In this document: piece after piece, positions 1-64,000 of the stretch
How positions within the stretch are numbered: the stretch's first letter is position 1
Layout: each line of letters opens with the position of its first letter
Assembly (NCBI GenBank): GCA_020633895.1
Contig: JACKCT010000002.1
Span: forward strand, 326,055 to 390,054
Direction: 5' to 3'
Source of the DNA: Deltaproteobacteria bacterium
GTDB taxonomy: Bacteria; Lernaellota; Lernaellaia; JACKCT01
Length of the DNA stretch: 64,000 nucleotides
Made by a program: the position numbers and the translations under genes
The notes under the pieces: model-generated
What the model saw: the letters and a program-made list of their open reading frames with translations, nothing else
What the model was told of the DNA's origin: nothing
Database searches by the model: none

Positions 1-1
1 G

Positions 2-175
2 CGCAAGAACGGGCGCTATATCAACCCGCGCAAGGTCGACATCGGCACCTCGGTGACGCTGCCGGCCGGTCTGATGGGCGAGTTCAAGAAGCAGATGAAA
101 CAGATCAACGAAGCATGGGAGGCGGCGCCGGTGCTCAAAGACGGAAAGGTCCGCCGCGAAGGCGTCTTTAAGTGA
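2..175 (+). CDS. 3' end of an upstream gene (C-terminal 57 codons, ...KQMKQINEAWEAAPVLKDGKVRREGVFK*), function unknown
   Basis: Open frame runs from the window edge to TGA at 173-175. High GC at third codon positions. The stop overlaps the GTG start of the next ORF (GTGA). Confidence 0.4.
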   Translation, partial: RKNGRYINPRKVDIGTSVTLPAGLMGEFKKQMKQINEAWEAAPVLKDGKVRREGVFK

Positions 176-729
176 TCTTTCACTTCCTCGCGCTGGCCGG
201 GCTGCGCCTGGCGACGAAGGCGGGGCGCCGATTCGGCTATTACCCCGCGACCTTCTATGTGCGCGAGTCGCTCCTGGCGCTGAAAGTCGACGATCTGGAT
301 CTGGCCATGGATTCCTTTCGCCTGGCGGCCGGACGGCAGGAGAATCACCCGAAAGTCGCCATCCTGCGCGAAATCCTCACCTCCGAAATCAACTTCCGAC
401 GCAAAAAACTCCTCGAACGCATAGAGACGCCGAACCTGAGCCCGACGCAGCGCGAGGCGTTGCAGCAGGGGGTGGAGATTTTGGATCGGTTTCTGGAAGG
501 GGTGCGTTCGCCCAAGGGGATGCTGCCCGGCGCAGGGGTGCGACGCACCGCCCGGGACGCGACGGACGTGGAGGAAGTGGCGTTCGAACCGGTCGGCGGC
601 GCCCAAGCTCCCATCGAAGCCGAATCGGAAACGATCGTCGAGGAACCGACCGAAGACCCCATGGATATTCTGGCGCGGGCGTTGGAAAATGCCGGCGACG
701 AGGGCGACAGCGAAGGGAGATCCCATTGA
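172..729 (+). CDS. hypothetical protein, 185 aa, acidic C-terminus
   Basis: GTG start overlaps the upstream stop. Codon-usage-consistent ORF. Its stop overlaps the next start (translationally coupled string 2..1430). Confidence 0.45.
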   Translation: MIFHFLALAGLRLATKAGRRFGYYPATFYVRESLLALKVDDLDLAMDSFRLAAGRQENHPKVAILREILTSEINFRRKKLLERIETPNLSPTQREALQQGVEILDRFLEGVRSPKGMLPGAGVRRTARDATDVEEVAFEPVGGAQAPIEAESETIVEEPTEDPMDILARALENAGDEGDSEGRSH

Positions 730-1430
730 CGGCGTTTGACGGGCAGGAGCGCGCGGCCGACGCGCTATTGGGCATGTTTCGCGTTTACCGGCGGGCCTAC
801 GACACCTTCCGCCTGCCGGTCATCAGCACGGGGCGGTCCTTCGAATTCTACCGCCGCGTATTTTTCGATGGCCAAAGCGAGGCCGAGGTGCTGGGCGGCT
901 TGGCGGGCAAACTCGTCGTGGACATCGGCTGCGGCCTGACGCCCTTTACCAGCAATTCCATGTTCCGCGCCTGTCACGACGCGGGCATCGAGTTTTACGG
1001 CGTCGACCCGAAGATGAACGGCCAACTGCGTCTGGGACATTTCGACCGGCTGAAGATCTACTTCAACAACCCCCGCGCCCGCCTGGACCGCAACGCCCCC
1101 GGCGCCGAGCGGCGTGTCGCGGCCTATGCCCATCAACTGCCGTTCGACGACGCGTCCGTCGACGTGATCCTGTCGAGCTGGCTGCTGTTTATCTGGATCG
1201 AGGACGAGGCGGCGCTGGCGGAGATCTTCGCCGAGTTCCATCGGGTGCTCAAACCCGGCGGCGTGCTGCGTCAGTATCCCATGACCAAGTGGCGGCCCGA
1301 ACTGTTGGCCGACGCGGCGTGGCGCGAGGTGTCTTCCCGCTTCGAGATCACCCAGCGCTTCCTGCGCCCGGGACTGCATTGGTGGAATGTGCCGCCGTCG
1401 TACACGGGGACGTTTACGAAGAAGTCGTAA
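726..1430 (+). CDS. class I SAM-dependent methyltransferase
   Basis: Motif I-like VVDIGCGLTPF and post-I acidic residue. LKPGG motif typical of the Methyltransf_11/25 fold. Confidence 0.7.
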   Translation: MTAFDGQERAADALLGMFRVYRRAYDTFRLPVISTGRSFEFYRRVFFDGQSEAEVLGGLAGKLVVDIGCGLTPFTSNSMFRACHDAGIEFYGVDPKMNGQLRLGHFDRLKIYFNNPRARLDRNAPGAERRVAAYAHQLPFDDASVDVILSSWLLFIWIEDEAALAEIFAEFHRVLKPGGVLRQYPMTKWRPELLADAAWREVSSRFEITQRFLRPGLHWWNVPPSYTGTFTKKS

Positions 1431-1603
1431 CGGACGTTTGTTCGTGGACGTTCCGTTTTGCTACGGAGCCCTGACCGTGAGAGAGGGGTCGTCGAGCCGA
1501 TCGACCATCAACGCGTTCTCATCGAGTCGTACAACGTCCGAGAGATCCCTCATTTCATTCGGGATGACATAAAGCGGCAGGGGACGACGGTATTGTCCCG
1601 GCT

Positions 1604-2566
1604 CTAAAGTTCGACGCGGCCCTGGGGCTTGTAGCCCAGTTCGCGTCGGGCCTTGGAATCGTCGAGCAGGCTGGTGAACTTCTGCCGGTCTTTGTCGACG
1701 GAATAGTAATAGTCCGTCAGGCCGAGCTTGCGTTGCACCCAGTTGACGGTGGGCAGCAGCGGCTCCGGAACGCTGATCATGGGCGATCCGGTCAACTCGG
1801 CGAACGTGGAGATCGGCGCCGTGTCGGCTCCGGCAATGTTGTAGATGCCCTTGGCGGACTTCTTCTCGATGGCCAGCGTAATCGCCTGAATCACATCCCG
1901 CATATGCAGCAGGTTGATCATCGGGTTAAAGCCCATCGTCTTGACGATCGGCTTGGACTCGAAATAGGCGTTGAGCTGATTTTTCAGGTTGCGGCCGATG
2001 ATGTTGGTCATGCGCAGGACGACAATGTTCATCGACTTGTTGTCCATAAAGCTGCGGCAGATCATGTCGGCGTCGACGCGGTCCTTGACCCACTGATCGG
2101 TGTAGGGCGAGAAATTCAGATCCGCCGTCTCGTCCAGATAGACCGGGTTGTGGGGCTTGATCGAATACACCACGTCCGAGCTTTTGAAGATGAACTTCTG
2201 AATGCCGCCGTCTTCCAGGCATTTTTCCAGCAGCGCCTTGGTGCCCTGGATGTTGATCTTGTGGCCGTAGGCGCTGGGCGTGACTTTGCGCTTGAACGCC
2301 AGATGGACCACGGTGTTGATCTTCGCCTCGCGGAAGGTGCGCGAGAGGAAAAGGTTGGACAGTTCCCGATGTTTGAGGATGTCGCAGGTGCGATAAATGA
2401 ATTTATCCGGAGGCAGGTCGTTGAAGTAATACGGCTTTTCCTGCCGGGAGACGCCCAGCACCACGCCGACCTTCGAGTTCTCCACCAGATGCTGCGCCAG
2501 ATGGCGGCCGATGGACGTCGTCACGCCGGTGATCAGGATGTTGAATTTGTCGCTTCTGTGGGGCAC
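1604..2566 (-). CDS. NAD-dependent epimerase/dehydratase family protein (SDR fold)
   Basis: N-terminal ILITGVTTSIGRHL Rossmann motif. Length about 320 aa and YxxxK-type layout typical of NDP-sugar epimerases/reductases. Confidence 0.7.
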   Translation of the reverse strand: MPHRSDKFNILITGVTTSIGRHLAQHLVENSKVGVVLGVSRQEKPYYFNDLPPDKFIYRTCDILKHRELSNLFLSRTFREAKINTVVHLAFKRKVTPSAYGHKINIQGTKALLEKCLEDGGIQKFIFKSSDVVYSIKPHNPVYLDETADLNFSPYTDQWVKDRVDADMICRSFMDNKSMNIVVLRMTNIIGRNLKNQLNAYFESKPIVKTMGFNPMINLLHMRDVIQAITLAIEKKSAKGIYNIAGADTAPISTFAELTGSPMISVPEPLLPTVNWVQRKLGLTDYYYSVDKDRQKFTSLLDDSKARRELGYKPQGRVEL

Positions 2567-2571
2567 GGGAT

Positions 2572-3459
2572 TTAAGCCTCGAGAAATCCAAAGACGGACG
2601 TACGTTCGTCAAGTCCCTTGTTGACCATTTCCTGCACACGCATCTGCACCCGGTCGGCGAGCATGCGAATCGTGTTCGGGTCGTTGATGGCCTCCGGGCC
2701 GTAGTCTTCATACAGATGCATCGGCTCGCCGTAATACAGGTGGTATTTCACCGGCATCGGCAGCCCGCCCAAGGGGCCCAGCAGCGGGAAGAAGGGCGTC
2801 ACCGGGAAGTAGGGGAAGCCCAACATGCGCGCCAGGGGTTTGACGTTGTACACCATCGGCGCCTGTTCCTCGGCCCCGATGACGGCGGCGGGAATGATCG
2901 GCGCCCGGTACTGCAACGACAGTTCGATGAACCCGACGTTGAAGCGCAGCAGGTTATAGCGCTGCTTGTAGAGCTTGCCGGTGCCCTTGGCGCCCTCGGG
3001 GAAGACGGTGATCAACTCATCGGCTTCCAGAAGGTCGGCGAAATTGCGCCGCGCGCCGACCAGTTGGCCGCAGCGGGCGAAAAAGACGTTGATGAAGGGC
3101 AGGAAGCCCATGAAGTTGTCGACCATCGCCCGGATGATGCGGGGCCGCCGCATGTTGAAGGCCAGGTCCACGCCGATCATCATCCCGTCGATGGGAATGA
3201 CGCCCGAGTGGTTGGGCACGATCAGGCCGCGGCCTTCCTCGGGGATGTTATGCACGCCCTCGGATTCGACGCGAAAATAATAAAGGTAGACGTATCGCAC
3301 CACGGCCAGCGATGCGACGATCATCTCCTTTTCCATCCCGAACTTGTCGTAGCCCAGCCCCTGGTCCTTGAAGTCGATCTTCATCAAATGCTCGAATTCG
3401 TCTTCGGGCAGAAGCGACTTGGCCAGCGAGATGGCTTTCTTGCGTTGGGAGGGCGTCAT
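2572..3459 (-). CDS. lysophospholipid/1-acyl-sn-glycerol-3-phosphate acyltransferase family protein (PlsC/LPLAT fold)
   Basis: Acyltransferase motifs NHSGVIPID (His/Asp block), FPEGAKGTGK (FPEG block) and PIIPAAVIG (block IV). Confidence 0.65.
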   Translation of the reverse strand: MTPSQRKKAISLAKSLLPEDEFEHLMKIDFKDQGLGYDKFGMEKEMIVASLAVVRYVYLYYFRVESEGVHNIPEEGRGLIVPNHSGVIPIDGMMIGVDLAFNMRRPRIIRAMVDNFMGFLPFINVFFARCGQLVGARRNFADLLEADELITVFPEGAKGTGKLYKQRYNLLRFNVGFIELSLQYRAPIIPAAVIGAEEQAPMVYNVKPLARMLGFPYFPVTPFFPLLGPLGGLPMPVKYHLYYGEPMHLYEDYGPEAINDPNTIRMLADRVQMRVQEMVNKGLDERTSVFGFLEA

Positions 3460-3479
3460 CGCGCGCGATCCTCGAACGG

Positions 3480-3698
3480 TTAGCGTTTTCGGAAAACGAT
3501 GCGTCCCCGGGTCAGGTCATAGGGGGACAGCTCCACCGTGACCTCGTCGCCGGGGATAATCTTGATGCGGTACTTGCGCATCTTACCGGTCAGATGCACC
3601 AGCGCGTTGTGGCCGTTTTCCAATTCGACGCGAAACATCGCGTTGGGCAGGGCCTCGACCACCTTGGCTTGAACTTCAATTGCGTCTTCTTTCGCCAT
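3480..3698 (-). CDS. infA: translation initiation factor IF-1
   Basis: 72-aa protein [72 protein letters not shown] is near-identical in pattern to bacterial IF-1 (S1-like fold). Confidence 0.95.
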
Positions 3699-4023
3699 AG
3701 ACCTTCACATCCGAACAATGGATACCACGGCCGCCCGATCTTAAAGGTCGGCATGGCCTGTTAAACTCTGATCGTTATTTCCCACGACCGAAGCGGACTT
3801 GCCGGATCCTTCAAACCGATCCGCAATTCCGCGCGCCTCTGCGGCGCAAAGCGCTTTGTACTTCATTTCCGCGCGTTCGTGAAGGGCCCGGCCGCGGCAC
3901 GGGCCAACGATCGCTTTCGGGAGGCGAGAAACGTCGCGGCGCTTGAGTTCGTCGCGGCGATTGGATAAAGCCGGGGGAGACTTTCGCGTTTCGCCCGGAA
4001 CGATCCGGGCGGGAGGATCGACC

Positions 4024-5004
4024 ATGTTTTCAAGTCGATGGGTCGTCGTGCCGGCCGTGGCGCTCGTCCTGGGGAGTTTGGGGATGAATTATGGCGAGGC
4101 GGCCGCCGATGAAAAATCGCTGACCCGGCAAATCCATCGTTTGCGCACGGAAACTTTGCGCCATCTGAAGATGTACCTGCCGCCCAAGGATGAAGAGCTG
4201 GCCGCGGCCCGTAAGATTCTGAAGCCGTGGCTGGCGGCCTGGGCCCGTGGCGGGCGGGTGCCGACGCCCCAGGGCTTTGACGGCATGGCCTGGACGCGGG
4301 AGACAATCGACGGACGGGATTACGCCCTCTTGCACGAAAAGGACAACAACCTGGAAGGGCGCGGGGCCTACCTTTTTCGGCGCAACACCCCCCGGCCGAG
4401 CGCGCTGGTGCTCATGGCGCCCCACAGTTTCTTTGACCAGGGCACGGGGCGCATCGCGGTCAAGGTCTTTTGGGAAGGGCGGGCCGACGCGCTGCTGGTC
4501 AACACGGCCCACCGCTACACCGGCGCCCGCAAGGACAAGGTCGACGTGCGCGGCAGCGATTTTGCCCACGACGATCAAAACTACTATTTCGTTGTCTACG
4601 AAGAGCTGATCGACGCCTATCCAAGCGGCCTGGTCGTGCAACTCCACGGTTTTGACGGCGGCTTGAAAAAGGAAAAGCGGGGCGGCACGGACGTGGTGGT
4701 CAGCGGCGGCACCTCCAGGGGCACTCACGGCGAATTCGGGCGGGAGGCGGCGCAGATCCTGACCGACGCGCTGCCCGGTCTCAAGGTCCACGCCTACGGC
4801 GACGGCGCCAAGACCCTGGGCGGCGTGCATAACGTCCACGGTAAGGATCTACGCGACAAACCGAATTGGTCGTTTTTGCATCTGGAGATGAACGAAAACG
4901 CGCGTCACCGCCTGCGTCAGGACGACGATCTGCGCAAACGCCTGGCGGCGGCGCTGGATCTGATCGCCAAGGGCGTCGGCGATCGGACGGCGAAAACAAA
5001 ATAA
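4024..5004 (+). CDS. secreted hypothetical protein (signal peptide MFSSRWVVVPAVALVLGSLG)
   Basis: ATG at 4024 gives a classic n-h-c signal peptide. The longer ORF from 3943 lacks this. No recognisable catalytic motif. Confidence 0.55.
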   Translation: MFSSRWVVVPAVALVLGSLGMNYGEAAADEKSLTRQIHRLRTETLRHLKMYLPPKDEELAAARKILKPWLAAWARGGRVPTPQGFDGMAWTRETIDGRDYALLHEKDNNLEGRGAYLFRRNTPRPSALVLMAPHSFFDQGTGRIAVKVFWEGRADALLVNTAHRYTGARKDKVDVRGSDFAHDDQNYYFVVYEELIDAYPSGLVVQLHGFDGGLKKEKRGGTDVVVSGGTSRGTHGEFGREAAQILTDALPGLKVHAYGDGAKTLGGVHNVHGKDLRDKPNWSFLHLEMNENARHRLRQDDDLRKRLAAALDLIAKGVGDRTAKTK

Positions 5005-5007
5005 AAA

Positions 5008-5056
5008 AACGGGGCGGCCGCGGAGGGGGTTGGGGCTGATAAACGGCCGCCCCGCA
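5008..5056. terminator. hairpin (GGGGCGGCCG ... CGGCCGCCCC) between convergent genes, A-run upstream
   Basis: 10-bp perfect inverted repeat at 5011-5020 / 5044-5053, directly after the stop at 5004. The loop is long (~23 nt), so this may be a structured element rather than a canonical intrinsic terminator. Confidence 0.4.
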
Positions 5057-5127
5057 GGAGAATCTTTAAAAAAGCCCGCGTCGACGGGGCTGAGTTGGTG
5101 AAGGGCTTCGAGAGAGGGGGTGTGCCT

Positions 5128-6348
5128 TCAGACGACGCGGGCGTAAGGTCGTAAGTCCTCCGGTTGTTCGACCAGGGCGTACGCGGCCCCGGAGCGTTCA
5201 GGGATGTTCAGGTTCGCCGCCACCGGATGCAGCAGACCCTGGATGTAGAGCACCAGCGTCATGCGCAGCTTGTCGGCCTCCGGCAGTTCCTCGTCTTCGA
5301 ACATCGAGGACATGCAGAAGTTGGCGGCCAGATGTTCTTCGTAGCGTTCCAGGAATCGGCACGAGGCGGGCAGGGCTTCGCGAATCGCCGGCGGATTGTG
5401 ATGCAGTCCGACGTTCTCCAGCGCGCCTTCCCGTTCCAGGATGTGCACGATGCGTTCCCGCGAGAGCATCGCGGTGAAGTGCCACAGGGTCTCGGCCACG
5501 TGGGGAACCCACAGCAGGCCCTGGTGGACGCCCGGGTCGCCGTCCGAGAACTTCATCGACTTGGCGTGGACGCTTTTCACCAGGATTTCTTCGAAAAGCA
5601 GCCGCTGGTAACGCAGCCAGAAGTGGTCGATCAAAAAGCTGTCGAGCACGCCGGCCTTGCGCAGGCGTTCGAGCGGGTTGCCGCCGATTGTCTCGGCGTG
5701 ACGGCGCATGCCCTGCGTTTCGGTGGCGACGCCCTGGTCGCGCAGGAACGCGATGAAGTCGGTCAACACCGGCCCGGACGGCCAGACACCGATGGGCACG
5801 CCGCCGTACAGGCCGATATCCACGCGACCTTCCTCGAATTCGATCTGAAGCTGACCATAGCTCTGACGCAGCCAATGGTTGGTCAACGCGACGGGCAGGC
5901 GCAGTTCCGGCGAGCGGGGCGTGGGCATGAAGGCCGGGTCGCCCATGCGAAGGCGGCGGCGGGTGATGCTCATGGTCAGCGCGCCGATCAGCGACCGCGT
6001 CGTCAGGCGGCCGTCATAGGCCACCACATGGCGCGAGGGCAGGGGCGGCGTCGGCGTTTCTTCGCTCGTGGGATAAAGAACCAGCGTGTTGGGACCGATC
6101 GGCCAGCGCGGCATGCGCGGCGACGGTTTGTGGGACAGCCAGTCGCCGCCTTCCCGAGCGGCGTCCACGGACACGGCAATCAGATCCGGAGGCGAATCCT
6201 GCTCATCCCAGTCCTCCAATTCATCGGACGACACGCACGTCATCACCCGCAGGCAATTGGGCATGTCCGCCGTCAGGCCGGAAAGACGTCGGGGATGCGG
6301 ATCGACGAGGAGAATCTGAGCAAATGGTTGCATGTCCGTCCCATCCAT
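5128..6348 (-). CDS. hypothetical protein, 406 aa, with a degenerate receiver-like N-terminus (ILLVD ... DLIAVSVD)
   Basis: Long ORF with coding-like composition. The N-terminal ~120 aa loosely resemble a CheY-like fold without a canonical acidic pocket. No other motif recognised. Confidence 0.5.
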   Translation of the reverse strand: MDGTDMQPFAQILLVDPHPRRLSGLTADMPNCLRVMTCVSSDELEDWDEQDSPPDLIAVSVDAAREGGDWLSHKPSPRMPRWPIGPNTLVLYPTSEETPTPPLPSRHVVAYDGRLTTRSLIGALTMSITRRRLRMGDPAFMPTPRSPELRLPVALTNHWLRQSYGQLQIEFEEGRVDIGLYGGVPIGVWPSGPVLTDFIAFLRDQGVATETQGMRRHAETIGGNPLERLRKAGVLDSFLIDHFWLRYQRLLFEEILVKSVHAKSMKFSDGDPGVHQGLLWVPHVAETLWHFTAMLSRERIVHILEREGALENVGLHHNPPAIREALPASCRFLERYEEHLAANFCMSSMFEDEELPEADKLRMTLVLYIQGLLHPVAANLNIPERSGAAYALVEQPEDLRPYARVV

Positions 6349-6487
6349 GGGTCAACTGACTTGATTTTAGTTTTCGGTCAGCCTAGAGGTTTTCTGAATA
6401 GAAAAAATGTAACGATAAAATGAAGTAAAAAAGTATGTGTTGATATATCGGCTCTGGGGGCGCTACGCTTCAGGCCAATAAAGACGA

Positions 6488-6856
6488 ATGCGAGGTGATA
6501 CTGCGTTGTACGGGCGGCCGGACATTCCCGCCGTGGTGGTTTCCAAGCTGCCCGGCTTTGAGCGAGTACATGGGGAGATCATGCTCACCGGCGTCGACGC
6601 TCAGGGATATCACCGTCGTTTCGACGACTTAGCGATTGTCGGCCCGGCGATCGGCGAGCGCTCCCTCGCCTGGGGCGAGGTCCGTCGATTGACGAAAACC
6701 GGCCCGCGCGGACTCAAACTGGAACTGAAAACCGGCGAAATCCTGGACGATGTCCGAGCCGGGGTGCAGCTCAAGCGGGTGACGCTCCAAAGCCCGGACG
6801 TCTACAAGACCTTCGATTTCGATGACGTCGAGGCGATTGAATTCCTTGATAATTAA
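6488..6856 (+). CDS. hypothetical small protein, 122 aa
   Basis: High GC3 in this frame. Preceded by an AT-rich promoter-like region at 6360-6480 (the most AT-rich stretch in the window). Confidence 0.5.
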   Translation: MRGDTALYGRPDIPAVVVSKLPGFERVHGEIMLTGVDAQGYHRRFDDLAIVGPAIGERSLAWGEVRRLTKTGPRGLKLELKTGEILDDVRAGVQLKRVTLQSPDVYKTFDFDDVEAIEFLDN

Positions 6857-6960
6857 GAGGAATTTTGCGAATAGGCCCTTGCCGGCCGAGGCGATTCCAA
6901 ATTTTCCCGCGATTTCTCGAATTTTATTATTGACATCTAACCCCGGAATTCTGAAAACTA

Positions 6961-6980
6961 TTGACCGATCGGCCAATCAG
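6961..6980. promoter_or_regulatory. TetR operator candidate TTGACCGATCGGCCAATCAG, copy 1, upstream of the tetR-like gene
   Basis: Exact 20-bp sequence repeated at 7661-7680. Core TTGaCCGATCGGcCAA is a 16-bp imperfect palindrome. TTGACC also resembles a -35 hexamer. Confidence 0.6.
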
Positions 6981-7009
6981 TTTTGGTCGGCCAAAGGATA
7001 GCCCATCCG

Positions 7010-7627
7010 ATGCAGCCCATTCGCACCAACGACCCGGAAGGTACCCGCGAGGCAATTCTCGACGCCGCCAAGCGCCTGTTCGTCGAGCGTGGCTTTGCCG
7101 GCACCTCCATGAGCGAGGTCGCCAAGCTCTCCGGCGTCACCAAAAGCTTGATCCACCACCACTTCGGCTCCAAGGAGAAGCTGTGGGGGGAGGTCAAAGC
7201 GCGCAGTTTCGACGAGTACGCCGCTCTGCAAAAGGGCATGCTCCTCACCCGCAAGGGCGGGGATCTGTCCCTGCTGACCGACTCGATCAAGGCCTATTTC
7301 GACTTTCTCAAGGCCGATCCCCAACTGGTGCGCATGATGTCGCTGATGTTCCTGGACGGGGACGAAAACTGCCCCCTGGCCCAGGACGAACTGATCGAAT
7401 TGGGCACACAGCGCTTGCGCGAAGCCCAAAGCGAGGGCGCCCTGCGCGCGGACGTGGACCCGGCCCATGTCATCTTCATTTTCCTGGCCTGTGCGCTGCA
7501 TTGGTTTGAAACGAAGAAGGTGTTCGCCACCAGCGTGACGCACAAGGACCTGGACGCGCCGGCGGCGGATGACGAATTTTTGGGCGATTTCATCAAGATT
7601 TTTTTCGACGGGGTTCGTCCCCGATAA
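7010..7627 (+). CDS. TetR/AcrR family transcriptional regulator
   Basis: N-terminal HTH REAILDAAKRLFVERGFAGTSMSEVAKLSGVTKSLIHHHFGSKEKLW is a TetR_N signature. ATG at 7010 preferred over the ORF-track start at 6983. Confidence 0.85.
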   Translation: MQPIRTNDPEGTREAILDAAKRLFVERGFAGTSMSEVAKLSGVTKSLIHHHFGSKEKLWGEVKARSFDEYAALQKGMLLTRKGGDLSLLTDSIKAYFDFLKADPQLVRMMSLMFLDGDENCPLAQDELIELGTQRLREAQSEGALRADVDPAHVIFIFLACALHWFETKKVFATSVTHKDLDAPAADDEFLGDFIKIFFDGVRPR

Positions 7628-7660
7628 CGGACCGCAAGCTTAAAAAAATTTCCCGAGAAA

Positions 7661-7680
7661 TTGACCGATCGGCCAATCAG
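7661..7680. promoter_or_regulatory. TetR operator candidate, copy 2, upstream of the RND efflux operon
   Basis: Exact copy of 6961-6980, placed about 80 bp upstream of the adaptor-subunit gene start at 7758. Confidence 0.6.
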
Positions 7681-7757
7681 CCGCCGGTCCCGACAGCCGA
7701 CGCATTTTCGAGATCCACTCGCCGCCTTGAAAGCGGCGGTCCGATGGGAGAGGCGAC

Positions 7758-8843
7758 ATGAAAAGTCTTCGCGTTTCACGGCTCGCGCTGGTGCTCCCCT
7801 TGATCCTGGGCGTGGCGATCGTGCTGGCCGCCGGCGGTCAGACCCGTTCCGAACCGGCGCCGCCGACTTTCGTCAAAAAGGTCCGGGTGGCTGATGTGAC
7901 GCGCACCGACCCGTCGCGGGCCCGGCAGTTTTCGGGCGTGGTGCGGGCCGAAAAGCGGGCTCAGCTTTCCTTCACGCTTCCCGGCCGGATGAACGAGCGG
8001 TTCGTGGACGTCGGCGACCATGTCACCAAGGGACAGCGTCTGGCGCGATTGGATCAGGCCGAATTGATCAACGCGGTGGACATGGCCAACGCCCGCGTCG
8101 ACGACCTGTCCACGCAACTCGACCAAGCCCGGCGCGACACCCAACGGGCCGAGACCTTGGCCAGTCAGGGCGGCACGTCTCAGCAGCATTTCGAGCAAGC
8201 CCAGGCGGGGACGCGGCAACTCGAGGCCGGTCTGCGCGCGGCCCAAGCGCAGCTTCGCGAGGCCCGGCGGTTGCTCACCGAGTCCAACCTGCGCGCGCCC
8301 TTCGACGGCGAGGTGACGGATGTGTTCGCCGAGGCGGGGGAATTCGTCGCCCCCGGCCGGCCGGTGCTGAGCCTCAACGGAGCCGGGGCCGAGGTGGAGA
8401 TCGAGGTGCCCGAGTCCATGATCGGCGCCCTAAAGATCGGCGCGCCGGTGACGCTGCGTTTTCCGCTCGCCCGACACGACGACGTGTCCGGGACGGTGCG
8501 TTCGGTGGGGATGAAAACGGCGATGCGCGGGCGGCTGTTTCCCGTGGTCGTCACGATCGATCCCGAGGCCAAGGTCGTGCCCGGCATGACGGTGGAGCTT
8601 TCGCTGACGACCGCGTCCCGCGATGTGCTCTCGGTGCCGGTGGAGGCGGTGATCAATCCCGGCGGGCACACTCCGGCCGTTTTCGCGGTGCGTGACCAGC
8701 AGGCCCATCGGGTGGACGTGCGCGTGGGCGAATTGATCGAAGGCCGAGTGGCGGTCGAGGGCTCTTTGTCCGACGAAGACGTGGTCGTCGTCGCCGGTCA
8801 TTCGGGGCTGTTGGACGGGGACGAAGTGGAGGTGATGCCGTGA
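7758..8843 (+). CDS. efflux RND transporter periplasmic adaptor subunit (HlyD/membrane-fusion family)
   Basis: Signal/TM at the N-terminus, coiled-coil region (QAELINAVDMANARVDDLSTQLDQARRD...), barrel-sandwich layout. Stop overlaps the pump gene start. Confidence 0.85.
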   Translation: MKSLRVSRLALVLPLILGVAIVLAAGGQTRSEPAPPTFVKKVRVADVTRTDPSRARQFSGVVRAEKRAQLSFTLPGRMNERFVDVGDHVTKGQRLARLDQAELINAVDMANARVDDLSTQLDQARRDTQRAETLASQGGTSQQHFEQAQAGTRQLEAGLRAAQAQLREARRLLTESNLRAPFDGEVTDVFAEAGEFVAPGRPVLSLNGAGAEVEIEVPESMIGALKIGAPVTLRFPLARHDDVSGTVRSVGMKTAMRGRLFPVVVTIDPEAKVVPGMTVELSLTTASRDVLSVPVEAVINPGGHTPAVFAVRDQQAHRVDVRVGELIEGRVAVEGSLSDEDVVVVAGHSGLLDGDEVEVMP

Positions 8844-11800
8844 GCCGCCTTCTGACGTCGTTGCTGGCCCGTCGCCGCCTTGTGCTGGCGACCGCGTTTC
8901 TGCTGGCGGCCACGGGCCTGGCCGCGTGGATCACCATGCCCCGGCAGGAAGACCCGCGTCTGGCCGACCGATGGGCACTGGCCGTGACCGTGTTCCCCGG
9001 CGCCGACGCGGAAAATATGGAGCGCCTGGTCGTCGATCCCATCGAGGAGCATCTGGCCGAGGTGGAGGAGATCAAGAAGCTCAAGACGACCATCCGCCAG
9101 GGCGTCGCGATCATGGTGCTGGAACTGGTGGACAAGGTCGACGATCCGGACTCGGTTTGGGACGAGGTGCGTCGTACGCTGGCGGAGGCCCATGCGGAAC
9201 TGCCCGACGGCGTGCATGAGACGGAGCTGGACGAAGACCTGATGGACCCCGAGTCCATCGTGCTGGCCATCTCCGGGTCGGGGGATCCGCTGGTGTTGGC
9301 CGACGCGGCCGAGGAGGTCAAGCGCTCGTTGCTGGGCCTGCCGCGTGTTTCGGGCGTGACCATCGTCGGCGATCCGGGCGAACAGATCACCATCGAGTAC
9401 GACGACTACCAGACGCGCCGCCTGGGCCTGGATCCGCGCCTGCTGGCCGCCCAGCTTTCCGCCCGTAACGTCACCATCCCCGCCGGGTCGCTGCGCATCG
9501 GGGACCGCACGGCGAATCTGCGGCCGTCTTCCGAATTCGAATCGGTCGACGAAATCGCGCACACGCCCATCGTGTTGCCCTCGGGAGCGGCGGTGCCGTT
9601 GGGCGACGTGGCGCGGGTGCGTCGCGGGCCGACCGAACCGAACGGCGAGCGGATGCGTCTGAACGGCCATCTCACCGTCGGCCTGGGCGTGATTCCCAAA
9701 AAGGGCGGCAACGTGGTCGAGTTCGGCGAGCAGGTGCGCGAGCGCATCGAGAAGATCCGGCCGACGCTCGCGCCCCTGGTGATCGAGGAAGTTTCGTTCC
9801 AGCCCGACCGGGTCAAGGAGCGCCTGTCCGAACTGAATCAGTCGCTGCTGCTGGGCATCCTGATCGTCGCGGGCGTGCTGATTTTCGCGATGGGTCCGCG
9901 CCTGGGCCTGGTGGTCGCGGTGATCGTGCCGCTGGTCGCCTTCGCGGCGGTGGCGCTGTATTCCATGGGCGGCGGAATTCTGCATCAGATCTCCATCGCC
10001 GCCCTGGTGCTGGCCTTGGGCATGCTGGTCGATAACGCGATTGTCGTGGCGGAGAACATCCAGCGGCGCATCGATGACGGGGAGGGCGCCCTTTCCGCGT
10101 CCGAGGCGGCCGTGCGCGAGTTGGCCATGCCCCTGGGTTCGGCGACGGGCACGACGCTCGCCGCCTTCGTGCCGATGCTCATCGCCAGCGGGCCGACCGC
10201 CGAATTCACGCGGGCGATTCCCGTCATCATCGTGCTCACGCTCACCGTCAGCTATCTGTTCGCCGTGCTGGTCACGCCGACCCTTTCGGCCATGTTCCTG
10301 CGCCGCGCGACCGGCACGCGCGTGGACGTCATCGACCGGCTCGCTTCCCGCGTGGGCGGCCTGACGCGCCGTCGCCATCGTTGGATTCTCGCGGGGGCGG
10401 CGGTGGCGATGGTCGCGGCTTTCGCGATGATGCCGCTGGTCAAAAAGCAGTTCTTCGCCGCCTCGGACCGAAACCAGATCATCATCGACCTGGAGCTGCC
10501 CGAGGGCGCCGACGTGGCCGCCACGGATCGCGTTTCGGCTCAATTGGAAACAGTGCTGATGCAGCACCCTCACGTGCGGCAGGTGGCGTCGTTCATGGGC
10601 CGGGGCGCGCCGCATTTTTACTACAACGTGATCCATCGCCCCAACGCGCCGCATCTGGCCCAGTTGGTCGTCACGGCGGACGACAAGCGGTCCCTCAACG
10701 AAATGATCGGATTCGTCGACGAATTCGCGGCGGAAAATCTGCCGGGCGTGACCGTGGTGGCGGGCAAGCTGGAGCAGGGGCCGCCGGTGGGCGCGCCGAT
10801 CCAAGTGCGTCTGGCGGGACATGACACGCAGGCGATGGACGAGGCGGTGCAGACCGTGTTCGCCGAAATGCGGTCCATCCCCGGCACGCGCAATGTGCGT
10901 CATGATTTGTCGATCGGATCGCCGACGGTGGCGCTCAACATCGACGACGCGGCGGCGGCCCGTTTCGGCCTGTCGCCGGCGGACGTGAATCTGTCGGTGT
11001 TGGGCAAGACGCGCGGGCTGCCGGTGGGCGAGTTCCGCGCCGGGGAAGACCCGGTGCCGATCGTCGTGCGGGCGGCGGCGGGCGAGGACCTGCCGGTGGG
11101 CGAACTGGCGTCGGTGGACGTGGTCGCGCCGGGGCAGACGCCCATCCCCCTCACGCAGCTCGCGACGATGGACGTGAGCTGGCGGCCGGCGGTGATCCAT
11201 CATTACAACCGGGAGCGCGTCGCGACCGTGTCGGCCAACCTGCTGCCGAACGTGGCCTACAGCGACGTGCTGGCGAAGCTGCGTCCGAAGCTGACGGCGA
11301 CGCCCCTGCCCGAAGGCATCACCTGGGCCTTCGACGGCGAGACCGAGGGGTCGGCCGGAGCCAACAGCGCGCTGCTGCGTTCGGTGCCGGTGGGCGTGCT
11401 GATCCTGCTGTTCTTCCTGCTGGCCGAGTTCAATTCGTTCCGGCGGGTGGGCATCATTCTGGTCACGGTGCCGCTGGCGGCGACGGGCGTCATTCCCGGC
11501 CTGGTGCTCTCCGGCGAGCCCTTCGGGTTCATGTCGCTGTTGGGGGTGATCGCGCTGGTGGGCATCGTGGTCAACAACGCCATCGTGCTCATCGACCGCA
11601 TCGATCAACGCCGTCAGTGGGGCATGCCTTTGGATGACGCTTTGGCCGAGGCGGTGGCCTATCGCACGCGGCCGATTCTGCTCACTTCGGCGACGACGGT
11701 CGCGGGCCTGCTGCCCCTGGCTCTGTCGGGGTCGAGCCTGTGGCCGCCGCTGGCCTGGGCGATGATCTCCGGCCTGATCGCCTCGACGATGCTGACGCTC

Positions 11801-11911
11801 CTGGTGGTGCCTTCGCTGTACAAAGTGTTGTTCGGCGGGCGCTTCGGCGGCGAGGTGGAGGAATGTGCGCTGGGGCTGATTCCGAACGACCCGGCGGCAA
11901 GCGAGGCGTGA
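8840..11911 (+). CDS. efflux RND transporter permease (AcrB/HAE1-like, 1023 aa)
   Basis: About 1020 aa with 12-TM topology, two large periplasmic loops, and conserved TM4/TM10 regions (GMLVDNAIVVAENI, VGIVVNNAIVLIDRI). Confidence 0.95.
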   Translation: MSRLLTSLLARRRLVLATAFLLAATGLAAWITMPRQEDPRLADRWALAVTVFPGADAENMERLVVDPIEEHLAEVEEIKKLKTTIRQGVAIMVLELVDKVDDPDSVWDEVRRTLAEAHAELPDGVHETELDEDLMDPESIVLAISGSGDPLVLADAAEEVKRSLLGLPRVSGVTIVGDPGEQITIEYDDYQTRRLGLDPRLLAAQLSARNVTIPAGSLRIGDRTANLRPSSEFESVDEIAHTPIVLPSGAAVPLGDVARVRRGPTEPNGERMRLNGHLTVGLGVIPKKGGNVVEFGEQVRERIEKIRPTLAPLVIEEVSFQPDRVKERLSELNQSLLLGILIVAGVLIFAMGPRLGLVVAVIVPLVAFAAVALYSMGGGILHQISIAALVLALGMLVDNAIVVAENIQRRIDDGEGALSASEAAVRELAMPLGSATGTTLAAFVPMLIASGPTAEFTRAIPVIIVLTLTVSYLFAVLVTPTLSAMFLRRATGTRVDVIDRLASRVGGLTRRRHRWILAGAAVAMVAAFAMMPLVKKQFFAASDRNQIIIDLELPEGADVAATDRVSAQLETVLMQHPHVRQVASFMGRGAPHFYYNVIHRPNAPHLAQLVVTADDKRSLNEMIGFVDEFAAENLPGVTVVAGKLEQGPPVGAPIQVRLAGHDTQAMDEAVQTVFAEMRSIPGTRNVRHDLSIGSPTVALNIDDAAAARFGLSPADVNLSVLGKTRGLPVGEFRAGEDPVPIVVRAAAGEDLPVGELASVDVVAPGQTPIPLTQLATMDVSWRPAVIHHYNRERVATVSANLLPNVAYSDVLAKLRPKLTATPLPEGITWAFDGETEGSAGANSALLRSVPVGVLILLFFLLAEFNSFRRVGIILVTVPLAATGVIPGLVLSGEPFGFMSLLGVIALVGIVVNNAIVLIDRIDQRRQWGMPLDDALAEAVAYRTRPILLTSATTVAGLLPLALSGSSLWPPLAWAMISGLIASTMLTLLVVPSLYKVLFGGRFGGEVEECALGLIPNDPAASEA

Positions 11912-12029
11912 ATTACCTTTTGGGGCCGTTTCCGTCAGAGCCCCGACCGTGAGGGAGAGGTCTGGTGCGGGTCAGCATGTAACTCGTGTTGTTCGGCGGA
12001 TTGTGCGCGGTTCTGATCGGACCGAAGCT

Positions 12030-12962
12030 TCATGCCGTCATTCGCTCCGCCGGCAAGTCCCGCGTCTCGGGGAAGGCGCCGTGCTCGTAGTAGTAGGCGA
12101 GCAGGCGGTCCTTTTCCTGATAGCGTTCGAAGACCCAGCGCGTCAGATCCTCGGCGCTTTGGGGCAGTTCGCTGGCGGGGAAACGCCGCACATGCAGATG
12201 CACCCGCTTGGGCAGGCCCTTGAACCACTGCCAGAGCGTGGGCACGCCGTCCACGTAGCCGATGGTCAGATCGTAGACCGCGTCCATGTGTCCGCGTAGG
12301 CCCTGGATGCTGGCGACGACGCCTTTCGTGCGCGGCACCATCACATGTTCCGTGACCGGAATGCCGATTTCCACCGCGTATTTCTGGCTGGCGCTGAGTT
12401 TTTGCGGGCGGATGCGGGTGCCTTCGGCGAAGGTCATCAGGTAGTAGGGGATGTTGTTGTCGATCAGGTTCGCGAACGTCTTCTGAATGCGCGTCTTGTC
12501 CTTGTTCCAGTCCCGCTTCACGTACAGGCAATCCAGGAAATACATACCCCAGCCCGGACCGGGGAACCACTTGATGACGTCCTTGACGAACCACTTGATA
12601 TCACCCAGGCGCTTCTTGGTCTGGGCGAAGGCGAAGATGACGGGCACGTCGGCCATCTCCTGATGGTTGGCCATGACCAGGGCGTTTTCCCGGATCGGCG
12701 GGTCGTCGCCCGAGTAAATGAACTGCACGCCGTAGAGCGACTGGGCCCACCAGTCGCACCAGCCCCACCACGAGTTGGCGAAGAAGCGGTTGAGCCGACG
12801 GTTCAGGCCGGGGGCGATCGGCCGCAGGATCGCCAGGACCATCTGGATGCCGTTGACGGCCAGCAGCACGGAAAACAGCACGGTCCCGGTCACGATCCCG
12901 AAAAAGAGATGCAGATAGCGTTTGAAGGGATTTTTCGGTTCCGGCAACGGCGCAAGGGGCAT
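12030..12962 (-). CDS. lysophospholipid acyltransferase (LPLAT/AGPAT-like) family protein
   Basis: HX4D block ANHQEMADV. FAEGTR block. N-terminal TM segment. Confidence 0.75.
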   Translation of the reverse strand: MPLAPLPEPKNPFKRYLHLFFGIVTGTVLFSVLLAVNGIQMVLAILRPIAPGLNRRLNRFFANSWWGWCDWWAQSLYGVQFIYSGDDPPIRENALVMANHQEMADVPVIFAFAQTKKRLGDIKWFVKDVIKWFPGPGWGMYFLDCLYVKRDWNKDKTRIQKTFANLIDNNIPYYLMTFAEGTRIRPQKLSASQKYAVEIGIPVTEHVMVPRTKGVVASIQGLRGHMDAVYDLTIGYVDGVPTLWQWFKGLPKRVHLHVRRFPASELPQSAEDLTRWVFERYQEKDRLLAYYYEHGAFPETRDLPAERMTA

Positions 12963-13050
12963 CGCGATCTCCGGTCGATTAAGGAGGCTGGAAATTCTTT
13001 TTTCAGCTTAGGACTCCGGCCGGACGATGACAAGGATCGGGTCCGTACCG

Positions 13051-13083
13051 AAAAAAACAAGGGCGCGAGAAACCCCGCGCCCT
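13051..13083 (-). terminator. rho-independent terminator for the Kelch-protein gene
   Basis: Stem AGGGCGCG (13060-13067) / CGCGCCCT (13076-13083). Followed on the minus strand by a T7 run (plus-strand A-run 13051-13057). Confidence 0.65.
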
Positions 13084-13112
13084 GTCCGTGCGTTCGGTTT
13101 TTCCGTCGTGGT

Positions 13113-14276
13113 TTAGCAGCCGCACCCGCTGTCGTCGTCATCGTCATCGTCGTCCGAGACGTCGTCGTCATCGCTCGAGTCGTCATCGTCGTCGTCCGCG
13201 GCGTCATCGTCGTCGTCATCGTCGTCCGTGCCGGGGATGGTCGTGGTGGTCGTCGTCGAGGTTGTCGTCGTGGTCGGCACGGCCGAACCGACGCACAGGC
13301 CGCCGGTGTCGAGGGCGTAATGCAGTTTGTGGGGGGCGGATTCGCTCTTGTCCGAACCGCCGGCGATGTAAATCACGCCGTCCAGGCAGTCCGCCTCGGC
13401 GTAGACGAACTCCTGGGGCAGGTCTGCGTCGGCGCTCCATTTGTCTTCGTCGATGTCGTACGACCACGCGGTCTTGGCTTGGCCGAGGTTGCCGTATCCG
13501 CCCAGGAACAGCAGAAATCCGTCCAGCGCGGTGCCGTATTCGGCATCGGCGCCGGCGGCGGCTGTCGCGGGCAGGTCGTCCATGGCGCCATCGTCCCAGG
13601 CCTCGGTTTCAAAATCGTAGGTTTCGGCCGTTGCCGTGTCCACGACCAGGCTGCCGTTGTTGCCGCCGGCCGCGTATAAATCGTCGCCGAATGACCAGGC
13701 CGCCAGTTCCCAGCCGCCGTGCGTCATGTCGTTCGGGAAAGTCTCCCACGAATCTTTCGTCGGATCGTAGGCGTAGGCCTTGCGGCTCCACGAGCCGACC
13801 TCGTAGTCGTAGCCGCCCAGGACGTACAGGATCCCGTCGATCACCGTGACCGCGTACCCCTCCAGGCCGTTGGCAACCGGCAGGGACGCGCCGGTCGTCC
13901 AGGCGTCGTCGGTGATGTCGTAAATGTAGAGCGTTTTCACGACTCCGGCGACATCCGGGTCGTCGGTGCCGCCGGGGACGTAAATCTTGTCGCCGATGCG
14001 TCCCGCGTCGATCTGCCCCAAGGCCAGGGGCATGGGAGCCATCGTGTCCCAGGTGTCCAGGGCCGGATCGTAGCGATACACCGTGTCTTTCAAGTCGGAC
14101 GTGGCGTCGCCGTCCACGCCGCCGCCGATGTAATAGAGGTAGTCCCCGTCGGAAACGTACGCGCCGCCCCAGCGCGCCTCCGGCAGGGTCGCCTTGGCCT
14201 GCCAGGCCGCCGAAGCCGGCGAGACGACAAACATCAAGAGAACGCAAGAAAGCCGGACTCTTATCCAGGTGCCCAT
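13113..14276 (-). CDS. secreted Kelch-repeat protein with C-terminal Thr-rich linker, poly-Asp tract, and terminal SGCGC
   Basis: Signal peptide MGTWIRVRLSCVLLMFVVSPASAA with GGAGG 5 nt upstream. Kelch-like blade motifs (YYIGGG, IYVPGG, LYVLGGYD, LYAAGGNNG, IYIAGG). Tail PTTTTTSTTTTTTIPGTDDDDDDDDAADDDDDDSSDDDDVSDDDDDDDDSGCGC then stop. Confidence 0.75.
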   Translation of the reverse strand: MGTWIRVRLSCVLLMFVVSPASAAWQAKATLPEARWGGAYVSDGDYLYYIGGGVDGDATSDLKDTVYRYDPALDTWDTMAPMPLALGQIDAGRIGDKIYVPGGTDDPDVAGVVKTLYIYDITDDAWTTGASLPVANGLEGYAVTVIDGILYVLGGYDYEVGSWSRKAYAYDPTKDSWETFPNDMTHGGWELAAWSFGDDLYAAGGNNGSLVVDTATAETYDFETEAWDDGAMDDLPATAAAGADAEYGTALDGFLLFLGGYGNLGQAKTAWSYDIDEDKWSADADLPQEFVYAEADCLDGVIYIAGGSDKSESAPHKLHYALDTGGLCVGSAVPTTTTTSTTTTTTIPGTDDDDDDDDAADDDDDDSSDDDDVSDDDDDDDDSGCGC

Positions 14277-14486
14277 ACGTGCCTCCAATCGATGGAAAAA
14301 GGTTGTCAAAGGTCATTGGTCGCCAATATCGACTTCCAATGACATTTGACCGCCGTGGCAAAACATCCGATTCGCTCGACGTCGCCGATATTTTGCCTTG
14401 GACGCAGGCTCGGCGATACGGTAGGGTGTATTGATAAGAAATTTTTCGGGCGCGTTCGGGGCGCGTTGCGAAGGAGACGTATTGGT

Positions 14487-16148
14487 ATGCGCCGCCTGAT
14501 CTTCGCCCCGATGTTGATGCTCGTCCTCGTCGGCCTTTTTCCCCAACTCGCCCACGCCCGAGTCATCTATTGGGAAGACTTCGAAGGTCCCGACGCCCCC
14601 GAAGGCTGGACGGTTGTCGACAATTCCGGTGGGACGTCGGACGCGCGGTGGGAGTTCGGAGACGGGTACGGCATTCGCATCGGGATGTCGGACGAGTTGC
14701 GGGAGGACTTCGCCGACGAACTCTCCCCGTTCGAGTATGCCGTATTTTTTCTTGGCTACGGTTATGTGAGGCCGGACGTTTACGAGAGACCCGATGATGT
14801 CTTCCTGGTCAACGACATTCTCGCCGGGCGACACACCGGCACTCCCCGGACCAGCCTTCGCAGTCCGCAATTCGCGTGTGAAAATTGCTCATCCCTGACA
14901 ATGCGCTCCACGATAACCGCGGCGTCGGCTTATGTGTCCCTCGATGATACTTGTTATGATGTCTGCATTCCGTTCTTAAGCCGCGAAGGCAATCATCAAG
15001 CCGCGATTTCGGTCACGATCGACGACGATATTGTCCAGACGAAAGAATTACTCTCGTTGCAAAGTAGTCCGCACGATTTCGCCCAGGTCTTGGACATGAG
15101 CCTCGAACCGTCGATTGGCCCGAACGACCCCTTCCGCCTGGATTGGACGTTTGACGGCGAGGCCGAGGCCGACGCCACGGGTTTGATGATGCTGCACGAC
15201 GTGTGCCTTTCTTCGCCTTGCGCGACGCAAATCCAGGTCAAGGAACACGACGATTCAGGTGTCGATCCTCCCGTCAATCTGGATAGTGGTGTCTACTGCC
15301 CGCCCATCCCCGACGCACAGGTGTATTGGAGTCGGGTGGACGTCGTTATCGATTCCAAACGTCCATTGGACTCCTCGTATCGTGTATTGGCGGCTTTTCG
15401 AGCCGATACGTTGGGAGCGCCGGATTGGTATTCCGGCGAAGTGATTCCGATTTATCCGGACGGTTACAGCTATGAGGCGCGCGAGCCGGAGAAGATTCCG
15501 GTTTGGGCTTTTGGCGAATTCGAAACGGGCGCCGATCCCCATTCTTCTCGGGATAAAGATGAGGAAATTCACCCGGCCGTACTTTCCTATTCCTTGTGCG
15601 ACGCGGCTTTTGCCGGACCCGCCGATCCGGATGAGCGGTGGTGCTTCATCCCCATGTACGACGGGCTGTTGATGGACCCGGATTCCTCGGCTGCAAACTC
15701 ATACTATTGGGGAGGAGGCTCGTTCGAGAAGGAATATTTCGTCCCGAGTGACCACCCCTACCTGATCACCGCCGTCTTCGACACGGCCTGCGAGGACCCG
15801 GGTCTGACGCTCGACGGCGTGCCGGTGCCTCTGCCCGGGGTGACTACAACGACCACTGTTCCCCCGACGACGACCACCACTAGCACAACGACCAGCACTT
15901 CCACCACAGCGTCATCGACGACGACGTTGGCGCCCACAACGACGTCGACGACAATTTTGCCGACGACAAGCACGACCGTAGTGTCAACCACGACCACGAC
16001 GACCGTCCCGTCCGAAGCGAATGACGACGATAGCTCCGACGATGATGCCGGCGATGACGACACGGACGACCGGGACCCGCGTGACGCCGACGATGTGGAT
16101 GACGATCGGGACTCGGACGACGGCGACGGCGGGGGCTGCGGGATCTAG
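14487..16148 (+). CDS. secreted protein with choice-of-anchor-like N-terminal domain and C-terminal Thr-rich linker, poly-Asp tract, and terminal GGGCGI
   Basis: ATG at 14487 with AAGGAG 10 nt upstream. Signal peptide MRRLIFAPMLMLVLVGLFPQLAHA. N-terminus IYWEDFEG..GWTVVDN...WEFG resembles choice-of-anchor-type domains. Tail is about 65 aa Thr/Ser-rich, about 45 aa Asp-rich, then GGGCGI and stop. Confidence 0.75.
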   Translation: MRRLIFAPMLMLVLVGLFPQLAHARVIYWEDFEGPDAPEGWTVVDNSGGTSDARWEFGDGYGIRIGMSDELREDFADELSPFEYAVFFLGYGYVRPDVYERPDDVFLVNDILAGRHTGTPRTSLRSPQFACENCSSLTMRSTITAASAYVSLDDTCYDVCIPFLSREGNHQAAISVTIDDDIVQTKELLSLQSSPHDFAQVLDMSLEPSIGPNDPFRLDWTFDGEAEADATGLMMLHDVCLSSPCATQIQVKEHDDSGVDPPVNLDSGVYCPPIPDAQVYWSRVDVVIDSKRPLDSSYRVLAAFRADTLGAPDWYSGEVIPIYPDGYSYEAREPEKIPVWAFGEFETGADPHSSRDKDEEIHPAVLSYSLCDAAFAGPADPDERWCFIPMYDGLLMDPDSSAANSYYWGGGSFEKEYFVPSDHPYLITAVFDTACEDPGLTLDGVPVPLPGVTTTTTVPPTTTTTSTTTSTSTTASSTTTLAPTTTSTTILPTTSTTVVSTTTTTTVPSEANDDDSSDDDAGDDDTDDRDPRDADDVDDDRDSDDGDGGGCGI

Positions 16149-16182
16149 GTCAGGGACTCGGCGGGCAAACCGCGAGAATGCA

Positions 16183-16210
16183 AAAACCCGGCCCCATAGG
16201 GCCGGGTTTT
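16183..16210. terminator. bidirectional rho-independent terminator
   Basis: Stem CCCGGCC (16187-16193) / GGCCGGG (16200-16206), loop CCATAG, flanked by AAAAA upstream and TTTT downstream. Serves the plus-strand gene ending at 16148 and the minus-strand tRNA ending at 16212. Confidence 0.7.
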
Positions 16211-16211
16211 G

Positions 16212-16284
16212 TGGTCAGGGACGGGATCGAACCGCCGACACCCGGATTTTCAGTCCAGTGCTCTACCAACTGAGCTACCTGACC
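16212..16284 (-). tRNA. tRNA-Phe (anticodon GAA), 73 nt, CCA not encoded
   Basis: The reverse complement GGUCAGGUAGCUCAGUUGGUAGAGCACUGGACUGAAAAUCCGGGUGUCGGCGGUUCGAUCCCGUCCCUGACCA folds as a canonical cloverleaf with a 7-bp acceptor, D-arm GCUC/GAGC, anticodon loop CUGAAAA, and T-loop GGUUCGAUCC. It closely parallels E. coli tRNA-Phe. Confidence 0.95.
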
Positions 16285-16531
16285 GGACGCAAAGTATTCC
16301 GCGAACATCCCGCGAAAAACAGACGGCCTTTTAGCAGATCACCCCAGGCATGGCAAGGCCGTTTGTCCGCGTAACGCTCCAGGCCGGGCCGCGTATCTTC
16401 CCCCATATGCGGCGCGAAATTTCCGAGCGTATCGTGGGGCAAAAATCCGGATCAAATTTGCCCAAGTTGTTGAGATGATTTAGAAATCGGAAAGGCCGAT
16501 CGGGTGCGTCGGCCGACGGAGGAACAAGCGG

Positions 16532-17368
16532 ATGAAAAACCTGGGGCGTGTGTTGGGGGTGTTGTTGCTGGTCTTGGGCGCATCCGACGTCGCCTTCGCC
16601 GGCGCCTGGACGCAAGGGCAGTTCAACAGCTACCACAAGCTCTCGGCGGCGTATTACGCCTCCGCCCAGGAATATGACGACAGCGGCCACGTGGTCCCCT
16701 CCACCGGCGAAAAGTATTACCAGGACATCAGCTATACCTACTACGGCGAATTCGGCCTGCTCGACCCGGTCGATCTGAGTCTTTCGCTGCCCTACAAAAC
16801 CGCCTACGTGAACGACGAGGAACGCACCGCCGAGTTCGGCGGCATCGGCGACGTGGAAGGCGGCCTGAAGCTGCGGCTGTATCAGTCGGAGGCGGCGGGC
16901 GTTTTCGCGATTCAAGGCAAGTACAAATACTCGGGCTTCTACGACGAGAACGACTTGGCTCTGCCGCCGGGGCAGGGGCAGGACGACATCGAAGGCCGCC
17001 TGCTCTACGGCCGGTCGCTGTGGCCCTACGGCTATGTCGGCTTGGAGGCGGGCTATCGGGTGCGCTTCGATGAACCGTCCGACGAGTACAAATACCTGGT
17101 GGAATACGGCATCTCCTTCGACCCCGTCTCGTTGCGCGTGAAGCTGGACGGCAGCGAGTCGGCCAAGAACGCCGACGACACCTTCCAAGGGGCGCAGGTC
17201 GACCCCACGTCCGGTCTGGAGGCGTCCTACGGCAAGGTCGAGTTCGCCGTGGGGGTGCATCTGGTGGGTCCGCTGTCGGTGGAGGGCGCGGCGGCGACGA
17301 GCGTTTACGGCAAGCAGACTTCTTACGGCCACACTTACACCGGCGCGGTGGTGTTGCAGTTCAAGTAG
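16532..17368 (+). CDS. putative outer-membrane beta-barrel protein
   Basis: Signal peptide MKNLGRVLGVLLLVLGASDVAFA with GGAGG upstream. Tyr/Gly-rich alternating amphipathic segments and a C-terminal ...VVLQFK (terminal aromatic-X) typical of OM barrels. The overlapping antisense 333-aa ORF is rejected. Confidence 0.65.
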   Translation: MKNLGRVLGVLLLVLGASDVAFAGAWTQGQFNSYHKLSAAYYASAQEYDDSGHVVPSTGEKYYQDISYTYYGEFGLLDPVDLSLSLPYKTAYVNDEERTAEFGGIGDVEGGLKLRLYQSEAAGVFAIQGKYKYSGFYDENDLALPPGQGQDDIEGRLLYGRSLWPYGYVGLEAGYRVRFDEPSDEYKYLVEYGISFDPVSLRVKLDGSESAKNADDTFQGAQVDPTSGLEASYGKVEFAVGVHLVGPLSVEGAAATSVYGKQTSYGHTYTGAVVLQFK

Positions 17369-17389
17369 CTAACTTGAGCAGCGGGTAGT

Positions 17390-18688
17390 TTAAGTCGTCG
17401 AACGGCGCGCTCGCCAGATTTCCCACGCCAGCAGCGGCACGACCGGGCCGTACTCCACGAACGCAAACCAGGGCGGCAGCGCAAAGGCGCCGGTTTGCAT
17501 TTCGTGGATTGACGCCAGATGGGCGAAAGGCAGCGTGGCGCCCAGCCAGAAGAGCGTCGGCGAGCCGGTGAACGGCAGGAAGGCCAGGGCCCAGGCGACA
17601 TACCAGACGTGGGCGGTGGGTGTCCCCAGGATCCAGCACAGGCCGATCACCGCTCCCGCGCGCCATGGATCGACACGCCGCCATGCCAGCAACGCGACGA
17701 TCGCGGCGGTGACGACGGCGATGAGGATCTTGGCGACGGTGCGGTCGCCGGTGGCCCATCGGAGCAATTCGTACACCGAGCCGTTGAAGGCCCACGTGTC
17801 GGCGTAGCGCCCCAGGCCTTCGACCAGCGACGGCCCCGCGCCGAGAAACGGCACGTACGCCAACGCCACCAACGCGGGCAGCGCCAGGATCCAACGTCGG
17901 TCGCGCAGGCGCATCGCGACCAGGGGCGCAAAGACGACGGGGTAGAATTTGACCAGGACGCCTCCGGCGAGAGCGGCGACCGAGGAACGTTCCCGTCCGG
18001 CGTCGAGCGACAAGAGCGCGAGAAGAAGAAAAGCGACGCCCATCGCGTCGCTGTGGCCGTGTCCGGCGAATTCGACGAGTACGATCGGCGAGGCGGCCCA
18101 CGCGACGACGCGCCCCGTCGGCAACTCTCGGCGGCGCAGCGCCAGGACGATCAGCCCGGCGCACGCGACGTCAAACAACGCCGCCATGGCTTTGAACGAA
18201 CGGGGGCTGTTATTGATGTCGCCGGCGAGGGCGAACGCGGCCTGGGCGAGAGGGGGGTAGACCGTCTTGACACTCCTATGGTTCATTTTATCGTACGCCA
18301 CCGCGCCCAAGGCCTCGGCGTTTTCCGGCGTGGGAGGCGTGGCGTAGGGATTGAGCCCCTGGCGCAGGACCTGACCGTCCCAGAGATAGCGGTAGACATC
18401 GCCGGACAGCTCAGGCGGCGCCAGGACGAACAGCAGTCGCGCCAAGAGGCCGAACGCCGCCACCGCCGCCAAGTGCGCGCGTTTGTCGCTTCGCCAAAAG
18501 GCCCAAACGGCGCCGAGCCACGACGCCACCAGCGTGGCCATGATGGCGACGAACGACGCGGGGTGGGTGATGGCCGAAGGAAATCTCCAGGCGATCAGCC
18601 CCGCGACGCACGGCAGCATCAGGCACGCCCATCCGATGGGGAAACGTTTCCGGTCCCACGACGACGGCCACGGATCGTCGGAAAGCAT
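17390..18688 (-). CDS. polytopic membrane protein, DUF2029/glycosyltransferase family 87-like
   Basis: At least 10 predicted TM helices. Motif DVYRYLWDGQVLRQGLNPY characteristic of GT87/DUF2029 mannosyltransferase-like proteins. ATG at 18688 chosen so it does not overlap the divergent GT2 gene. Confidence 0.6.
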   Translation of the reverse strand: MLSDDPWPSSWDRKRFPIGWACLMLPCVAGLIAWRFPSAITHPASFVAIMATLVASWLGAVWAFWRSDKRAHLAAVAAFGLLARLLFVLAPPELSGDVYRYLWDGQVLRQGLNPYATPPTPENAEALGAVAYDKMNHRSVKTVYPPLAQAAFALAGDINNSPRSFKAMAALFDVACAGLIVLALRRRELPTGRVVAWAASPIVLVEFAGHGHSDAMGVAFLLLALLSLDAGRERSSVAALAGGVLVKFYPVVFAPLVAMRLRDRRWILALPALVALAYVPFLGAGPSLVEGLGRYADTWAFNGSVYELLRWATGDRTVAKILIAVVTAAIVALLAWRRVDPWRAGAVIGLCWILGTPTAHVWYVAWALAFLPFTGSPTLFWLGATLPFAHLASIHEMQTGAFALPPWFAFVEYGPVVPLLAWEIWRARRSTT

Positions 18689-18743
18689 GACGATTTCTAT
18701 ATCATCGAATCGGCGGCCGTGACATACGCGTCCCGGGCGAATC

Positions 18744-20387
18744 ATGAGCGAGGTCAGGCCCTTGCCTCGAAAAAGTGTGAAGACATGGATGACGAACCAT
18801 CCGCGAGCGACGATCGCCCTGGGGATCACGGCCCTGGTGGCCGCGCCGCGTGTGTGGTGGCTCGTCCAGGCCATCGTCTGGTCGCCGGTCTTCATGGAGG
18901 GCGTGGTCGCCGCCTATTTCCTGACGCTCGTCGGGCTGGCCGTTTTCGGCGCCCATCGCTACGTCGTGCTCTATCTTTTCCACCGCCACAAAAACCACCG
19001 GGACGATCCGCCGCCGGGGCGCTTTGACGACCTGCCGCCGGTGACGGTGCAATTGCCGCTGTACAACGAGATGTACGTCGCCAGCCGCCTCGTCGACGCG
19101 GTGGCGCGTTTGGACTACCCCCGCGACCGCCTACAGATCCAGGTTCTGGACGACTCCACGGACGAGACGCGGGGCGTGGTGGACGAGGCCGTCGCGTTTT
19201 GGCGCGGGCAGGGGGTGAATGTCGAGGCGGTGCGTCGGCCGACGCGGGAAGGCTTCAAGGCCGGAGCGCTGGAGTTCGGCCTGGCGAGCGCGACCGGCGA
19301 GTTCATCGCCGTCTTCGACGCGGACTTCGTTCCCCGCGCCGATTTCCTCAACCGCACGGTGCATGAATTCACCGACCCGTCGATCGGCATGGTGCAGGCT
19401 CGGTGGGAGCACCTCAACGAAGGCTATTCCATCGCCACGCGCCTACAGGCCCTGTACCTGGACGGACACTTCGTCATGGAGCACGCCGCCCGCAACTGGT
19501 CGGGGCGTTATTTTAACTTCAACGGCACCGCCGGTATCTGGCGCAAGCAGGCGATTTTGGACGCCGGAGGCTGGCAGCACGACACGATCACGGAAGATCT
19601 GGACCTGTCCTACCGGGCTCAGATGGCGGGATGGAAGTTCAAGTACTTGCTCGATTACGCCGTGCCCGGCGAGTTGCCGGCGCTGCTCTCCGCCTTTCGC
19701 TCGCAGCAATACCGCTGGGCCAAGGGCGCGATCGAAACGGCGCGCAAGATCCTGCCGCCCCTGTGGCGCGGGCCGTATCCACTCAAGGTCAAGATCGAGG
19801 CGACGGTGCATCTGCTGTCGAACTGCGCTTATCTCCTGGTCGCGTTGCTATGCCTGTTGTCCGGGCCGAGCATGATGATCCGGGTGCATATGGGGTGGCG
19901 GGCGACGGCGTGGCTGGACCTGTTGCTGTTCATGATCGTGTCGTTTTCCATCGGCGTGTATTACCTGGAATGCCAGCGCGTCATCGGCAAGAGCGTGCGG
20001 CGCGCGGCGTTGTACCTGCCGCTGTTGATGGGCCTGGGCATCGGCATGGTGGTCAACAACGCCCGGGCCGTCGTGTCCGGAATGCGCGGACGCAAGAGCG
20101 CGTTCGTGCGCACCCCCAAGCACAAAATCGAGACACGCGGCGACACGGTCCTGGGCAAGAAATACCGCGCCGCGTTCAATTCCACGATCCTCGTCGAGGC
20201 GCTGGGCGCGTTGTTTTTTATTCCGCCGCTGCTCTACGCCATTCGGTATGACGTGTGGGTTTCGGTGCCGTTTCAGCTTTTGTTCTTCACCGGCTTTTCC
20301 TACCTGGTGCTCGCCACGTTGATGCAAACGGCCCGAACCGCGTGGTCCCTGCGCGGCCGAGGCATCGTCGGCGAGGACACGGTTTAG
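18744..20387 (+). CDS. glycosyltransferase family 2, processive cellulose-synthase-like type (membrane-embedded)
   Basis: DDSTDET, DAD and QQYRW (QxxRW) motifs. N-terminal TMs and 4-5 C-terminal TMs. An alternative start at 18789 is possible. Confidence 0.8.
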   Translation: MSEVRPLPRKSVKTWMTNHPRATIALGITALVAAPRVWWLVQAIVWSPVFMEGVVAAYFLTLVGLAVFGAHRYVVLYLFHRHKNHRDDPPPGRFDDLPPVTVQLPLYNEMYVASRLVDAVARLDYPRDRLQIQVLDDSTDETRGVVDEAVAFWRGQGVNVEAVRRPTREGFKAGALEFGLASATGEFIAVFDADFVPRADFLNRTVHEFTDPSIGMVQARWEHLNEGYSIATRLQALYLDGHFVMEHAARNWSGRYFNFNGTAGIWRKQAILDAGGWQHDTITEDLDLSYRAQMAGWKFKYLLDYAVPGELPALLSAFRSQQYRWAKGAIETARKILPPLWRGPYPLKVKIEATVHLLSNCAYLLVALLCLLSGPSMMIRVHMGWRATAWLDLLLFMIVSFSIGVYYLECQRVIGKSVRRAALYLPLLMGLGIGMVVNNARAVVSGMRGRKSAFVRTPKHKIETRGDTVLGKKYRAAFNSTILVEALGALFFIPPLLYAIRYDVWVSVPFQLLFFTGFSYLVLATLMQTARTAWSLRGRGIVGEDTV

Positions 20388-21071
20388 ATGCGCGTCGCCG
20401 GGGTGATCCCCGCCCTCAACGAAGCCGCGTCCATCGGCGAGGTTCTACGCCAAATCCCGAAAGACCGTGTCGAACGGGTCGTCGTCGCCGACAACGGATC
20501 CACCGACGCCACGGCGCAAGTGGCTAGGGAGGGCGGGGCGATTGTGGTGTCGGAGCCGCGTCGAGGCTACGGACAGGCGTGCCTGGCGGCGCTGGATTAT
20601 CTGCGACAAAATGAGCCGCCGGACGTCGTCCTCTTTCTCGACGCCGACCTCTCCGACTTTCCCGAAGAGGCCCACCTGCTGCTCGACAAAATCACGGAAG
20701 GCTACGACCTGGTGATCGGCTCGCGGGTGCGTTTGGCGCGGAAAGACGCGCTGCTGCCCCAGGCCCGATTCGGCAATTGGCTTTCGACGCGCTTGGTTCG
20801 GTTATTTTATGGAGAGCGATTCACCGATTTGGGGCCGTTTCGCGCGATCCGGTGGGAGGCGTTGGAGCGCATCGCCATGGCGGACACCAACTTCGGCTGG
20901 ACCGTCGAGATGCAGGTCAAAGCCGCCAAACATGGGCTGCGTTGCGCGGAGGTGGACGTGCGTTACCGCCCCCGCCACGGTGACAAATCCAAAGTCACCG
21001 GCACCTTGCGCGGCACCGTCGGCGCGGGCACGAAGATTTTGTATGTGATTTTTCGCGAGTTGCTTTCGTGA
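20388..21071 (+). CDS. glycosyltransferase family 2, polyprenol-phosphate sugar synthase-like (DPM1/ArnC-like, soluble form)
   Basis: N-terminal VIPALNEA...VVVADNGSTD...LDADL (DxD) signature of GT2 polyprenyl-phosphate glycosyltransferases. Start ATG abuts the upstream stop (TAGATG). Confidence 0.8.
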   Translation: MRVAGVIPALNEAASIGEVLRQIPKDRVERVVVADNGSTDATAQVAREGGAIVVSEPRRGYGQACLAALDYLRQNEPPDVVLFLDADLSDFPEEAHLLLDKITEGYDLVIGSRVRLARKDALLPQARFGNWLSTRLVRLFYGERFTDLGPFRAIRWEALERIAMADTNFGWTVEMQVKAAKHGLRCAEVDVRYRPRHGDKSKVTGTLRGTVGAGTKILYVIFRELLS

Positions 21072-21073
21072 TT

Positions 21074-21443
21074 TCAGAGCCGCGACCTGTAGGGAGCGGG
21101 TTGGTCCGAGCAACGAGAACGATGGGTGCCACACTTTCGCGAGACCGCCAGGTCGAGAGAAGGTGTGAATTGCGATGTCCGCGCCGCGAGCCGTAGCGAG
21201 CGGGTGACGGTTACGTGGTCGATCATGGGCTCAACCAGACAGAGCCCCAAGCGTCAGCACGGGGTCGTCGAGCGGTTCGAATTGGTGAGAGTCGAGGCCA
21301 AAGCCAATTGCTTGTTCGTGGCCAACCGCTCACTACAGTTCGCGGCTCCGTTCGGTCGAATCCGTTTCCGACAACGAAAGCGTCACCCGCTCGCTACCCG
21401 CCTACGCCAAGGCTACGGCGAGGTAAGCGGCTCGCGGCTCTGA
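21074..21443. repeat. composite MITE-like element of about 370 bp with terminal inverted repeats TCAGAGCCGCGACC / GGCTCGCGGCTCTGA
   Basis: 12 of 13 TIR positions match. Internal sub-repeats shared with 24004-24108, 31381-31430, 56184-56292 and 61511-61640 (TAGGGAGCGGGTTGGTCC, GGGTGCCACACTTTCGCGA, GGTCGAGAG, CCGTAGCGAGCGGGTGACG and its reverse complement). No coding capacity that I accept. Confidence 0.7.
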
Positions 21444-22090
21444 AAGGACGATACGTTCGCCAACTGCCCCAGCCGCCGGTCGAATTTCTGCGCGAAATCG
21501 AAGATCAACGCGAACAGCGCGTTGTTGATCGCCTGGCCCTCGCGGGGGTTGCGCAGGGTCGAGCCCATGACGCCGTATTCCCCGTCGTCGCGCATCCACG
21601 TCGCGATCGGGCGCGGCCCCGGCCGGCCGATGCCTTCGACAAGCATGCCGATCTTATGCCCGTCGGACAGACGCAGAATCGTGACGTCCATGCTCAGCGT
21701 CACACTCGGCCCCGGGTCGACTTCCTTGTAAAAATCCGAGACTTGCACCACCGCGTCGAACCCGGCGGCGGGCATTTCGTCCAGCACCGCCACGTCGCGC
21801 ACCATCGCCGAGGTCGCCTCGCGAAGCCCGTCGAACAGGGCCTTGTCCACGGCGGAATTCAGTTCGGCGTTCATTCCCGGAAACTTGGCGAAGTGGGGAC
21901 GGCGGACGATCGCGACGCTCAGCGTGGCCTTTTTTTGCGCCTCCGGTTGCTGCGCGACATGAAACGCCTGCCCGAAATGCAGCGGCGGCGCGCAAGCGGA
22001 CAACAAGGCCGCCAAAACGCCGATCAGGGCGAGGGGAAAACGAGTTCTCAAGATTATAGGCTCCACGTCGATAAGTAGATCGGGTACCAT
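21413..22090 (-). CDS. putative lipoprotein, 225 aa (lipobox LLSAC)
   Basis: Signal peptide ending LAALLSAC-APP. Coding-like composition. The last ~10 codons lie inside the right TIR of the MITE-like element, so its C-terminus may be insertion-derived. Confidence 0.55.
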   Translation of the reverse strand: MVPDLLIDVEPIILRTRFPLALIGVLAALLSACAPPLHFGQAFHVAQQPEAQKKATLSVAIVRRPHFAKFPGMNAELNSAVDKALFDGLREATSAMVRDVAVLDEMPAAGFDAVVQVSDFYKEVDPGPSVTLSMDVTILRLSDGHKIGMLVEGIGRPGPRPIATWMRDDGEYGVMGSTLRNPREGQAINNALFALIFDFAQKFDRRLGQLANVSSFQSREPLTSP

Positions 22091-22159
22091 TGCGTCCAGT
22101 CGGCGTCAACCGACGCCCCTACGCGGCAAACGCCACCACGAAAGCCACGGAGTCGATTC

Positions 22160-23992
<1,833 letters not shown>

Positions 23993-24003
23993 TGATTGGA
24001 TTC

Positions 24004-24108
24004 GGGTGCCACACTTTCACGACGCCGACAGGCGGCGGGAAGGTGTGAACTGATCGAAAACGGACGCACACCTTCTCTCGGACTTGTCCTCGCGAAAGTG
24101 TGGCACCC
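24004..24108. repeat. REP/MITE-like palindromic element (family A: GGGTGCCACACTTTCACGA ... TCGCGAAAGTGTGGCACCC, with nested inner inverted repeat GAAGGTGTGAAC / GCACACCTTCTC)
   Basis: Perfect 19-bp outer inverted repeat flanking about 65 bp, located between convergent glmS and the ntrX-like gene. Confidence 0.75.
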
Positions 24109-24134
24109 GTCATCCCGCGTCGTTCTAATTCGCC

Positions 24135-25505
24135 CTACGACACCTTCTCCGGATCAATTCCCAGCGCTTTGATGCGTCGATGCAGGTGCGAGCGCTCCAC
24201 GCCGATCGCCTCGGCGGTGCGGGAGACGTTGCCCTGATTCTCGGTGAGTTTGCGGACCAGGAACGCCCGCTCGAACTCGGCCTTGGCTTCCTTCCAATCG
24301 CTCTGCGCCATGACCCCTTCCAACTCGGTCTCGCCCGCCGCGCCGGGCTTGAGGGCGCCGCGCACATCCGCGCCGGTGACGGTGGACTTGGGCGTCATGA
24401 TGACCAGACGTTCGACGATGTTCTTGAGTTCGCGCACATTGCCCGGCCAATTGTATTCGGTCATCAACTTGACCGCGTCCTCGTCAAATTGCTTGGTGGG
24501 CAGGGCCGAGCGGGTGCAGAAGTGCTCGATGAAATAGTCGATGAGCAGCGGAATGTCCTCGCGACGCTGGCGCAGCGGGACGATGTGCAGCGGGATGACA
24601 TTGAGGCGAAAGTAGAGGTCCTCACGAAACGCGCCGTCCTTGATCATGCCTTCCAGGTCGCGATTCGTCGCGGCGATGACCCGCACGTCGACCGTGATCG
24701 ACTCGGTGCCGCCCACGCGTTCGAATTTCTGTTCCTGGAGGATGCGCAGGATCTTGGCCTGCGTGGTCAGGTCCATGTCGCCGATCTCGTCCAGGAAGAT
24801 CGTCCCGCCGTCGGCCAGATCGAACTTGCCCCGCTTTTTCGACACCGCCCCGGTAAACGCGCCTTTCTCATGGCCGAAGAGTTCCGATTCGATGAGTTGC
24901 TCGGGCAGGGCGGCGCAGTTGACCTCGATGAACGGCTTGTCCCGACGATTGGAATGCAAGTGGATCTGCTGGGCGACCAGTTCCTTGCCGGTGCCGTTTT
25001 CGCCGGTGATGAGCACGCGGGAATCGGACGGCGCGGCCCGCTCCACCTGGGCCTTGAGGTCGCTTACGGCCTCGGACCGGCCGATGATTTCGTACTTGCT
25101 CTCGATGGTCTGGCGCAGGCGCCGGTTCTCGGATTTGAGCTGCGTCATGTCCAGGACGTTGCGGGCGGTGAGCAGCACCTGGTCGATGGACAGGGGCTTT
25201 TCCAGCAGGTCGACGGCGCCCATCTTGATCGCCTTGACCGCCGTCTCGATGGTGCCGTGGCCGCTGATCATGATAACCGGCAGATCCGGGTCGCGCTTCT
25301 TGATTTTTTTGAGCACCTCCATGCCGTCGATGCCGGGCATCCAGATGTCCAGCAGCATCAGGTCCGGCGTGGTCTCGTCCAGCAGCTTGAAGGCCGCCGG
25401 GCCGTCGGGGGCGGTGGAGACGCGAAATCCCTCGTCCTCGAAAATGCCCGCCAATGTGGTGCGGATGTCCGCCTCGTCGTCGACGATCAAAACGTGTTTA
25501 TTCAT
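24135..25505 (-). CDS. sigma-54-dependent response regulator (NtrC/NtrX family)
   Basis: Receiver (LIVDDEADIRTTL...DLMLLDIWMPGIDG). AAA+ sigma-54 interaction domain (GENGTGKELVAQ, ESELFGHEKGAFTGA). C-terminal Fis-type HTH. Confidence 0.9.
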   Translation of the reverse strand: MNKHVLIVDDEADIRTTLAGIFEDEGFRVSTAPDGPAAFKLLDETTPDLMLLDIWMPGIDGMEVLKKIKKRDPDLPVIMISGHGTIETAVKAIKMGAVDLLEKPLSIDQVLLTARNVLDMTQLKSENRRLRQTIESKYEIIGRSEAVSDLKAQVERAAPSDSRVLITGENGTGKELVAQQIHLHSNRRDKPFIEVNCAALPEQLIESELFGHEKGAFTGAVSKKRGKFDLADGGTIFLDEIGDMDLTTQAKILRILQEQKFERVGGTESITVDVRVIAATNRDLEGMIKDGAFREDLYFRLNVIPLHIVPLRQRREDIPLLIDYFIEHFCTRSALPTKQFDEDAVKLMTEYNWPGNVRELKNIVERLVIMTPKSTVTGADVRGALKPGAAGETELEGVMAQSDWKEAKAEFERAFLVRKLTENQGNVSRTAEAIGVERSHLHRRIKALGIDPEKVS

Positions 25506-25570
25506 GGCGGCCTCCCGTGGCCGGGGAGGAAACGTGCGATGGGAATGTCGGCCAGCGATGCGTCATGGGA

Positions 25571-27988
25571 TTACCCGAAGTTGATGATATCCGTGGCGTC
25601 GCGCGGGGCGACGGCGAGGGTGAGGGGAAAGGTGACGACCACGCACGTGCCCTTGGGCTCGTTGTCGCGCATGTCGATGTTCGCGCCGTGATCCTGGAGG
25701 ATCTGGTGCACAATGGCCAGGCCCAAGCCCGTTCCCATTTTCTTCGTCGAAAAATACGGCTCGTACAGCCGCGCCCGATACGCGTCCGGCAGCCCCACGC
25801 CGTCATCAATGACATGCACGTACACGCATTCGTTCTCCTGGTCCACGCCGGTGCGAATAAGCACTTCGCCCTGGCCCGTGACCGCGTCGACGGCGTTGTC
25901 CAACAGGTTGATGAACACTCGTTTGATCTGGGAGCGGTCCAGATTGAGCATCGGCAAGTGGTCGTCGGCGACGAAGGTGAAGCGCACGTCGGCGTGGGCT
26001 TCCGAGTAGAGCACGATCGTTTCGTTGATGATTTCGTTGAGCTGGTTGGGACGCAGTTGCACCTCGGCCAGGCGGGCGAAGTCGGAAAACTCCTGCACCA
26101 GGCGCTTCATCTCCGAGACCTGGCGGATGATCGTGGCGGTGGACTCGAAGAAAACCTGATCCGCCTCGTCGGTGAAGCGATTCCCATACCGCCGACGCAG
26201 TCGCTGGGCCGCCAATTGGATGGGCGTGAGCGGGTTTTTGATCTCGTGGGCGATGCGCCGCGCAATCTCCCGCCAGGCGGCGACACGTTTGGCCTTGATC
26301 AATTCGGTCAGGTCGTCGAGCACCATGACGGCCACGATGTCCTCGCCGCCCACGCTGGTCGGCAGGATCGTCAGGCGCATCAGGATCATGCGCGACTCGC
26401 CCTTGATGGACGCCTCCACCTCCCGTTCGACCGTCTGTCGCGCGTCCTGATTGAACGAATGCATGATCTCGTCAATCTGGGAGCGGGTGAACGCGCCGCC
26501 GAAGGCGTCGTGGTAATGGCGGCCGACGACCGATTCGTCCAGGCCGAGGATCTGTATGGCCTGCTTGTTGATCGTCGAGACCTTGCCGTCCAGGGCGAAG
26601 CCCACCACGCCGGTGGTGATGTTCGCCAGGACTGTCTCCATGTATTGCCGCCGCTGTTCGAGCACCAGATTGGTTTCGCGCAGGTCGTTGTTGGCCCGCG
26701 TCGCCTCCTCGCGAGAGGTTTTCAAATCCTCGATCATGCGGTTGAAGGAATTGATCAGCCGCCCCATCTCGTCGGTGGCGGAAATCTCGATGCGGGCGTC
26801 CAGGTCCCCCGCCGCGACCAGCTCCGTCGCTTCGGCCATGCGTCGGATGGGCACGGCTATGCCTCGGGCGAGGAAGAACCCGAACCACGTGGCCGCGAAG
26901 AAGATGAACATCGAAATCAACGCGAAGATCACGATGTAGCTGGACATGATGGGGTCTTTGAGCAGCAGAAGCTGGCGATAGTCCTCGTAGGTCTTGCGAA
27001 TGGCCTGCATCCGTTGCAGGACGCTTTTCGGAACGAAATAGCTGACCACCACGGCGGCGACCACCTGGTCGTCCACCGTCACCGGCGCCACGCCCCGCAC
27101 CACTTCGCCGTCCCGGAAGGGATAGATTTCGGTGGTCGTTCGGCCTTGGAAGCCCTTGGCGAGGAAGTCGTTGATCGACCGGCCCTCTTCGTCCCGGATG
27201 CGCTTGCGCTTGGCCGAAACGAAGACGGGCGTTTTTTTCGACGGGGTGTAGATCTCCACCATGCCCAGATTGTATTCGCGCTGCTTGGCGTTGATGTGGG
27301 CGGCGACGTGGCCCGTGTCGAACAGGCGCTGAATGCGCTCCTCGCCCGAGTTGACCAGCGACGTCGATTTCGCCGGGGGTTTGTCGCCGTCGGCCGCCGC
27401 GGCCTCGGGAGCCGCCGCCTCGGGAGCTTCGGGCGCGGGAGGCGCAGCCGGGGAGGGGGCCTCCAGGTGCTCGCCCTGGGCCAACTGCTTGGCGAGCGAC
27501 TGGGCGAAGAACTGGGAGTTCTTCTTGTAGGTGCCGTAGTAGTTTTGGGCGACCTCCACCGATTCGGACAGGCTCGTCTCGATTTGCAGCGAGAACCAGT
27601 TGTCGATCGAGCGCGTCACGAAGGTCCACGCGGCGTAGAACATGATGATCGTCGGGATCAGGGCGAAGCCGGTAAACGCCACGACCAGGCGGGCGCGAAG
27701 CTGGGAGCCCAGGATCTTTTGCCGACGCTCGAACAGCAGCTTGGCCAGGTTGCGCAGGATCAGGAACAGCAGGACGCAGATGAAGATGACGTTCAGGTTG
27801 ATCAGGCCGAAGAACAGGATGTTGCTCCAGAAGGAGTACACCTTGGGGATCGGCAGGGCGATGCGTTCGACCAGGAACAAAACAAACAACAGCGCCAGGA
27901 TGGCCATCGCCCACTTGAGCTCGCGGCGCATGCGGCGGTCGGTGACTTTGGGGTCGGGGAGCTTGTCGACGTCGCGGGACGGGCTCAT
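25571..27988 (-). CDS. sensor histidine kinase, NtrY-like (N-terminal TM block, HAMP, PAS, HisKA, HATPase_c)
   Basis: H-box IAHEIKNPLTPIQL. G-boxes GTGLGLAIV. Four N-terminal TM helices and a HAMP linker. Paired with the adjacent sigma-54 regulator. Confidence 0.9.
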   Translation of the reverse strand: MSPSRDVDKLPDPKVTDRRMRRELKWAMAILALLFVLFLVERIALPIPKVYSFWSNILFFGLINLNVIFICVLLFLILRNLAKLLFERRQKILGSQLRARLVVAFTGFALIPTIIMFYAAWTFVTRSIDNWFSLQIETSLSESVEVAQNYYGTYKKNSQFFAQSLAKQLAQGEHLEAPSPAAPPAPEAPEAAAPEAAAADGDKPPAKSTSLVNSGEERIQRLFDTGHVAAHINAKQREYNLGMVEIYTPSKKTPVFVSAKRKRIRDEEGRSINDFLAKGFQGRTTTEIYPFRDGEVVRGVAPVTVDDQVVAAVVVSYFVPKSVLQRMQAIRKTYEDYRQLLLLKDPIMSSYIVIFALISMFIFFAATWFGFFLARGIAVPIRRMAEATELVAAGDLDARIEISATDEMGRLINSFNRMIEDLKTSREEATRANNDLRETNLVLEQRRQYMETVLANITTGVVGFALDGKVSTINKQAIQILGLDESVVGRHYHDAFGGAFTRSQIDEIMHSFNQDARQTVEREVEASIKGESRMILMRLTILPTSVGGEDIVAVMVLDDLTELIKAKRVAAWREIARRIAHEIKNPLTPIQLAAQRLRRRYGNRFTDEADQVFFESTATIIRQVSEMKRLVQEFSDFARLAEVQLRPNQLNEIINETIVLYSEAHADVRFTFVADDHLPMLNLDRSQIKRVFINLLDNAVDAVTGQGEVLIRTGVDQENECVYVHVIDDGVGLPDAYRARLYEPYFSTKKMGTGLGLAIVHQILQDHGANIDMRDNEPKGTCVVVTFPLTLAVAPRDATDIINFG

Positions 27989-28626
27989 GGCGACGCCTCG
28001 CTATCGGCGTCCGGCGCGTCGCCCGCGGGGGGCGCCTCGGCCGGGGGCTGGGGCGGCAATTCCACCTTGGCCCAGCGCGTCTCGAAGTCCCAAAGGGCTG
28101 AAAAGATAAAGAAATCAGACAAGTTCAGCGGCACATCCACCTGGTCGAGTTGGGCCTTGATCTGGACGTAGTAGGGCCCTTCGTCCGTCAGGGACCCGCG
28201 AACCGCGACCGGCATGTCGGTGAACTGCGTCATCAGCTTTTGCGCCTCGTCGAGGCGGTTGACGGTGATCGTCTGACCTTTTTCGCCCAAAAGAACGGTG
28301 TAGACCTCGCGAATGTTATCGTAATGCACCGTCCGGCGGACCTGAAATTCGGCGATGCGTTCGTCAAACCACGCGGTCACATGGCGCTTAACGCGAAAAA
28401 GGTAGGTGAAGGTGGTGGGGATGCCGGCCTGGATGGCCTCTTCCAGATCCTCGGTGAAGGCGCCGTCCACCTGGAAGCTGACAAGATAGGCCTGGCCGTC
28501 GGCTCGGGCCGAAAGCTCGGCGATGCCGGCGCCGCGCACGCTCTGGGCATGGGAAGGCGTTACCCAAGTGCTGAAAAACACTAGGAAAGCAACGAATATC
28601 CCCAGGTGGCGTTCAAGACATCGCAT
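27985..28626 (-). CDS. DUF4390-like periplasmic protein commonly encoded upstream of NtrY-type kinases
   Basis: Signal peptide. Stop overlaps the kinase start (ATGA). This arrangement is typical for DUF4390. Confidence 0.6.
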   Translation of the reverse strand: MRCLERHLGIFVAFLVFFSTWVTPSHAQSVRGAGIAELSARADGQAYLVSFQVDGAFTEDLEEAIQAGIPTTFTYLFRVKRHVTAWFDERIAEFQVRRTVHYDNIREVYTVLLGEKGQTITVNRLDEAQKLMTQFTDMPVAVRGSLTDEGPYYVQIKAQLDQVDVPLNLSDFFIFSALWDFETRWAKVELPPQPPAEAPPAGDAPDADSEASP

Positions 28627-28841
28627 CCGGAATAAATCCGGGCGATTTTCCTTCCTTGCCGAGCAAAACGCAAGACGAGTCTCGACCGGGCTTTCGGGCG
28701 GGACGGACCGCGATCGCGATCCGCCGCCGCCGGTCCTTTACCCTGGCGAAAAACCTTGATAAATACCGCGCGTGCGCCGGTTGATCCGTTGGTCGATCCG
28801 CCGGTCGACGAACCGCCGATGCTCCGCGAACGAGGGCCCCT

Positions 28842-29546
28842 TTGGAATCACCCGTCAAAGTCATCTTATTCGATCTGGACGGCACGCTCATGGTCAGCGG
28901 CGGCGCCGGTCAAAAGGCGATCAACGCCGTCTTTGCCGATCGCTACGGCATCCAGGACGCCTTCGGCGACATTGTGCCGCACGGCATGATGGACCCGGTC
29001 ATTTTCCAGCAGATTCTCGATCGCTTCGGCATCACGGCGGAGGATCGGGACGCGCTGCTGGCCGAGCTGGCCGAGGATTACGCCGAGCGCCTGGAGCCGA
29101 TCATGCGCGAGCACGAGCGGGCCCGCCTCATGCCCGGTGTCGTCGAATTGCTCGAAGCCCTGCACGGGCGCGATCATGTCCTGGTCGGCCTCGTGACCGG
29201 CAACTACGAAAAGACCGGGCGTATCAAGCTGGACCGGTTCGGCCTCAACAAGTACTTTGATTTCGGGGCGTTTTCTTCCGACCATCCCGTGCGGGCCGAT
29301 CTGGTTCCCGTGGCGGTCGCCCGGGCCGAGGCCATCCACGGCGGGCCGATCGGCCTGGGGCGCCATGTGGTGCTGGTCGGCGACACGCCCAAGGACGTGG
29401 AGGCGGCGCTGATCAACGGCGTCACCTCGGTGGCGGTGGCGACGCTGGGGCATACGGTGGAGCAACTCGGCGCCGAAGGGGCTCATTTCGTTTTCGAGGA
29501 CTTCTCGGATACGGCGGCCGTGCTGGCGGCCATGGGGGTTTCGTGA
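28842..29546 (+). CDS. HAD-superfamily hydrolase (phosphatase/beta-phosphoglucomutase-like)
   Basis: Motif I ILFDLDGTL, motif II LVTGN, motif IV GDTPKD. Apparent TTG start. Stop overlaps the next gene start. Confidence 0.7.
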   Translation: MESPVKVILFDLDGTLMVSGGAGQKAINAVFADRYGIQDAFGDIVPHGMMDPVIFQQILDRFGITAEDRDALLAELAEDYAERLEPIMREHERARLMPGVVELLEALHGRDHVLVGLVTGNYEKTGRIKLDRFGLNKYFDFGAFSSDHPVRADLVPVAVARAEAIHGGPIGLGRHVVLVGDTPKDVEAALINGVTSVAVATLGHTVEQLGAEGAHFVFEDFSDTAAVLAAMGVS

Positions 29547-31363
29547 TGGATCAGAATACCGCGCTCAAGCTGCTGGATTTTTACAAGGAAAACGGCGAGA
29601 TCGACCAAACCACCTACGACAACGCCCACAAGTGGCTCACGGACCCGGCCTATAAGGCCTATCGGGACGACATCCATACCATGCTGCGTCCCCTGCCGCT
29701 GATCGACGCGTTTTATCAGACCATTCCCTTCGGCACCGGCGGGCGGCGGGGCACCGTGGGCGCCGGGTCCAACCGCATCAACGAACGCACCATCGGCGAA
29801 TCGGCCCAGGGCTACGCGGACTACATCAACGCCGTCGATAAGGGCGGCAAACTCGCCAAGCGCGGCGTGGCCGTCGCCTACGACGTGCGTCCCCACTCGA
29901 AGAAGTTCGGCCGACTCACCGCCGAAGTCCTGGCCGGAAACGGCATCCGCGTCTTTCTCTTCGACAGCCCCCGTTCCACGCCGGAGTTGTCGTTCGCGGT
30001 GCGCCGTCTGGGATGCGTCGGCGGCGTGGTGCTCACCGCCAGCCACAATCCGCCCGCCGACAACGGCTTCAAATGCTATTGGGACGACGGCGGCCAGGTG
30101 GTCGCGCCCCACGATCGGGAAATCCTCAAGCGCGTGGGCAAGGTCGCCAAGATCGCCAAGATGCCCCTGGCCCAGGCCAAGAAGAAGGGCTTGGTGAAAA
30201 TGATCTCCAAGGAGGTCGACAAGCCCTACATCGCCCGTTTCGCCGACGACCATTGGCTGTGCGACGAGCGGGCGGTGAAGATCTTTTACTCGCCCCTGCA
30301 CGGCACCGGCGTGACGATCATCCCCGACGCCCTGAAGTCCATGGGCTTCACCGACGTGGTCATCCCCGCGGATCAGGCCAAGATGGACGGCACCTTCCCC
30401 ACCGTTCCCAATCGCTATCCCAACCCGGAAGAGCCGGCGGCGTTGGAAAAGGCCGTGCTGCTGGCCAAGCAGGTGGGGGCGGATATCGTCATGGGGTCGG
30501 ATCCGGACGCGGATCGGTTGGGGGTGCATGCGCCGGATAAAAACGGCGAGTTTCACTATGTGTCGGGAAATCGCCTGGGCGCGGCCATGGCCCACTTCGT
30601 GCTGGAGAGCCTCAAGGAGCGCGGCGAGCTGCCCAAGAATCCCACCGTCATGACCACCATGGTCTCCACGCAACTCGCCACGGCCGTCGCCAAGAAATTC
30701 AAGGCGAAGATCGTCAACGATCTGCTCGTCGGCTTCAAATACGTGGCCCAGGAGCTGCGCGGCCTCGACGCCAAGGGCAAGACCGACTCGTTCGTCTTCG
30801 GCTTCGAGGAGTCCATCGGTTTCCTGCGCGGCCCGGCGGTGCGGGACAAGGACTCGGCGTCCGCGGCGGTGATCATGGCTCAGCTTATGGCCCGTTTGAA
30901 CGCGCGGGGCATGACCTTTTGGGATTACCTGGACGAGATCTACACCGGCTTGGGTTATTTTGCCGACGCGCAAAAATCCGTGGTGCTCAAGGGCGCGGAC
31001 GGCTCGGCCAAGATGGGGCGCATCATGACGGCGTTTCGCGAGAACCCGCCCAAGTCCCTGGCCGGAAACAATGTGCATGTGGTGATCGACCGTCAGGCCG
31101 GAACCATGAAGAACCTGAAAACCGGCAAGACCAAAAAAATCTCCGGCGACAAGGGCAATGTCGTGCAGCTTTGGCTCGACGAGGAGGGCAAGTCCCGCCT
31201 TTCGATCCGACCGTCGGGCACCGAGCCGAAGATCAAGCACTACGCCTCGGCGTACGTTCCGGTCAAGGACGCCAAGGCCCTCGCGGCCGCCAAGAAAGCC
31301 GGCGACCGGGCCGTGGAGGCGATCCTGAAGGCCACCGAGGAATTCGAAACCAAGGTGCCGTAG
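29543..31363 (+). CDS. phosphomannomutase/phosphoglucomutase (alpha-D-phosphohexomutase family)
   Basis: Active-site loop TASHNPPADNGFK. Mg-binding GSDPDADR. Sugar-binding GFEESIG. Length 606 aa. Confidence 0.9.
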   Translation: MMDQNTALKLLDFYKENGEIDQTTYDNAHKWLTDPAYKAYRDDIHTMLRPLPLIDAFYQTIPFGTGGRRGTVGAGSNRINERTIGESAQGYADYINAVDKGGKLAKRGVAVAYDVRPHSKKFGRLTAEVLAGNGIRVFLFDSPRSTPELSFAVRRLGCVGGVVLTASHNPPADNGFKCYWDDGGQVVAPHDREILKRVGKVAKIAKMPLAQAKKKGLVKMISKEVDKPYIARFADDHWLCDERAVKIFYSPLHGTGVTIIPDALKSMGFTDVVIPADQAKMDGTFPTVPNRYPNPEEPAALEKAVLLAKQVGADIVMGSDPDADRLGVHAPDKNGEFHYVSGNRLGAAMAHFVLESLKERGELPKNPTVMTTMVSTQLATAVAKKFKAKIVNDLLVGFKYVAQELRGLDAKGKTDSFVFGFEESIGFLRGPAVRDKDSASAAVIMAQLMARLNARGMTFWDYLDEIYTGLGYFADAQKSVVLKGADGSAKMGRIMTAFRENPPKSLAGNNVHVVIDRQAGTMKNLKTGKTKKISGDKGNVVQLWLDEEGKSRLSIRPSGTEPKIKHYASAYVPVKDAKALAAAKKAGDRAVEAILKATEEFETKVP

Positions 31364-31537
31364 CGGTCGCGCGGCGGCCGCGACCGTTCTGAGCCGCGAC
31401 CCTATAGGGAGCGGGTTGGTCCAACCCGGCACAAATCCAAGTCGTATTTCGGGGAGGGGGAGTTCCCCCGCCCATTGTGATAGTGTCGAATGCTCGCGGT
31501 TTGCGCGGGCACATTGTCGGGGGATCGGAGGGGCTCG

Positions 31538-33244
31538 ATGAAACGTGATCTGGCCGCGATGGCCGGGAAAACTTACGACTTGTTGATCATCGGCGGAGGC
31601 ATCACCGGATGCGCCGCCGCCCACGACGCCGCGTTGCGCGGATTGTCCGTGGCGATGGTCGACAAGGACGATTTCGGCCACGCCACCAGCAGCGCGACCA
31701 GCAAGCTGATCCACGGCGGGCTGCGTTATCTGAAAAACTTCGAGTTCTCCCTGGTTCGCGAATCGCTACGCGAGCGACGCACCATGAGCTTCATCGCGCC
31801 CCATATCGTCGCGCCGATCCCGTTTTTGTTCCCCTGCTACGCGGGGCTGCGTCGGGACAATAATCTGACCAAACTCGTGATGGGCATGCTGCTGTACGAC
31901 CGCCTGTCCTTCGACAAGGCCAAGCTGGACGACCCGGACCGCAAGGTGCCTCGGTGGGAGTATTTCAACCGGGACGGCGTGTTCAAGGTGGAGAAAGACG
32001 TCCTGCCCCGGGATCTGACCGGTGCCGCCGTTTACTACGACTGCCAGATGTGGGACCCGAACCGGCTGACGTTGGAATTCGTCCTGGCCGCGACGGAGAA
32101 CGGCGCCCGCGTCGCCAACTATGCCGAGGTCGTCGAACTCATCAAGGACGGCAACACGATCAAGGGCGCCGTGGTGCGCGATCGCCTCAGCGACCAAACG
32201 CACTCCATCAATGCCCGCATGACCGTCAACGCCAGCGGTCCCTGGGCGGATTTCGTCTCCGGGCTGCTCTCGGCCGAGGCGCGCAAGCCCCTGGTGCGAA
32301 GCCAGGGCATCCACATGATCACGAATAACATCACCAACGGCCACGGCCTGGTGCAGTACACCGAGTCGGGCCGCTTTTTCTTCATCATCCCCTGGCGGGA
32401 TAAGTCGCTGATCGGCACCACCGACACGCGCTACGAAGGCGACCCGGACAAATACGGCGTGCTGCGCAAGGATGTGGAGCACTTCCTGGGCGAGGTCAGG
32501 GCAGTGTACCCCGGCGCGAAGGATCTGACGCTCGATGACATCTCGTGGACCTACGGCGGACTGCGTCCGATTGTGGAGACCGAGACATCGGTGGAGAACG
32601 TCAACAAGGCCTCGCGCAAATACGAGTTTTACGACCACGAGGTCGACGACGGCATCAAGGGGATGATGAGCGTCATCGGCGGCAAGTACACCACCAGCCG
32701 CGCGCTGGCCGAAACGCTGGTCGACAAGGTGACGGAGAAGATGGGGCTGCCGCGACCGGCGCGGGTGACGCGGGGCTACGTGCTGCCCGGCGGGCGCATC
32801 GGGTCTTGGCAGGGCCTGGTGGAACGGCTGGAGCGGGGCTACGGCCTGAGCAGCGACGACGCGAGGCGCTGGGGCCGTCCCTTTGGGGCCTTTGCCGAAG
32901 ACCTGATCGCGGCGGGCAATGAAAACGCCGACCTGGGCCGCCGCCCGGATGAGCGCCAGATCGAGACCCTAGCCGTCGTTCAGCGGGCGGTGACGGAAGA
33001 AATGGCGATGACGGTGGAGGACATGCTCTTTCGCCGCTCGGGCATGGGCACGACCGGGGAATTTTCCGCCGAGGCGGTCGAGACGGTGGCCAAGCACATG
33101 GCCGGCTTGCTGGGTTGGGACGACGCGCGTCTGGCCGACGAGATTCAAACCAACCAGGAAAAACTGCGCCGACGCAATATCCTCGATTTCGACGACCCGG
33201 CTCCCGATCCCCACGGCGACGCGTCGCTGTTGCAGGTGACTTGA
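31538..33244 (+). CDS. FAD-dependent glycerol-3-phosphate dehydrogenase/oxidase (GlpD/GlpO-like)
   Basis: YDLLIIGGGITGCAAAHDAALRGLSVAMVDKDDFGHATSSATSKLIHGGLRYL is a GlpD N-terminal signature. ATG at 31538 preferred over the longer upstream ORF. Confidence 0.85.
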   Translation: MKRDLAAMAGKTYDLLIIGGGITGCAAAHDAALRGLSVAMVDKDDFGHATSSATSKLIHGGLRYLKNFEFSLVRESLRERRTMSFIAPHIVAPIPFLFPCYAGLRRDNNLTKLVMGMLLYDRLSFDKAKLDDPDRKVPRWEYFNRDGVFKVEKDVLPRDLTGAAVYYDCQMWDPNRLTLEFVLAATENGARVANYAEVVELIKDGNTIKGAVVRDRLSDQTHSINARMTVNASGPWADFVSGLLSAEARKPLVRSQGIHMITNNITNGHGLVQYTESGRFFFIIPWRDKSLIGTTDTRYEGDPDKYGVLRKDVEHFLGEVRAVYPGAKDLTLDDISWTYGGLRPIVETETSVENVNKASRKYEFYDHEVDDGIKGMMSVIGGKYTTSRALAETLVDKVTEKMGLPRPARVTRGYVLPGGRIGSWQGLVERLERGYGLSSDDARRWGRPFGAFAEDLIAAGNENADLGRRPDERQIETLAVVQRAVTEEMAMTVEDMLFRRSGMGTTGEFSAEAVETVAKHMAGLLGWDDARLADEIQTNQEKLRRRNILDFDDPAPDPHGDASLLQVT

Positions 33245-33266
33245 GGTTTTGGGTTGATCAGGGTTT

Positions 33267-33368
33267 GTCATCCTGAGTGAAACGAAGGATCTTGGTTCGA
33301 CCTGGTGAGAATTCCGCGTTGTCCCAGGCTCGGGTCGTGGCAAGGGCCTTCACTTCGTTCAGGATGAC
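33267..33368. repeat. REP/MITE-like palindromic element (family C: GTCATCCTGAGTGAAACGAAGG ... CCTTCACTTCGTTCAGGATGAC)
   Basis: 22-bp inverted repeat arms with 1-2 mismatches, between convergent glpD-like and phoU. A related copy sits at 53739-53835. Confidence 0.7.
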
Positions 33369-33408
33369 ATCGGGGTATGCACGACGACACCTGTTCGACT
33401 GGGCCGAC

Positions 33409-34104
33409 TTAGCCGACGCCGCCGGAGGTCTTGCGGTAGCCGATGTGACGCACGTCTTCGCCGCCCACCAGGAAGATGACCTGCTCGGCCATGTTCTCGG
33501 CGTGGTCGCCCATGCGCTCCAGGTATTTGGCGACGGATTGGACGTGAATGCCCCGCTCGACGAGTTGGGGGTCGGCGACCATCAATTCGAGCAGATCGGC
33601 GAAGATTTCGTCGTAGAGATCGTCGACCTCGTCATCCCGGTCGATGACATTATTGGCCAGTTGAGGATCGGTGTTGACCAGGGCGTCGATGGCGTCGCGC
33701 ACCATGGACTGCACCAACTCGCCCATCTTGGGGATGTCGTGGTAGGGCTTGAGGGGCTCCGCGGCGTTCAGGTCGATCGCCCGCTCGGCGATATTCACCG
33801 CCAGGTCGCCCACGCGCTCCAATTCGCCGACCATTTTGTGCGTCTGAAGCAGGAAGCGCAGGTCCACGCCCATCGGCTGCCGGCGCGCCAGAATGCGCCA
33901 GCACTGGTCGTCGATGGCCACTTCGTCGCCGTTGACGGCGGCGTCCTGCTTGATCACCTGGCGTGCGATGTCCGAGTCCCGGTCCACCAACGCCCGCATC
34001 GCGCCGTCGATCATCTCCTCCACGCGCCCGGCCATCAGCAGCAGGCGGTCCCGGAGGAGGCGGAGTTCTTCTTCGAAGGCACGATCGGTATGTTGAGCGG
34101 GCAT
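33409..34104 (-). CDS. phoU: phosphate signalling complex protein PhoU
   Basis: Two PhoU repeats (E/DxxxD motifs, e.g. ERVGDLAVNIAERA and ERMGDHAENMAEQV). Located downstream of pstB. Confidence 0.9.
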   Translation of the reverse strand: MPAQHTDRAFEEELRLLRDRLLLMAGRVEEMIDGAMRALVDRDSDIARQVIKQDAAVNGDEVAIDDQCWRILARRQPMGVDLRFLLQTHKMVGELERVGDLAVNIAERAIDLNAAEPLKPYHDIPKMGELVQSMVRDAIDALVNTDPQLANNVIDRDDEVDDLYDEIFADLLELMVADPQLVERGIHVQSVAKYLERMGDHAENMAEQVIFLVGGEDVRHIGYRKTSGGVG

Positions 34105-34225
34105 GGGCACCTCACTTAGCGCAAATGCGTGAACAAGATACAAGATGTAGTACCTTTGCATCTTGCCGTCCGGACAAAACTTAGTCCAGACTAAAAATCA
34201 TGATGCCACAAAATATCCGAAATGC

Positions 34226-35008
34226 CTAACCAAATTTTCCGGTGATGTATTCGTCGGTCTGCTGTTTGGTGGGTTTTGTGAAGATGCTGTCGGTATCGTT
34301 GAATTCGATCAGCTCGCCCATGAGGAAGAACGCGGTCCGATCGGACACCCGGGCGGCCTGCTGCATATTGTGCGTGACGATGACGATCGTGTAGTTCTCG
34401 CGCAGGCTGTGGATCAAGTCCTCGATGCGCGCCGTGGCGATGGGATCCAGGGCGGAGCAGGGCTCGTCCATGAGGATCACGTCCGGGTCCACGGCCAGCG
34501 CCCGGGCGATGCACAGCCGCTGTTGCTGCCCGCCGGACAGGCCCGATCCCAACTTGTTGAGTTCGTCCTTCACCTCGTCCCACAACGCCGCCTGGCGAAG
34601 CGCCCGCTCGACGATCTGCGCATCGTTGGATTTGCTGGAAGTCTTCGTCAGGCGAAGTCCGGCCAGCACGTTTTCGCGGATGGTCATCGTGGGGAAGGGG
34701 TTGGGCTTCTGGAAAACCATCCCCACCTTGCGACGCAGCCGGGCCGGGTCGACATTGGGGTGGTTGATGTCCTGCCCCTCGAGCACGATGCTGCCTTCCA
34801 CCCGGGCGCCGGGGACGATCTCGTGCATCCGGTTCAGGCAGCGGATGAAGGTGGACTTGCCGCAACCGGACGGGCCGATGATGGCCGTCACCCCGCCGGT
34901 GGGAATCTGCATTTCGATGCCCTTGAGCACCAAGGTCTTGCCGTACCAGGCTTTGAGGCCCGACACGGAAAACTGGGGATTATCGATGGGCGATTGCCGA
35001 AGGGGCAT
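34226..35008 (-). CDS. pstB: phosphate ABC transporter ATP-binding protein
   Basis: Walker [10 protein letters not shown]. Signature [14 protein letters not shown]. Walker B ILMDEP. Confidence 0.95.
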
Positions 35009-35012
35009 TCAA

Positions 35013-35861
35013 TCAACTCCGCCGCTGATATTTCTGACGCAAGTAAATCGCCAGCGCATTGAACATCAAAAGAATCGCCATCAGAACCATGATCCCCGCC
35101 GCCGCGTTGATGACGAATTCGGGCTGGGGCCTGGAGACCCAGTTGAAAATCTGGATCGGCAACGCGGTAAACGGCGACATGGGCCCGTCGGGCAGGAAGG
35201 TCACGTAGGTCAGGGCGCCGATCGCGATCAGGGGCGCGGTCTCGCCGATGGCGCGGGAGATGGCCAGGATCGAACCGGTCAGCATGCCGGGCAGGGCCAT
35301 GGGCACCACCACCTGGCGGATGGCCTGCCACTTGGTTGAGCCCAGGGCGTAGCAGCCTTCCCGCAGGCCGTTGGGCACGGTGGCCAGCGCCTCCCGGGAG
35401 GCGACGATGATGATCGGCAGGATCAGCAGCGCCAACGTCAGCGCCCCGGACATCAAGCTCTGGCCGAAATTGGCGAAACGCACAAAAATCTCCAAGCCCA
35501 GCAGGCCGTAGATGATCGACGGCACTCCCGCCAGATTGGCGATGTTCACCTCGATCAGGCGGGTGAGCCAGTTGTCGCCGCCGTATTCTTCCAGATAGAT
35601 CGCCGCGCCGATGCCCACCGGGACGGCGAACGCGCCGGTCAGGCCGATGAGGTAAATGCTGCCCACCAGGGCCGGTTTGATGCCCGCCAATTCCGCCTTG
35701 CGCGAAGGCAGGCTGGTCAGAAAACTCCACGTCAGGCGGCCGGCGCCGTCCATGACCACGTCGGCCAGCAGCACGAACAGCATCGCCAGCGGGACGAGCA
35801 CGGCGAACAGGCAAAGCCCGATAAACGCCTTCTCCCATTTTTCCACGCCGGTGCGATACAT
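35013..35861 (-). CDS. pstA: phosphate ABC transporter permease PstA
   Basis: Six-TM permease with EAA-like loop ([14 protein letters not shown]). Position follows E. coli pstSCAB order. Confidence 0.9.
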
Positions 35862-36800
35862 CTAGAGCTTCCCTCGGAATTTTCGCGCCAGCCGCTGGCT
35901 GAGCATGTTCATCGCCAGGGTCATCAAAAACAGCGACGCGCCGACCACGAAGATCGTTTTGTATTCCAACGTGCCGTGGGGCGTGTCGCCCATGGATACC
36001 TGCACGATGTACGCGGTCATGGTCTCGATGGGCACGCGGGGGTCCATGGTCAGGCGCGGCTGCTGGCCCGCGGCGATGGCCACGACCATCGTCTCGCCGA
36101 TGGCGCGGGAGATGGCCAGCGTCACCGACGCGGCGATGCCCGACAAGGCCGCGGGGATCACCACCCGCACAATCGTCGGCAAGCGCCGGGCGCCCAGGGC
36201 GTACGCCCCCTCCCGCAGGGCGCGGGGAACGGCGTAAATCGCGTCCTCGGACAGGGAGGCGATCATCGGCGTAATCATGACGCCCATGATGATGCCCGGA
36301 CTCAGGGCGTTAAATCCCGCCAGACCCGGGACGATCTTTTGCAGCAGGGGCGTGAGGAAAACCAAGGCGAAGTAGCCGTACACGATGGACGGAACGCCCG
36401 CCAGGATTTCCAGCATGGGTTTGAGAATCCGGCGCGCCCGCTCGTCGGCGAACTCGGACAGATAGATCGCCGAAAGCAAGCCGAAAGGCAGGGCCACCGC
36501 GATCGCCACCAGCGTGGTGAGCATGGTGCCCGCCACCAGCGGCCAGATGCCGAAATGCTTGTCGACGAACAGGGGGGTCCATTGGGTGTCGCCCAAAAAA
36601 CGGGAGATGGGCACTTCGCGGAAGAACGAAATCGTCTCGTAGGCCAGCACCAGGACGATGCCGATGGTCGTGAAGATCGACAGGACGCCGCACGCCCTCA
36701 GGACGATTTCGATCACACGCTCGGGCCACGGAGTCGCCGAACGTGTCAGATAACCGGCCGCCGGGGCGACCGGGCTAAACTCTGGGGAATTCGCGGCCAC
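35862..36800 (-). CDS. pstC: phosphate ABC transporter permease PstC
   Basis: Permease with EAA loop ([12 protein letters not shown]). Immediately downstream of pstS. Confidence 0.9.
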
Positions 36801-36838
36801 GATTCGTCTTTCGGGTCAACCCGGATGGGAAGTGGGGA

Positions 36839-37969
36839 TTAGCCGGCGGAGCCTTCTTCGGTCTTGGGGGCCTCGGCCGCCGGAGCTTCTTCCGCCGTGC
36901 CCTCGGGGGCGCCCTCGGCCGCCTCGCCGGTGCCTTCCTTGGAGAGCAGCTCCTCGACCGTCACGCCCACCGTCGCGCCGCCGCCGGCGAAGACCGAGCC
37001 GGTGGTGCGGGACTCGAAGCGCGCCTTGGCCAACTCATAGGCTTTGTCCGGCAGCGGGATATAGCCCACCTCCTTGACCAGGCCCGGCGTGCTCAGATAG
37101 TGCGTCACGAACTCGGTCACGATGGGCCGGGTGTCGGCTTCCTTCTTGTTGACGTAGATGAAGATCGGCCGGGACAAGGGTTGGTATGTGCCGTCGCCGA
37201 CGGATTCCAGGGAGGGCGGAATGGCCTTGGCGTCCTTGTCCATCTTGATCGACGCCACGTTCAGGCGCTCGGTGTTTTCCGCGTAGTAGGCGAAGCCGAA
37301 AAAGCCCAGGCCGTATTTGTCCGTCGCCACGCCCTGCACCAGGACGTTGTCGTCCTCGCTGGCCGTGAAGTCGCCCCGGCTGGAGTGCTCCGTGCCCACG
37401 ATGGCCTGCGTGAAGTAGTCATAGGTGCCCGAGTCCACGCCGGGACCGAACAGATGCAGTTCCTCTTTCGGCCAGCCGTCGCGCACGTCCGACCATTTCA
37501 TGACCTTGCCCTGGGCCTCGGGCTCCCACATCTTCTTGAGTTCCTCGACGGTCATCTCGCCGGCCCAGTCGTTCTCCTTGTTGAGCACGACCGCGATGCC
37601 GTCATAGGCCACGGGGATCTCGACATATTCCACGCCCGCCGCCTTGCAGTCGGCCATTTCCGATTCCTTGATGGGACGGGAGGCGTCCGAGATCGCGGTC
37701 TCGGCCCGGCAGAATTTCTTGAATCCGCCGCCCGTGCCCGAAACGCCGATGGTGATGCGCACCTCCGGGTGCTTGGCGCGGAAGGCCTCGGCCATGGCTT
37801 CGGAGATCGGATAGACCGTGGAGGAACCGTCGATGGCGATGGCTTGTGCTTGGGCCGGCGGGGGCGCGCCCGGCTCTCCCCCGGGGGAGGAAGCGTTTTG
37901 CGTGCAGGCCGACAGCAGCAAAGCCGTCAGCATGGCGGTCATCACGGCAAGGAGGGGGCGCGTGTTCAC
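36839..37969 (-). CDS. pstS: phosphate ABC transporter substrate-binding lipoprotein PstS with a low-complexity Ala/Glu/Pro-rich C-terminal extension
   Basis: GTG start at 37969 with GAGG 6 nt upstream. Lipobox LLLSAC. PBP fold motifs (GSSTVYP, SGTGGG). The ORF-track N-terminal extension is rejected. Confidence 0.85.
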
Positions 37970-38055
37970 AGTCACCTCGCTCAAGCTTGGGAGATTTGTT
38001 GAATGAGTCAAAGCGTTGCCAAAACGGAACGATAGGAAATCACGATGGCCCGAGA

Positions 38056-38102
38056 CTGTCAATCGTCGAATATCTCGTCATATTTTCGTCACATAGACGT
38101 CA
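38056..38102. promoter_or_regulatory. candidate Pho-box array: CGTC(G/A) repeats with 11-bp periodicity, plus one TGTCA 8 bp upstream
   Basis: cTGTCAatcgTCGTCGaatatcTCGTCAtatttTCGTCAcatagaCGTCA. Four repeats start at 38065, 38076, 38087 and 38098, spaced exactly 11 bp. The array lies 87-133 bp upstream of the pstS start and overlaps the last codons of the upstream glycosyltransferase gene. Confidence 0.5.
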
Positions 38103-39810
38103 AATTGGGGCCATAAGCCGACGGCGGCGAGAACAGCAGGACATTCGGCGTCCGCAGCAGCAGATCGTACCCCGCGGCCTCGTCGGCGACCGAACGCATC
38201 GACCGGGTTTCCTTGGCGAAATCGCTTTCCGGGCCCAGGCCGCCCCGCACCGCGTTGATGTCCGAGAGAATCAGCCCCCGCAAGGTGGGGTCGAACTTTC
38301 CGGCCTCAATGCGCAGATGCACCCAATCGACGTATTGGCGTTCGTAGTCCGCCAGGGCCGCCCTGGGCTTCAAGAACCGGACATTCGGTTCGAGCAGATT
38401 GACCTCGAAGCGGAAAAGGGCCCACGTGGCGTCGACGCCGGTGATCGCCACCGGGTAGATTTTGCGCACCCCTCGCCGGGCATGGAGCGCGGCGACGAAG
38501 CGACGAGCGTCCTCCTTGGCCCAGTTGACCTCCGTGACCGGCGGCCGCAAGACGACGTCGTTCGCGTTCTGCACATACGCCAGATAGGGGTCTTCCCAAT
38601 CCCAGGTGATGGGTTCGGTCGTTATGGCCCTTGTCGAACGGGCCAAACTCGTCGCCGCCAGCGCCAACCCCAACGCGATGAACACCAAGCGCCGGTACTT
38701 GCCCCGCATTGATGAGAACGCCACGCCGACCAGGGGCGCCGCGCCGACCACCGCCGGGAAAATATAGTAGGTGTTTTTCTTGGCGCTGATCGAAACCAGC
38801 GCGACCAGGCCGAAGGTCCAGAAGACGAGCATGTATCGGGATTTGGCGCGGGTGACGAACAAGAGGACGGCGCCGGACAGGGCGGCCAGGGCCAGGGGCC
38901 GACCCCAGTGATACGCGATGAGAAAATGGGGAACCGCCAGCGGCGCACCGGGGCCGGATTTGGCGCCCATGGCGGTGCGTTCGTAGTCGGACAGGCCGTC
39001 GAAGATGTAGGCCATGTAGTCCAGGCTGCCGTTGTCCCGGGCGACGTAATAAAACGCAACGGCGGCCGCGGCCACGAACAGAGCAACGCGCGTCGCCTCC
39101 AGGGTCAGGCGTCGAGGCGAGCGCAACGTGAGACGGCGCGGATCGTCGTCATCCCGTCCGAACCACGAATCCAGCACCGTCCCGGCCAGGGCCGACCCCA
39201 CGGCCAATGTGACCATGACCCCGTTGGACGGCACGAAGGCGTCGTGCGTGGCGCGCCCGGCGATCAGCCCCACCAGCGCCCCCATCCAAAAGCGGCGAAG
39301 TCCGTCCGAAAAATAGATGCAGACCACCGCCAGCGTCGCCGCCGTGATATTGGTCAGGTGGTCGTCGAATGTCGTCGCTGAAGCGAGCACCACCGGCATC
39401 GCGGCCGCCGCGACCGCGCCGATCGCCCCGGCCCACGGCCCGCCGATCCGCCACGCCAGCAGCGTGACCAGCACCATCCAGATCAAGGCGAGCAGCGTCT
39501 GGAAGTGCATCATGCCGATGTACGACCGGCCGAATAGATCGATCGCCCGGCCGGCGAAGACGAGGGTCAGCGGGTGATCCCGATAGGCAAAATCCCGATG
39601 CCATTGGGCGTCGCCGTGGTCGTGATAGACGATCACCGCTTGCAGATCCTCGTGGGGCGACATGCGGATGACCGGCTCGCTTTCGTGATTCCACCAAAAC
39701 AGCAACGCCGTCATCCCGCCGATGGCCAACACCACGATCAGGGCGCACGCCGCCGTCGACAGAGCCTCGCCGTTCTCCTTGAGCGCCTTCATCCTGATGT
39801 TAATTTTCAT
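38089..39810 (-). CDS. polytopic membrane GT-C-type glycosyltransferase-like protein (ArnT/PMT/GT39-83-like), paralog 1
   Basis: MKINIRMK start at 39810. About 12 TM helices followed by a ~190-aa C-terminal soluble domain. Conserved blocks shared with paralog 2 (YHDHGD, LFGRSY, SxKKNxYYxF..V..AP..G...S..RGK). Confidence 0.6.
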   Translation of the reverse strand: MKINIRMKALKENGEALSTAACALIVVLAIGGMTALLFWWNHESEPVIRMSPHEDLQAVIVYHDHGDAQWHRDFAYRDHPLTLVFAGRAIDLFGRSYIGMMHFQTLLALIWMVLVTLLAWRIGGPWAGAIGAVAAAAMPVVLASATTFDDHLTNITAATLAVVCIYFSDGLRRFWMGALVGLIAGRATHDAFVPSNGVMVTLAVGSALAGTVLDSWFGRDDDDPRRLTLRSPRRLTLEATRVALFVAAAAVAFYYVARDNGSLDYMAYIFDGLSDYERTAMGAKSGPGAPLAVPHFLIAYHWGRPLALAALSGAVLLFVTRAKSRYMLVFWTFGLVALVSISAKKNTYYIFPAVVGAAPLVGVAFSSMRGKYRRLVFIALGLALAATSLARSTRAITTEPITWDWEDPYLAYVQNANDVVLRPPVTEVNWAKEDARRFVAALHARRGVRKIYPVAITGVDATWALFRFEVNLLEPNVRFLKPRAALADYERQYVDWVHLRIEAGKFDPTLRGLILSDINAVRGGLGPESDFAKETRSMRSVADEAAGYDLLLRTPNVLLFSPPSAYGPNLTSM

Positions 39811-41518
39811 GATGGAAATCCGCGTCGGGCAGGGGGGCGTAGACGGCCATGTGGGGCGTGACCAGCAGGGGCGCCGCCCCTTGGGCCAATTCGGACAGTC
39901 GCCGCAGCGTCGCCTCCCGCTGAGCCAGGTCGGGGGCGTAGTCCAGGTTGGAAGCCACGGTGCGCACATGGAAGGCGAACAAGTCGGACAGGGGCGGAAT
40001 ATTCGGTGTCGGCAATTCGCGCGGGCTGACCCAATAGGTCGCGGAAAAATCCGCGTCGGCCGGAGCGTATTCGATCGGTACAAAACGCAGATTCGGCGCC
40101 GCCAGGCACGCCCGGAATCGGAACAGACCCAGGCCCGCGTTCGTCCCGACGATGCCTACTTGCGCTTCGGCGTCGGAGGGCGTGTTGCACAGGACGGTTT
40201 TGACCAACGCCGGCGCCGCGTCCTTGGTCCAATCCCGGTAGCGATCCGGGGGACGCAGCACTACGTCCGGCGAATTCTGGAGGTAGCGAATCGCCAGTTC
40301 GCCCCGCGCGGGCCCGATGGGTTTTTGCGTCAGGCCGTAGGCGGCGCGGCCGATCCCCGCCAGGGCCAGCAGGCACGCCGCCCCCAGGACGATCGAGCGG
40401 ATCTTGCCCCGCCACGCGCTCAGGCCGATCCCCGCGATCGGCGCGGCGGCCACGGCGGCGGAGAAGGTGTAGAAGCTGTTTTTCTTGGGGCTGAACGAGG
40501 CGACGACGATCAATCCCAGCAGCCACAAGGCGAGCATGTATCGCTTGGGAACGCGCCGAATGAACAGGCTCGCCAGCCCGGCCAGGGTCGCCAGGGCGAG
40601 GGGCACGCCCCAGTGGTACTCGACGATCATCGCCGGGATGCCCAGCAGGCTCAGGGGTTCCCGCCAAGGCGAAACCACGCCGAACTCGGGAGCCGCCGCG
40701 CCCTGGAAGATGTAGGCGAAGTAGCCGTAGCCGCCTTGCCGATGGGCCCCGATCAGAAATCCGACGCCCAGGGCCGTCGCGGCGCCCAGGTAGGGCAACG
40801 AGCGACGCACCCGTTGGCCGACGGCGGTGGAGCGCTCGAAGATCGGCGGCCCGGAGCGGTCGATGATCCACGTTTCGAACGCCAGCCCGATCGCGGCCAG
40901 GGCAATCGACGCGGCGGCCATGAATCCCAACGACGGGTAGAAGCCGTCGGCCAGCAGCCGTCCCGCGAGCAGCCCCGCGACCAGGGCGGGCAAGGGGCGA
41001 CGCAGGCCGTCGGAATAGCGCAGCAGCAGGATCGCGATCGCCGCGCCCAGGATGTGCGTGAGGTGGTCGTCGTAGGTCAGCGCGCCGCAGAGCAGCAGCG
41101 GCATCCCCGCCGCGAACAGCGCCGTCAGCATCGCCGCGATCGGCCCCGCCAGCGAATACGCGAGCCCGGCCAGCAGCGCCATCGTCGCCGCCGCCAGCAG
41201 GATCTGGCCGAGCATCAGCCCCGCGTAACTTCGCCCGAAGAGGGTAAGCGACGCGTCGGCGATGACCAGCGGCAGGGGATGGGACTGGGGCAGCCGATGC
41301 AGATGTCGACCCTCGGCGCCGTGGTCGTGATATTGCAGCGTGAGGTAGAGATCGTCGTGGGGACGGTCCAGCAGCAGCGGGTCGCTCGCGTTGACCCACC
41401 ACCAAAGCAGCACGCCCACGCCGCCGATGGCCGCCGCGCCGACGACCAACGCGACCGCCGTCCGCCACGAAGCGCGGTTGGACGAAGATCCCTCATGCGG
41501 GGCGGACATCGCCGTCAC
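39800..41518 (-). CDS. polytopic membrane GT-C-type glycosyltransferase-like protein, paralog 2 (tandem duplicate)
   Basis: Clearly paralogous to 38089-39810 along its full length. Its stop overlaps the paralog-1 start by 11 nt (ATGAAAATTAA). Immediately downstream of phoR on the same strand. Confidence 0.6.
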   Translation of the reverse strand: MTAMSAPHEGSSSNRASWRTAVALVVGAAAIGGVGVLLWWWVNASDPLLLDRPHDDLYLTLQYHDHGAEGRHLHRLPQSHPLPLVIADASLTLFGRSYAGLMLGQILLAAATMALLAGLAYSLAGPIAAMLTALFAAGMPLLLCGALTYDDHLTHILGAAIAILLLRYSDGLRRPLPALVAGLLAGRLLADGFYPSLGFMAAASIALAAIGLAFETWIIDRSGPPIFERSTAVGQRVRRSLPYLGAATALGVGFLIGAHRQGGYGYFAYIFQGAAAPEFGVVSPWREPLSLLGIPAMIVEYHWGVPLALATLAGLASLFIRRVPKRYMLALWLLGLIVVASFSPKKNSFYTFSAAVAAAPIAGIGLSAWRGKIRSIVLGAACLLALAGIGRAAYGLTQKPIGPARGELAIRYLQNSPDVVLRPPDRYRDWTKDAAPALVKTVLCNTPSDAEAQVGIVGTNAGLGLFRFRACLAAPNLRFVPIEYAPADADFSATYWVSPRELPTPNIPPLSDLFAFHVRTVASNLDYAPDLAQREATLRRLSELAQGAAPLLVTPHMAVYAPLPDADFHHEN

Positions 41519-41536
41519 CGCCGATCAAAAAGAAGT

Positions 41537-43312
41537 TTAGGCCACACCGCCTAATTTAGAAGCGGCCCCCGGAAGGATCAACCAGAACGACGAGCCGTGG
41601 GGTTCGACGGGCGCGACGCCCACCTGGCCCTCCATCGCCTCGGCGAGGTTTTTGACGATGGCCAGCCCCAGGCCCGTGCCGCCCAGATCGCGGGAACGGC
41701 CCGGATCGACGCGGTAAAAACGCTCGAAAACCCGGGGTTGGTGCTTGGGGGGGATGCCCGGGCCGTTGTCGGCCACCTCGATGCGGACCCGGTCGCCCAG
41801 AAGCTCGGCGCTCACCTGGATGCGGCCGCCTTCGGGCGTATATTTCACGGCATTGTCCAGATAGTTGAACAGGATCTGGTCCAGGGCCTTGGGATCGGCC
41901 TGGGCGATCAGGTTTTCATCGCAACGCACCACGATCTTTTGGCGCTTGTCGGCGGCTTTGCGTTCGATGGCTTCGGCGGCCTTGCGCACCGCCGGGGCGA
42001 CGGGCATGACCTGCGGTTCGATGCGCTGACGTCCCGCCTCGATGCGCGACAGATCCAGCAAATCGGCGATGAGTTGGTCCAGGCGCTTGGCGTTGCGGGC
42101 GATGGCTTCCACAAACTTCTGGGCCGCCGTGGGGTGCTCGATGGCGCCTTCCTGCAACGATTCGGCGCTGCCGGCGATGATGCCCACCGGCGTGCGCAAC
42201 TCGTGGGAGACATTGGCGACGAAATCACGCCGGATCGTTTCCAACCGACGCAATTCGGACACATCGTGCAGCACGACGACACTGTCCACCCCGGCGCGCC
42301 GGGCCGAGATCTGGGCCATGATCCGACGGGGCGCACGGCCGGTGGAATCGAACTCGACCGACTGGGCCTCGTCGGCGGCCTGGTGCTCGAACAACTCGGC
42401 CAGAGCCGGAATGCGCACCGCCTCCAGCAGCGTCTTGCCCACCGGCGAGACGGTCAGGCCCAACAGGCGCATCGCCGCCTGGTTGACCACCGTGATGCGC
42501 TTGTTTTCGTTCAGGGCGATGACGCCCTCGCTCATGCCGTTGAGCACGGCCATGAATCGGTCCCGCTCCAGCGCCAACTCGGCGACCTGCATCTCGAGGG
42601 CTTCGGCCAGGGCGTTGATCGACCCGGCCAGACCGCCCAACTCGTCGGAGGAGACCACATTGACGCGCAGGCCCTTTTCGCCGGTGGCGATGGCCTGGGT
42701 CTTTTCGATGAGGTGGCGCACGGTGCGGTAGATAAGCTGAGAGGACAGGCCGCTCATGAAGATCGCCAGCACCAGTCCCAGGGCCCCCGCCGCCAGGATC
42801 GAGAACCGCAGCTTGCGGGCCAGTTGGTCCACTTCGGACAGGGGCATGGCGACGCGGATGAGCAAATTTCGGCCGGCCGCCTGGGCGGGAATGGCGACGT
42901 ATTCCATCTGGGCGCCGAGTTCGGGGCTGTAGCGGATGGCGATGCCGTAGCCGTCGTTGCGGGCGCCGACGAGTTCTTCCCGGTCCAGGGATTCCCGTGC
43001 AAAATCGGACGGGGACAGCCCGCGCGTGGAATCACCCACGACCTGTCCTTGATCGGTGAGCACCGTCACCTGGGCGCCCATCGAATGGCCCAGGGCATCG
43101 GCCAGATCGTCCACGGCGGCCCCGTCGGCGTCGGCGGGCAGGCGTTGCAACGCGTCGCCGACCACCTTGGCGAAACGCACCAGGTCGTCTTCAATGCGCG
43201 ATTCGAGCCAGTTGCGAAGGGTAATTTCCAGGTAGACGCCCGAGGGGAGGGCGACCGCGAAAATCACGATGACGGAGACGAGGAAAAGTTTTCCGCGAAC
43301 GCCCAGCCTCAA
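41537..43312 (-). CDS. phoR: phosphate regulon sensor histidine kinase
   Basis: Two TMs and HAMP. PAS domain. H-box [10 protein letters not shown]. HATPase G-boxes. Start overlaps the phoB stop. Confidence 0.9.
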
Positions 43313-44013
43313 GCCGATTCCTCAACCGCCTTGTCTTGAAAGCGATATCCCACGCCGCGGATGGTTTCGATATAAGCCCCGGCCGCGCCCAGCTTTTGGC
43401 GCAGTCGCTTGACGTGCGTATCGACGGTGCGGGTCGTGACCTCGGCCTGGATGCCCCACACGCCGTCCAGGAGTTGATCCCGTGTCTGCACCCGGCCCTT
43501 GCGTTTGAGCAGGGTGGTCAGAAGGCGAAACTCCATCGCGGTGAGCATCAGTTCCTTGTCGTCGACCCAGGTGCGATGGCCCTGCTCGTCGACCTTGAGG
43601 CGGCCGAAGGTCATCACGTCTTCCGCGCTTTCCTCCGGACGGCCGCGACGCAAAATCGCCCGGATGCGCAACAGCAGTTCGCGTATGGAAAACGGCTTGA
43701 CCACGTAGTCGTCGGCGCCCACCTCAAAGCCCACCACCCGGTCGATTTCCTCGCCCTTGGCGGTGGTCATGATGATGGGGATGGAGCGGGTGCGGGCGTC
43801 TTCCCGGATGCGCCGGCAGATTTCGGTGCCCGAAATGTCCGGAAGCATGATGTCCAGGAGGACCAGGTCCGGCAGCGGCTCCTCGGCCGCCAGTTCGAGC
43901 CCCTTGGCCCCGGTGAGCGCGGTGCGCGTCTGGTAGCCTTCCCGCTGGAGGTTGTACTCCAGGATGGCCACCATGTCCTCTTCGTCTTCAACGATTAAAA
44001 TCAGTGCCGACAT
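43309..44013 (-). CDS. phoB: phosphate regulon response regulator (OmpR/PhoB family)
   Basis: Receiver ILIVEDEEDM...DLVLLDIMLPDISG plus winged-helix Trans_reg_C (RVQTRDQLLDGVWG...VDTHVKRLRQKL). Confidence 0.9.
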   Translation of the reverse strand: MSALILIVEDEEDMVAILEYNLQREGYQTRTALTGAKGLELAAEEPLPDLVLLDIMLPDISGTEICRRIREDARTRSIPIIMTTAKGEEIDRVVGFEVGADDYVVKPFSIRELLLRIRAILRRGRPEESAEDVMTFGRLKVDEQGHRTWVDDKELMLTAMEFRLLTTLLKRKGRVQTRDQLLDGVWGIQAEVTTRTVDTHVKRLRQKLGAAGAYIETIRGVGYRFQDKAVEESA

Positions 44014-44302
44014 GCCGCGTTATTGCCTTGTCCTTGTGGCGTTATCGTGGCGCGTTTTTGAACGGCCCGCAACATTGTAAACCCCATGAAGGATTTCACT
44101 CGAAAAGTCGCCCGGCCGCTCCCCTCACCGATGCGTACCCTAGCAGAAAACCGTCACGGCAACACGCACCCTGCGTGAGCGAGGCCGCGAAATTCGTCGG
44201 CGGGCCCCCTAGTCCTGGTCGGCGGCCTTGTCGTATATTGGCCGTTCTTGTTTTTGCCCGGCGCCCGACAGCGCGCCGACGGGCCTTGCACGAGGCGGTG
44301 CC

Positions 44303-44773
44303 ATGCTGACGATCCAGGATCTGCTCAACGACAAGCGCGTCTTTTTGGACGTGCCGGCGGCCGACAAGCTGGCGGCGCTCAAGACCGTCGTGCATCTGCT
44401 GGCCGAAGCCGGGCAGATCAACGCCGACGCCGAGGCGGACCTCTATCGCCGCCTGGACGAGCGCGAGCAGCTCTCCACCACCGCCCTGGGCGAGGGCATC
44501 GCCATTCCCCACGCCTATTTCGAGCAGATCCCCGAACCGATGCTGATTTTCGCCCGCCTGTCCAAGGGAGTGGATTTCGACGCCCCGGACGACCGGCCGG
44601 TGGACAAGATTTTTATGCTGCTGGGCGGCAAACGGGACCACACGCAGCATCTGATGATCATGGCGCGGCTCTCGCGCATGCTTAAAGACACGGGATTTCG
44701 CCAAACGTTGGACACCGCCGGGCAGCCCGGCGCGGTCTTGGATGCCGTTCGGGACGTGGAATCCCGGCACTAG
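44303..44773 (+). CDS. PTS EIIA type-2 domain protein (PtsN/EIIA-Ntr-like)
   Basis: Conserved phospho-His loop TALGEGIAIPHAY and typical size of about 155 aa. ATG at 44303 (MLTIQDLL) preferred. Confidence 0.75.
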   Translation: MLTIQDLLNDKRVFLDVPAADKLAALKTVVHLLAEAGQINADAEADLYRRLDEREQLSTTALGEGIAIPHAYFEQIPEPMLIFARLSKGVDFDAPDDRPVDKIFMLLGGKRDHTQHLMIMARLSRMLKDTGFRQTLDTAGQPGAVLDAVRDVESRH

Positions 44774-44781
44774 GAGACGCG

Positions 44782-45123
44782 GTGCAGGCGGTTTTTATCA
44801 TCATCAGCGAGGCCGATCGGCTTCAGGACGTGCTCACCGGGCTTTTGGAAGTGGGCATCACGACGGCGACGATCATCGAAAGCCAGGGCATGGGCCGGGC
44901 GGTCATGGACAATCTGTCGATTTTCGCCGGATTCCGCGACCTGTGGAGCGGCAACCTGAGCTACAACCACACCCTGTTCACCGTGGTCGACGACGAGAAG
45001 GTCGAGGAGCTCATCCCCGTGGTCAAGGACATCCTCGCCCCCGGCGATTCGCCCAGCAAGGGCGTGTTGTTCACGCTGCCGGTCGCCCGCCTGGTCAAAT
45101 TCACGCCGTCCAAGGAAGACTAG
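44782..45123 (+). CDS. PII-like signal-transduction protein (GlnB-fold; SbtB/DUF190-type arrangement)
   Basis: Fold blocks align with PII: AVFIIIS / ADRLQDVLTGLLEVGITTATIIESQGMG / TLFTVVDDEKVEELIPVVKDIL / GKGVLFTLPVARLV. Compare PII IEAIIKP / [27 protein letters not shown] / GDGKIFVFDVARVIRIRTGE. Confidence 0.7.
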   Translation: MQAVFIIISEADRLQDVLTGLLEVGITTATIIESQGMGRAVMDNLSIFAGFRDLWSGNLSYNHTLFTVVDDEKVEELIPVVKDILAPGDSPSKGVLFTLPVARLVKFTPSKED

Positions 45124-45127
45124 CTCC

Positions 45128-46321
45128 ATGAAATCCCTGGTGGGCCTGGCGATCATCGCGCTGCTGGCGGTCTTCGGATCCCGGTTGCTCGAACGCCACT
45201 GGCACATCCCCGGGCCTCTCAAATCGGTCTTCGGCGGCGGGTTGATCTACCTGGTCGCCGGCTATGTGCTCGGACCGTCCATGCTCGGCTACGTCACCGG
45301 CGAGGTGACGGTGCATCTGTCGCCGGTGGTGACGATCGGCCTGTTCTGGATCGCCTTTCTTTTCGGCATCAACCTCAAATGGCGCGATCTGCGTCGGCTG
45401 CATAACACCCTTTTTCTGTTCGTATTCGGACAGGCCTTCGCGGTCGTCGCGGTGGTGGGCGTCGCGTTCTGGTTTTTGCTGCCCAGCGTTTTCGGCGAGA
45501 TCCCCCTGCGCGAACTGACCGCGGCGGTGCTGACGTTGGCGGCGTGCGCCTCGGGCACGGGGCAGGCGACGCTCTTCCGCCTCAAGATGAATCGAAATTT
45601 TCGCGGTCCCACGGCCCAAACGGCGTCGGTGGCGGCGACCCTGGACGATCTGCCGGCGATCATCGTGACCGGTCTGGTGACGTTTTTCCTGCACGAGGCC
45701 ACCCCCGCCGAGACGCACCCGCCGGGCTTTGCGTGGCTCGGATTGGCGGTGTCCATCGGCGGCCTGGGAGGCTGGGTGGTGGAACTGCTGCTGCGCCGGG
45801 CGGACAACGATCAGGCGCGGCTGCTGCTCATCCTCGGATGCATGTCGGTGGGCGGCGGCATCTGCGCCTATCTATCGATCGCGCCGGTCTTCGTGGGCGC
45901 CATCATGGGCGTGGTTTACGTCAACCTGAGCCCCCGGGACGACAGAGTCTTTGAAATCGTCACCCGCTCCGAATCGACGCTCTATGTCGTCTTCCTCATC
46001 CTGGTGGGCACCATCGTCAAACTCCAGCTCGAACAGTTGGCGATCCTGGGCGCGGTGTTCGTGGGAGTGCGCATCCTGGGCAAGGTGGGCGGCGGCGCGC
46101 TGTTCCAGCACTGGCTGCGGCTGCCGCAAAACCCCTCGCCGGCGGTGGGGCTGGCGTTGATCGCCCAAGGCGGCTTGGCGATTGCGCTGGCGATCCAATA
46201 CGCCCGCGTCTTCCCCTCGGCCCTGGCGGACACGGTGGTCACGGTCGTGATCGCGTCGGTCGTCGTTAACGCCGTCTACGCCGAGCCCTTGGCCCTGCGA
46301 GCCGCGAGGGCGAAGCGATGA
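45128..46321 (+). CDS. cation:proton antiporter (CPA/Na+-H+ exchanger family), 397 aa
   Basis: About 12 TM helices with Gly-rich helices typical of the Na_H_Exchanger fold. Immediately follows the PII-like gene. Confidence 0.75.
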   Translation: MKSLVGLAIIALLAVFGSRLLERHWHIPGPLKSVFGGGLIYLVAGYVLGPSMLGYVTGEVTVHLSPVVTIGLFWIAFLFGINLKWRDLRRLHNTLFLFVFGQAFAVVAVVGVAFWFLLPSVFGEIPLRELTAAVLTLAACASGTGQATLFRLKMNRNFRGPTAQTASVAATLDDLPAIIVTGLVTFFLHEATPAETHPPGFAWLGLAVSIGGLGGWVVELLLRRADNDQARLLLILGCMSVGGGICAYLSIAPVFVGAIMGVVYVNLSPRDDRVFEIVTRSESTLYVVFLILVGTIVKLQLEQLAILGAVFVGVRILGKVGGGALFQHWLRLPQNPSPAVGLALIAQGGLAIALAIQYARVFPSALADTVVTVVIASVVVNAVYAEPLALRAARAKR

Positions 46322-47673
46322 GGGTGCATCTGCTGGTGGCCGCGTCGCTGGTGACGATGATCTGGCTGCTGAAATTCCTACAGATCGGCCAGTTCTCCAC
46401 CGTGGTCGACGAGGCGGCGCTGGCGTTCGGCTTCATCCTGCTGGTGGCGTTCATCGTCGGCAAGGCCGTCAAGCGTGTCGGGCTGCCCGGCCTGACCGGC
46501 TATCTGTTCACCGGCATGATCTTCGGCCCCTACGGCATTGGGGTGCTACATCCCTCGCTGCAGTTCGTCACCGCGGGCGCGCTGGAGGAATTGAAGGTCT
46601 TTCAGAGCATCGCGCTGGGCCTGATCGCGTTTTCCGCCGGCGGCGAGATGCGCCTGGAGTCGGTCAAAAAGCGCCTGCGAGGCATCCTCTACGTCGCCAG
46701 CGTCCCGTCGTTGTTCGAATTTCTCTGGGTCTTTGCCGCGACGTGGTTCGCCTCGCCCTATGTGGATTTCGGCCACGAACTGACCACCGCCGGGCGCGTG
46801 GGCGTGGCGCTGATATTCGGCGTGATCGCCATTTCCGTTTCGCCCGCGGCAACCATCGCCATCGTGCTGGAATACAGGGCCAAGGGGCCGATGACGACGA
46901 TGGTGCTCGGCTCGGTGGTGGTCAAGGACGTGCTGGTCATTATCGGTTTTTCCATAACGCTGGTGGCGTCCAAGATCCTGATCCTGGGCAACACCGACTG
47001 GGATATCACGATCGTGGGCATCGTGGCCTGGGAGGTGTTCGGCTCGTTGGGTTTGGGCCTGCTGCTGGGGTACATCCTGGCCCAGTACATGCGCTACGTG
47101 GGGCGCGAAATGCCGCTGATCGTGCTGGCGCTGTCGTTTTTGGCGGTGGAATTGGCGCGGGATTTCCATCTCTCGGGCCTGCTGCTGCTGCTTTCGGCCG
47201 GTTTTTACGTCGAGAACTATTCGGAAGAGGGCGACCGCCTGGTGCAGGCGATCGACCGCTACTCGCTGCCGGTGCTGGTGCTGTTTTTCACCATGTCCGG
47301 CGCGAAGGTGCATCTGACGGATTTGCTGCCGGTGCTGCCGTTCGTGTTGCTTTACGTGGGCGTGCGCGTCTTCGCGGTCTGGGCGGGGGTGCTGGTGGCC
47401 AACAACATGGCCGGGTCCTCAACGCACATCAAAAAATACGCCTGGACGGGCCTTATCTCCCAAGCGGGGGTGACGTTGGGCCTGGCGGCGCTGCTGTCCC
47501 GGGAGTTTCCCGAAATCGGCGGCACGGTGTCGACGATGATCGTCGCGGCGGTGGCGGTCAACGAAATCGTCGGCCCGATCCTTTTCCGCGAGGGCCTGAA
47601 GCGGGCCGGGGAGGTGGACGGCACGGACACGGACGGCGACGAAGCGCCGGCGGCTCACGGCGGCGGGCATTGA
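46318..47673 (+). CDS. cation:proton antiporter (CPA family), 451 aa
   Basis: Polytopic. Start overlaps the upstream stop (ATGA). FSAGGEM-type motif. Confidence 0.75.
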   Translation: MRVHLLVAASLVTMIWLLKFLQIGQFSTVVDEAALAFGFILLVAFIVGKAVKRVGLPGLTGYLFTGMIFGPYGIGVLHPSLQFVTAGALEELKVFQSIALGLIAFSAGGEMRLESVKKRLRGILYVASVPSLFEFLWVFAATWFASPYVDFGHELTTAGRVGVALIFGVIAISVSPAATIAIVLEYRAKGPMTTMVLGSVVVKDVLVIIGFSITLVASKILILGNTDWDITIVGIVAWEVFGSLGLGLLLGYILAQYMRYVGREMPLIVLALSFLAVELARDFHLSGLLLLLSAGFYVENYSEEGDRLVQAIDRYSLPVLVLFFTMSGAKVHLTDLLPVLPFVLLYVGVRVFAVWAGVLVANNMAGSSTHIKKYAWTGLISQAGVTLGLAALLSREFPEIGGTVSTMIVAAVAVNEIVGPILFREGLKRAGEVDGTDTDGDEAPAAHGGGH

Positions 47674-47730
47674 TCGACTTTTTAATCTTTTCTGAAGCTA
47701 ATTTATGAATTGATATCGAGGCAAAAAATC

Positions 47731-48213
47731 ATGACGGAAGATTTTCAAAGAGTGATGGATTTTCTGGCAGCCGAGGATTGGAAGGCGGCCGAGCGTGAGA
47801 TCGCCGGAACCTTCCATCTCGAGATCCTCCCCGTTGATCCCAACCGTCCGCAGTCGATTCGGTTCACCGTGATCGAAATGAGCGTCTCCGATTTCTCCTT
47901 GGAGGACATCCGCCAGGTCTTCGACGAGAATCGCGATCAACTCGTAGAATTCGCGAAACGCTCCATCGGCTACGACCTTGGCCTTTTTGTGGACGGCGAA
48001 TGGGATTGGAGCGACTGGCCCATCGTGGAAAAGGAGCTTCAGGCGAAGGAGACCGAAGCGGCGGAAGGTTTTTTGATTACCTCGGCCAACTTCTTTTTGT
48101 ATGTCCAAAAGGAGCCGAAAAAACTCGTCGATTTTATCAAGCGCCGACGCATTCCCAAGGCGCGCAAAGTCGCCAAGGAAATGACGGAAGTCTATGAGTC
48201 GTTGAGTTCCTAG
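47731..48213 (+). CDS. hypothetical cytoplasmic protein
   Basis: ATG at 47731 with GAGG upstream and an AT-rich promoter-like stretch at 47674-47730. Confidence 0.5.
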   Translation: MTEDFQRVMDFLAAEDWKAAEREIAGTFHLEILPVDPNRPQSIRFTVIEMSVSDFSLEDIRQVFDENRDQLVEFAKRSIGYDLGLFVDGEWDWSDWPIVEKELQAKETEAAEGFLITSANFFLYVQKEPKKLVDFIKRRRIPKARKVAKEMTEVYESLSS

Positions 48214-48228
48214 GCGATTCCTAGTCGG

Positions 48229-48738
48229 CTAGGTTCCGCCTTCGCCTTCGCTTTTACCCTCCCCCGGTCGGTGATCGGTAAAGACGAAGTCTTCTTCAAA
48301 AACGAAATACGACGCCTTCTTCATCCCCAGGGACGCGTAGGTCTTTTGGGCGCGGACGTTTTCCGTCTCCACATACAACCGGATGCCGCGACATTGCTCG
48401 TCGCCCTGCGCCATATTGCGCAGGTGCGTGTAGAGCTTGCGGTAGATGCCCTTGCGGCGAAAATCCTCGCGCACATACACCGACTGCACCCACCACATCA
48501 CGCCGCCGCGCCAGTCGCTCCATTCCCACGTCACCATGAGTTGGCCGATGACCTCGCCGCCCGCCTCGGCGACCAAATAGAAGCCCTTGTTGTAGTCCTC
48601 GATCACCGCTTCCACCGAAGGCACGGTAATCGCCGGGTCCAGATGGCGGGCTTCGGATTCGACGGCCAGGGCGTCGTTGTAGGAGGCGATGACCAGCGCG
48701 TCGGACATTTCGGCGCGGCGGATAAGGATGTCGGACAT
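48229..48738 (-). CDS. GNAT family N-acetyltransferase
   Basis: Motif A region QLMVTWEW...VREDFRRKGIYRKLYTHL (R/Q-x-x-G-x-G/A-like) and overall size of 169 aa. ATG at 48738 preferred. Confidence 0.8.
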   Translation of the reverse strand: MSDILIRRAEMSDALVIASYNDALAVESEARHLDPAITVPSVEAVIEDYNKGFYLVAEAGGEVIGQLMVTWEWSDWRGGVMWWVQSVYVREDFRRKGIYRKLYTHLRNMAQGDEQCRGIRLYVETENVRAQKTYASLGMKKASYFVFEEDFVFTDHRPGEGKSEGEGGT

Positions 48739-48764
48739 GGAGCTACCTCGCGATTCTTGCGGCG

Positions 48765-49667
48765 CTACTTGACCTGTTCCCAAATCGAATGCACCGCCTC
48801 GGCGATCTCTTCGGGCACCTCTTCCTGGAGGAAATGCCCCGCGTTGGTGCGCGTCAGCTTGGCGTTGGGCAGCACGCCTTGCACCCGAGAAAGCGCCCGG
48901 CCCAGCACCGGGTCCTTGTCGCCCCAGACGATGGCGGCCGGGCCGGTGAAGCTCCGGGCGAACGCGGCCACCTCCTTGAGCTGGGCGATCGACGGATGCT
49001 CCAACGAATCGGGGACCATGCGCGCCAGGGCCAGCGGGGCGACGTTTTTTGACAGGCCCATCAGCGGGAATTTGTAGGCGCGGGCGACCTCGCCGCTGAT
49101 GGATTTCTTGTCCCCCTGGGCCGCGCTCAGGCGCACCTGGGGAAACCCGAGAATGCGAAAGACGAAGTCGCTGATCAGCGGCATGCGGGCGAATTTGTGA
49201 AACGTGGTGGCGTGAAATCCCTCGCGCGGCGGGCCCAGGACCGTGTTGAGGATGACCATGCCCTGGACGATTTCAGCGTGCTTGGACAACGCCAGGGCGC
49301 CGATCGGGCCGCCCCAGTCCTGGCCGACGAAGATCACCTTGTCGAGCTTCAATTGGCCGATCAGGTCGCCGAGCCATTCGCCGTGGTTTTGCAGCGTGTG
49401 TTCCTCGGCGCGAATGCGATCGGAAAAGCCCAGGCCGATCAGGTCGGGCAGGATGATGCGCAAAGGGTATGGCGACAGGGCCTTGGCGACCTTGCGATAG
49501 AGGTAGCCCCACGTGGGGTTGCCGTGGACCATCAGCACCGGGTAGCCGTCCGCGGGGCCCTGCTCCATGACGTGCATCTTCAGGGCGCCGACCGGCACCA
49601 CGTAGCGCTTGAACGGCAGTTGCTTGAGCAGCCACTCGGGCAGATCGGGCGCGGGCAGGGTGTTCAT
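48765..49667 (-). CDS. alpha/beta-fold hydrolase (haloalkane-dehalogenase-like subfamily)
   Basis: HGNPTWGYLYR oxyanion region. Nucleophile elbow GQDWGG. C-terminal His region GHFLQEE. Confidence 0.8.
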   Translation of the reverse strand: MNTLPAPDLPEWLLKQLPFKRYVVPVGALKMHVMEQGPADGYPVLMVHGNPTWGYLYRKVAKALSPYPLRIILPDLIGLGFSDRIRAEEHTLQNHGEWLGDLIGQLKLDKVIFVGQDWGGPIGALALSKHAEIVQGMVILNTVLGPPREGFHATTFHKFARMPLISDFVFRILGFPQVRLSAAQGDKKSISGEVARAYKFPLMGLSKNVAPLALARMVPDSLEHPSIAQLKEVAAFARSFTGPAAIVWGDKDPVLGRALSRVQGVLPNAKLTRTNAGHFLQEEVPEEIAEAVHSIWEQVK

Positions 49668-49848
49668 CGAGTCCTCATCCTTTGACTTGGTTGAAGAAAT
49701 GTCCGACGCAAATCGAACATAGCGTGGGCCGAACATAGCACTGCCGGAGCGATCGGAAAACGCCGGGATTCCATCAGCGCGTCCTCAGCGTCTTTCTTGA
49801 GGTGGTTGATCCCCTTGATTATGATGGGAATATCCTCGTGTCGCTTGA

Positions 49849-51501
49849 ATGAAAGCCGACATGCTTTGCCCAACGCGAAATGAAATCGAGGCGCCCATGC
49901 GCGAGGCGGATAAAGAGCGGGTTCTGGTCGAGGTCAAAAGCCGCGTGATGGACCACGTGGTGCATTTGGCGGATAAAGACCCGGCGTACCTGGACAACCT
50001 GATCCACGAGGTCATCTACTTCGAGGAGCGGCGGCTGGACACGCACAAATCGGCGCCGGGCGTCGAGGAGGACCGGGTCTGGCTGGGCGCGATCCGCCAT
50101 CGCTTCAAGGACGCCAGCCAGCCGGAGAAAAAGCGCATCGTCGCCGACATCATCGGCCGCCACGCCCACGAAGTCATCGGCCACTTCTCCGAGCCGGTCT
50201 ACCAACTGACCACCAGCGTCGTCCCCACGGGCCTGGGCGTCATTTTAAGCGGCCTGTCGCCCCTCAAGCTGGTGCGCAATTTCCCCAACCTTCCCGACCT
50301 GCCCGACGTGGCCGACAACATCCGCATCGAAGGCGAAGTGGAGCAGCTCCAGGCCCTGGACAAGTTGGGCACGATCGTCCTGGTCCCGACGCACTCCTCC
50401 AACCTGGACTCCCTGGTGTTGGGCTACTCGATCTTTCAGATGGGCCTGCCTCCCTACACCTACGGCGCCGGGCTCAACCTGTTCTCCCACAAGATGCTGG
50501 GCTTTTTCATGCATCGACTGGGAGCGTACAAGGTCGACCGCCTCAAGCAGCATTCGCTTTACAAGGAGGTGCTCAAGACCTACGCCACGATTACGCTGGA
50601 AGAGGGCTACGACAATCTCTTTTTTCCCGGCGGCACGCGCAGCCGCTCCGGCGCCATCGAACGCAAGCTCAAGATGGGCCTGCTGGGCTGCGGGCTGTCG
50701 GCCTATTACCACAATCTGGTCAACGGCAAGCAGAATCCCAAGGTCTTCATCGTCCCGGCCACGCTGAACTACCAACTCGTCCTGGAAGCCGAAAACCTCA
50801 TCGACGACCACCTCAAGGAAGCGGGCAAGTCCCGCTACATCATCGAGGACGACGAGTTCTCCATGCCCACGCGCATCTACACCTTCATGCGCAACCTGGT
50901 CTCCCTCAATGCCCATGTGGAACTGCGCATCTCCAAGGCGCTGGACCCCTTCGGCAACGACGTGGACATGGACGGCAATTCCCGGGACGGCCACGGGCGC
51001 GTCATCGATATCGAACGCTACCTTTATCAGGACGGCCGACTGATCGAGGACGGCGCCCGGGACCACCAGTACACCCGCGAACTGGCCGACCGCATCGTCG
51101 AGGCCTACTACCGGGACAACGTCGCCTTCTCGACGCACGTGGTCGCCTGGACCATCTACCGCATGCTGCGCGCCGAACACCCCAAATGGGATCTCTATCG
51201 CTACCTGCGCGAGACGGCCATGGACGCGGCGATCCCGATGGTGGAGGTTTATCGGGGCGTGGAGGAAACGCTCTATCAGTTGAAAAAGCTGGCCGAGGAA
51301 GACCGCATCCGGCTGTCCGAGGTGGTGCGTAGCGGCGATGTGGAGCGTGTGGTGGCCATTGCCCTCAAGGTCTTCGGCTGCTACCACACCAAGCCGGTGC
51401 TCGAACGCCAGGGCGATCGAATCTTCGCCCGCGACATGAACCTGCTCTATTACTACCGCAATCGGCTGTGGGGCTACGGCCTGCCCGGGTCGGAGGATTG
51501 A
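49849..51501 (+). CDS. glycerol-3-phosphate O-acyltransferase, PlsB-type (compact 550-aa form)
   Basis: All four GPAT blocks are present: VPTHSSNLDSLVLGY (HX4D), FFMHRLGAYKV, FFPGGTRSRSGA, VFIVPATLNYQLV. Confidence 0.8.
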   Translation: MKADMLCPTRNEIEAPMREADKERVLVEVKSRVMDHVVHLADKDPAYLDNLIHEVIYFEERRLDTHKSAPGVEEDRVWLGAIRHRFKDASQPEKKRIVADIIGRHAHEVIGHFSEPVYQLTTSVVPTGLGVILSGLSPLKLVRNFPNLPDLPDVADNIRIEGEVEQLQALDKLGTIVLVPTHSSNLDSLVLGYSIFQMGLPPYTYGAGLNLFSHKMLGFFMHRLGAYKVDRLKQHSLYKEVLKTYATITLEEGYDNLFFPGGTRSRSGAIERKLKMGLLGCGLSAYYHNLVNGKQNPKVFIVPATLNYQLVLEAENLIDDHLKEAGKSRYIIEDDEFSMPTRIYTFMRNLVSLNAHVELRISKALDPFGNDVDMDGNSRDGHGRVIDIERYLYQDGRLIEDGARDHQYTRELADRIVEAYYRDNVAFSTHVVAWTIYRMLRAEHPKWDLYRYLRETAMDAAIPMVEVYRGVEETLYQLKKLAEEDRIRLSEVVRSGDVERVVAIALKVFGCYHTKPVLERQGDRIFARDMNLLYYYRNRLWGYGLPGSED

Positions 51502-51503
51502 CG

Positions 51504-52637
51504 ATGAGTTCGATGACCAATCCGCCCACGGTGGGATTCGTCGGTTCCCGCGCCTTGTGGCACGCCATGGCCGAGTTGGCCCTGGCCGCCGGAGCGCCGG
51601 TGCTGATCTTCGGCGACGAGACGCCCAAGGCGCCGACGACCAAGGCGAAGACGAACGGCAAGTCCCCCAAATCCTCCGCCAAGGCCAATGCCAAGGCCAA
51701 TGCCAAGGCCCAGGCAACATCCGAGTGGCCGAAGGGCGTGAAGGCCGCCAAGTCCGTCAAGCAGCTTTGCGAGGAGTGCCCGGTGATCTACCTGGGCTCG
51801 CCGACGGACGGCGCGCGCGCGGTGCTGCAATCGATGGGACCGCACCTGCGCCCCGATCATATGATCGTGCATCACACGCGCGGGCTGGAGGACCACGGCG
51901 AGAAGCCGCCGTTCTATCGAGTCTCCGAGATTGTCCGTCAGGAGTGCTGCGTCAAAAAGATCGCGGTGATCGCCGGAGCCGTGCGGCCCGACGAATTGCG
52001 CCAGGGCATGCCGTCGGCGTGCGTGATCGCCTCGCCTTATCGGGACGTGGTGCATAAGGTTCGGGCCGTGTTCGGTTCACCCGTGTTTCACATTTACGAG
52101 ACCGAGGACCTGGTCGGCGCCGAATTGGGCATGGCCCTGACGCCGGCTTACGCCATCGCGATCGGCCTGGTGCAGGGCATGGGATTCGGCGCGGGGACGA
52201 CCGGATTTATCGCCACCCGCGCGGTTTCGGAAATGGCGCGATTTTCCGCTCCCATGCGGGGCGAGCCGGCGACCTTTGCCGGGTTGTCGGGCATCGGGGA
52301 ATTGCTGACCGCCGCGCTGCGTCCCGACCATCCCTTTGTCGAACTGGGCCGAACGCGCGTGAAGGGCAAGGACGTTCCCCTGGAAAACCCCGCGCCGGAG
52401 TTGCGGGAGGGCCTCACGTCGTTGCGTCTGGCTGCGGCGTTCGCGCGGAACAACGCCATCTTTACGCCGATCCTCCTGGGGGTCGACGCCGTCATCCACG
52501 AGGGCCGTCCCATCGCCGAGGTGGCGCGCCACCTGCTGGCCGTGGGCACCGGCCACGAGAAAGAGATCCGCATCGACGAGGCCGTGCGCTCGGAAGCGTG
52601 GCGCCTGGCGCCCCGGGGCGGAGCCGGAAAGAACTAA
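51504..52637 (+). CDS. NAD(P)H-dependent glycerol-3-phosphate dehydrogenase (GpsA)-like protein with an atypical N-terminus
   Basis: C-terminal two-thirds aligns with GpsA (ISGP..A.E, GGAVKNV-like GLVQGMGFGAGTTGFIATRAVSEMARF, PATFAGLSGIGELLTA). The N-terminus has a degenerate GxGxxG and a Lys/Ala-rich insertion (KAPTTKAKTNGKSPKSSAKANAKANAKAQ). Confidence 0.65.
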   Translation: MSSMTNPPTVGFVGSRALWHAMAELALAAGAPVLIFGDETPKAPTTKAKTNGKSPKSSAKANAKANAKAQATSEWPKGVKAAKSVKQLCEECPVIYLGSPTDGARAVLQSMGPHLRPDHMIVHHTRGLEDHGEKPPFYRVSEIVRQECCVKKIAVIAGAVRPDELRQGMPSACVIASPYRDVVHKVRAVFGSPVFHIYETEDLVGAELGMALTPAYAIAIGLVQGMGFGAGTTGFIATRAVSEMARFSAPMRGEPATFAGLSGIGELLTAALRPDHPFVELGRTRVKGKDVPLENPAPELREGLTSLRLAAAFARNNAIFTPILLGVDAVIHEGRPIAEVARHLLAVGTGHEKEIRIDEAVRSEAWRLAPRGGAGKN

Positions 52638-52642
52638 CATAA

Positions 52643-53719
52643 ATGTTTCCCCTTTATCGACGGGACGATCGTCGCCTGCCCGGCGACTTCGAGGGCCATG
52701 TCGTGACCTGCGACGTGGACAAGACCTATCTGGAGACGGACTTTCGTTCGTTGGGCGGGTTGCTGCGCATTCCGTTGGAATGGGCGGAAGACAAGCTCAC
52801 CGTGCCCGGCATGGCCGCCGCCCTTTCCGCCTTGCGTCACGGCCCCGGAGCCCAAAGCCGTTTGACTCCGTTGTATTTCCTCACCGCCAGCCCGCCGCCC
52901 CTGGCCCGATCCCTGGAACGCAAGATGCTGCTGGACGGGGTGCAGAATGACGGCATCACCTGCAAGGCGTGGAAGACGATCCTCATGCGCCGCCGTCCGG
53001 CGTGGATCAAACGCCAGATTGCCTACAAGCTCTCGGCTCTCCTCCACCAACGCACCTTCCTGCCCCGGGAGGCGCGGGAGATTTTGATCGGCGACGACAT
53101 CGAGATCGATCCGCTGGCTTACGCCCTCTATGCCGACATCCTCGCCAAGCGCATCGACGACACCGAGTTGTTGATTTGGCTGCGTCACGAGGGTTGCGAT
53201 GTGGATGAGATCCGCGAGGTGATGGAGCACAAGTCGGCGCTGCGGCGGCCGGGGGACCGGGTGGAGGCGGTGTACATCCGCCTGGTGTCTGGACGCGGCC
53301 CGGCGACGTATCACGTCTTCGGCGCGGATATGGTCACTTACCGCTCGCCGTTACAGTTGGCGCTTTCGGCGGTGACGCGGGGCTACGCGCGGGAGACGGA
53401 CGTGGTGGAGGTGGCGCGGGAACTGCTCGACGGCCACGGCGTCACGCCCGAGGTGATCGACGACGAATTTCACGGCGCGGTGGAGCGGGGATTGCTCACC
53501 CCGGCGCTCGCCTACGAGACGCACGACCAACTGCAGATCCTGGGCTTGGCCTCCAAACTCGATCCCACCGTCAACCGTGTCGAAGCCCGTTGCGCGCCGT
53601 CTCGCGACGGCCGGGGCGGACGTTGGACGCCGAGCTTGGAAGAATACGAACAGGCGATGACGCAGGCCTTGGCGACGGACTCCGCCGGGAACGAGGCGCA
53701 GCGGTCGTTTGATTTTTGA
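52643..53719 (+). CDS. App1-like/DUF2183 family protein (putative phosphatidate phosphatase)
   Basis: N-terminal HVVTCDVDKTYLETDF matches the DxDxT-type motif of DUF2183/App1 lipid phosphatases. Soluble, 358 aa. Confidence 0.55.
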   Translation: MFPLYRRDDRRLPGDFEGHVVTCDVDKTYLETDFRSLGGLLRIPLEWAEDKLTVPGMAAALSALRHGPGAQSRLTPLYFLTASPPPLARSLERKMLLDGVQNDGITCKAWKTILMRRRPAWIKRQIAYKLSALLHQRTFLPREAREILIGDDIEIDPLAYALYADILAKRIDDTELLIWLRHEGCDVDEIREVMEHKSALRRPGDRVEAVYIRLVSGRGPATYHVFGADMVTYRSPLQLALSAVTRGYARETDVVEVARELLDGHGVTPEVIDDEFHGAVERGLLTPALAYETHDQLQILGLASKLDPTVNRVEARCAPSRDGRGGRWTPSLEEYEQAMTQALATDSAGNEAQRSFDF

Positions 53720-53738
53720 ATTTGGCCCATGAACGGTG

Positions 53739-53835
53739 TGTCATCCCGAACGCAGGGAGGGACCTCTCGTACGTTGTTCGTGATCGTGTCTGGAAGGGAA
53801 GCGTACGAGAGATCCTTCGCGTTGCTCAGGATGAC
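53739..53835. repeat. REP/MITE-like palindromic element (family C copy: GTCATCCCGAACGCAGGGAGGGACCTCTCGTACG ... CGTACGAGAGATCCTTCGCGTTGCTCAGGATGAC)
   Basis: 34-bp imperfect inverted arms share the GTCATCC(T/C)GA terminus with 33267-33368. Located between convergent genes. Confidence 0.65.
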
Positions 53836-53854
53836 AGACCCACTTCCATAACTC

Positions 53855-54991
53855 TTATGCCCCCACCGCCTCGACCAACGTCCCCACCATGCGTGCGAAC
53901 GTGAAATGCTCCGTCGCCAGACGGCGGCCCGCGTCGCCCATGCGGGAGGCGAGGGCGGGGTCGTCGAGCAGGCGCGCGACCTTGGCGGCGATGTCCGTCG
54001 GGTCGGTCGGGTCGGCGAGCAGGCCGTTTTCGCCTTCGCGGACCGCCTCGGGAATACCGCCCGAATTGCCGCCCACAACCGGCACCCGGTGGTAGCCCGC
54101 CTCCAGGAACACCAGGCCGAAGCCCTCCACGTCCTCGCCGATTTGCCGGCTCGGCATAACGAACACGCTCGCCGCCGCGTACAGCGCCGCCAGCTCCCGG
54201 GCGCTCGCCCGTCCCGCAAAGACGACCATGTCCGAGACGCGCAACTCGTCGGCCAAGCTCTCCAATCGCGCCCGGTCCGGCCCGTCGCCGACGATCACGT
54301 ACACCAGGTCATCGTACGTCGTTCGTAGAATCGGCAGGGCACGCAGCGCCATGTCGTGACCCTTGCGCGTCACCAGACGTCCGACGGAGAGCAGCACGCG
54401 CTTGCCGGTCAGCGGGACGCCGTGAAACGGCTCGGGCAGGGGCGGCGCGTCGGCGCGCTCGAAGATGCATCCCATGGGGATTTTCACGGGCTTCGCGCCG
54501 GGGGCGAAGCGTCGGACATAGTCGGTGAAGATATCGGCGATCGTCGAGACGACTTGCGCGTCGGTCAGCAGCCGTCGCCAGACGGCGCGGGCGGGGGATT
54601 TGTCCAGGCGCAGCAGGTCGTTGCCGTAGGTGAGCACCACGTACGGCCGCCCGGTCGCGCGGCTCCACAGCCAGGCCGTCGGCCCGGCGAAGGCGATGTA
54701 CCCGCACAGGACGCGGTCGAATTTCTCCCGTCGGGACAGGCGGATCACGGTCGCCAGCACCGCCAATTGACGAAGCAGCAGTGCGATCGGACGCGGCCAG
54801 GCGTCGAAACGGCGGATGCGATGGATGGGGCGGGGGTAGGCGGCGTCGTGCGTCGCGGCGCCGGACTCTTCACCGGCAATGACGGTCAGATGCCCCGGCC
54901 AGCGTCGCGCCAGTTGATCGAGCACCGTCTGCACGCCGCCCACGTCCGGCGGAAAATCCCGGGCGATCAGCAGCGTATGGGCGCCGCTCAC
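53855..54991 (-). CDS. glycosyltransferase family 4 (GT-B, retaining)
   Basis: GTG start at 54991 (VSGAHTLLIARDFPPDVGG) overlaps the upstream stop (GTGA). C-terminal EX7E-type region (FVMPSRQIGEDVEGFGLVFLEAGYHRVPVV). The N-terminal ~150 aa of the ORF-track version are Arg/Gly junk and rejected. Confidence 0.8.
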   Translation of the reverse strand: MSGAHTLLIARDFPPDVGGVQTVLDQLARRWPGHLTVIAGEESGAATHDAAYPRPIHRIRRFDAWPRPIALLLRQLAVLATVIRLSRREKFDRVLCGYIAFAGPTAWLWSRATGRPYVVLTYGNDLLRLDKSPARAVWRRLLTDAQVVSTIADIFTDYVRRFAPGAKPVKIPMGCIFERADAPPLPEPFHGVPLTGKRVLLSVGRLVTRKGHDMALRALPILRTTYDDLVYVIVGDGPDRARLESLADELRVSDMVVFAGRASARELAALYAAASVFVMPSRQIGEDVEGFGLVFLEAGYHRVPVVGGNSGGIPEAVREGENGLLADPTDPTDIAAKVARLLDDPALASRMGDAGRRLATEHFTFARMVGTLVEAVGA

Positions 54992-56145
54992 CGGCTTTGG
55001 CGTTTGTGCCGCCACGTGGTCTCCAAATGCCCGAGGATCTGCCCGATGCGCTTCTCCCAAGAATTTTCCCGGGCCAGCGCGATGCGGGCCTCGCGGGCGG
55101 TCGGGTCGTTCTTTTTCGCCCGTTGTTCCTCGATGGCGGTCACGAAGCTTTCCACGCTCTGCGCCAGGCCGATGTGTTCCTCGAAGGCCTCCAATTCCGG
55201 CAGGCGCGTGGCCACCACCGGGCGGCCCGACGCCAGGTATTCGTAGAACTTCATCGGCAGCACACCGCGGGTGTAGCGATCCAGGCGATAGGGAATCCAG
55301 CACACATCCATCGCCGCCATCACCGTCGGCAGATCCTCGATATGCCGCCGCCCGAGGAAATGCAGATTGTGCCGTTGGCGAAAGCGCTCCACGCCGAATC
55401 CCCGGTCCGGTCCGACGAATACGAAATGCCAATCAGGCCGGGCGTTGGCGATCTTGTCGATCAACTCGTCGTCCAGCTTGTAGTTGAGCGCGCCGACGAA
55501 TCCCACGACCGGCCGGGGCATGGCCTCGATCGCCGGGTCCGCCTTGGCGGTCATCGTTTTGTGGAAATGCTCGAAGTCGGCCACGTTGGGGACGAAGTGC
55601 GTGTTGTTGTTGTAGGCCTTCTTGTCCTCAAACAGCGTGCGCGCCGTGGTCGTCACGCAGTCCACGTTCTTGAGCAACGCCCGCTCCATGCCCTTGGTGG
55701 CGGCCATCCACGCGCCGGGCATGGCCGAATATTCGTCCACGCAGTCGTACAGGCTGACGGAAAAAGGGTAGAGGGAGAGCATGGGCGCCGAGGTCGGCGG
55801 ATAGAGCCAGAGGATCGGGTCGACGAATTCCCGCCGGGCCAATTCGCCCTGGACGATGGGCGCGAGCATGCGGTGGTTGATCTCGTTGATCCCGGCGATC
55901 TTCTGCCCGAAGGGCACCGCTCCCGGCGGCCGTAGGACCGTCACGCCGGACGGATCCTCGAGGATGCGGTGGGAATGGGAGCGCTTGCGACTGCGCAGCG
56001 ACGCGAGGGGCTCGACGTAGAGCACCCGAAACTCCCCCGCCAGGCGCGAGGCGATCTGCTGCTTGTTCGTCCACAGCGGCTCGTCCCAATCGGCCGTGGA
56101 GAACATCAGCACGTCCCGGGGGATGTCGAATTGGTCGAAGTTCAT
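54988..56145 (-). CDS. glycosyltransferase family 4 (GT-B)
   Basis: GT4 C-terminal domain. Operonic with the downstream GT4. Confidence 0.7.
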   Translation of the reverse strand: MNFDQFDIPRDVLMFSTADWDEPLWTNKQQIASRLAGEFRVLYVEPLASLRSRKRSHSHRILEDPSGVTVLRPPGAVPFGQKIAGINEINHRMLAPIVQGELARREFVDPILWLYPPTSAPMLSLYPFSVSLYDCVDEYSAMPGAWMAATKGMERALLKNVDCVTTTARTLFEDKKAYNNNTHFVPNVADFEHFHKTMTAKADPAIEAMPRPVVGFVGALNYKLDDELIDKIANARPDWHFVFVGPDRGFGVERFRQRHNLHFLGRRHIEDLPTVMAAMDVCWIPYRLDRYTRGVLPMKFYEYLASGRPVVATRLPELEAFEEHIGLAQSVESFVTAIEEQRAKKNDPTAREARIALARENSWEKRIGQILGHLETTWRHKRQSR

Positions 56146-56183
56146 GGGTGTAGGCTGCCACGATTTTCAAATGTCTGCGAGCC

Positions 56184-56292
56184 TTCAGAGCCCCGACCTG
56201 CTTGCCCACCGTAGCCTTGGCGAAGGGGGGTCAGGGAGCGGGTTGGTACGTCGTGGCAACCCGCTTGCTTACGCGCGCGGCTCTGAAAGGTC
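56184..56292. repeat. compact MITE-like element (family B: TTCAGAGCCCCGACC ... GCGCGGCTCTGAAAGG), about 108 bp
   Basis: Termini match the TIRs of the 21074-21443 element. Internal CCGTAGCCTTGGCG and CAGGGAGCGGGTTGGT blocks are shared. Followed by GGTCGAGAG x2. Confidence 0.7.
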
Positions 56293-56335
56293 GAGAGTGC
56301 GTCTCAAAAAGGTCGAGAGCGCGGCGGCGAATCCT

Positions 56336-57019
56336 CTACCGCTTCACCAATTCCGACCAGTCGAAATCGATGTACCATACCTCCCCCACATGCACCCAAT
56401 ACTGCTTGACCAGCTTGGTGTCGACACGGGCGGAGGGCAGGATCGTGCGGTTGATGTAACGGACCAGGACGGTGCCGTAATAGACCTCTTCGGCCTTGGG
56501 CTTGCGGCCCTTGGGGCGGTCGACACCGGCTTCCTTGAGGGATTCGTCGCTCTGAGGCGTCTGATCCTTCTCGATGGCGTCGACGGCCTCTTCCTTGCCG
56601 ATGACCTCCCGAGGCGTTTCCCCGCCCGGCGGATTGGTCTCGACGGGCAGACGCATCTGCATCGGGTCGTCTTCGGCCTCTTCCTCGGGTAGCTCCGTGT
56701 CCGGCAGTTCCAGATCCCGCACCGGCGGCGTCTTCTGGGCCTGGCAGATGACGATGGAGAAGTTCTCGATGCTCAGGTTGCCCACGTGGGACTCGCCCTC
56801 GACAAGAAAGTCGATGCGCTTGCTGGGCACCACCATCAGGCTGGCGGCCCGGTAGTTCTGCCAGACGATGAGGCGGTTGAAGTCGTTGGCCGCCTCGCAC
56901 AGGGACGAGGAAATCTCCTGCACCTTGCGGGTCTCGCGCTTGTCCTTGCACGAGCTACCCATCAGCGACAGGGCGGCGACCAGCACTAAGGCCAGGAGGG
57001 CGGGGCGGCGAAGGGCCAT
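56336..57019 (-). CDS. secreted/lipoprotein-like hypothetical protein (Glu/Pro-rich middle)
   Basis: Signal peptide MALRRPALLALVLVAALSLMGSSC. Codon-usage-consistent. Confidence 0.5.
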   Translation of the reverse strand: MALRRPALLALVLVAALSLMGSSCKDKRETRKVQEISSSLCEAANDFNRLIVWQNYRAASLMVVPSKRIDFLVEGESHVGNLSIENFSIVICQAQKTPPVRDLELPDTELPEEEAEDDPMQMRLPVETNPPGGETPREVIGKEEAVDAIEKDQTPQSDESLKEAGVDRPKGRKPKAEEVYYGTVLVRYINRTILPSARVDTKLVKQYWVHVGEVWYIDFDWSELVKR

Positions 57020-57043
57020 ATCAACTCCGGTCACGAGGAGGAC

Positions 57044-57538
57044 TTAAAACGCCTGGGGACGCAGGTACCAACGGCCGCCGGATTTTTCCCAACGCTGAAT
57101 CTCGTGGATCTTGGCGCGCCAGATGAAATAGATCGTCCCCCAGACTTCCATGTCCACCTGCGCCACCACGTTGTTGGGCTCCAGCTTGATCTGATTGACG
57201 CGGTATTTTAGGACGATTTCCCGCGCAAAGGAATTTCGGCGCATCAGGGCGGTCTGAATGGCGATGAATTCGGTGAGATCTTTCTCGTTTTCGAAGTAGT
57301 CGGCGATCTTGTCCTTGGTGGAATAGGCCGCCAGCTTCTGGTCCTTCAGGTCGGTCCACAGGCCGTCCACGCGGGCGCGGATCTGTTCGACTTCCAACTC
57401 GGCGGCGGGGCCTTCCAGGCTTTTGATCTCGTCGTATCCCTCCAGGCGCAGATTCTCGACCTTGAGCGCGCACGTCGAAAAGACGAGGGCGAAGACCAGG
57501 GCCGCGAGCGGGGCGACGAAAAGCGGGCGATATTTCAC
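57044..57538 (-). CDS. hypothetical lipoprotein (signal peptide ...LVFALVFSTC)
   Basis: N-terminal signal with Cys after the hydrophobic core. 164 aa. Same strand and operon position as lgt/lspA. Confidence 0.5.
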   Translation of the reverse strand: MKYRPLFVAPLAALVFALVFSTCALKVENLRLEGYDEIKSLEGPAAELEVEQIRARVDGLWTDLKDQKLAAYSTKDKIADYFENEKDLTEFIAIQTALMRRNSFAREIVLKYRVNQIKLEPNNVVAQVDMEVWGTIYFIWRAKIHEIQRWEKSGGRWYLRPQAF

Positions 57539-58512
57539 GAGCGGTTCTTTCCCTTGCGCTTCTTCCCGCCGCCGGACTTGCCGGCCGATACGGCGGCGGC
57601 CTTCGCGGGAGCGGGAGTGGACGCCGGGATCTTATCGACCGGCTTGCGCTTGGGCAACCAAATGAAAATCACGGCCGCCAAGGCGAAGAGGATGAGGCTG
57701 ACGACCTGGCTTTCGGAAAGCTGAAAGGCGTATTGCCCCGGCGTGGTCTCCACGACCGCTTCGGTGACGAGCAGGAACTTCCACAAGCCCGTGGCCGTGT
57801 CGGCGGTGCGCCCGGCGTCGGCGGAGAAATGAAAGAGCGTCAGGAAGCCGCGCGGGTCGGCGCGGAAAAACTCCAGGGTGCTGCGCATGACGCCGTAGAG
57901 GACCAGAAACAGGGCCATGACCTGGCCGTGGAATTTCTTGCGGGGCAGCACGCCGAAGTAGAGGATCGCGAAGATCGCGAAGGACGAGAAGGACTCGGCG
58001 AGCTGCGTGGGGTAGAGGGGGATCCCGGCGATGCCGATGGTTTCCTTGGGGAACGTCACCCCCAACGGGAACGAGGCCGGGCACGCCTTGCCGTGGCAGC
58101 AGCCGGACAAAAAACACCCGATGCGCGCGAATCCCAGCCCCAGGGCCACGGTCGGCGCCACGATGTCCGAATATTGCGCCAGGTCCAAATGCTTGCGACG
58201 CAGATAAAGCAGCCCGGCGGCCGACCCGGCGATGAACCCGCCGTAGAAGACCAATCCGCCTTCCCGCACGTTGAAGATCTGCCACGGGTGGGCCTTGTAG
58301 TGATCCCAGAAGACGAAGCAGTGGAACAGGCGGGCGCCGACCATGGCGGCCACGACGACCCACACGGCCATATTGCTGATGTCGTCCGGATCGCCGCCTT
58401 CGACCTTGACTCGGTGGGAGGCGGTGTAGATGGCGGCCAGAAAGGCCAGGGCCAGCATGAATCCGTAGGAATGCACCGGCACGCCGAAGACGGTGAAGAG
58501 AATCGGATGCAT
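57535..58512 (-). CDS. lgt: prolipoprotein diacylglyceryl transferase with Lys-rich C-terminal tail
   Basis: MHPILFTVFGVPVHSYGFMLALAFLAA start. Lgt signature region GGLVFYGGFIAG...RIGCFLSGCCHG. ATG at 58512 chosen; the Arg-rich upstream ORF extension is rejected. Confidence 0.9.
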   Translation of the reverse strand: MHPILFTVFGVPVHSYGFMLALAFLAAIYTASHRVKVEGGDPDDISNMAVWVVVAAMVGARLFHCFVFWDHYKAHPWQIFNVREGGLVFYGGFIAGSAAGLLYLRRKHLDLAQYSDIVAPTVALGLGFARIGCFLSGCCHGKACPASFPLGVTFPKETIGIAGIPLYPTQLAESFSSFAIFAILYFGVLPRKKFHGQVMALFLVLYGVMRSTLEFFRADPRGFLTLFHFSADAGRTADTATGLWKFLLVTEAVVETTPGQYAFQLSESQVVSLILFALAAVIFIWLPKRKPVDKIPASTPAPAKAAAVSAGKSGGGKKRKGKNRS

Positions 58513-59036
58513 CAGGCGGCGTCCTTCGCGTCGGCCGACTTGCCCGGTTCGGCGGCGGAGCCTTCGCGGAAATTGTCGTAGAGAAAGACCAGCACGCCGA
58601 TCACGATGGCCGCGTCGGCGACATTGAACGCCGGCCACGACAGACCGCGAAAATAGACCAGGAGAAAGTCGATCACCGCGCCCAGGCGCACCCGGTCGAT
58701 CAGGTTGCCCACCGCCCCGCCCAGCACGGCGGCCAGGGCGATAATCTGACGGCGCTGCGTGAGCTTGAGTTGGGCAATGAAGTAGATCAGCGCCGCCATC
58801 GCCACGCCGGCCACGACGAGGAAAAAGATCGTCGGGTGTTTGTCGAACAGGGAAAAAGCCGCGCCCCGGTTGTAGCGCATGGTCAGGTCGAACAGGCCGG
58901 GGATGACCTTGACGCCGGTGTTTTCCGGGATGGCGTTGACGGCGACGAGCTTGGTGATCTGGTCGGCGACCAGGCACGGCACGGCCACCAGCGCGACCAG
59001 TTTCGTCTTGGGGCCGATCACCGAGCCGGGACCCAT
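58512..59036 (-). CDS. lspA: lipoprotein signal peptidase (SPase II), copy 1
   Basis: Motifs YNRGAAFS, GGAVGNLIDR, VIDFL, FNVADAAI. Stop overlaps the lgt start. Confidence 0.85.
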   Translation of the reverse strand: MGPGSVIGPKTKLVALVAVPCLVADQITKLVAVNAIPENTGVKVIPGLFDLTMRYNRGAAFSLFDKHPTIFFLVVAGVAMAALIYFIAQLKLTQRRQIIALAAVLGGAVGNLIDRVRLGAVIDFLLVYFRGLSWPAFNVADAAIVIGVLVFLYDNFREGSAAEPGKSADAKDAA

Positions 59037-59611
59037 CGCTGCGGGGCGGGAGCCTTGGCCGGGGCGCCTTCGATCGGGTCGTCGCTTTGCGTCGCGGCGG
59101 TTTCGGCGTCCGGCTCGGCCGGTTGATCCAGCCCGAAGGGGTCGCGGCGGATCATCTCCCACATGAAGATCAGCACGCCCACCACGATCGCCATGTCGGC
59201 CACGTTGAACGTCGGCCAGACCGTGCCGTAGAAGCGCACGTCCAGAAAATCCACGACGGCGCCGGACAGCAGGCGGTCGCTGATGTTGCCCAGGGCGCCG
59301 CCCAAAATCATCGCCAGCGCGGTGGCCAGACGCCGGTGGCGGGGGTTGACCTTGATGACGAAGTACAAAATGAACGCGATCGCGATGACCGAGATGACCA
59401 GGAAGAAATACAGGGGCTTGCCTCGGAACATGCCGAACGCGGCGCCCGGATTGTGCTTGAGGGTGATGGAGAAGAATTTGGGCACCACGGCCATCGACTC
59501 TTCGAGCCGGAAGGTGGCCGTCACCCAGAATTTCGTGATCTGATCCGCGGCCAGCGTCAGCAGCATCGCGTAGGTGATCAGAAAATATTTATTGCGCAGC
59601 GAAGAATTCAT
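59018..59611 (-). CDS. lipoprotein signal peptidase (SPase II), copy 2 (tandem paralog, acidic C-terminal tail)
   Basis: Motifs HNPGAAFG, GGALGNISDR, VVDFL, FNVADMAI. Overlaps copy 1 by 19 nt. Confidence 0.85.
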   Translation of the reverse strand: MNSSLRNKYFLITYAMLLTLAADQITKFWVTATFRLEESMAVVPKFFSITLKHNPGAAFGMFRGKPLYFFLVISVIAIAFILYFVIKVNPRHRRLATALAMILGGALGNISDRLLSGAVVDFLDVRFYGTVWPTFNVADMAIVVGVLIFMWEMIRRDPFGLDQPAEPDAETAATQSDDPIEGAPAKAPAPQRWVPAR

Positions 59612-59783
59612 CGTCCGTGATCCCGACGGCTGTTGATGGCCGTTCCGACAACGCCAACGAGCGTCCGGATCCCGCCGGACGCCCTAAGTCGGGATGTGGT
59701 AACGAAAACCGGCCCGCCGGTCAAGGTGGGGTGGGACCCACGGCTCGGCGAGAACAAGAGAAACAAGGGATGGCTTGGGGTGT

Positions 59784-60896
59784 TTACCCGTTCGGGTCGT
59801 GCCAGGCGCAGCGGAAGCCCACATGGTCGGAGATGCCCGAGGCCTCGACGGCGTTGCGGTGGGACAGGCGCAGCCACGTCTCGTTGAAGTCGTACTTCCA
59901 GGCGCCGCCCTTGACGATGGCCAGGGCGCCTTCCCGAGGGCCTTGGGGATCGGCGGACGGGGCGTCGGCGTAGTAGTCGGAATCGTAGTTGTCCGCGACC
60001 CATTCCCAGACGTTGCCGGACAGATTCAGCGCGCCGTAGGGCGAGGCGAAGTCGGCATAGGCGTCCACCGGCGCTGTAATGTTGTAGCCGTCCGGCGGAA
60101 CACACGGATTGGGCATCCCATTGCTCACGCAGTCCGCCCAGTTGGCGGCGTCTTCCTGCCAGACGTTGCCCCAGGGCCAAATGCGCCCGTCCTCGCCCCG
60201 TCCGGCCTTTTCCCACTCCGCCTCGGTGGGCAGGCGTCGGCCCAGCCATCGGCAGTACGTCCGCGCCATTTCGCGGTTGACGCCGATCGCCGGCTGTTCG
60301 TCGCTGACCAGATAGCCCTTTTCCTCGCCGATCGCCGAGGCCTGGCACTCGCCCGCCGCGACGCATTCGTCGTACGCCTCGAAGGACACTTCGGTCTTGT
60401 CGATCCAAAATTCGGAGAGTTCGACCTGATGGAAGGGCTGCTCGTTCTCGTAGCCGGGCAGGCCGCACAGCGGATCGGCCTCGTTGTCCGGATTGCATCC
60501 CATCCAAAACGGCCCCGCCGGCACCTGCACCATATTCTCACCCGGCTCATCAGCCAGGTAACTGTCGTCGTCATCATCGCCGGAGTCGTCGTCGGTCGCG
60601 TCATCGTCGTCGTCGGTGGCGGAGGAATCGTCGTCATCCCCGGCGCATCCGCCGCATCCGCCCGAGCTGTCGTCGTCGCCGGCCGCGTCGTCGATGTGGG
60701 CGGTCGCGTCGTCATCGTCGTCGGCCCCGTCGTCGTCGACCGTCGTCGTCTCGTCGCCGTCAAAGTCGTCCCCCGCCTCCGACCGGCACGCCGGAAAGGC
60801 CAGAAACGCCGCCAGTCCGAACAGCAGCACCATCACCGACGTCGCGGCGGGCGGCATCGAAACGCGCTGAAGGATGGGGGAATAACCGGATATCAT
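59784..60896 (-). CDS. formylglycine-generating-enzyme (FGE/SUMF1) family protein with N-terminal poly-Asp/GGCGGC acidic segment
   Basis: C-terminal FGE-sulfatase domain blocks (WMGCNPDNE, RVELSEFWIDKTEV, LPTEAEWEKAGRGEDGRIWPWGN, NVWEWVAD, VKGGAWKYD, HRNAVEASGISDHVGFRC). After the signal peptide: GDDFDGDETTTVDDDGADDDDDATAHIDDAAGDDDSSGGCGGCAGDDDDSSATDDDDDATDDDSGDDDDD. Start uncertain (60896 or 60857). Confidence 0.75.
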   Translation of the reverse strand: MISGYSPILQRVSMPPAATSVMVLLFGLAAFLAFPACRSEAGDDFDGDETTTVDDDGADDDDDATAHIDDAAGDDDSSGGCGGCAGDDDDSSATDDDDDATDDDSGDDDDDSYLADEPGENMVQVPAGPFWMGCNPDNEADPLCGLPGYENEQPFHQVELSEFWIDKTEVSFEAYDECVAAGECQASAIGEEKGYLVSDEQPAIGVNREMARTYCRWLGRRLPTEAEWEKAGRGEDGRIWPWGNVWQEDAANWADCVSNGMPNPCVPPDGYNITAPVDAYADFASPYGALNLSGNVWEWVADNYDSDYYADAPSADPQGPREGALAIVKGGAWKYDFNETWLRLSHRNAVEASGISDHVGFRCAWHDPNG

Positions 60897-60998
60897 CGAC
60901 TTTGCCAATCGGGTCGGAAGGCGAACATCTTGAATACGCTTGTGCAAACAAAATGGGGTAAGATGCTTTCTCCGACAAGGGGAGCGAGGAGAAAAAGC

Positions 60999-61514
60999 AT
61001 GATTGACTATGCGCTGCGGGATTTTCGCATCGAAGGGATCCCGCCGATCGGCGCCGCCGCGAAGGACGGCCGGCTGATCGCCGTTTGGTTTCAAAAACGC
61101 AAACACGAGGACGTCGACGCCGCCGTGAGCCGGAGGTTTCCCGACGAAACCGTGCGCGAGAGGCAGTCGGCCGTGATTCGAGAGACATTCAAGCAACTGC
61201 GCGAATATTTCGCCGGGACGCGCCGGGTGTTCGACCTGCCCATCGACGCGGGCGGGACGGATTTTCAGGCCGGAGTGTGGCGCGAGTTACAACGCATTCC
61301 CTACGGCCGCACGGTCAGCTACGGCGATATCGCCAAGAGCCTCAAGCGTCCCGGCGCGGCGATTGCGGTCGGTCAAGCCAACGGCCGGAATCCGGTGGCG
61401 ATCATCGTTCCCTGTCACCGGGTCATCGGCGCGAACGGCGCGCTGGTCGGCTACGCCTCGGGCACGGACATCAAGCAGCGGTTGTTGCTGATGGAAGGGG
61501 CGGTGTTGTTGTAG
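60999..61514 (+). CDS. ogt: methylated-DNA--protein-cysteine methyltransferase
   Basis: Active site IVPCHRVIG. DNA-binding helix. 171 aa. GGAGCGAGGAG RBS-like upstream of ATG 60999. The 579-aa ORF-track version is rejected. Confidence 0.9.
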   Translation: MIDYALRDFRIEGIPPIGAAAKDGRLIAVWFQKRKHEDVDAAVSRRFPDETVRERQSAVIRETFKQLREYFAGTRRVFDLPIDAGGTDFQAGVWRELQRIPYGRTVSYGDIAKSLKRPGAAIAVGQANGRNPVAIIVPCHRVIGANGALVGYASGTDIKQRLLLMEGAVLL

Positions 61515-61640
61515 GGAGCGTTGGTGATCGTGGGTGCCACACTCTTAGGTCGCCACGGGCGACCAAGGGTGTGGCATGCGGCCGTTCAAAGTTCGCACAC
61601 CTTCTCTCCGACGGGCGTCGTCGCGAAAGTGTGGCACCCG
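61511..61640. repeat. REP/MITE-like element (family B fragment GTAGGGAGCGTTGGT followed by family A palindrome TGGGTGCCACACTC ... TCGCGAAAGTGTGGCACCC)
   Basis: Same B-then-A order as in 21088-21140. Located between convergent ogt and gltX. Confidence 0.7.
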
Positions 61641-61647
61641 ACGAGGT

Positions 61648-63069
61648 TTACCCCTGCTTCTCCGCCTGATGCTGCGTCGCATGGGCCGCCGCCTTGCGAA
61701 TCCGCGCGACGCTGCGTTCCTTGTCCAGTAGGGCGAGGGTTTCGAAGATCCCCGGTGAGATGGACGAGCCCGTCACCGCGATGCGGATCGGTTGGGCGAC
61801 CTTGCCCAGCTTTGTTTCGTGCTTTTCCACCACGCCGTTGATAACGCCCTCGATGCCGGCCTCGTCGAACGGGTCCAGAGCCTCCAGGCCGTCGGCGATT
61901 TCGTTCAGGATCGCCCCCGTGTCGGCCTTGAACCATTTCTTCACCGCCGCTTCGTCATAGGCGCTCGGCTCCTCGAAGAAATAGCGCACGTGGTCGGCCA
62001 TCTCGACCAGATTCTTGAAACGCTCTTGAATATTGGCCGCCAATGTCGTCAGCCACGGTCCCGCCTCGACGGAGTAGCCGCGTTCGATGAGATACGGCAA
62101 CAGCCGCTCCGCCAGGGCGTCGGGCGTCATCGCCAGGATCTTCTGCTGATTGATCCATTCCAGCTTGGCGAAATCCATGACCGTCGCCGACGCATTCACG
62201 TTGGCAACGTCGAAATGCTCGATCAACTCCGCGTCGGTGAACAGCTCCTGGTCGCCGTGGGACCAGCCCAGGCGCGCCAGATAGTTGCGCACCGCCTCGG
62301 GCAGCAGGCCCATTTCGCGTAATTCCGTGACGGCTGACGCTCCGTGGCGCTTGGAGAGCTTTTTGCCGTCCGGTCCATGCACCATGGGGATGTGGGCGAA
62401 AGCCGGAATGTCGAAGCCAAGGGCCTGGTAGACGACAAGCTGCTTGGGCGTGTTGTTGAGGTGGTCGTTGCCGCGAATGACGTGCGTGACGCCCATGTCG
62501 TGATCGTCGGCGACGACGACGAAGTTGTAGGTGGGCGAATGGTCCGAGCGGGCGATGATCCAGTCGTCCAACTCGGCGGCGTTGAAGGTGACATCGCCCA
62601 GGATCAAGTCCTTCACCACGATCTCGCCTTCGACGGGCATCTTCAGACGCACCACATGCTCGCCGCAATCCGGGCCGTGGCCCGCGTCGCGACATTTGCG
62701 GTCATAGAGATACTTGCGCTTCTCGGCTTGGGCCGCCTCGCGCTTGGCGTCGAGTTCGTCCTTGGTGCAGGTGCATCGGTAGGCGCCGCCCTCGTCGATG
62801 AGCCGTTCGATCAGCGGCCGATGGATGCCGATGCGCTCGGACTGCATCACCGGCTCGCCGTCCCAGTCCAAACCCATCCAACGCATCCCGTCCAGGATGA
62901 TCCGGATGTTTTCCGGCGTGGAGCGCTCCTTGTCCGTATCCTCGATGCGCAGCAGGAATTTGCCGCCGCAATGGCGGGCGTAGAGCCAGTTGTACAGCGC
63001 CGTGCGGGCGCCGCCGATATGCAGACTGCCCGTGGGCGAGGGGGCGAAGCGGACGGACACGTCGCTCAT
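61648..63069 (-). CDS. gltX: glutamate--tRNA ligase
   Basis: HIGH motif (SPTGSLHIGGARTALYNWL). KMSKS-type KLSKRHG. Class I core. 473 aa. Confidence 0.95.
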   Translation of the reverse strand: MSDVSVRFAPSPTGSLHIGGARTALYNWLYARHCGGKFLLRIEDTDKERSTPENIRIILDGMRWMGLDWDGEPVMQSERIGIHRPLIERLIDEGGAYRCTCTKDELDAKREAAQAEKRKYLYDRKCRDAGHGPDCGEHVVRLKMPVEGEIVVKDLILGDVTFNAAELDDWIIARSDHSPTYNFVVVADDHDMGVTHVIRGNDHLNNTPKQLVVYQALGFDIPAFAHIPMVHGPDGKKLSKRHGASAVTELREMGLLPEAVRNYLARLGWSHGDQELFTDAELIEHFDVANVNASATVMDFAKLEWINQQKILAMTPDALAERLLPYLIERGYSVEAGPWLTTLAANIQERFKNLVEMADHVRYFFEEPSAYDEAAVKKWFKADTGAILNEIADGLEALDPFDEAGIEGVINGVVEKHETKLGKVAQPIRIAVTGSSISPGIFETLALLDKERSVARIRKAAAHATQHQAEKQG

Positions 63070-63139
63070 GAGGCACCTTTTCGTTTCGGCTCGTCAGACC
63101 GAGTCGGTCAGTTTCAGCCGATCGGGCAATGGAAACGAT

Positions 63140-63961
63140 TTAGAAAAACAGGCCCGCCACGTAGCGCAATCCCACGATCACCATCAGGCCGGAAATGGCC
63201 ATTTTCAGCGGTTTGGGGTCGAGCTTTTGAGCGGCGCGGGCACCGTAGTGGGCGAGGATCATACTGGCGGCGGCGACGAAAATCCAGGCCGGAAGATGCA
63301 CATAGCCCACCGCGTGGGGGATTTGGGCCTCGGCCGGCGGAGTGGCCCAGGCGTAGTTGGCGGCGCCGATGGCCGCGTATCCGGCGACGACCGCCGCGCT
63401 GGTTCCGACGGCGCGATGGGGTTGGAACCGGCCCAGCAGCAGCAGGATCGGCAGGTTCAGGATGCCTCCCCCCAGGCCGAACAGGCCCACGATGATTCCC
63501 GCGGACGCGCCCATCGCCAGGAAAAACCAGGGAGACGTCACCTCCGCGCCGTCCACGTGCTCGGGGCTCTTGGACCAGAAAATGCGCGCCGCCACGCCCC
63601 ACAAGACGATGCCGAAGGCGGCTTTCATGATCGTCGGGTCGGTGTTCAGCGCGATCTGGGAGGCGATGGTCGTGCCGACGGCGCCGCCCACGATGCTCCA
63701 GACCGTCGCCGGCCAGTTGACGCCGTTGTCGTCGTGGTGCGTCCGGCTGGCGGAGATGGAGGTCATCAGGATGATGGCCAGGGAAGTGCCTCGGGCGTAG
63801 GTGAACGAGGAATCGGGCGGCAGGCCCAGCGCGTGGAAGAGGGCGTCCAGGGCCGGGACGTTGATGACGCCGCCGCCCACCCCGGCGAATCCCCCGAGAA
63901 AACCGGAGAATACGCCCGTGACGAGGAAGCCCGCGTAGATGATCCAGGTGGTCATAGACAC
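63140..63961 (-). CDS. sulfite exporter TauE/SafE family membrane protein
   Basis: Two internally repeated 4-TM halves with Gly-rich motifs (GFLGGFAGVGGG, LFGLGGGILNLP) characteristic of the TauE/SafE 4-toluene sulfonate uptake permease (TSUP) family. Confidence 0.85.
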   Translation of the reverse strand: MSMTTWIIYAGFLVTGVFSGFLGGFAGVGGGVINVPALDALFHALGLPPDSSFTYARGTSLAIILMTSISASRTHHDDNGVNWPATVWSIVGGAVGTTIASQIALNTDPTIMKAAFGIVLWGVAARIFWSKSPEHVDGAEVTSPWFFLAMGASAGIIVGLFGLGGGILNLPILLLLGRFQPHRAVGTSAAVVAGYAAIGAANYAWATPPAEAQIPHAVGYVHLPAWIFVAAASMILAHYGARAAQKLDPKPLKMAISGLMVIVGLRYVAGLFF

Positions 63962-64000
63962 CGCCCAAGCATGGCCGCCCGGACCGCCCTGTCAAGCAAA

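What the first reader, a model, noticed from the sequence alone, without database searches (positions are those of the whole stretch)
13113..16148. Divergent pair of secreted proteins sharing an undescribed C-terminal module: Thr-rich linker, poly-Asp tract, terminal G-C-G-[C/I]
Two unrelated secreted proteins are transcribed divergently from a shared ~210-bp promoter region. One is a Kelch beta-propeller (13113-14276, minus). The other has a choice-of-anchor-like N-terminus (14487-16148, plus). Both end in the same three-part tail: a long Thr/Ser run (PTTTTTSTTTTTT; ~65 aa of T/S in the second), then an almost pure Asp tract (30-45 aa), then the last residues SGCGC-stop and GGGCGI-stop. There is no hydrophobic helix, Arg cluster, LPXTG, PEP, or T9SS-like signal. 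Choice-of-anchor-type domains normally pair with known sorting signals (PEP-CTERM, MYXO-CTERM, T9SS CTD). This tail therefore occupies the slot of a sorting or attachment signal but matches none I know. The nearest analogue, MYXO-CTERM, has a GC motif but is followed by a TM helix and basic residues that are absent here. Poly-Asp tracts are classic Ca2+/mineral-surface binders. The terminal Cys pair could be a lipidation, thioether or metal-binding site. The Thr-rich linker is a typical O-glycosylation substrate, and GT-C/PMT-like, GT87 and DPM1-like GT2 genes lie in the same window.
Basis: partly seen in the sequence, partly recalled or inferred. Interest (0 to 1): 0.8.

Follow-up and report, generated by a model that had tools for sequence, protein, structure and literature searches.

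The report
Poly-aspartate tail ending in Gly-Cys-Gly-Cys
Two neighbouring secreted proteins end in a long run of aspartates followed by Gly-Cys-Gly-Cys/Ile, and the same unmodelled tail sits on dozens of unrelated secreted enzymes in a few uncultured bacteria (one labelled FEN-1099/Lernaellota), so it is most likely a new kind of cell-surface anchoring tag.

Summary
A Kelch protein (13113-14276, minus) and an orphan protein (14487-16148, plus) both have Sec signal peptides. Both end in a poly-Asp tract followed by SGCGC-stop or GGGCGI-stop, and each stop is followed by a terminator hairpin.

- **Conservation.** The tail is not a local oddity. All five Kelch orthologs (28-53% identity) keep poly-Asp plus GC[CG]G(C).
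- **Distribution.** DNA-pattern scans found about 60 more proteins with this end. In the genome scan they all lie in seven unclassified MAGs, one labelled FEN-1099 (Candidatus Lernaellota).
- **Passenger domains.** These include C25, M14 and S8 peptidases, SBBP propellers, a GH43-like domain and Kelch.
- **Models.** No Pfam or NCBIfam model matches the tail.
- **Closest known signal.** The tail shares the "generic GCGC" signature of MYXO-CTERM. It lacks the transmembrane helix and Arg cluster that define MYXO-CTERM and every other tripartite sorting signal.
- **Mirror image in lipoproteins.** Lipoproteins in the same organisms carry poly-Asp directly after the lipidated Cys (…AAGC-GDDDDD). No protein has both ends (0 of 68).

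My reading is that this is a C-terminal tether: a polyanionic spacer plus a terminal Cys attachment point. This is inferred, not shown.

The Thr-rich linker is optional. The choice-of-anchor call is sub-threshold, and the link to the glycosyltransferase genes is untested.

The parts
13113..14276 (-). Gene for a secreted Kelch beta-propeller protein with the tail (387 aa; NCBI MCB9487845.1 / MCB9477791.1)
   Evidence: ORF. Pfam Kelch_1 E=6.6e-35 and five other Kelch models above cutoff. The 387-aa start matches the sibling-MAG entry.
14208..14276 (-). Sec (SPase I type) signal peptide MGTWIRVRLSCVLLMFVVSPASA
   Evidence: Read from the translation. It has an n-region with Arg, a hydrophobic core and an ASA|A site. 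There is no lipobox.
13227..13277 (-). Thr-rich linker PTTTTTSTTTTTTIPGT (residues 334-350); an optional element
   Evidence: It is present in 3 of 6 Kelch family members.
13131..13226 (-). Poly-Asp tract: 32 aa with 26 Asp, using mixed GAC/GAT codons
   Evidence: TRF reports an imperfect 3-nt/12-nt array at 13131-13226, 66-73% matches.
13116..13130 (-). Terminal motif S-G-C-G-C, followed by the TAA stop at 13113-13115
   Evidence: G384, C385 and G386 are invariant in the ortholog alignment.
13060..13083 (-). Intrinsic terminator after the Kelch gene (10-bp stem, T7 tail)
14277..14486 (.). 210-bp divergent intergenic region
   Evidence: Coordinates. The consensus scan found no sigma-70-like site in it.
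14487..16148 (+). Gene for a secreted orphan protein with the tail (553 aa; NCBI MCB9487846.1)
   Evidence: ORF. An exact match exists in the protein collection. There is no homologue in 5.8e9 or 1.84e9 proteins.
14487..14558 (+). Sec signal peptide MRRLIFAPMLMLVLVGLFPQLAHA
   Evidence: AHA|R cleavage site, no lipobox.
15840..16013 (+). Thr/Ser-rich linker, 58 aa (residues 452-509)
16014..16127 (+). Acidic tract, 38 aa with 22 Asp, 1 Glu and 3 Arg
16128..16145 (+). Terminal motif G-G-G-C-G-I, followed by the TAG stop at 16146-16148. This is the only unpaired Cys of the mature protein (11 Cys in all).
16187..16210 (+). Hairpin (8-bp stem, loop CATA) plus TTTT after the gene, abutting tRNA-Phe (16211-16284, minus)
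   Evidence: Read from the sequence. tRNA. The consensus terminator scan did not list it.
59784..60863 (-). Related feature: an FGE-sulfatase-domain lipoprotein with a lipobox (LAFPAC) followed by an N-terminal poly-Asp linker that contains SSGGCGGCAG

Best explanation
The tail is a lineage-specific C-terminal tethering or sorting tag for Sec-exported proteins. It has two parts: an extended, disordered polyanionic spacer (poly-Asp, sometimes preceded by a Thr-rich stretch) and a terminal G-C-[G/C]-x0-2 motif. The Cys of that motif is the attachment point.

Proposed course:
1. The protein crosses the inner membrane through Sec, and signal peptidase I removes the leader.
2. The folded passenger domain (protease, glycosidase or propeller) reaches the envelope or cell surface.
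3. The terminal Cys is covalently modified. S-lipidation is the most likely modification, as is proposed for the GCGC Cys of MYXO-CTERM. A disulfide or thioether to an envelope component is the alternative.
4. The enzyme therefore stays on the cell, held at the end of a roughly 30-70-residue acidic leash.

Shown: export signals, conservation, modularity, the absence of any known model, mutual exclusivity with lipoboxes, and the use of the same spacer next to the lipidated Cys of lipoproteins.

Inferred: the modification, its chemistry, the enzyme that makes it, and the final location.
For: 1. Conservation under divergence. Kelch orthologs at 28-53% identity all keep poly-Asp plus GC[CG]G(C), while the linker sequence drifts.
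2. Modularity. The same end occurs on Peptidase_C25 with its propeptide, Peptidase_M14, subtilisin-like domains, SBBP/DUF5122 propellers, a GH43-like domain, an MXAN_6640-type metalloprotease and Kelch. Whole families keep the tail across 3-5 genomes.
3. Specificity. In lineage loci 30 of 30 Asp-rich C-termini end in the GC motif, against 0 of 9 elsewhere. In the genome scan every true hit falls in 7 unclassified MAGs, one named FEN-1099. The metagenome scan added about 29 more.
4. Export. Nearly all tail proteins with a complete N-terminus have SPase-I-type signal peptides.
5. Anchor logic. The nearest NCBIfam models of the passenger domains are proteins anchored in other ways in other phyla: LipL53 and PDIAV lipoproteins, T9SS-dependent proteases and PorU-like C25.
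6. Mirror image. Thirteen or more lipoproteins in the same loci read ...[A/S][G/A]C-(G)DDDDD. None of these has a GC tail, and none of the 55 tail proteins has such a lipobox N-terminus.
7. Literature parallel. The MYXO-CTERM signature is described as a 'generic GCGC motif' next to a disordered region, with the Cys predicted to be lipidated (PMC11980579; bioRxiv 10.1101/2023.06.07.544157).
8. A free thiol. In protein B the tail Cys is the eleventh, unpaired Cys.
Against: - No experiment of any kind exists. The organisms are uncultured.
- No candidate processing or lipidating enzyme recurs near the roughly 50 tail loci. None beyond housekeeping Lgt and LspA is in the window.
- Without a transmembrane segment it is unclear how a soluble acidic C-terminus would be presented to a membrane-embedded acyltransferase. 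The known bacterial Cys lipidation enzyme (Lgt) needs a membrane-embedded lipobox.
- The residues after the first Cys vary (C, K, R, N, I, S, F, A, RH, RG), so the second Cys is not essential.
- Most of the motif statistics come from loci selected with a pattern that already required G-C-[G/C/W].
Confidence: 0.5

Rival explanations
1. Non-covalent retention or mineral and cation binding. The poly-Asp tract binds Ca2+/Mg2+ and sticks the enzymes to LPS, cationic exopolysaccharide or carbonate/phosphate mineral surfaces. The terminal Cys residues only make intermolecular disulfides (dimers or networks) or chelate a metal. There is no dedicated sorting enzyme.
For: - Each tail carries 22-26 acidic residues and almost no basic ones.
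- Long D3-x2 periodic repeats (DDDTx, DDDAx) occur in many carriers.
- No processing enzyme was found near any tail locus.
- Poly-Asp binding of Ca2+ and of mineral surfaces is established chemistry (my own knowledge: calsequestrin, Asprich/Aspein, Asp8 bone-targeting tags).
- Vicinal or CxC Cys motifs can be redox or metal sites.
Against: - Poly-Asp alone does not explain the near-invariant G-C at the very end (30 of 30 against 0 of 9).
- It does not explain the strict mutual exclusivity with lipoboxes.
- The same poly-Asp tract serves as a plain linker behind the lipid anchor of lipoproteins. That argues it is a spacer rather than the binding element.
Confidence: 0.22
2. Export or recognition signal rather than an anchor. 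The acidic tail with its GC end is recognised by an outer-membrane translocation system (T2SS-like or unknown). It is then clipped off, and the enzymes are released free.
For: - The carriers are classic secreted hydrolases.
- C25 and other protease families that use a T9SS C-terminal domain in Bacteroidota carry this tail here.
- The tail is always at the extreme C-terminus.
Against: - Known T2SS substrates have no linear signal, and the T9SS signal is a folded domain.
- The parallel with lipoprotein tethers and the exclusivity with lipoboxes fit anchoring better than transit.
- No secretion-system genes were seen next to tail genes.
Confidence: 0.12
3. Functionless low-complexity expansion. 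A lineage with a mutational or selective taste for Asp-rich disordered segments has them at protein ends by drift, and the GC ending is a founder effect.
For: - Asp-rich linkers are everywhere in these genomes, at N-termini, internally and at C-termini.
- The DNA is an imperfect GTC/GAC trinucleotide array.
- Tract lengths vary freely among orthologs.
Against: - The GC ending is kept on unrelated protein families and across genomes whose orthologs share only 28-53% identity. A founder effect cannot place it on non-homologous genes.
- GAC and GAT codons are mixed, so selection acts on the protein.
- The tail is confined to signal-peptide proteins.
Confidence: 0.08
4. It is a true member of the MYXO-CTERM family: a divergent MYXO-CTERM processed by a myxosortase.
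For: - It shares the GCGC signature and an upstream disordered region.
- Tail A gives a very weak alignment to the pre-anchor region of an MXAN_5453-family MYXO-CTERM protein (E=8.6).
Against: - The transmembrane helix and Arg cluster are absent in every example.
- TIGR03901 does not hit.
- MYXO-CTERM is reported only from Myxococcota and Bradymonadales.
- An intramembrane CPBP protease has nothing to cut here.
Confidence: 0.03

Closest known systems
MYXO-CTERM sorting signal (NCBIfam TIGR03901) with myxosortase MrtX
   Same: - A Cys-containing signature, described as a 'generic GCGC motif', at the C-terminus of Sec-exported adhesins and hydrolases.
- It is preceded by an intrinsically disordered region.
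- Dozens of carriers per genome.
- The Cys is thought to be the lipid attachment site (PMC11980579; bioRxiv 10.1101/2023.06.07.544157).
   Different: - Here the protein stops 0-3 residues after the motif.
- There is no transmembrane helix and no Arg cluster, so nothing is available for an intramembrane protease to remove.
- The spacer is almost pure Asp.
- The lineage is FEN-1099-like, not Myxococcota or Bradymonadales.
- The HMM does not hit.
Bacterial lipoproteins (lipobox, Lgt/LspA pathway)
   Same: - A terminal Cys lies next to a disordered tether.
- In these same organisms the lipoprotein tether is poly-Asp (C-G-DDDDD), the mirror image of DDDDD-G-C.
- The two features never occur in the same protein.
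   Different: - The lipobox is N-terminal and embedded in a signal peptide that presents the Cys to Lgt in the membrane.
- The tail is C-terminal, hydrophilic, and preceded by Asp rather than by [LVI][ASTVI][GAS].
Eukaryotic and archaeal CaaX and Rab CXC/CC prenylation motifs
   Same: A Cys sits 1-4 residues from a free C-terminus with no transmembrane segment (CGC, CCGC, CCG, CGI). These are the only well-known lipidation signals of that geometry.
   Different: - Those substrates are cytosolic and their prenyltransferases are cytosolic.
- The proteins here carry Sec signal peptides and are exported.
- The resemblance is recalled from memory and was not tested.
T9SS C-terminal domain of gingipain-type proteins
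   Same: - It occupies the same slot on the same kind of passenger (Peptidase_C25 with propeptide and other secreted proteases).
- It serves surface attachment.
   Different: - The T9SS signal is a folded beta-sandwich of about 80 residues (PF18962/TIGR04183), which PorU cleaves before attachment to A-LPS.
- The tail here is low-complexity and matches no such model.
Poly-Asp Ca2+ and mineral-binding proteins (calsequestrin C-tail, Asprich/Aspein)
   Same: Long, nearly pure Asp tracts carrying tens of negative charges.
   Different: - Those are eukaryotic and have no terminal Gly-Cys motif.
- They are not modular tags on enzymes.
- The comparison is from memory only.

Membership tests
MYXO-CTERM (TIGR03901) | Short signature motif with an invariant Cys (often GCGC) close to the C-terminus | tested here: met
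   SGCGC and GGGCGI in the window. GCGC is the commonest ending overall: 15 of 32 and 23 of 33.
MYXO-CTERM (TIGR03901) | Hydrophobic transmembrane helix directly after the motif | tested here: not met
   The stop codon comes 0-3 residues after the motif. No hydrophobic segment lies downstream in frame. No tripartite C-termini occur in 262 kb of lineage loci.
MYXO-CTERM (TIGR03901) | Arg-rich cluster at the extreme C-terminus | tested here: not met
   no basic cluster in any example.
MYXO-CTERM (TIGR03901) | Match to the family HMM | tested here: not met
   NCBIfam scans of the full proteins and of isolated tails gave no TIGR03901 hit, even at E<=10.
MYXO-CTERM (TIGR03901) | Cognate CPBP-family myxosortase (core model NF040914) in the same genome | not testable with these tools
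   Only 64 kb of the genome is available. No CPBP-like multi-pass protein is in the window.
Bacterial lipoprotein (Lgt/LspA substrates) | Lipobox [LVI][ASTVI][GAS]C at the end of an N-terminal signal peptide | tested here: not met
   Both window proteins and the other complete tail proteins have AxA-type SPase I sites and no lipobox. None of 55 tail proteins has a lipobox followed by poly-Asp.
T9SS C-terminal sorting domain | Folded C-terminal domain of about 80 aa matching PF18962/TIGR04183 | tested here: not met
   No such hit in Pfam or NCBIfam for either window protein or for C25-type carriers.
CaaX / Rab-type prenylation motif | Cys within the last four residues of a free C-terminus | tested here: met
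   CGC, CGI, CCGC and CCG endings.
CaaX / Rab-type prenylation motif | Cytosolic substrate (no export signal) | tested here: not met
   Sec signal peptides are present on both window proteins and on the other carriers.
Choice-of-anchor J domain (NF038128), for protein B | HMM score above the curated cutoff over the domain | tested here: not met
   15.8 bits against a cutoff of 30. Only model positions 2-32 of 162 align. Nothing was found in the full-length scan.
Kelch beta-propeller, for protein A | Repeated Kelch motifs above Pfam gathering scores | tested here: met
   Kelch_1 118.7 bits, Kelch_6 101.1 bits, and propeller-level models PF24681 and PF24981.

The most novel reading that the evidence does not exclude
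This would be the first prokaryotic C-terminal anchoring signal that works without a transmembrane helix. It would be a genetically 'pre-trimmed' Cys anchor (poly-Asp leash plus G-C-G-C-COOH), the mirror image of the lipoprotein N-terminus. It would be lipidated or otherwise covalently attached outside the cytoplasm by an enzyme not yet known, and used by Lernaellota-like bacteria to hold dozens of proteases and glycosidases on their surface.
Probability: 0.3. Interest if true: 0.85.

Novelty: new variant of a known kind. Interest (0 to 1): 0.62.

Why it matters
Every described prokaryotic C-terminal sorting signal is either tripartite (motif, transmembrane helix, basic cluster) or a folded domain. 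The tripartite group includes LPXTG, PEP-CTERM, PGF-CTERM, GlyGly-CTERM and the Cys-bearing MYXO-, JDVT-, Synerg- and CGP-CTERM signals.

A tag that consists only of an acidic leash and a terminal Gly-Cys motif would add a new architecture. It would also bear on the open question of how and by what enzyme the Cys of MYXO-CTERM-type signals is modified, because here no protease step is needed.

The tag also marks the surface and secreted degradative proteome of a barely studied candidate phylum (Lernaellota/FEN-1099), which has been inferred to be proteolytic and saccharolytic (PMC9324843). It gives annotators a simple signature that is currently labelled 'hypothetical'.

On the practical side, a roughly 40-residue self-contained tag with about 25 negative charges and a unique thiol could be useful for display or immobilisation.

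Tried and rejected
- **Protein-database search with an alignment of 20 tails (A2).** 8000 candidates were collected and none scored E<=10. HMMER's composition filters defeat this low-complexity query, so it says nothing about distribution. Two earlier attempts failed on parameter limits.
- **Homologs of protein B's N-domain.** Only the protein itself was found, both in the word-indexed 5.8e9 set and in the exhaustive phmmer search of 1.84e9 representatives.
- **AlphaFold2 on the protein B domain, single sequence.** Mean pLDDT was 31 and pTM 0.19, which is unusable, so I ran no fold search.
- **Stop-codon read-through or frameshift into a hidden transmembrane helix.** Rejected. No hydrophobic segment lies in frame after any of 30 stops, and terminators follow both window genes. 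The share of TGA stops (20 of 30) fits the GC content and does not suggest recoding.
- **Neighbourhood search for a processing enzyme.** All-against-all BLAST of 345 ORFs from 51 tail loci (415 kb) found no recurrent non-tail family beyond local synteny.
- **Window annotation.** It contains RND efflux, an acyltransferase, GT2 genes, GlmS, two-component systems, Pst/PhoU, Lgt and LspA, but no CPBP, rhomboid or sortase-like gene.
- **Literature.** No paper in the held library combines 'C-terminal sorting', 'aspartate-rich' and 'cysteine'. The four papers that mention Lernaellota do not describe the tail.
- **Shared promoter.** The consensus scan found no sigma-70-like site in the 210-bp gap, so co-regulation is neither shown nor excluded.


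Full report
**1. The observation**

Both ORFs exist as described.

The minus-strand gene at 13113-14276 encodes a 387-aa protein.
- It has a Sec signal peptide (MGTWIRVRLSCVLLMFVVSPASA|A).
- Kelch repeats fill the body (Pfam Kelch_1 E=6.6e-35, and propeller-level models PF24681 and PF24981 above cutoff).
- The C-terminus reads PTTTTTSTTTTTTIPGT, then 32 residues of which 26 are Asp, then SGCGC-TAA.
- A 10-bp-stem terminator follows at 13060-13083.
- NCBI's start for this gene (373 aa, MCB9487845.1) cuts off the signal peptide. A sibling MAG entry has the 387-aa form.

The plus-strand gene at 14487-16148 encodes a 553-aa protein (MCB9487846.1).
- Its signal peptide ends ...QLAHA|R.
- It has a 58-aa Thr/Ser-rich run, then a 38-aa acidic tract with 22 Asp, then GGGCGI-TAG.
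- An 8-bp hairpin plus TTTT follows at 16187-16210 and abuts tRNA-Phe.

The two starts are 210 bp apart. Neither protein has a hydrophobic helix or basic cluster after the Cys motif. None is hidden behind the stop codons.

**2. Is the tail conserved?**

Yes. The closest Kelch homologues in a 5.8-billion-protein collection all end in an Asp-rich tract followed by a Gly-Cys motif:
- P0003, 51% identity, from GCA_019912885.1: GCCGC.
- P0004, 49% identity: GGCCGC.
- P0005, 35% identity: SGCCG.

Two further family members from a MAG named 'FR-FEN-1099-1' do the same. In the six-sequence alignment the only invariant tail columns are Asp positions and G-C-G. The Thr-rich stretch is present in three of the six, so it is not a fixed part of the module.

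**3. How widespread is it?**

I ran a degenerate DNA pattern (five Asp codons, a gap of up to 30 nt, G-C-[G/C/W], then a stop within 1-2 codons) over one genome per GTDB species.
- After translation, 31 genuine tail ORFs remained (32 ORFs passed the filter; one, an archaeal His/Asp-rich protein in L048, is a false positive).
- All 31 sit in seven MAGs that are labelled only 'bacterium', or 'Deltaproteobacteria bacterium ... FEN-1099'.
- The other roughly 85 loci (Actinobacteria, Proteobacteria and others) are chance matches with no such ORF.

FEN-1099 is Candidatus Lernaellota (PMC9324843). I did not verify the phylum of the window's own MAG or of the other six. That is an inference from shared orthologs and shared style.

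A stricter pattern run on metagenome contigs added about 29 more tail proteins, again often several per contig.

The endings are GCGC (most common), GCCGC, GCCG, GCGK/R/N/S/F/I, GCGRH, GCGRG, GCGCS, GCGA and GCA. The pattern forced G-C-[G/C/W], so these counts are biased. Two observations are less affected by that bias:
- About nine examples were not found through the pattern, and all have the G-C: both window proteins, P0003-P0005, and extra neighbours in L009 and L095.
- In lineage loci 30 of 30 Asp-rich C-termini end this way. In unrelated loci 0 of 9 do.

**4. What carries it?**

Nearly all tail proteins with a complete N-terminus have SPase-I-type signal peptides. The passenger domains are diverse:
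- Peptidase_C25 with its propeptide (weakly PorU-like).
- Peptidase_M14.
- Subtilisin-like domains.
- An MXAN_6640-type metalloprotease.
- A GH43-like domain.
- SBBP/DUF5122 propellers.
- Kelch.

Several of these families keep the tail across three to five genomes. Their nearest curated models are proteins that other phyla anchor by other means, such as Leptospira LipL53 and PDIAV lipoproteins and T9SS-dependent proteases. That is the pattern expected of an interchangeable anchor.

Protein B itself is an orphan. Only the protein itself was found in both large searches. The single-sequence structure model is useless (pLDDT 31). The 'choice-of-anchor' idea rests on a 15.8-bit hit to the first 31 positions of NF038128, against a cutoff of 30.

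**5. Is it a known domain?**

No model in Pfam (2025) or NCBIfam 20.0 (June 2026) matches the tails, whether scanned in context or alone at E<=10.

The closest described signal is MYXO-CTERM.
- Its signature is called a 'generic GCGC motif'.
- It sits after a disordered region on Sec-exported surface hydrolases and adhesins.
- Its Cys is predicted to be lipidated before the CPBP protease MrtX removes the rest (PMC11980579; bioRxiv 10.1101/2023.06.07.544157).
- MYXO-CTERM is defined by a tripartite architecture. The transmembrane helix and Arg cluster are absent here in every case, and TIGR03901 does not hit.

Membership therefore fails on defining features. The functional analogy (Cys as attachment site) remains open.

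**6. An unexpected parallel**

The same loci contain at least 13 lipoproteins whose lipobox Cys is followed at once by poly-Asp. Examples are LTALAAGC-GDDDDDSSADDD and FLVISC-DDDDDDDDD.
- One lies in the window: the FGE-sulfatase-domain lipoprotein at 59784-60863. Its acidic linker even contains GGCGGC. It is followed directly by lspA and lgt.
- Poly-Asp is therefore this lineage's ordinary tether between a lipid-bearing Cys and a folded domain.
- The C-terminal tail is its mirror image (DDDDD-G-C).
- No protein has both ends: 0 of 13 and 0 of 55.

This is the strongest argument, though an indirect one, that the tail Cys is an attachment point and the Asp tract a leash.

**7. Mechanism**

Best reading (confidence about 0.5):
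- The protein is exported through Sec.
- The terminal Cys is covalently modified, by lipid as proposed for MYXO-CTERM, or by a disulfide or thioether to an envelope component.
- The enzyme is retained on the cell at the end of an acidic spacer.

The steps that are shown and the steps that are inferred are listed in the structured fields.

The main weaknesses are these:
- No candidate enzyme was found.
- There is no obvious way to present a soluble acidic C-terminus to a membrane transferase.
- There is no experiment.

Rivals:
- Purely electrostatic or mineral binding with disulfide cross-links (0.22).
- A transit signal that is later removed (0.12).
- Drift of low-complexity sequence (0.08).
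- True MYXO-CTERM membership (0.03).

**8. Context in the window**

The flanking genes give no functional link to the tail. They are RND efflux, an LPLAT-type acyltransferase, tRNA-Phe, an unclassified signal-peptide protein, a weak GT87 hit, two GT2 genes and GlmS. The GT87 and PMT_2 hits are below gathering thresholds. O-glycosylation of the Thr-rich linkers is plausible but untested.

**9. Verdict**

The sequence feature is real, conserved, modular, restricted to a lineage and not modelled in current libraries. It is best filed as a new variant within the class of Cys-bearing C-terminal sorting or anchoring signals. It is notable for lacking the tripartite architecture.

Limits:
- Both collection scans were truncated.
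- The tail could not be searched at the protein level.
- The taxonomy of most carrier MAGs is unverified.
- All function is inferred.

Noticed in passing
window 59784-60863 (-), 59018-59611 (-), 57535-58977 (-): An FGE-sulfatase-domain lipoprotein (lipobox LAFPAC) has an N-terminal poly-Asp linker containing SSGGCGGCAG. It sits directly upstream of lspA (Peptidase_A8) and lgt. The listed lgt ORF has a 157-aa Arg/Pro/Gly-rich N-terminal extension that is probably not translated (the real start is near MHPILFTVFG), and a Lys-rich C-terminal tail.
   Followed up: partly
L008, L021, L022, L044, L053, L058, L095, L110, L116, L153, L213, L219 (coordinates): Lipoproteins of the tail-bearing lineage place a poly-Asp linker immediately after the lipobox Cys (for example AAGC-GDDDDD). 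Some also have a second Cys two residues on (CNC, CDC). None of them carries the C-terminal GC tail.
   Followed up: yes
window 14559-15836 (+): The N-terminal domain of protein B has no detectable homologue in 5.8e9 or 1.84e9 proteins. Its GC3 is 0.69, against about 0.85 for neighbouring genes, so it may be a young, fast-evolving or acquired gene. The mature domain has 10 Cys.
   Followed up: yes
L054, L095, L009, L139, L144, L147, L155, L181, L219: Tail-bearing genes are often adjacent to one another, with two or three in a row. Some are paralogues and some are unrelated, so the window's pair is one instance of a general clustering. The divergent orientation is not conserved.
   Followed up: partly
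L062, L071, L064, L060, L052, L096, L188, L213: Gingipain-family (Peptidase_C25) proteins with propeptides carry the poly-Asp-GC tail. They give weak, sub-cutoff hits to the T9SS sortase PorU models. I did not examine whether they are ordinary proteases or have a transpeptidase role.
   Followed up: no
window 13113-14276 (-): The NCBI annotation of the Kelch gene (MCB9487845.1, 373 aa) starts inside the signal peptide. The ATG at 14276 (387 aa, as in MCB9477791.1 from a sibling MAG) restores a complete Sec leader.
   Followed up: yes
window 16532-17368 (+) and 38089-40083 (-): Two sizeable ORFs have no Pfam or NCBIfam match. One is a 278-aa signal-peptide protein just past tRNA-Phe. The other is a 664-aa protein with about six hydrophobic segments, next to a weak PMT_2-like gene (39800-41518).
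   Followed up: no
window 13227-13277 (-); L002, L096, L113: Where a Thr-rich linker is present, its junction with the Asp tract is often T-T-I-P-[G/A]-(T)-D-D-D. This short conserved hinge occurs in Kelch and C25 carriers from different genomes.
   Followed up: no
window 24135-28626 (-) and 41537-44013 (-): There are two paralogous sensor-kinase and response-regulator pairs. One is NtrY-like with a sigma-54 activator and a DUF4390 protein. A Pst/PhoU phosphate-uptake cluster lies at 33409-38062.
   Followed up: no

What the first reader, a model, noticed from the sequence alone, without database searches (positions are those of the whole stretch)
38089..41518. Tandem paralogous GT-C (ArnT/PMT-like) membrane glycosyltransferases inserted inside the Pho regulon core, between phoBR and pstSCAB-phoU
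All nine genes from 44013 down to 33409 are on the minus strand with tiny or overlapping junctions. phoB/phoR overlap by 4 nt. The second paralog starts 19 bp after phoR. The two paralogs overlap by 11 nt (CATCATGAAAATTAA: stop of paralog 2 inside the start of paralog 1). Then come pstS, pstC, pstA, pstB and phoU. Canonical pho loci do not contain glycosyltransferases. Two recently duplicated 12-TM GT-C enzymes, each with a ~190-aa periplasmic domain, co-transcribed with phoBR, imply a phosphate-starvation-induced glycosylation step. One candidate is lipid A or phospholipid headgroup modification with a polyprenol-P-sugar donor (an ArnC/DPM1-like GT2 is at 20388-21071). The other is O-glycosylation of the Thr-rich exported proteins above. 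Either would be an unusual coupling of Pi sensing to envelope glycosylation.
Basis: partly seen in the sequence, partly recalled or inferred. Interest (0 to 1): 0.75.

Follow-up and report, generated by a model that had tools for sequence, protein, structure and literature searches.

The report
Two GT-C-fold genes inside pho operon
Two old, divergent copies of a rare, unnamed membrane protein with the fold of lipid-linked-sugar (GT-C) glycosyltransferases sit between the phosphate regulator genes phoBR and the phosphate transporter genes pstSCAB-phoU of an uncultured bacterium; this suggests, but does not prove, that envelope glycosylation is tied to phosphate sensing there.

Summary
The layout is real. 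On the minus strand the order is phoB, phoR, two paralogous ~570-aa polytopic genes, pstS, pstC, pstA, pstB, phoU. An independent assembly (12 mismatches in 4.35 kb) shows the same junctions.

The paralogs are not recent: they are 37% identical. They pass no Pfam or NCBIfam threshold (PMT_2 17.8 and 21.5 bits against a cut-off of 26.1).

The family is rare: 58 hits among 1.84 billion representative proteins, none named. Its conserved polar residues are placed on the periplasmic side by a topology read from the model's helices and the loop charges. The Asp of the first periplasmic loop, found in all solved GT-C enzymes, is not conserved; the conserved motif there is Arg-Pro-His.

Elsewhere the family occurs as single genes or as order-conserved tandem arrays of 6 to at least 7 paralogs, never in a pho locus.

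Co-transcription with phoBR is likely (18–27 nt gap, no convincing terminator). Induction by phosphate starvation is unproven. The only Pho-box-like repeats lie after the paralogs, in front of pstS. The acceptor is unknown.

The parts
43309..44013 (-). phoB-type response regulator; first gene of the cluster
   Evidence: Pfam Response_reg plus Trans_reg_C. Best NCBIfam hit TIGR02154 PhoB, 256.6 bits (cut-off 296). Divergent from a plus-strand PTS-EIIA gene.
41537..43312 (-). phoR-type histidine kinase (HAMP-PAS-HisKA-HATPase); overlaps phoB by 4 nt
   Evidence: Best NCBIfam hits are PnpS (348 bits) and phoR_proteo (294 bits), both below their cut-offs. Assigned from these hits plus adjacency to pstSCAB-phoU.
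39800..41518 (-). Upstream GT-C-fold paralog (572 aa from GTG 41518; 569 aa from ATG 41509)
38089..39810 (-). Downstream GT-C-fold paralog (573 aa); its start overlaps the upstream paralog's stop by 11 nt
   Evidence: 37% identical to the upstream paralog over 536 aa. Family HMM score 564 bits. PMT_2 17.8 bits. Motifs SPHED, FDDHL, KKNTYY. Named 'hypothetical protein H6684_03940, MAG Deltaproteobacteria bacterium' by NCBI.
38056..38102 (.). Candidate Pho box. On the plus strand: CTGTCA, CGTCG, then three CGTCA exactly 11 bp apart with AT-rich spacers. Overlaps the stop codon of the downstream paralog and lies in the 119-nt gap before pstS.
   Evidence: TGACGA-N5-TGACGA matches exactly once in 64 kb; the three-unit pattern matches once against 0.15 expected. 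Resemblance to the E. coli CTGTCAT-N4 repeat is from my own knowledge. Orientation relative to pstS is inverted compared with E. coli. Binding is not tested.
36839..37969 (-). pstS, phosphate-binding lipoprotein with a Ser/Pro/Ala-rich N-terminal linker and an Ala/Glu/Pro/Thr-rich C-terminal tail
   Evidence: TIGR02136 287.7 bits, above cut-off. PBP_like_2. Sequence with LLSAC lipobox. Start taken from the independent gene call.
35862..36800 (-). pstC permease
   Evidence: BPD_transp_1.
35013..35861 (-). pstA permease
   Evidence: BPD_transp_1.
34226..35008 (-). pstB ATPase
   Evidence: ABC_tran.
33409..34161 (-). phoU
   Evidence: Two PhoU domains, E 1.9e-50.
20388..21071 (+). GT2 resembling polyprenyl-phosphate hexose synthases; a possible supplier of a lipid-linked sugar donor (tentative, 17 kb away)
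   Evidence: Best NCBIfam hits are AglJ, dolichyl-phosphate hexose transferase, PpgS and ArnC, all below cut-off. Pfam Glycos_transf_2. Its nearer neighbour is a GT87-like GT-C gene at 17390-18895.

Best explanation
The two genes encode divergent members of a rare, uncharacterised branch of the GT-C (class A) superfamily. These are membrane enzymes that take a sugar from a polyprenyl-phosphate-sugar donor and transfer it to an acceptor on the periplasmic face.

Shown:
- the GT-C fold;
- a bridged profile link to ArnT/PMT_2-type proteins, including alignment of the second-loop Asp and the Lys...Tyr motif;
- tight, translationally coupled placement directly after phoR.

Inferred from a topology I read off the model's helices and the loop charges:
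- about 11 membrane spans, N-terminus inside, C-terminal alpha/beta domain of about 175 aa outside;
- all strongly conserved polar residues (Arg49-Pro-His51, Asp147-Asp148-His149, Tyr266, Lys342-Lys343-Asn344, Tyr347) on the periplasmic side.

Inferred from context:
- They are transcribed with phoBR, and possibly through into pstSCAB-phoU.
- They act as a pair, either as a hetero-oligomer or in consecutive steps. The evidence is the translational coupling here and the order-conserved multi-paralog arrays elsewhere.
- They glycosylate an envelope acceptor. My ranking is LPS core or lipid A, or another periplasm-exposed glycolipid or glycan, first. The adjacent PstS lipoprotein, with its disordered Ser/Thr/Pro/Ala-rich ends, comes second by analogy with Pmt and PstS in Streptomyces.

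Linkage to the phosphate response is plausible but not demonstrated. It appears specific to this lineage, not a property of the family.
For: Fold:
- AlphaFold with 25 homologues gives pLDDT 85.7, pTM 0.90.
- The Foldseek top 38 hits are all GT-C.

Sequence link:
- 7 of 25 close and 8 of 25 distant family hits match PMT_2, best E 3.4e-17.
- hhalign of the family against a profile of E. coli ArnT plus PMT_2-like distant hits gives Prob 99.9, E 2.5e-33 over 375 columns. FDDHL aligns with ArnT VLDPF, and KKNxYY with ArnT KGKLPTY.

Active-site side: the conserved polar residues lie in loops that the model's helix order and the positively charged loops SDGLRR, RRVPKR and WRGK place in the periplasm. 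This topology is my reading, not a tool output.

Coupling:
- 18-27 nt gap after phoR, and an 11-nt overlap between the paralogs.
- The hairpin at the phoR stop is no more stable than shuffled sequence, z 0.52.
- No sigma-70 consensus site on the minus strand in the interval.

The same junctions appear in an independent assembly.

Pair or array behaviour: arrays of 6 to at least 7 paralogs with overlapping junctions, in the same paralog order in three genomes.

Donor supply: a polyprenyl-P-hexose-synthase-like GT2 is in the window.

Precedents: Pmt glycosylates PstS (PMC6593405). PhoB-controlled WaaH modifies the LPS core (bioRxiv 10.1101/536201).
Against: - No curated model is passed. The PDB sequence-profile search found nothing.
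- No Pho-box-like element was found upstream of phoB. The only candidate lies after the paralogs and is inverted relative to the E. coli orientation.
- None of the six distinct homologue loci with usable flanks is in a pho locus.
- 38 PhoR-like loci (517 kb) carry no such gene.
- The acceptor is pure inference.
- The GT2 candidate donor synthase is 17 kb away and sits beside a different GT-C-like gene.
Confidence: 0.55

Rival explanations
1. They are true ArnT or PMT orthologues. In that case they add aminoarabinose or a similar sugar to lipid A phosphates, or O-mannosylate Ser/Thr-rich secreted proteins, as a phosphate-starvation response.
Against: PMT_2 is below threshold. PF02366 (PMT) and the NCBIfam ArnT model give no hit. 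hhalign against E. coli ArnT alone gives E 0.054 over 42 columns. No arnBCADEF genes are nearby. ALG12 scores higher than either ArnT or Pmt4, so the fold does not discriminate. The first-loop Asp/Glu pair of ArnT and PMT is replaced by Arg-Pro-His in the family. The Thr-rich protein lies next to a different GT-C-like gene, GT87-like, at 17390-18895.
Confidence: 0.2
2. The position is incidental. An old lineage-specific insertion placed the pair between phoR and pstS, and it is expressed at the basal level of phoBR or from its own promoter. It has no functional tie to phosphate.
For: The family is not pho-linked anywhere else. No Pho box was found upstream of phoB. pstS has its own 119-nt upstream region with the candidate PhoB sites, so the transporter need not share a transcript with the pair.
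Against: The gap after phoR is very short, with no convincing terminator or promoter. Composition is the same as the neighbours. The arrangement is kept in a second strain-level assembly. Genes held inside a regulator-transporter cluster on one strand are usually co-regulated (general knowledge).
Confidence: 0.25
3. They are non-catalytic GT-C-fold membrane proteins, comparable to PIGU/GAB1. They would bind a lipid or glycan ligand and act as accessory or scaffold partners, for example for PhoR or the Pst transporter.
Against: Periplasm-side Asp-Asp-His, Lys-Lys-Asn and Tyr residues are strongly conserved. The Asp and the Lys...Tyr motif align with ArnT's second-loop Asp and lipid-phosphate-binding region. 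Both window proteins do carry acidic residues next to the conserved His (HDD and HED). Catalytic enzymes match far better than PIGU.
Confidence: 0.12

Closest known systems
[quoted passage not shown]
   Different: Sequence similarity is detectable only through intermediates. The first-loop Asp-Glu (E. coli PDE) is replaced by Arg-Pro-His. There is no arn operon. About 11 spans by my helix count, against 13 for ArnT (PMC7801869). ArnT is controlled by PmrAB/PhoPQ (own knowledge), not by the phosphate sensor PhoBR.
Bacterial protein O-mannosyltransferase Pmt (GT39) with Ppm1, which glycosylates PstS in Streptomyces coelicolor
   Same: A GT-C enzyme using a polyprenyl-phosphate sugar. Its best-known substrate is the phosphate-starvation-induced lipoprotein PstS (PMC6593405). 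Here the pair lies immediately upstream of a pstS encoding a lipoprotein with Ser/Thr/Pro/Ala-rich ends.
   Different: No PF02366 hit. pmt is not in the pho operon in Streptomyces. The organism here is a diderm 'Deltaproteobacteria' MAG. PstS as acceptor is only an analogy.
Eukaryotic lumenal mannosyltransferases ALG12, ALG9 and ALG3
   Different: 11% identity. Eukaryotic ER enzymes. No genomic clustering. Different acceptor (Dol-PP-oligosaccharide).
Tandem GT-C paralogs such as mycobacterial EmbC-EmbA-EmbB, and the heterodimer Pmt1-Pmt2
   Same: Adjacent paralogous GT-C genes whose products work as homo- or heterodimers (the EmbA-EmbB and Pmt1-Pmt2 structures are among the hits).
PhoB/PhoP-controlled envelope glycosylation: WaaH (GT2, glucuronic acid on the LPS core), Agt/Pgt glycolipid synthases (GT4), B. 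subtilis tua operon
   Same: Phosphate sensing linked to a phosphorus-free sugar decoration of the envelope (bioRxiv 10.1101/536201; PMC5193443).
   Different: Those enzymes are cytoplasm-facing GT-A/GT-B types using nucleotide sugars, encoded away from phoBR/pst. Here it is periplasm-facing GT-C proteins inside the pho cluster, and regulation is unproven.

Membership tests
GT-C superfamily, class A (ArnT/PMT/STT3/ALG9-12 type) | Polytopic fold: TM1, a first outer loop with two short helices, a conserved TM2-7 module, and a C-terminal extracytoplasmic domain | tested here: met
GT-C superfamily, class A (ArnT/PMT/STT3/ALG9-12 type) | Conserved Asp (often Asp-Asp or Asp-Glu) in the TM1-TM2 loop, the catalytic or metal/acceptor-binding residue (PMC7801869) | tested here: not met
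   No acidic column reaches 70% conservation in that loop across 25 family members. The conserved motif is Arg49-Pro50-His51. The two window proteins have HDD and HED, so an acidic residue is available locally. Structural equivalence could not be checked because no coordinates or structural alignments are returned.
GT-C superfamily, class A (ArnT/PMT/STT3/ALG9-12 type) | Acidic residue(s) in the second outer loop (my recollection: ArnT D158, PglB D154/D156) | tested here: met
   Asp147 in 24 of 25 and Asp148 in 20 of 25 members. Aligned to the Asp of E. coli ArnT VLDPF by hhalign.
GT-C superfamily, class A (ArnT/PMT/STT3/ALG9-12 type) | Basic and Tyr residues at the outer membrane interface that bind the polyprenyl phosphate | tested here: inconclusive
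   Lys342 (24/25), Lys343 and Tyr347 (25/25) are conserved and align with ArnT KGKLPTY. Ligand binding is not testable here.
GT-C superfamily, class A (ArnT/PMT/STT3/ALG9-12 type) | Glycosyl transfer from a polyprenyl-phosphate-linked sugar | not testable with these tools
   A candidate donor synthase (GT2, 20388-21071) is present. No biochemical data.
Pfam PMT_2 (PF13231) / ArnT-like COG1807 | Score at or above the curated gathering threshold (26.1 bits) | tested here: not met
   17.8 and 21.5 bits. Only 7 of 25 close relatives give any hit at E <= 0.01.
ArnT proper (GT83) | NCBIfam/PGAP ArnT model hit and arnBCADTEF context | tested here: not met
   No NCBIfam family at E <= 0.1. No arn genes in the window. 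hhalign to E. coli ArnT alone gives E 0.054.
Protein O-mannosyltransferase PMT (GT39, PF02366) | PF02366 match and a first-loop Asp-Glu motif | tested here: not met
   No PF02366 hit for either protein. The Asp-Glu motif is absent from the family.
Pho regulon member (PhoB-activated gene) | Pho box in the promoter that drives the gene | tested here: inconclusive
   No repeat of the candidate motif in the 289-bp region upstream of phoB. The candidate boxes lie downstream of the pair, at 38056-38102, in inverted orientation. The PhoB motif of this lineage is unknown.
Pho regulon member (PhoB-activated gene) | Induction at low phosphate that depends on PhoB | not testable with these tools
   No expression data. 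Co-transcription with phoBR is inferred from the 18-27 nt spacing and the lack of a convincing terminator.

The most novel reading that the evidence does not exclude
A previously unrecognised GT-C family uses a His-centred (Arg-Pro-His) first-loop site instead of the universal Asp. It normally works as a fixed series or complex of 6-7 paralogs. In this lineage it has been reduced to a pair and wired into the phosphate-starvation operon. There it glycosylates either the PstS lipoprotein encoded next door or dephosphorylated LPS, which would be a direct, operon-level coupling of phosphate sensing to periplasmic glycosylation.
Probability: 0.12. Interest if true: 0.7.

Novelty: new variant of a known kind. 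Interest (0 to 1): 0.45.

Why it matters
If the pair is phosphate-regulated and active, it would be the first case known to me of periplasm-facing, lipid-linked-sugar glycosyltransferases encoded inside a phoBR-pstSCAB-phoU cluster. It would extend phosphorus-sparing envelope remodelling beyond the known cytoplasmic GT2 and GT4 enzymes.

Independently of the pho link, the family itself is of interest. It has only 58 representatives among 1.84 billion proteins and no annotation. It lacks the conserved first-loop Asp. It forms order-conserved arrays of 6 to at least 7 paralogs. These features make it a clean target for structural and enzymological work on how GT-C catalysis can vary.

The evidence for the physiological link comes from a single uncultured lineage, which limits the weight it can carry.

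Tried and rejected
- The word-indexed homologue searches returned only self hits, three times including the profile query. They were probably swamped by Ala-rich words. The exhaustive HMMER scan was needed.
- AlphaFold with only the two paralogs was useless, pLDDT 35.
- PDB sequence and profile searches gave no meaningful hit.
- A GTDB scan with paralog-derived peptide patterns found no relative.
- PhoR-based scans of GTDB genomes and JGI metagenomes aimed to find close relatives and test whether phoR abuts pstS without the insert. The best hits were only 38% identical, so synteny in relatives could not be tested.
- The exact-sequence lookup for the NCBI copy of the downstream paralog found nothing on record.
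- The afdb50 fold library was not available.
- hhalign against E. coli ArnT alone was insignificant.
- The terminator-like hairpin at the phoR stop was rejected as a convincing terminator after folding, z 0.52.
- ORFs 44096-44770 and 44770-45222 on the minus strand were rejected as genes. Their GC3 of about 0.67 compares with 0.82 for the plus-strand EIIA gene.
- The histidine kinases next to homologues in L002 and L004 are generic, not PhoR-specific.
- Rfam found no regulatory RNA in the cluster.


Full report
**1. Observation**

The region holds nine co-directional minus-strand genes:
- phoB 43309-44013
- phoR 41537-43312, overlapping phoB by 4 nt
- two long polytopic ORFs, 39800-41518 and 38089-39810
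- pstS 36839-37969
- pstC 35862-36800
- pstA 35013-35861
- pstB 34226-35008
- phoU 33409-34161

The regulator and kinase score best against PhoB and PhoR/PnpS models, though below the strict equivalog cut-offs. PstS passes its model, and PhoU has two PhoU domains.

The 11-nt overlap between the two long ORFs (ATGAAAATTAA) is as described. The gap after phoR is 18 nt to a GTG or 27 nt to the ATG chosen by an independent gene call.

pstS most likely starts at GTG 37969. This gives a lipoprotein signal peptide ending in LLSAC, with a GAGG ribosome-binding site upstream. It leaves a 119-nt intergenic region.

The cluster starts at phoB. The minus-strand ORFs further up have non-coding GC3 and overlie a plus-strand PTS-EIIA gene, ORF 44228-44773.

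An independent Logan assembly (SRR12358675) matches window 37332-41684 with 12 mismatches. It spans both junctions of the pair, so the arrangement is not an assembly artefact. GC3 (0.84-0.86) is the same as in the neighbours.

NCBI names the downstream protein 'hypothetical protein H6684_03940' from a MAG labelled Deltaproteobacteria bacterium, on a 518-kb contig.

**2. What the two proteins are**

They are 37% identical over 536 residues, so this is an old duplication. In a tree with 23 relatives they are each other's closest relatives.

Curated libraries do not place them. PMT_2 scores 17.8 and 21.5 bits against a threshold of 26.1. NCBIfam gives nothing. PDB sequence and profile searches give nothing meaningful.

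An exhaustive HMMER scan of 1.84 billion representative proteins found only 58 hits at E <= 1e-3, and 14 at E <= 1e-30. All the members I looked up are unnamed or 'hypothetical' and sit in tiny clusters.

With 25 of these as an alignment, AlphaFold gave a confident model (pLDDT 85.7, pTM 0.90). The two-sequence attempt had failed.

| Search | Result |
|---|---|
| Foldseek vs PDB | top 38 matches all GT-C enzymes |

More distant sequence hits bridge the family to Pfam PMT_2 (8 of 25, best E 3.4e-17). A profile built from those plus E. coli ArnT aligns with the family at Prob 99.9, E 2.5e-33 over 375 columns.

The family is therefore a divergent branch of the ArnT/PMT_2-type GT-C superfamily. 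It is not ArnT or PMT itself.

**3. Anatomy and the catalytic question**

I read a topology from the model's helix order and the positively charged loops SDGLRR, RRVPKR and WRGK. It has about 11 spans, with the N-terminus inside and a C-terminal alpha/beta domain of about 175 aa outside. No tool returned this topology.

Residues conserved in at least 70% of 25 members include Arg49-Pro50-His51, Pro78, Tyr95, Gln102, Pro137, Asp147-Asp148-His149, Tyr266, Lys342-Lys343-Asn344, Tyr347 and Pro421.

On that topology, all the polar ones lie at the periplasmic face, as expected for a GT-C active site.

In the hhalign alignment, FDDHL falls on the Asp of E. coli ArnT VLDPF, and KKNxYY falls on ArnT KGKLPTY.

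One defining feature is missing. All solved GT-C/PMT-clan enzymes carry an Asp in the TM1-TM2 loop, for example ArnT D55/E56 and Pmt1 D77/E78 (PMC7801869). E. coli ArnT has PDE at that place. This family has Arg-Pro-His with no conserved acidic neighbour, and this segment did not align with ArnT.

**4. Genomic behaviour of the family**

Six distinct homologue loci had usable flanks. Two further lookups returned short contigs of 2.3 and 2.9 kb whose flanking genes were not searched against Pfam.

- Three loci carry single copies (L002, L004, L030).
- Three carry tandem arrays with overlapping junctions: L032 with 6 paralogs, L031 with at least 7, and L005 (plus its near-duplicate L006) with at least 6.
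- Every array ORF scores strongly against the family HMM.
- The order of paralog types is the same in the three array genomes. Orthologues are 74-80% identical (L005/L031) or 35-46% identical (against L032), compared with about 30% between neighbours in an array.
- This argues for distinct, non-redundant roles, either as consecutive steps or as a multi-subunit assembly.

None of these loci is a pho locus. The nearest hints are a PIN-PhoH gene after the L032 array and a phosphodiesterase about 3 kb from the L002 copy.

The window contains no further family member. None of 38 PhoR-like loci (517 kb) fetched for other reasons contains a family or PMT_2-like gene.

No close relatives of this organism were found by paralog- or PhoR-based scans of GTDB genomes or JGI metagenomes; the best PhoR hit was 38% identical. 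Whether the synteny is conserved in relatives therefore cannot be tested.

**5. Regulation**

Between phoR and the upstream paralog there is no sigma-70 consensus site. There is only a weak hairpin, no more stable than shuffled controls, z 0.52. Co-transcription with phoBR is therefore likely.

The 119-nt gap before pstS holds a striking repeat cluster at 38056-38102:
- three exact TGACG units on the minus strand (CGTCA on the plus strand), 11 bp apart, with AT-rich spacers;
- two degenerate units in addition;
- the two-unit pattern is unique in the window;
- the three-unit pattern is found once against 0.15 expected.

From my own knowledge, it resembles the E. coli Pho box (CTGTCAT-N4 direct repeats). 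Read in the E. coli orientation, however, it points away from pstS, antisense to the downstream paralog. No comparable repeat lies in the 289 bp upstream of phoB.

The paralogs are thus probably expressed with the regulators, and possibly as part of one long operon. Whether that transcript is phosphate-induced is unknown.

**6. Mechanism proposed**

- Shown: the GT-C fold, the bridged homology to ArnT/PMT_2-type proteins, and tight operonic placement after phoR.
- Inferred: about 11 spans with a periplasm-facing conserved site; use of a polyprenyl-phosphate-sugar donor; action as a pair; an envelope acceptor.

A polyprenyl-P-hexose-synthase-like GT2 is at 20388-21071. It sits beside a different, GT87-like GT-C gene at 17390-18895.

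Acceptor candidates:
1. LPS core, lipid A or another periplasm-exposed glycolipid or glycan. This is by analogy with ArnT and with PhoB-controlled LPS modification by WaaH (bioRxiv 10.1101/536201).
2. The PstS lipoprotein encoded next door. It has a Ser/Pro/Ala-rich linker after the lipobox and an unusual Ala/Glu/Pro/Thr-rich C-terminal tail. The analogy is with S. coelicolor, where phosphate-induced PstS is heavily O-glycosylated by the GT-C enzyme Pmt (PMC6593405).

Nothing here discriminates between these two. The known phosphorus-sparing glycolipid synthases are cytoplasmic GT4 enzymes (PMC5193443).

**7. Comparison, novelty and verdict**

- GT-C fold: yes.
- ArnT or PMT membership: no.
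- Recent duplication: no.
- Phosphate induction: unproven.

This is a new, rare family-level variant of a known enzyme kind. It has an atypical first-loop motif and a tendency to form ordered paralog arrays, and in one uncultured lineage it lies inside the pho cluster.

I score interest at 0.45. A specialist would find it a worthwhile lead, but the physiological claim rests on gene order in a single lineage.

Noticed in passing
window 14346-16148 (+), with tRNA-Phe at 16211-16284 (-): Secreted protein with a signal peptide, no Pfam hit, and a C-terminal mucin-like run of about 70 Thr/Ser residues followed by a poly-Asp tail. It lies in a lower-GC stretch (0.587) next to a tRNA-Phe gene, so it may be part of an island and is a likely O-glycosylation substrate.
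   Followed up: partly
window 17390-21071: A second glycosylation cluster. It has a GT87-like GT-C membrane protein (17390-18895, minus strand, 24.5 bits against a cut-off of 25), a cellulose-synthase/PgaC-like processive GT2 (18744-20387) and a polyprenyl-P-hexose-synthase-like GT2 (20388-21071). glmS follows at 22160-23992.
   Followed up: partly
window 36839-37969 (-): PstS is a lipoprotein whose ends extend beyond the region matched by the PstS model. The N-terminal linker is [20 protein letters not shown]. The C-terminus carries a low-complexity tail rich in Ala, Glu, Pro and Thr.
   Followed up: partly
window 38056-38102: The Pho-box-like repeats are inverted relative to the E. coli orientation with respect to pstS. 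They overlap the stop codon of the downstream paralog. They could drive an antisense transcript or modulate read-through.
   Followed up: partly
window 51468-56145 and 31490-33244: Genes suggestive of glycerolipid turnover or remodelling: gpsA-like G3P dehydrogenase (51468-52637), APP1-like phosphatidate phosphatase (52643-53719), TuaH-like GT4 (54988-56145, minus strand), and glpD-like FAD G3P dehydrogenase convergent with phoU (31490-33244).
   Followed up: no
L005 1-9641, L031 1-11336, L032 582-10468: Tandem arrays of 6 to at least 7 paralogs of the same family, with overlapping junctions and the same paralog order in three genomes. The L005 and L031 arrays are flanked by a divergent Crp-family regulator. 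The L032 array is followed by a PIN-PhoH gene. All three arrays lie near a contig end.
   Followed up: partly
window 44228-47673 (+): Divergent from phoB: a PTS-EIIA (ptsN-like) gene, a 113-aa ORF (44782-45123), and two consecutive Na+/H+-exchanger-family genes that overlap by 4 nt (45128-46321 and 46318-47673).
   Followed up: no
L004 2319-7742: A single-copy family member follows a generic histidine kinase and precedes a 784-aa protein with no Pfam hit, a carbamoyltransferase and an SxtJ-like gene.
   Followed up: no

What the first reader, a model, noticed from the sequence alone, without database searches (positions are those of the whole stretch)
49849..56145. Compact glycerolipid gene cluster (PlsB-type GPAT, GpsA-like, App1/DUF2183-like PA phosphatase) facing two GT4 glycosyltransferases: candidate diacylglycerol-based glycolipid (phosphate-free lipid) pathway
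Three consecutive plus-strand genes with 2-5 bp junctions encode the steps G3P synthesis (GpsA-like), G3P acylation (a full four-motif PlsB-type GPAT, uncommon outside gamma-proteobacteria), and a eukaryote-type App1-like phosphatidate phosphatase (DxDxT motif CDVDKTY) that would release diacylglycerol. Directly opposite, two overlapping GT4 retaining glycosyltransferases could glycosylate DAG. Two separate LPLAT acyltransferases (2572-3459, 12030-12962) would supply the second acylation. Together with the Pho supercluster in the same window, this looks like a dedicated DAG/glycolipid or triacylglycerol branch, possibly for membrane lipid remodelling under Pi limitation. The App1-like PAP in a bacterial de novo lipid operon is the most unusual element.
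Basis: partly seen in the sequence, partly recalled or inferred. Interest (0 to 1): 0.7.

Follow-up and report, generated by a model that had tools for sequence, protein, structure and literature searches.

The report
Conserved acyltransferase–phosphatase lipid operon, dead GpsA
Three tightly packed genes (a GPAT-type acyltransferase, a glycerol-3-phosphate-dehydrogenase look-alike that has lost its active site, and a yeast-App1-type lipid phosphatase) form an undescribed operon conserved in hundreds of uncultured Myxococcota-like bacteria, but the two neighbouring glycosyltransferases and the phosphate-starvation genes are not linked to it.

Summary
The three genes exist as described, with 2-bp and 5-bp junctions. 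Their order is acyltransferase (AT), GpsA-like, APP1-like.

- **APP1-like protein:** it is a HAD-fold phosphatase with every catalytic motif invariant.
- **Conservation:** the triad is strongly conserved. 69 of 70 related loci with enough flank carry AT and GpsA-like upstream of the APP1-like gene. One metagenomic protein fuses AT directly to APP1 with no GpsA.
- **GpsA-like protein (new here):** in this window it has lost the GxGxxG motif and all seven catalytic or substrate-binding residues, so it cannot make G3P. About 80% of family members keep them. Loss occurred in three separate clades.
- **GT4 pair:** it is convergent with the triad and separated by a strong hairpin. It is absent from all 83 related triad loci. 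Its orthologues sit with lspA-lgt-lipoprotein genes or in an undecaprenyl-phosphate polysaccharide locus.
- **Pho link:** no Pho-box-like repeats and no pst linkage were found.

Best reading: a soluble module that makes phosphate-free acylglycerol (MAG or DAG), with a pseudoenzyme subunit. The glycolipid/Pho story is not supported.

The parts
49797..49825 (+). Sigma-70-like promoter candidate (TTGAGG-17-TATGAT) just upstream of the acyltransferase gene.
   Evidence: It is the only hit in 7 kb, and shuffles give about 1 on average, so this is weak evidence.
49849..51501 (+). GPAT1/PlsB-class acyltransferase (AT). The likely true start is ATG 49897 (534 aa). It has motifs I-IV: HSSNLD, GAYKVDR, FFPGGTRSRSG, IVPATLNY. 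It has no transmembrane segment.
51504..52637 (+). GpsA-fold pseudoenzyme (377 aa). The Rossmann GxGxxG is replaced by GFVGSRA. Catalytic and substrate residues K120, K204, N205, D260, T264, R269 and N270 (human GPD1 numbering) are replaced by R, T, P, E, A, P and F. It has a K/A-rich low-complexity insert and a clade-conserved C-terminal LAPRGGAGK tail.
   Evidence: A GGAGG Shine-Dalgarno sequence lies inside the 3' end of AT, and the spacer is 2 bp.
52643..53719 (+). App1-family (PF09949) HAD-fold phosphatase (358 aa) with intact motifs: D24-x-D26-x-T28, S83, K108/K129, G150-D-D-x-E-x-D156. It has a helical C-terminal half and an RGGRWTP tail.
53735..53840 (.). Long imperfect hairpin in the convergent intergenic gap. 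It is probably a bidirectional terminator or insulator between the triad and the GT4 operon.
   Evidence: MFE -55.2 kcal/mol, z = -2.75 against shuffles.
53855..54991 (-). GT4a. This is a NEIGHBOUR and not part of the module: a generic GT4 retaining glycosyltransferase and the last gene of a minus-strand array.
   Evidence: It is absent from all 83 triad loci. Its orthologues are paired with GT4b in lgt/lipoprotein or polysaccharide loci.
54988..56145 (-). GT4b (TuaH-like). This is a NEIGHBOUR and not part of the module. It lies downstream of lspA, lgt and two putative lipoprotein genes.

Best explanation
The finding is a self-contained three-gene operon conserved across uncultured Myxococcota-like bacteria. 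It most likely encodes a soluble or peripheral enzyme assembly that makes a phosphate-free acylglycerol de novo.

Proposed mechanism:
1. The GPAT1/PlsB-class acyltransferase acylates glycerol-3-phosphate.
2. The App1-type HAD phosphatase removes the phosphate from the acylated product. It acts either directly on lysophosphatidate to give monoacylglycerol, as in plant GPAT4/6, or on phosphatidate to give diacylglycerol after a second acylation by an enzyme encoded elsewhere.
3. The product would feed neutral-lipid or other non-phospholipid synthesis.

In most genomes the middle gene is a fully canonical GpsA that supplies G3P on the spot. In this window's clade it has become a catalytically dead pseudoenzyme that is nevertheless kept, translationally coupled, between its partners. 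I infer that it serves as a structural or regulatory subunit.

The adjacent GT4 pair and the Pho cluster are unrelated neighbours.

Shown: gene structure, folds, intact or lost catalytic motifs, conservation, and the fusion. Inferred: substrates, product, complex formation and physiological role.
For: - Triad conservation: 266 genome loci encode relatives. In 69 of 70 loci with at least 2.7 kb of upstream flank, AT and GpsA-like precede the APP1-like gene on the same strand. Junctions are mostly -4 to +10 bp.
- No fourth conserved gene was found in the flanks, and no LPLAT is nearby.
- Rosetta-stone fusion: P0250 (848 aa) combines PF01553 and PF09949, and its locus L084 has no GpsA-like gene beside it.
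- Phosphatase: DxDxT, S/T, K and GDDxExD are invariant. The HAD fold has its nearest neighbours among capless phosphatases, and the list includes the Nir2 C-terminal domain solved with phos(phatidic acid) and lipin.
- Yeast App1 accepts PA, LPA and DGPP (PMC11832324).
- Plant GPAT4/6 couple GPAT and phosphatase activities to make MAG (PMC3327653).
- GpsA: 59 of 76 family members keep 7/7 catalytic residues plus GAGSWGT. The window protein keeps 0/7. Degenerate forms fall in three separate clades of the AT tree. The ORF is still intact in all 7 window-clade members and carries a conserved C-terminal motif.
- None of the three proteins has a transmembrane segment.
Against: - No biochemical data exist for any bacterial member, and I found no paper on the operon.
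- The Pfam APP1_cat score is only just above threshold (31.0 against 27.1), and there is no solved App1 structure for comparison.
- The substrate of the phosphatase (LPA, PA, G3P or another) is not determined.
- AT has Gly where GPAT1 and PlsB have Glu in motif III, so its acceptor could differ from G3P.
- The scaffold role for the dead GpsA is inference only. It evolves fast (27-40% identity within the clade), which could also mean slow decay.
- One locus (L066) has the APP1-like gene alone.
- The AT-APP1 fusion was seen once, on a low-coverage contig.
Confidence: 0.5

Rival explanations
1. The triad makes diacylglycerol, which the two facing GT4 enzymes glycosylate into phosphate-free glycolipids, under Pho control during phosphate limitation.
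For: The genes are physically adjacent in this window and in a 99.4%-identical sister assembly. A Pho cluster lies about 6 kb away. GT4a has weak sub-threshold similarity to MGlcDAG synthase, 30 bits against a cut-off of 400.
Against: - The GT4 pair is convergent with the triad and separated from it by a strong hairpin.
- GT4a and GT4b are absent from all 83 related triad loci.
- GT4-pair orthologues follow lspA-lspA-lgt and two putative lipoprotein genes (L087). In Ca. Lernaella they sit with a Wzx-type flippase, the Bac_transf initiating transferase, a UDP-sugar dehydrogenase and epimerases (L088).
- The best GT4 family hits are EpsE and TuaH, all far below their cut-offs.
- The TGACGA repeats upstream of pstS are not found upstream of the triad or the GT4 pair.
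- No pst or phoU genes lie near the triad in other genomes.
Confidence: 0.05
2. Phospholipid homeostasis rather than neutral-lipid synthesis. AT is an alternative first step of membrane phospholipid synthesis. The phosphatase trims excess LPA or PA (a futile-cycle brake or signalling control), as yeast App1 acts outside de novo synthesis.
For: [quoted passage not shown] GPAT-class enzymes normally feed phospholipid synthesis. The operon is widespread and looks like housekeeping, with variable flanks.
Against: Tight translational coupling, and even fusion, of a synthase with an enzyme that destroys its product is more typical of a two-step pathway than of a brake. A dedicated GpsA in most operons points to flux into a product.
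Confidence: 0.15
3. DHAP/ether-lipid-type route. AT is a DHAP acyltransferase (GNPAT-like). The GpsA-type protein reduces acyl-DHAP, and the phosphatase finishes the pathway, as in eukaryotic ether-lipid synthesis and the myxobacterial MXAN_1676-1674 and elb operons.
For: By established knowledge (not tested here), GPAT1, PlsB and GNPAT share one fold class, so the GPAT1-like model does not by itself exclude a DHAP acceptor. Myxobacteria have GNPAT-like and HAD-phosphohydrolase genes in ether-lipid operons (PMC9131029). AT motif III is atypical.
Against: No alkyl-DHAP synthase or fatty-acyl reductase gene is conserved beside the triad. Where GpsA is intact it keeps all the residues that bind free DHAP/G3P. 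In this window the reductase is dead. MXAN_1675 has a different architecture, FAR-like plus GNPAT-like (PMC9131029).
Confidence: 0.1
4. The phosphatase acts on a soluble substrate, for example G3P to glycerol (a GpsA plus G3P-phosphatase osmolyte route as in yeast GPD/GPP). The acyltransferase association is secondary.
Against: The AT-APP1 fusion lacks GpsA. GpsA is repeatedly inactivated while AT and the phosphatase stay intact. The family matches Pfam APP1_cat and has no cap domain, which suits bulky or interfacial substrates.
Confidence: 0.08

Closest known systems
Saccharomyces cerevisiae App1 (Pfam PF09949 APP1_cat), Mg2+-dependent phosphatidate phosphatase
   Same: Both are HAD-type catalytic domains with DxDxT and the downstream motifs. 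The Pfam APP1_cat model matches over 145 of its 154 positions. Most homologues carry the same precomputed Pfam hit.
   Different: The score is only just above threshold. The window protein has no actin-patch or proline-rich regions and is a 358-aa stand-alone protein with an unrelated helical C-terminal half. Yeast App1 is reported not to act in de novo synthesis (PMC11832324), whereas this protein sits inside a de novo-type operon with a GPAT.
Plant GPAT4/GPAT6, bifunctional sn-2 GPAT/phosphatase producing 2-monoacylglycerol
   Same: Both combine a PF01553 acyltransferase with a DxD-type HAD phosphatase acting on the GPAT product. In the bacterial family the two are adjacent genes and, in P0250, one polypeptide. 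The plant enzymes convert G3P to MAG without an LPAAT (PMC3327653).
   Different: In P0250 the AT domain is N-terminal and the APP1 domain C-terminal; I recall the reverse order for the plant enzymes, which was not checked here. The phosphatase family here is APP1_cat, and homology to the plant phosphatase domain was not tested. The AT is GPAT1/PlsB-class. No link to cutin is known.
Human mitochondrial GPAT1 / E. coli PlsB (sn-1 glycerol-3-phosphate acyltransferases)
   Different: The window protein is about 530 aa against about 800 aa. It scores 66 bits against the PlsB equivalog cut-off of 618. Motif III has Gly instead of Glu. No membrane segment is predicted. It has its own N-terminal helical bundle and a C-terminal winged-helix-like domain.
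Bacterial GpsA, NAD(P)H-dependent glycerol-3-phosphate dehydrogenase
   Same: It has the two-domain GpsA fold, with phmmer E = 3e-19 to A. fulgidus G3PDH 1txg. In most triads the protein is a canonical GpsA.
   Different: In this window 0 of 7 catalytic or substrate residues remain and there is no GxGxxG motif. All NCBIfam GpsA cut-offs are missed, for example 167 against 257. It is predicted to be inactive as a dehydrogenase.
Myxococcus xanthus ether-lipid loci (MXAN_1676-1674; elbA-E)
   Same: These are operons from the same phylum that combine a GNPAT/AGPAT-like acyltransferase with NAD-dependent enzymes and, in elb, a HAD-like phosphohydrolase (PMC9131029).
   Different: Those loci use AGPS, FAR-like and ACS/ACP domains and NAD-epimerase-family proteins. 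None of these is in the triad or conserved beside it.

Membership tests
App1-type phosphatidate phosphatase (Pfam PF09949 APP1_cat) | Score at or above the Pfam gathering threshold over the catalytic domain. | tested here: met
   31.0 bits against 27.1, profile positions 3-147 of 154. This is marginal. Most of the 120 listed homologues also carry PF09949.
App1-type phosphatidate phosphatase (Pfam PF09949 APP1_cat) | HAD catalytic motifs: DxDxT nucleophile and acid, a Ser/Thr motif, a Lys, and the GDxxxD acidic motif. | tested here: met
   D24, D26, T28, S83, K108, K129, G150, D151, D152, E154 and D156 are invariant in 24 diverse homologues.
App1-type phosphatidate phosphatase (Pfam PF09949 APP1_cat) | HAD Rossmannoid fold. 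| tested here: met
App1-type phosphatidate phosphatase (Pfam PF09949 APP1_cat) | Mg2+-dependent dephosphorylation of PA (also LPA and DGPP). | not testable with these tools
   This needs an enzyme assay. The substrate range of yeast App1 is taken from PMC11832324.
PlsB (TIGR03703 / NF003441 equivalog) | Full-length match above the curated cut-off (about 800-aa protein). | tested here: not met
   65.9 bits against 618.5 and 61 against 610. Only residues 163-318 match. The protein is 534-550 aa.
GPAT/DHAPAT class of LPLAT acyltransferases | Motifs I-IV (HX4D, G-x-x-F/Y-x-x-R, EGTRSRSG-type, hydrophobic-P-x-x-I/L-x-Y) and a GPAT1-like fold beyond the 130-aa core. | tested here: met
GPAT/DHAPAT class of LPLAT acyltransferases | Acceptor specificity (G3P, DHAP or LPA) and acyl donor. 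| not testable with these tools
   Source names disagree: NCBI gives 1-acyl-sn-G3P acyltransferase and JGI gives G3P O-acyltransferase.
GpsA, NAD(P)H-dependent G3P dehydrogenase | N-terminal GxGxxG dinucleotide-binding motif. | tested here: not met
   The window protein has VGFVGSRALW, whereas canonical triad members have GAGSWGT. The Pfam N-domain match starts only at profile position 40.
GpsA, NAD(P)H-dependent G3P dehydrogenase | Catalytic and substrate residues K120, K204, N205, D260, T264, R269 and N270 (human GPD1 numbering). | tested here: not met
   The window protein has R, T, P, E, A, P and F at these positions (0/7). 59 of 76 family members keep 7/7.
GpsA, NAD(P)H-dependent G3P dehydrogenase | Curated NCBIfam cut-offs. 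| tested here: not met
   The best score is 167 bits against a cut-off of 257 (NF000942). All 14 models are below their cut-offs.
Glycosyl-diacylglycerol synthases (e.g. NF049988 alpha-MGlcDAG synthase) for the GT4 pair | Match above the curated cut-off, or conserved linkage with DAG-producing genes. | tested here: not met
   30.2 bits against 400. No GT4a or GT4b was found in 83 triad loci. Orthologues lie in lgt/lipoprotein and Bac_transf/Wzx polysaccharide contexts.
Pho regulon membership of the triad | The Pho-box-like direct repeats seen upstream of pstS in the same genome, or conserved pst linkage. | tested here: not met
   pstS has about four TGACGA-type repeats at a 10-11 bp period (38070-38100). 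None is present upstream of 49849 or 56145. No pst or phoU genes lie near the triad elsewhere. The true Pho box of this lineage is unknown, so this is a weak test.

The most novel reading that the evidence does not exclude
A phylum-wide bacterial 'acylglycerol synthase' metabolon. A soluble GPAT1-class acyltransferase is physically coupled to an App1-type lipid phosphatase and converts G3P and acyl-thioester straight into monoacylglycerol (or DAG). This would be a bacterial counterpart of plant GPAT4/6 and of the eukaryotic PAP step. Its dedicated GpsA subunit has been converted to a non-catalytic scaffold in the window clade, and its substrate-binding residues were replaced in two further clades, so the GpsA fold has a structural role in the complex that is independent of catalysis.
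Probability: 0.3. Interest if true: 0.7.

Novelty: new variant of a known kind. Interest (0 to 1): 0.55.

Why it matters
- **Source of DAG/MAG.** To my knowledge, the characterised bacterial phosphatidate phosphatases are membrane PAP2-type enzymes. A soluble App1/HAD-type lipid phosphatase hard-wired to a GPAT would be a different, eukaryote-like solution to making MAG or DAG. Such products could feed storage lipids or non-phosphorus lipids.
- **Lineage.** The operon occurs in a lineage already known for eukaryote-like lipid chemistry (ether lipids, plasmalogens).
- **Scale.** The operon is present in at least 266 species-level genomes, and I found no paper describing it.
- **Pseudoenzyme evolution.** The repeated loss of GpsA substrate-binding residues, complete in the window clade, while the gene stays in place gives a clean natural experiment on pseudoenzyme evolution and on complex formation in lipid synthesis.
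- **Annotation.** This 'GpsA' should not be annotated as a G3P dehydrogenase. The neighbouring GT4 genes should not be read as glycolipid synthases.

Tried and rejected
- **GT4 linkage.** I searched 83 triad loci with tblastn for GT4a, GT4b and the upstream alpha/beta-hydrolase. There were no hits, so I rejected the linkage.
- **A conserved fourth gene.** I clustered all flank ORFs across 81 loci looking for an LPAAT, WS/DGAT or ACBP. Nothing recurs in more than about 12 loci. ACBP follows the triad only in one Anaeromyxobacter MAG.
- **Pho boxes.** k-mer and pattern comparison of the upstream regions found nothing shared between pstS and the triad.
- **Solved structures for the APP1-like family.** A PDB sequence search with the family profile found nothing. 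Foldseek against the PDB gave only weak HAD hits. The afdb50 library was unavailable, so I could not compare structurally with fungal App1.
- **Native contig.** Look-up of the native contig through P0121 failed. I obtained a 99.4%-identical sister assembly through GT4b instead.
- **Literature.** Searches for DUF2183, bacterial App1, Myxococcus PlsB and Lernaellota lipids found no description of this operon.
- **MXAN_1675 (PlsB2).** I considered it as the orthologue and rejected it, because its architecture is FAR-like plus GNPAT-like.
- **Upstream gene in the fusion locus L084.** I checked whether it was a displaced GpsA. It is not.

Full report
**What is in the sequence**

The region holds three plus-strand genes.
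- AT runs from 49849 to 51501. The homologue alignment and the NCBI model of the 100%-identical protein P0121 both start at the Met encoded at 49897, giving 534 aa.
- The GpsA-like gene runs from 51504 to 52637. The longer mechanical ORF from 51468 is an over-extension. The ATG lies 2 bp after the AT stop and is preceded by GGAGG.
- The APP1-like gene runs from 52643 to 53719, 5 bp after the previous stop.

Pfam gives PF01553 for AT, PF01210 and PF07479 for the second gene, and PF09949 (APP1_cat) for the third at 31.0 bits against a gathering score of 27.1.

On the minus strand, GT4b (54988-56145) and GT4a (53855-54991) overlap by GTGA. The triad and the GT4 pair are convergent. The 135-bp gap between them folds into a long hairpin of -55 kcal/mol with z = -2.75. 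They are therefore separate transcription units with no shared promoter region.

**The acyltransferase**

NCBIfam PlsB models match only residues 163-318, at 66 bits against a cut-off of 618. The protein is therefore not PlsB. The four LPLAT/GPAT motifs are present and conserved: HSSNLD, GAYKVDR, FFPGGTRSRSG and IVPATLNY. Motif III has Gly where GPAT1 and PlsB have Glu.

**The phosphatase**

No solved structure is close by sequence.

**The GpsA-like protein is a pseudoenzyme here**

Alignment to the solved G3P dehydrogenases 1txg and 1z82, and a family alignment anchored on them, cover seven residues: K120, K204, N205, D260, T264, R269 and N270 (human GPD1 numbering). In the window protein these are R, T, P, E, A, P and F.

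The GxGxxG motif is replaced by GFVGSRA. The Pfam N-domain match begins only at profile position 40.

Of 76 triad-encoded GpsA proteins:
- 59 keep all seven residues and a canonical GAGSWGT.
- 4 keep six residues.
- 13 keep three or fewer.

The degenerate proteins fall in three separate clades of a tree built from the AT sequences.
- In the window's clade (the window plus L001, L003, L004, L005, L006 and L008) the replacements differ from genome to genome. This indicates relaxed selection on the active site.
- In another clade (L050, L068, L070, L083) the replacements are consistent, which may mean a changed function.

The ORF is nevertheless intact in all seven window-clade genomes. It keeps scattered conserved positions and a shared C-terminal LAPRGGxGK tail. 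I conclude that the protein cannot supply G3P here. I infer, without proof, that it is retained as a structural or regulatory partner.

**Conservation and fusion**

Homologues of the APP1-like protein come from uncultured 'Myxococcota', 'Deltaproteobacteria' or unclassified 'bacterium' MAGs. A scan of GTDB species genomes found 266 loci.

Among the 80 best loci, 70 have at least 2.7 kb of upstream flank. Of these, 69 carry AT and GpsA-like upstream on the same strand. Most junctions are -4 to +10 bp. The one exception, L066, has the phosphatase gene alone.

No other flanking gene family recurs in more than about 12 of 81 loci. An ACBP gene follows the triad only in an Anaeromyxobacter MAG.

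A profile search of 1.84 billion cluster representatives gave 1116 relatives, 493 of them at E <= 1e-30. One of these, P0250 (848 aa), is an AT-APP1 fusion. Its locus has no GpsA-like gene beside it. AT and the phosphatase are therefore the functional core, and GpsA is an accessory.

**The GT4 pair belongs elsewhere**

GT4a, GT4b and the upstream alpha/beta-hydrolase are absent from all 83 triad loci. In the window the pair ends a minus-strand array:
- gltX
- an FGE-sulfatase-domain gene
- lspA
- lgt
- two small ORFs with signal/lipobox-like N-termini
- GT4b, then GT4a

The array from lspA through GT4a recurs in locus L087, a 56%-identical orthologue on a 1.47-Mb contig with no triad within 8 kb. 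In Ca. Lernaella stagnicola (L088) the orthologous pair sits among two more GT4 genes, a Polysacc_synt flippase, a Bac_transf (PF02397) initiating transferase, a UDP-sugar dehydrogenase and epimerases.

The best family hits for the two GT4 proteins are EpsE and TuaH, far below their cut-offs. MGlcDAG synthase scores 30 bits against 400.

**No Pho link**

The Pho cluster is real: phoU, pstB, pstA, pstC and pstS, a PMT_2-like gene, and phoR/phoB-like genes (33409-44013), with glpD at 31490-33244.

The pstS upstream region has about four TGACGA-type direct repeats at a 10-11 bp period. Nothing similar lies upstream of the triad or of GT4b. No pst, phoU, glpD or LPLAT genes accompany the triad in other genomes.

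**Mechanism**

The operon encodes three consecutive activities in its ancestral form:
1. DHAP to G3P (GpsA).
2. G3P to acyl-G3P (AT).
3. Dephosphorylation (APP1-like).

It never includes an LPAAT. Together with the AT-phosphatase fusion, this resembles plant GPAT4/6, which convert G3P to monoacylglycerol through LPA (PMC3327653). Yeast App1 accepts LPA as well as PA (PMC11832324).

I therefore favour a module that makes a phosphate-free acylglycerol. Whether the product is MAG (direct) or DAG (after an unlinked PlsC) is open. Rival readings are listed with their tests: PA/LPA homeostasis, a DHAP/ether-lipid route, and a soluble substrate such as G3P.

I found no paper on this operon. The M. 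xanthus MXAN_1676-1674 and elb loci differ in architecture.

**Verdict**

The finding is an undescribed but widespread operon built from known enzyme families, with an unexpected pseudoenzyme. I rate it of moderate interest.

Noticed in passing
window 38070-38100 (minus strand, upstream of pstS 36839-38062): There are about four direct repeats of a TGACGA-type motif at 10-11 bp spacing (TTGACGTCTA TGTGACGAAAA TATGACGAGA TATTCGACGA). This is a candidate Pho box for this lineage.
   Followed up: partly
window 21092, 31407, 56234 (plus strand, all intergenic): The 13-mer GGGAGCGGGTTGG occurs three times, always between genes. The copies at 21 kb and 31 kb share about 35 nt (TTC[AT]GAGCCGCGAC-CT[GA]TAGGGAGCGGGTTGGTCC). 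The copy at 56 kb, upstream of GT4b, forms a palindrome with CCAACCCGCT. This may be a small repeated intergenic element or an operator.
   Followed up: partly
window 56297-56330 (upstream of GT4b): There is a tandem direct repeat of CTCTCGACCTTT (two copies 22 bp apart) in the intergenic region between the putative lipoprotein gene and GT4b.
   Followed up: no
window 1604-3459 (minus strand): [quoted passage not shown] The pairing recalls the acyltransferase plus NAD-epimerase genes of the M. xanthus ether-lipid operons (PMC9131029).
   Followed up: no
window 51504-52637 and 52643-53719; loci L001, L003-L006, L008: Degenerate GpsA-like proteins of the window clade end in a shared LAPRGGxGK tail. 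Many APP1-like proteins across clades end in an R-G-G-x-W-(T/L)-P or W-T-P-x-x-x-L tail. These may be docking or membrane-binding peptides.
   Followed up: partly
window 51620-51730 (GpsA-like residues ~40-75): There is a K/A-rich low-complexity insert (KAPTTKAKTNGKSPKSSAKANAKANAKAQ) in the Rossmann domain. It is unique to this genome among clade members.
   Followed up: partly
L085 12486-13501 (sister assembly GCA_020633875.1, 99.4% identical to window 46187-64000): The APP1-like gene is called as two ORFs (243 aa and 109 aa) there. The two assemblies differ by 15 gap openings over 15.8 kb. This is either a sequencing-indel artefact or a strain-level frameshift. The window copy is intact.
   Followed up: partly
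window 57535-59611 (minus strand); L085, L087: Relatives have two tandem lspA (Peptidase_A8) genes before lgt. The 480-aa 'lgt' ORF in the window (LGT domain only at residues 158-440) is probably over-extended across a second lspA copy (ORF 58512-59162). Two small ORFs with signal/lipobox-like N-termini (56336-57034 and 57044-57538) follow lgt.
   Followed up: partly
P0333 (1059 aa), P0365 (501 aa), P0324 (583 aa): Other APP1-like architectures exist: APP1_cat fused to a complete methionyl-tRNA synthetase (possibly a gene-call read-through), APP1_cat plus an HD domain, and a 583-aa form with an unassigned C-terminal half.
   Followed up: partly
window 39800-41518 (minus strand): A PMT_2-like (dolichyl-phosphate-mannose-type) membrane glycosyltransferase gene, matched weakly at 21.5 bits, sits inside the Pho cluster between pstS and the phoR-like kinase.
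   Followed up: no
window 12030-12962 and 13113-14309 (minus strand): The second LPLAT carries the eukaryote-style Acyltransf_C domain (PF16076). Next to it lies a Kelch-repeat beta-propeller protein.
   Followed up: no
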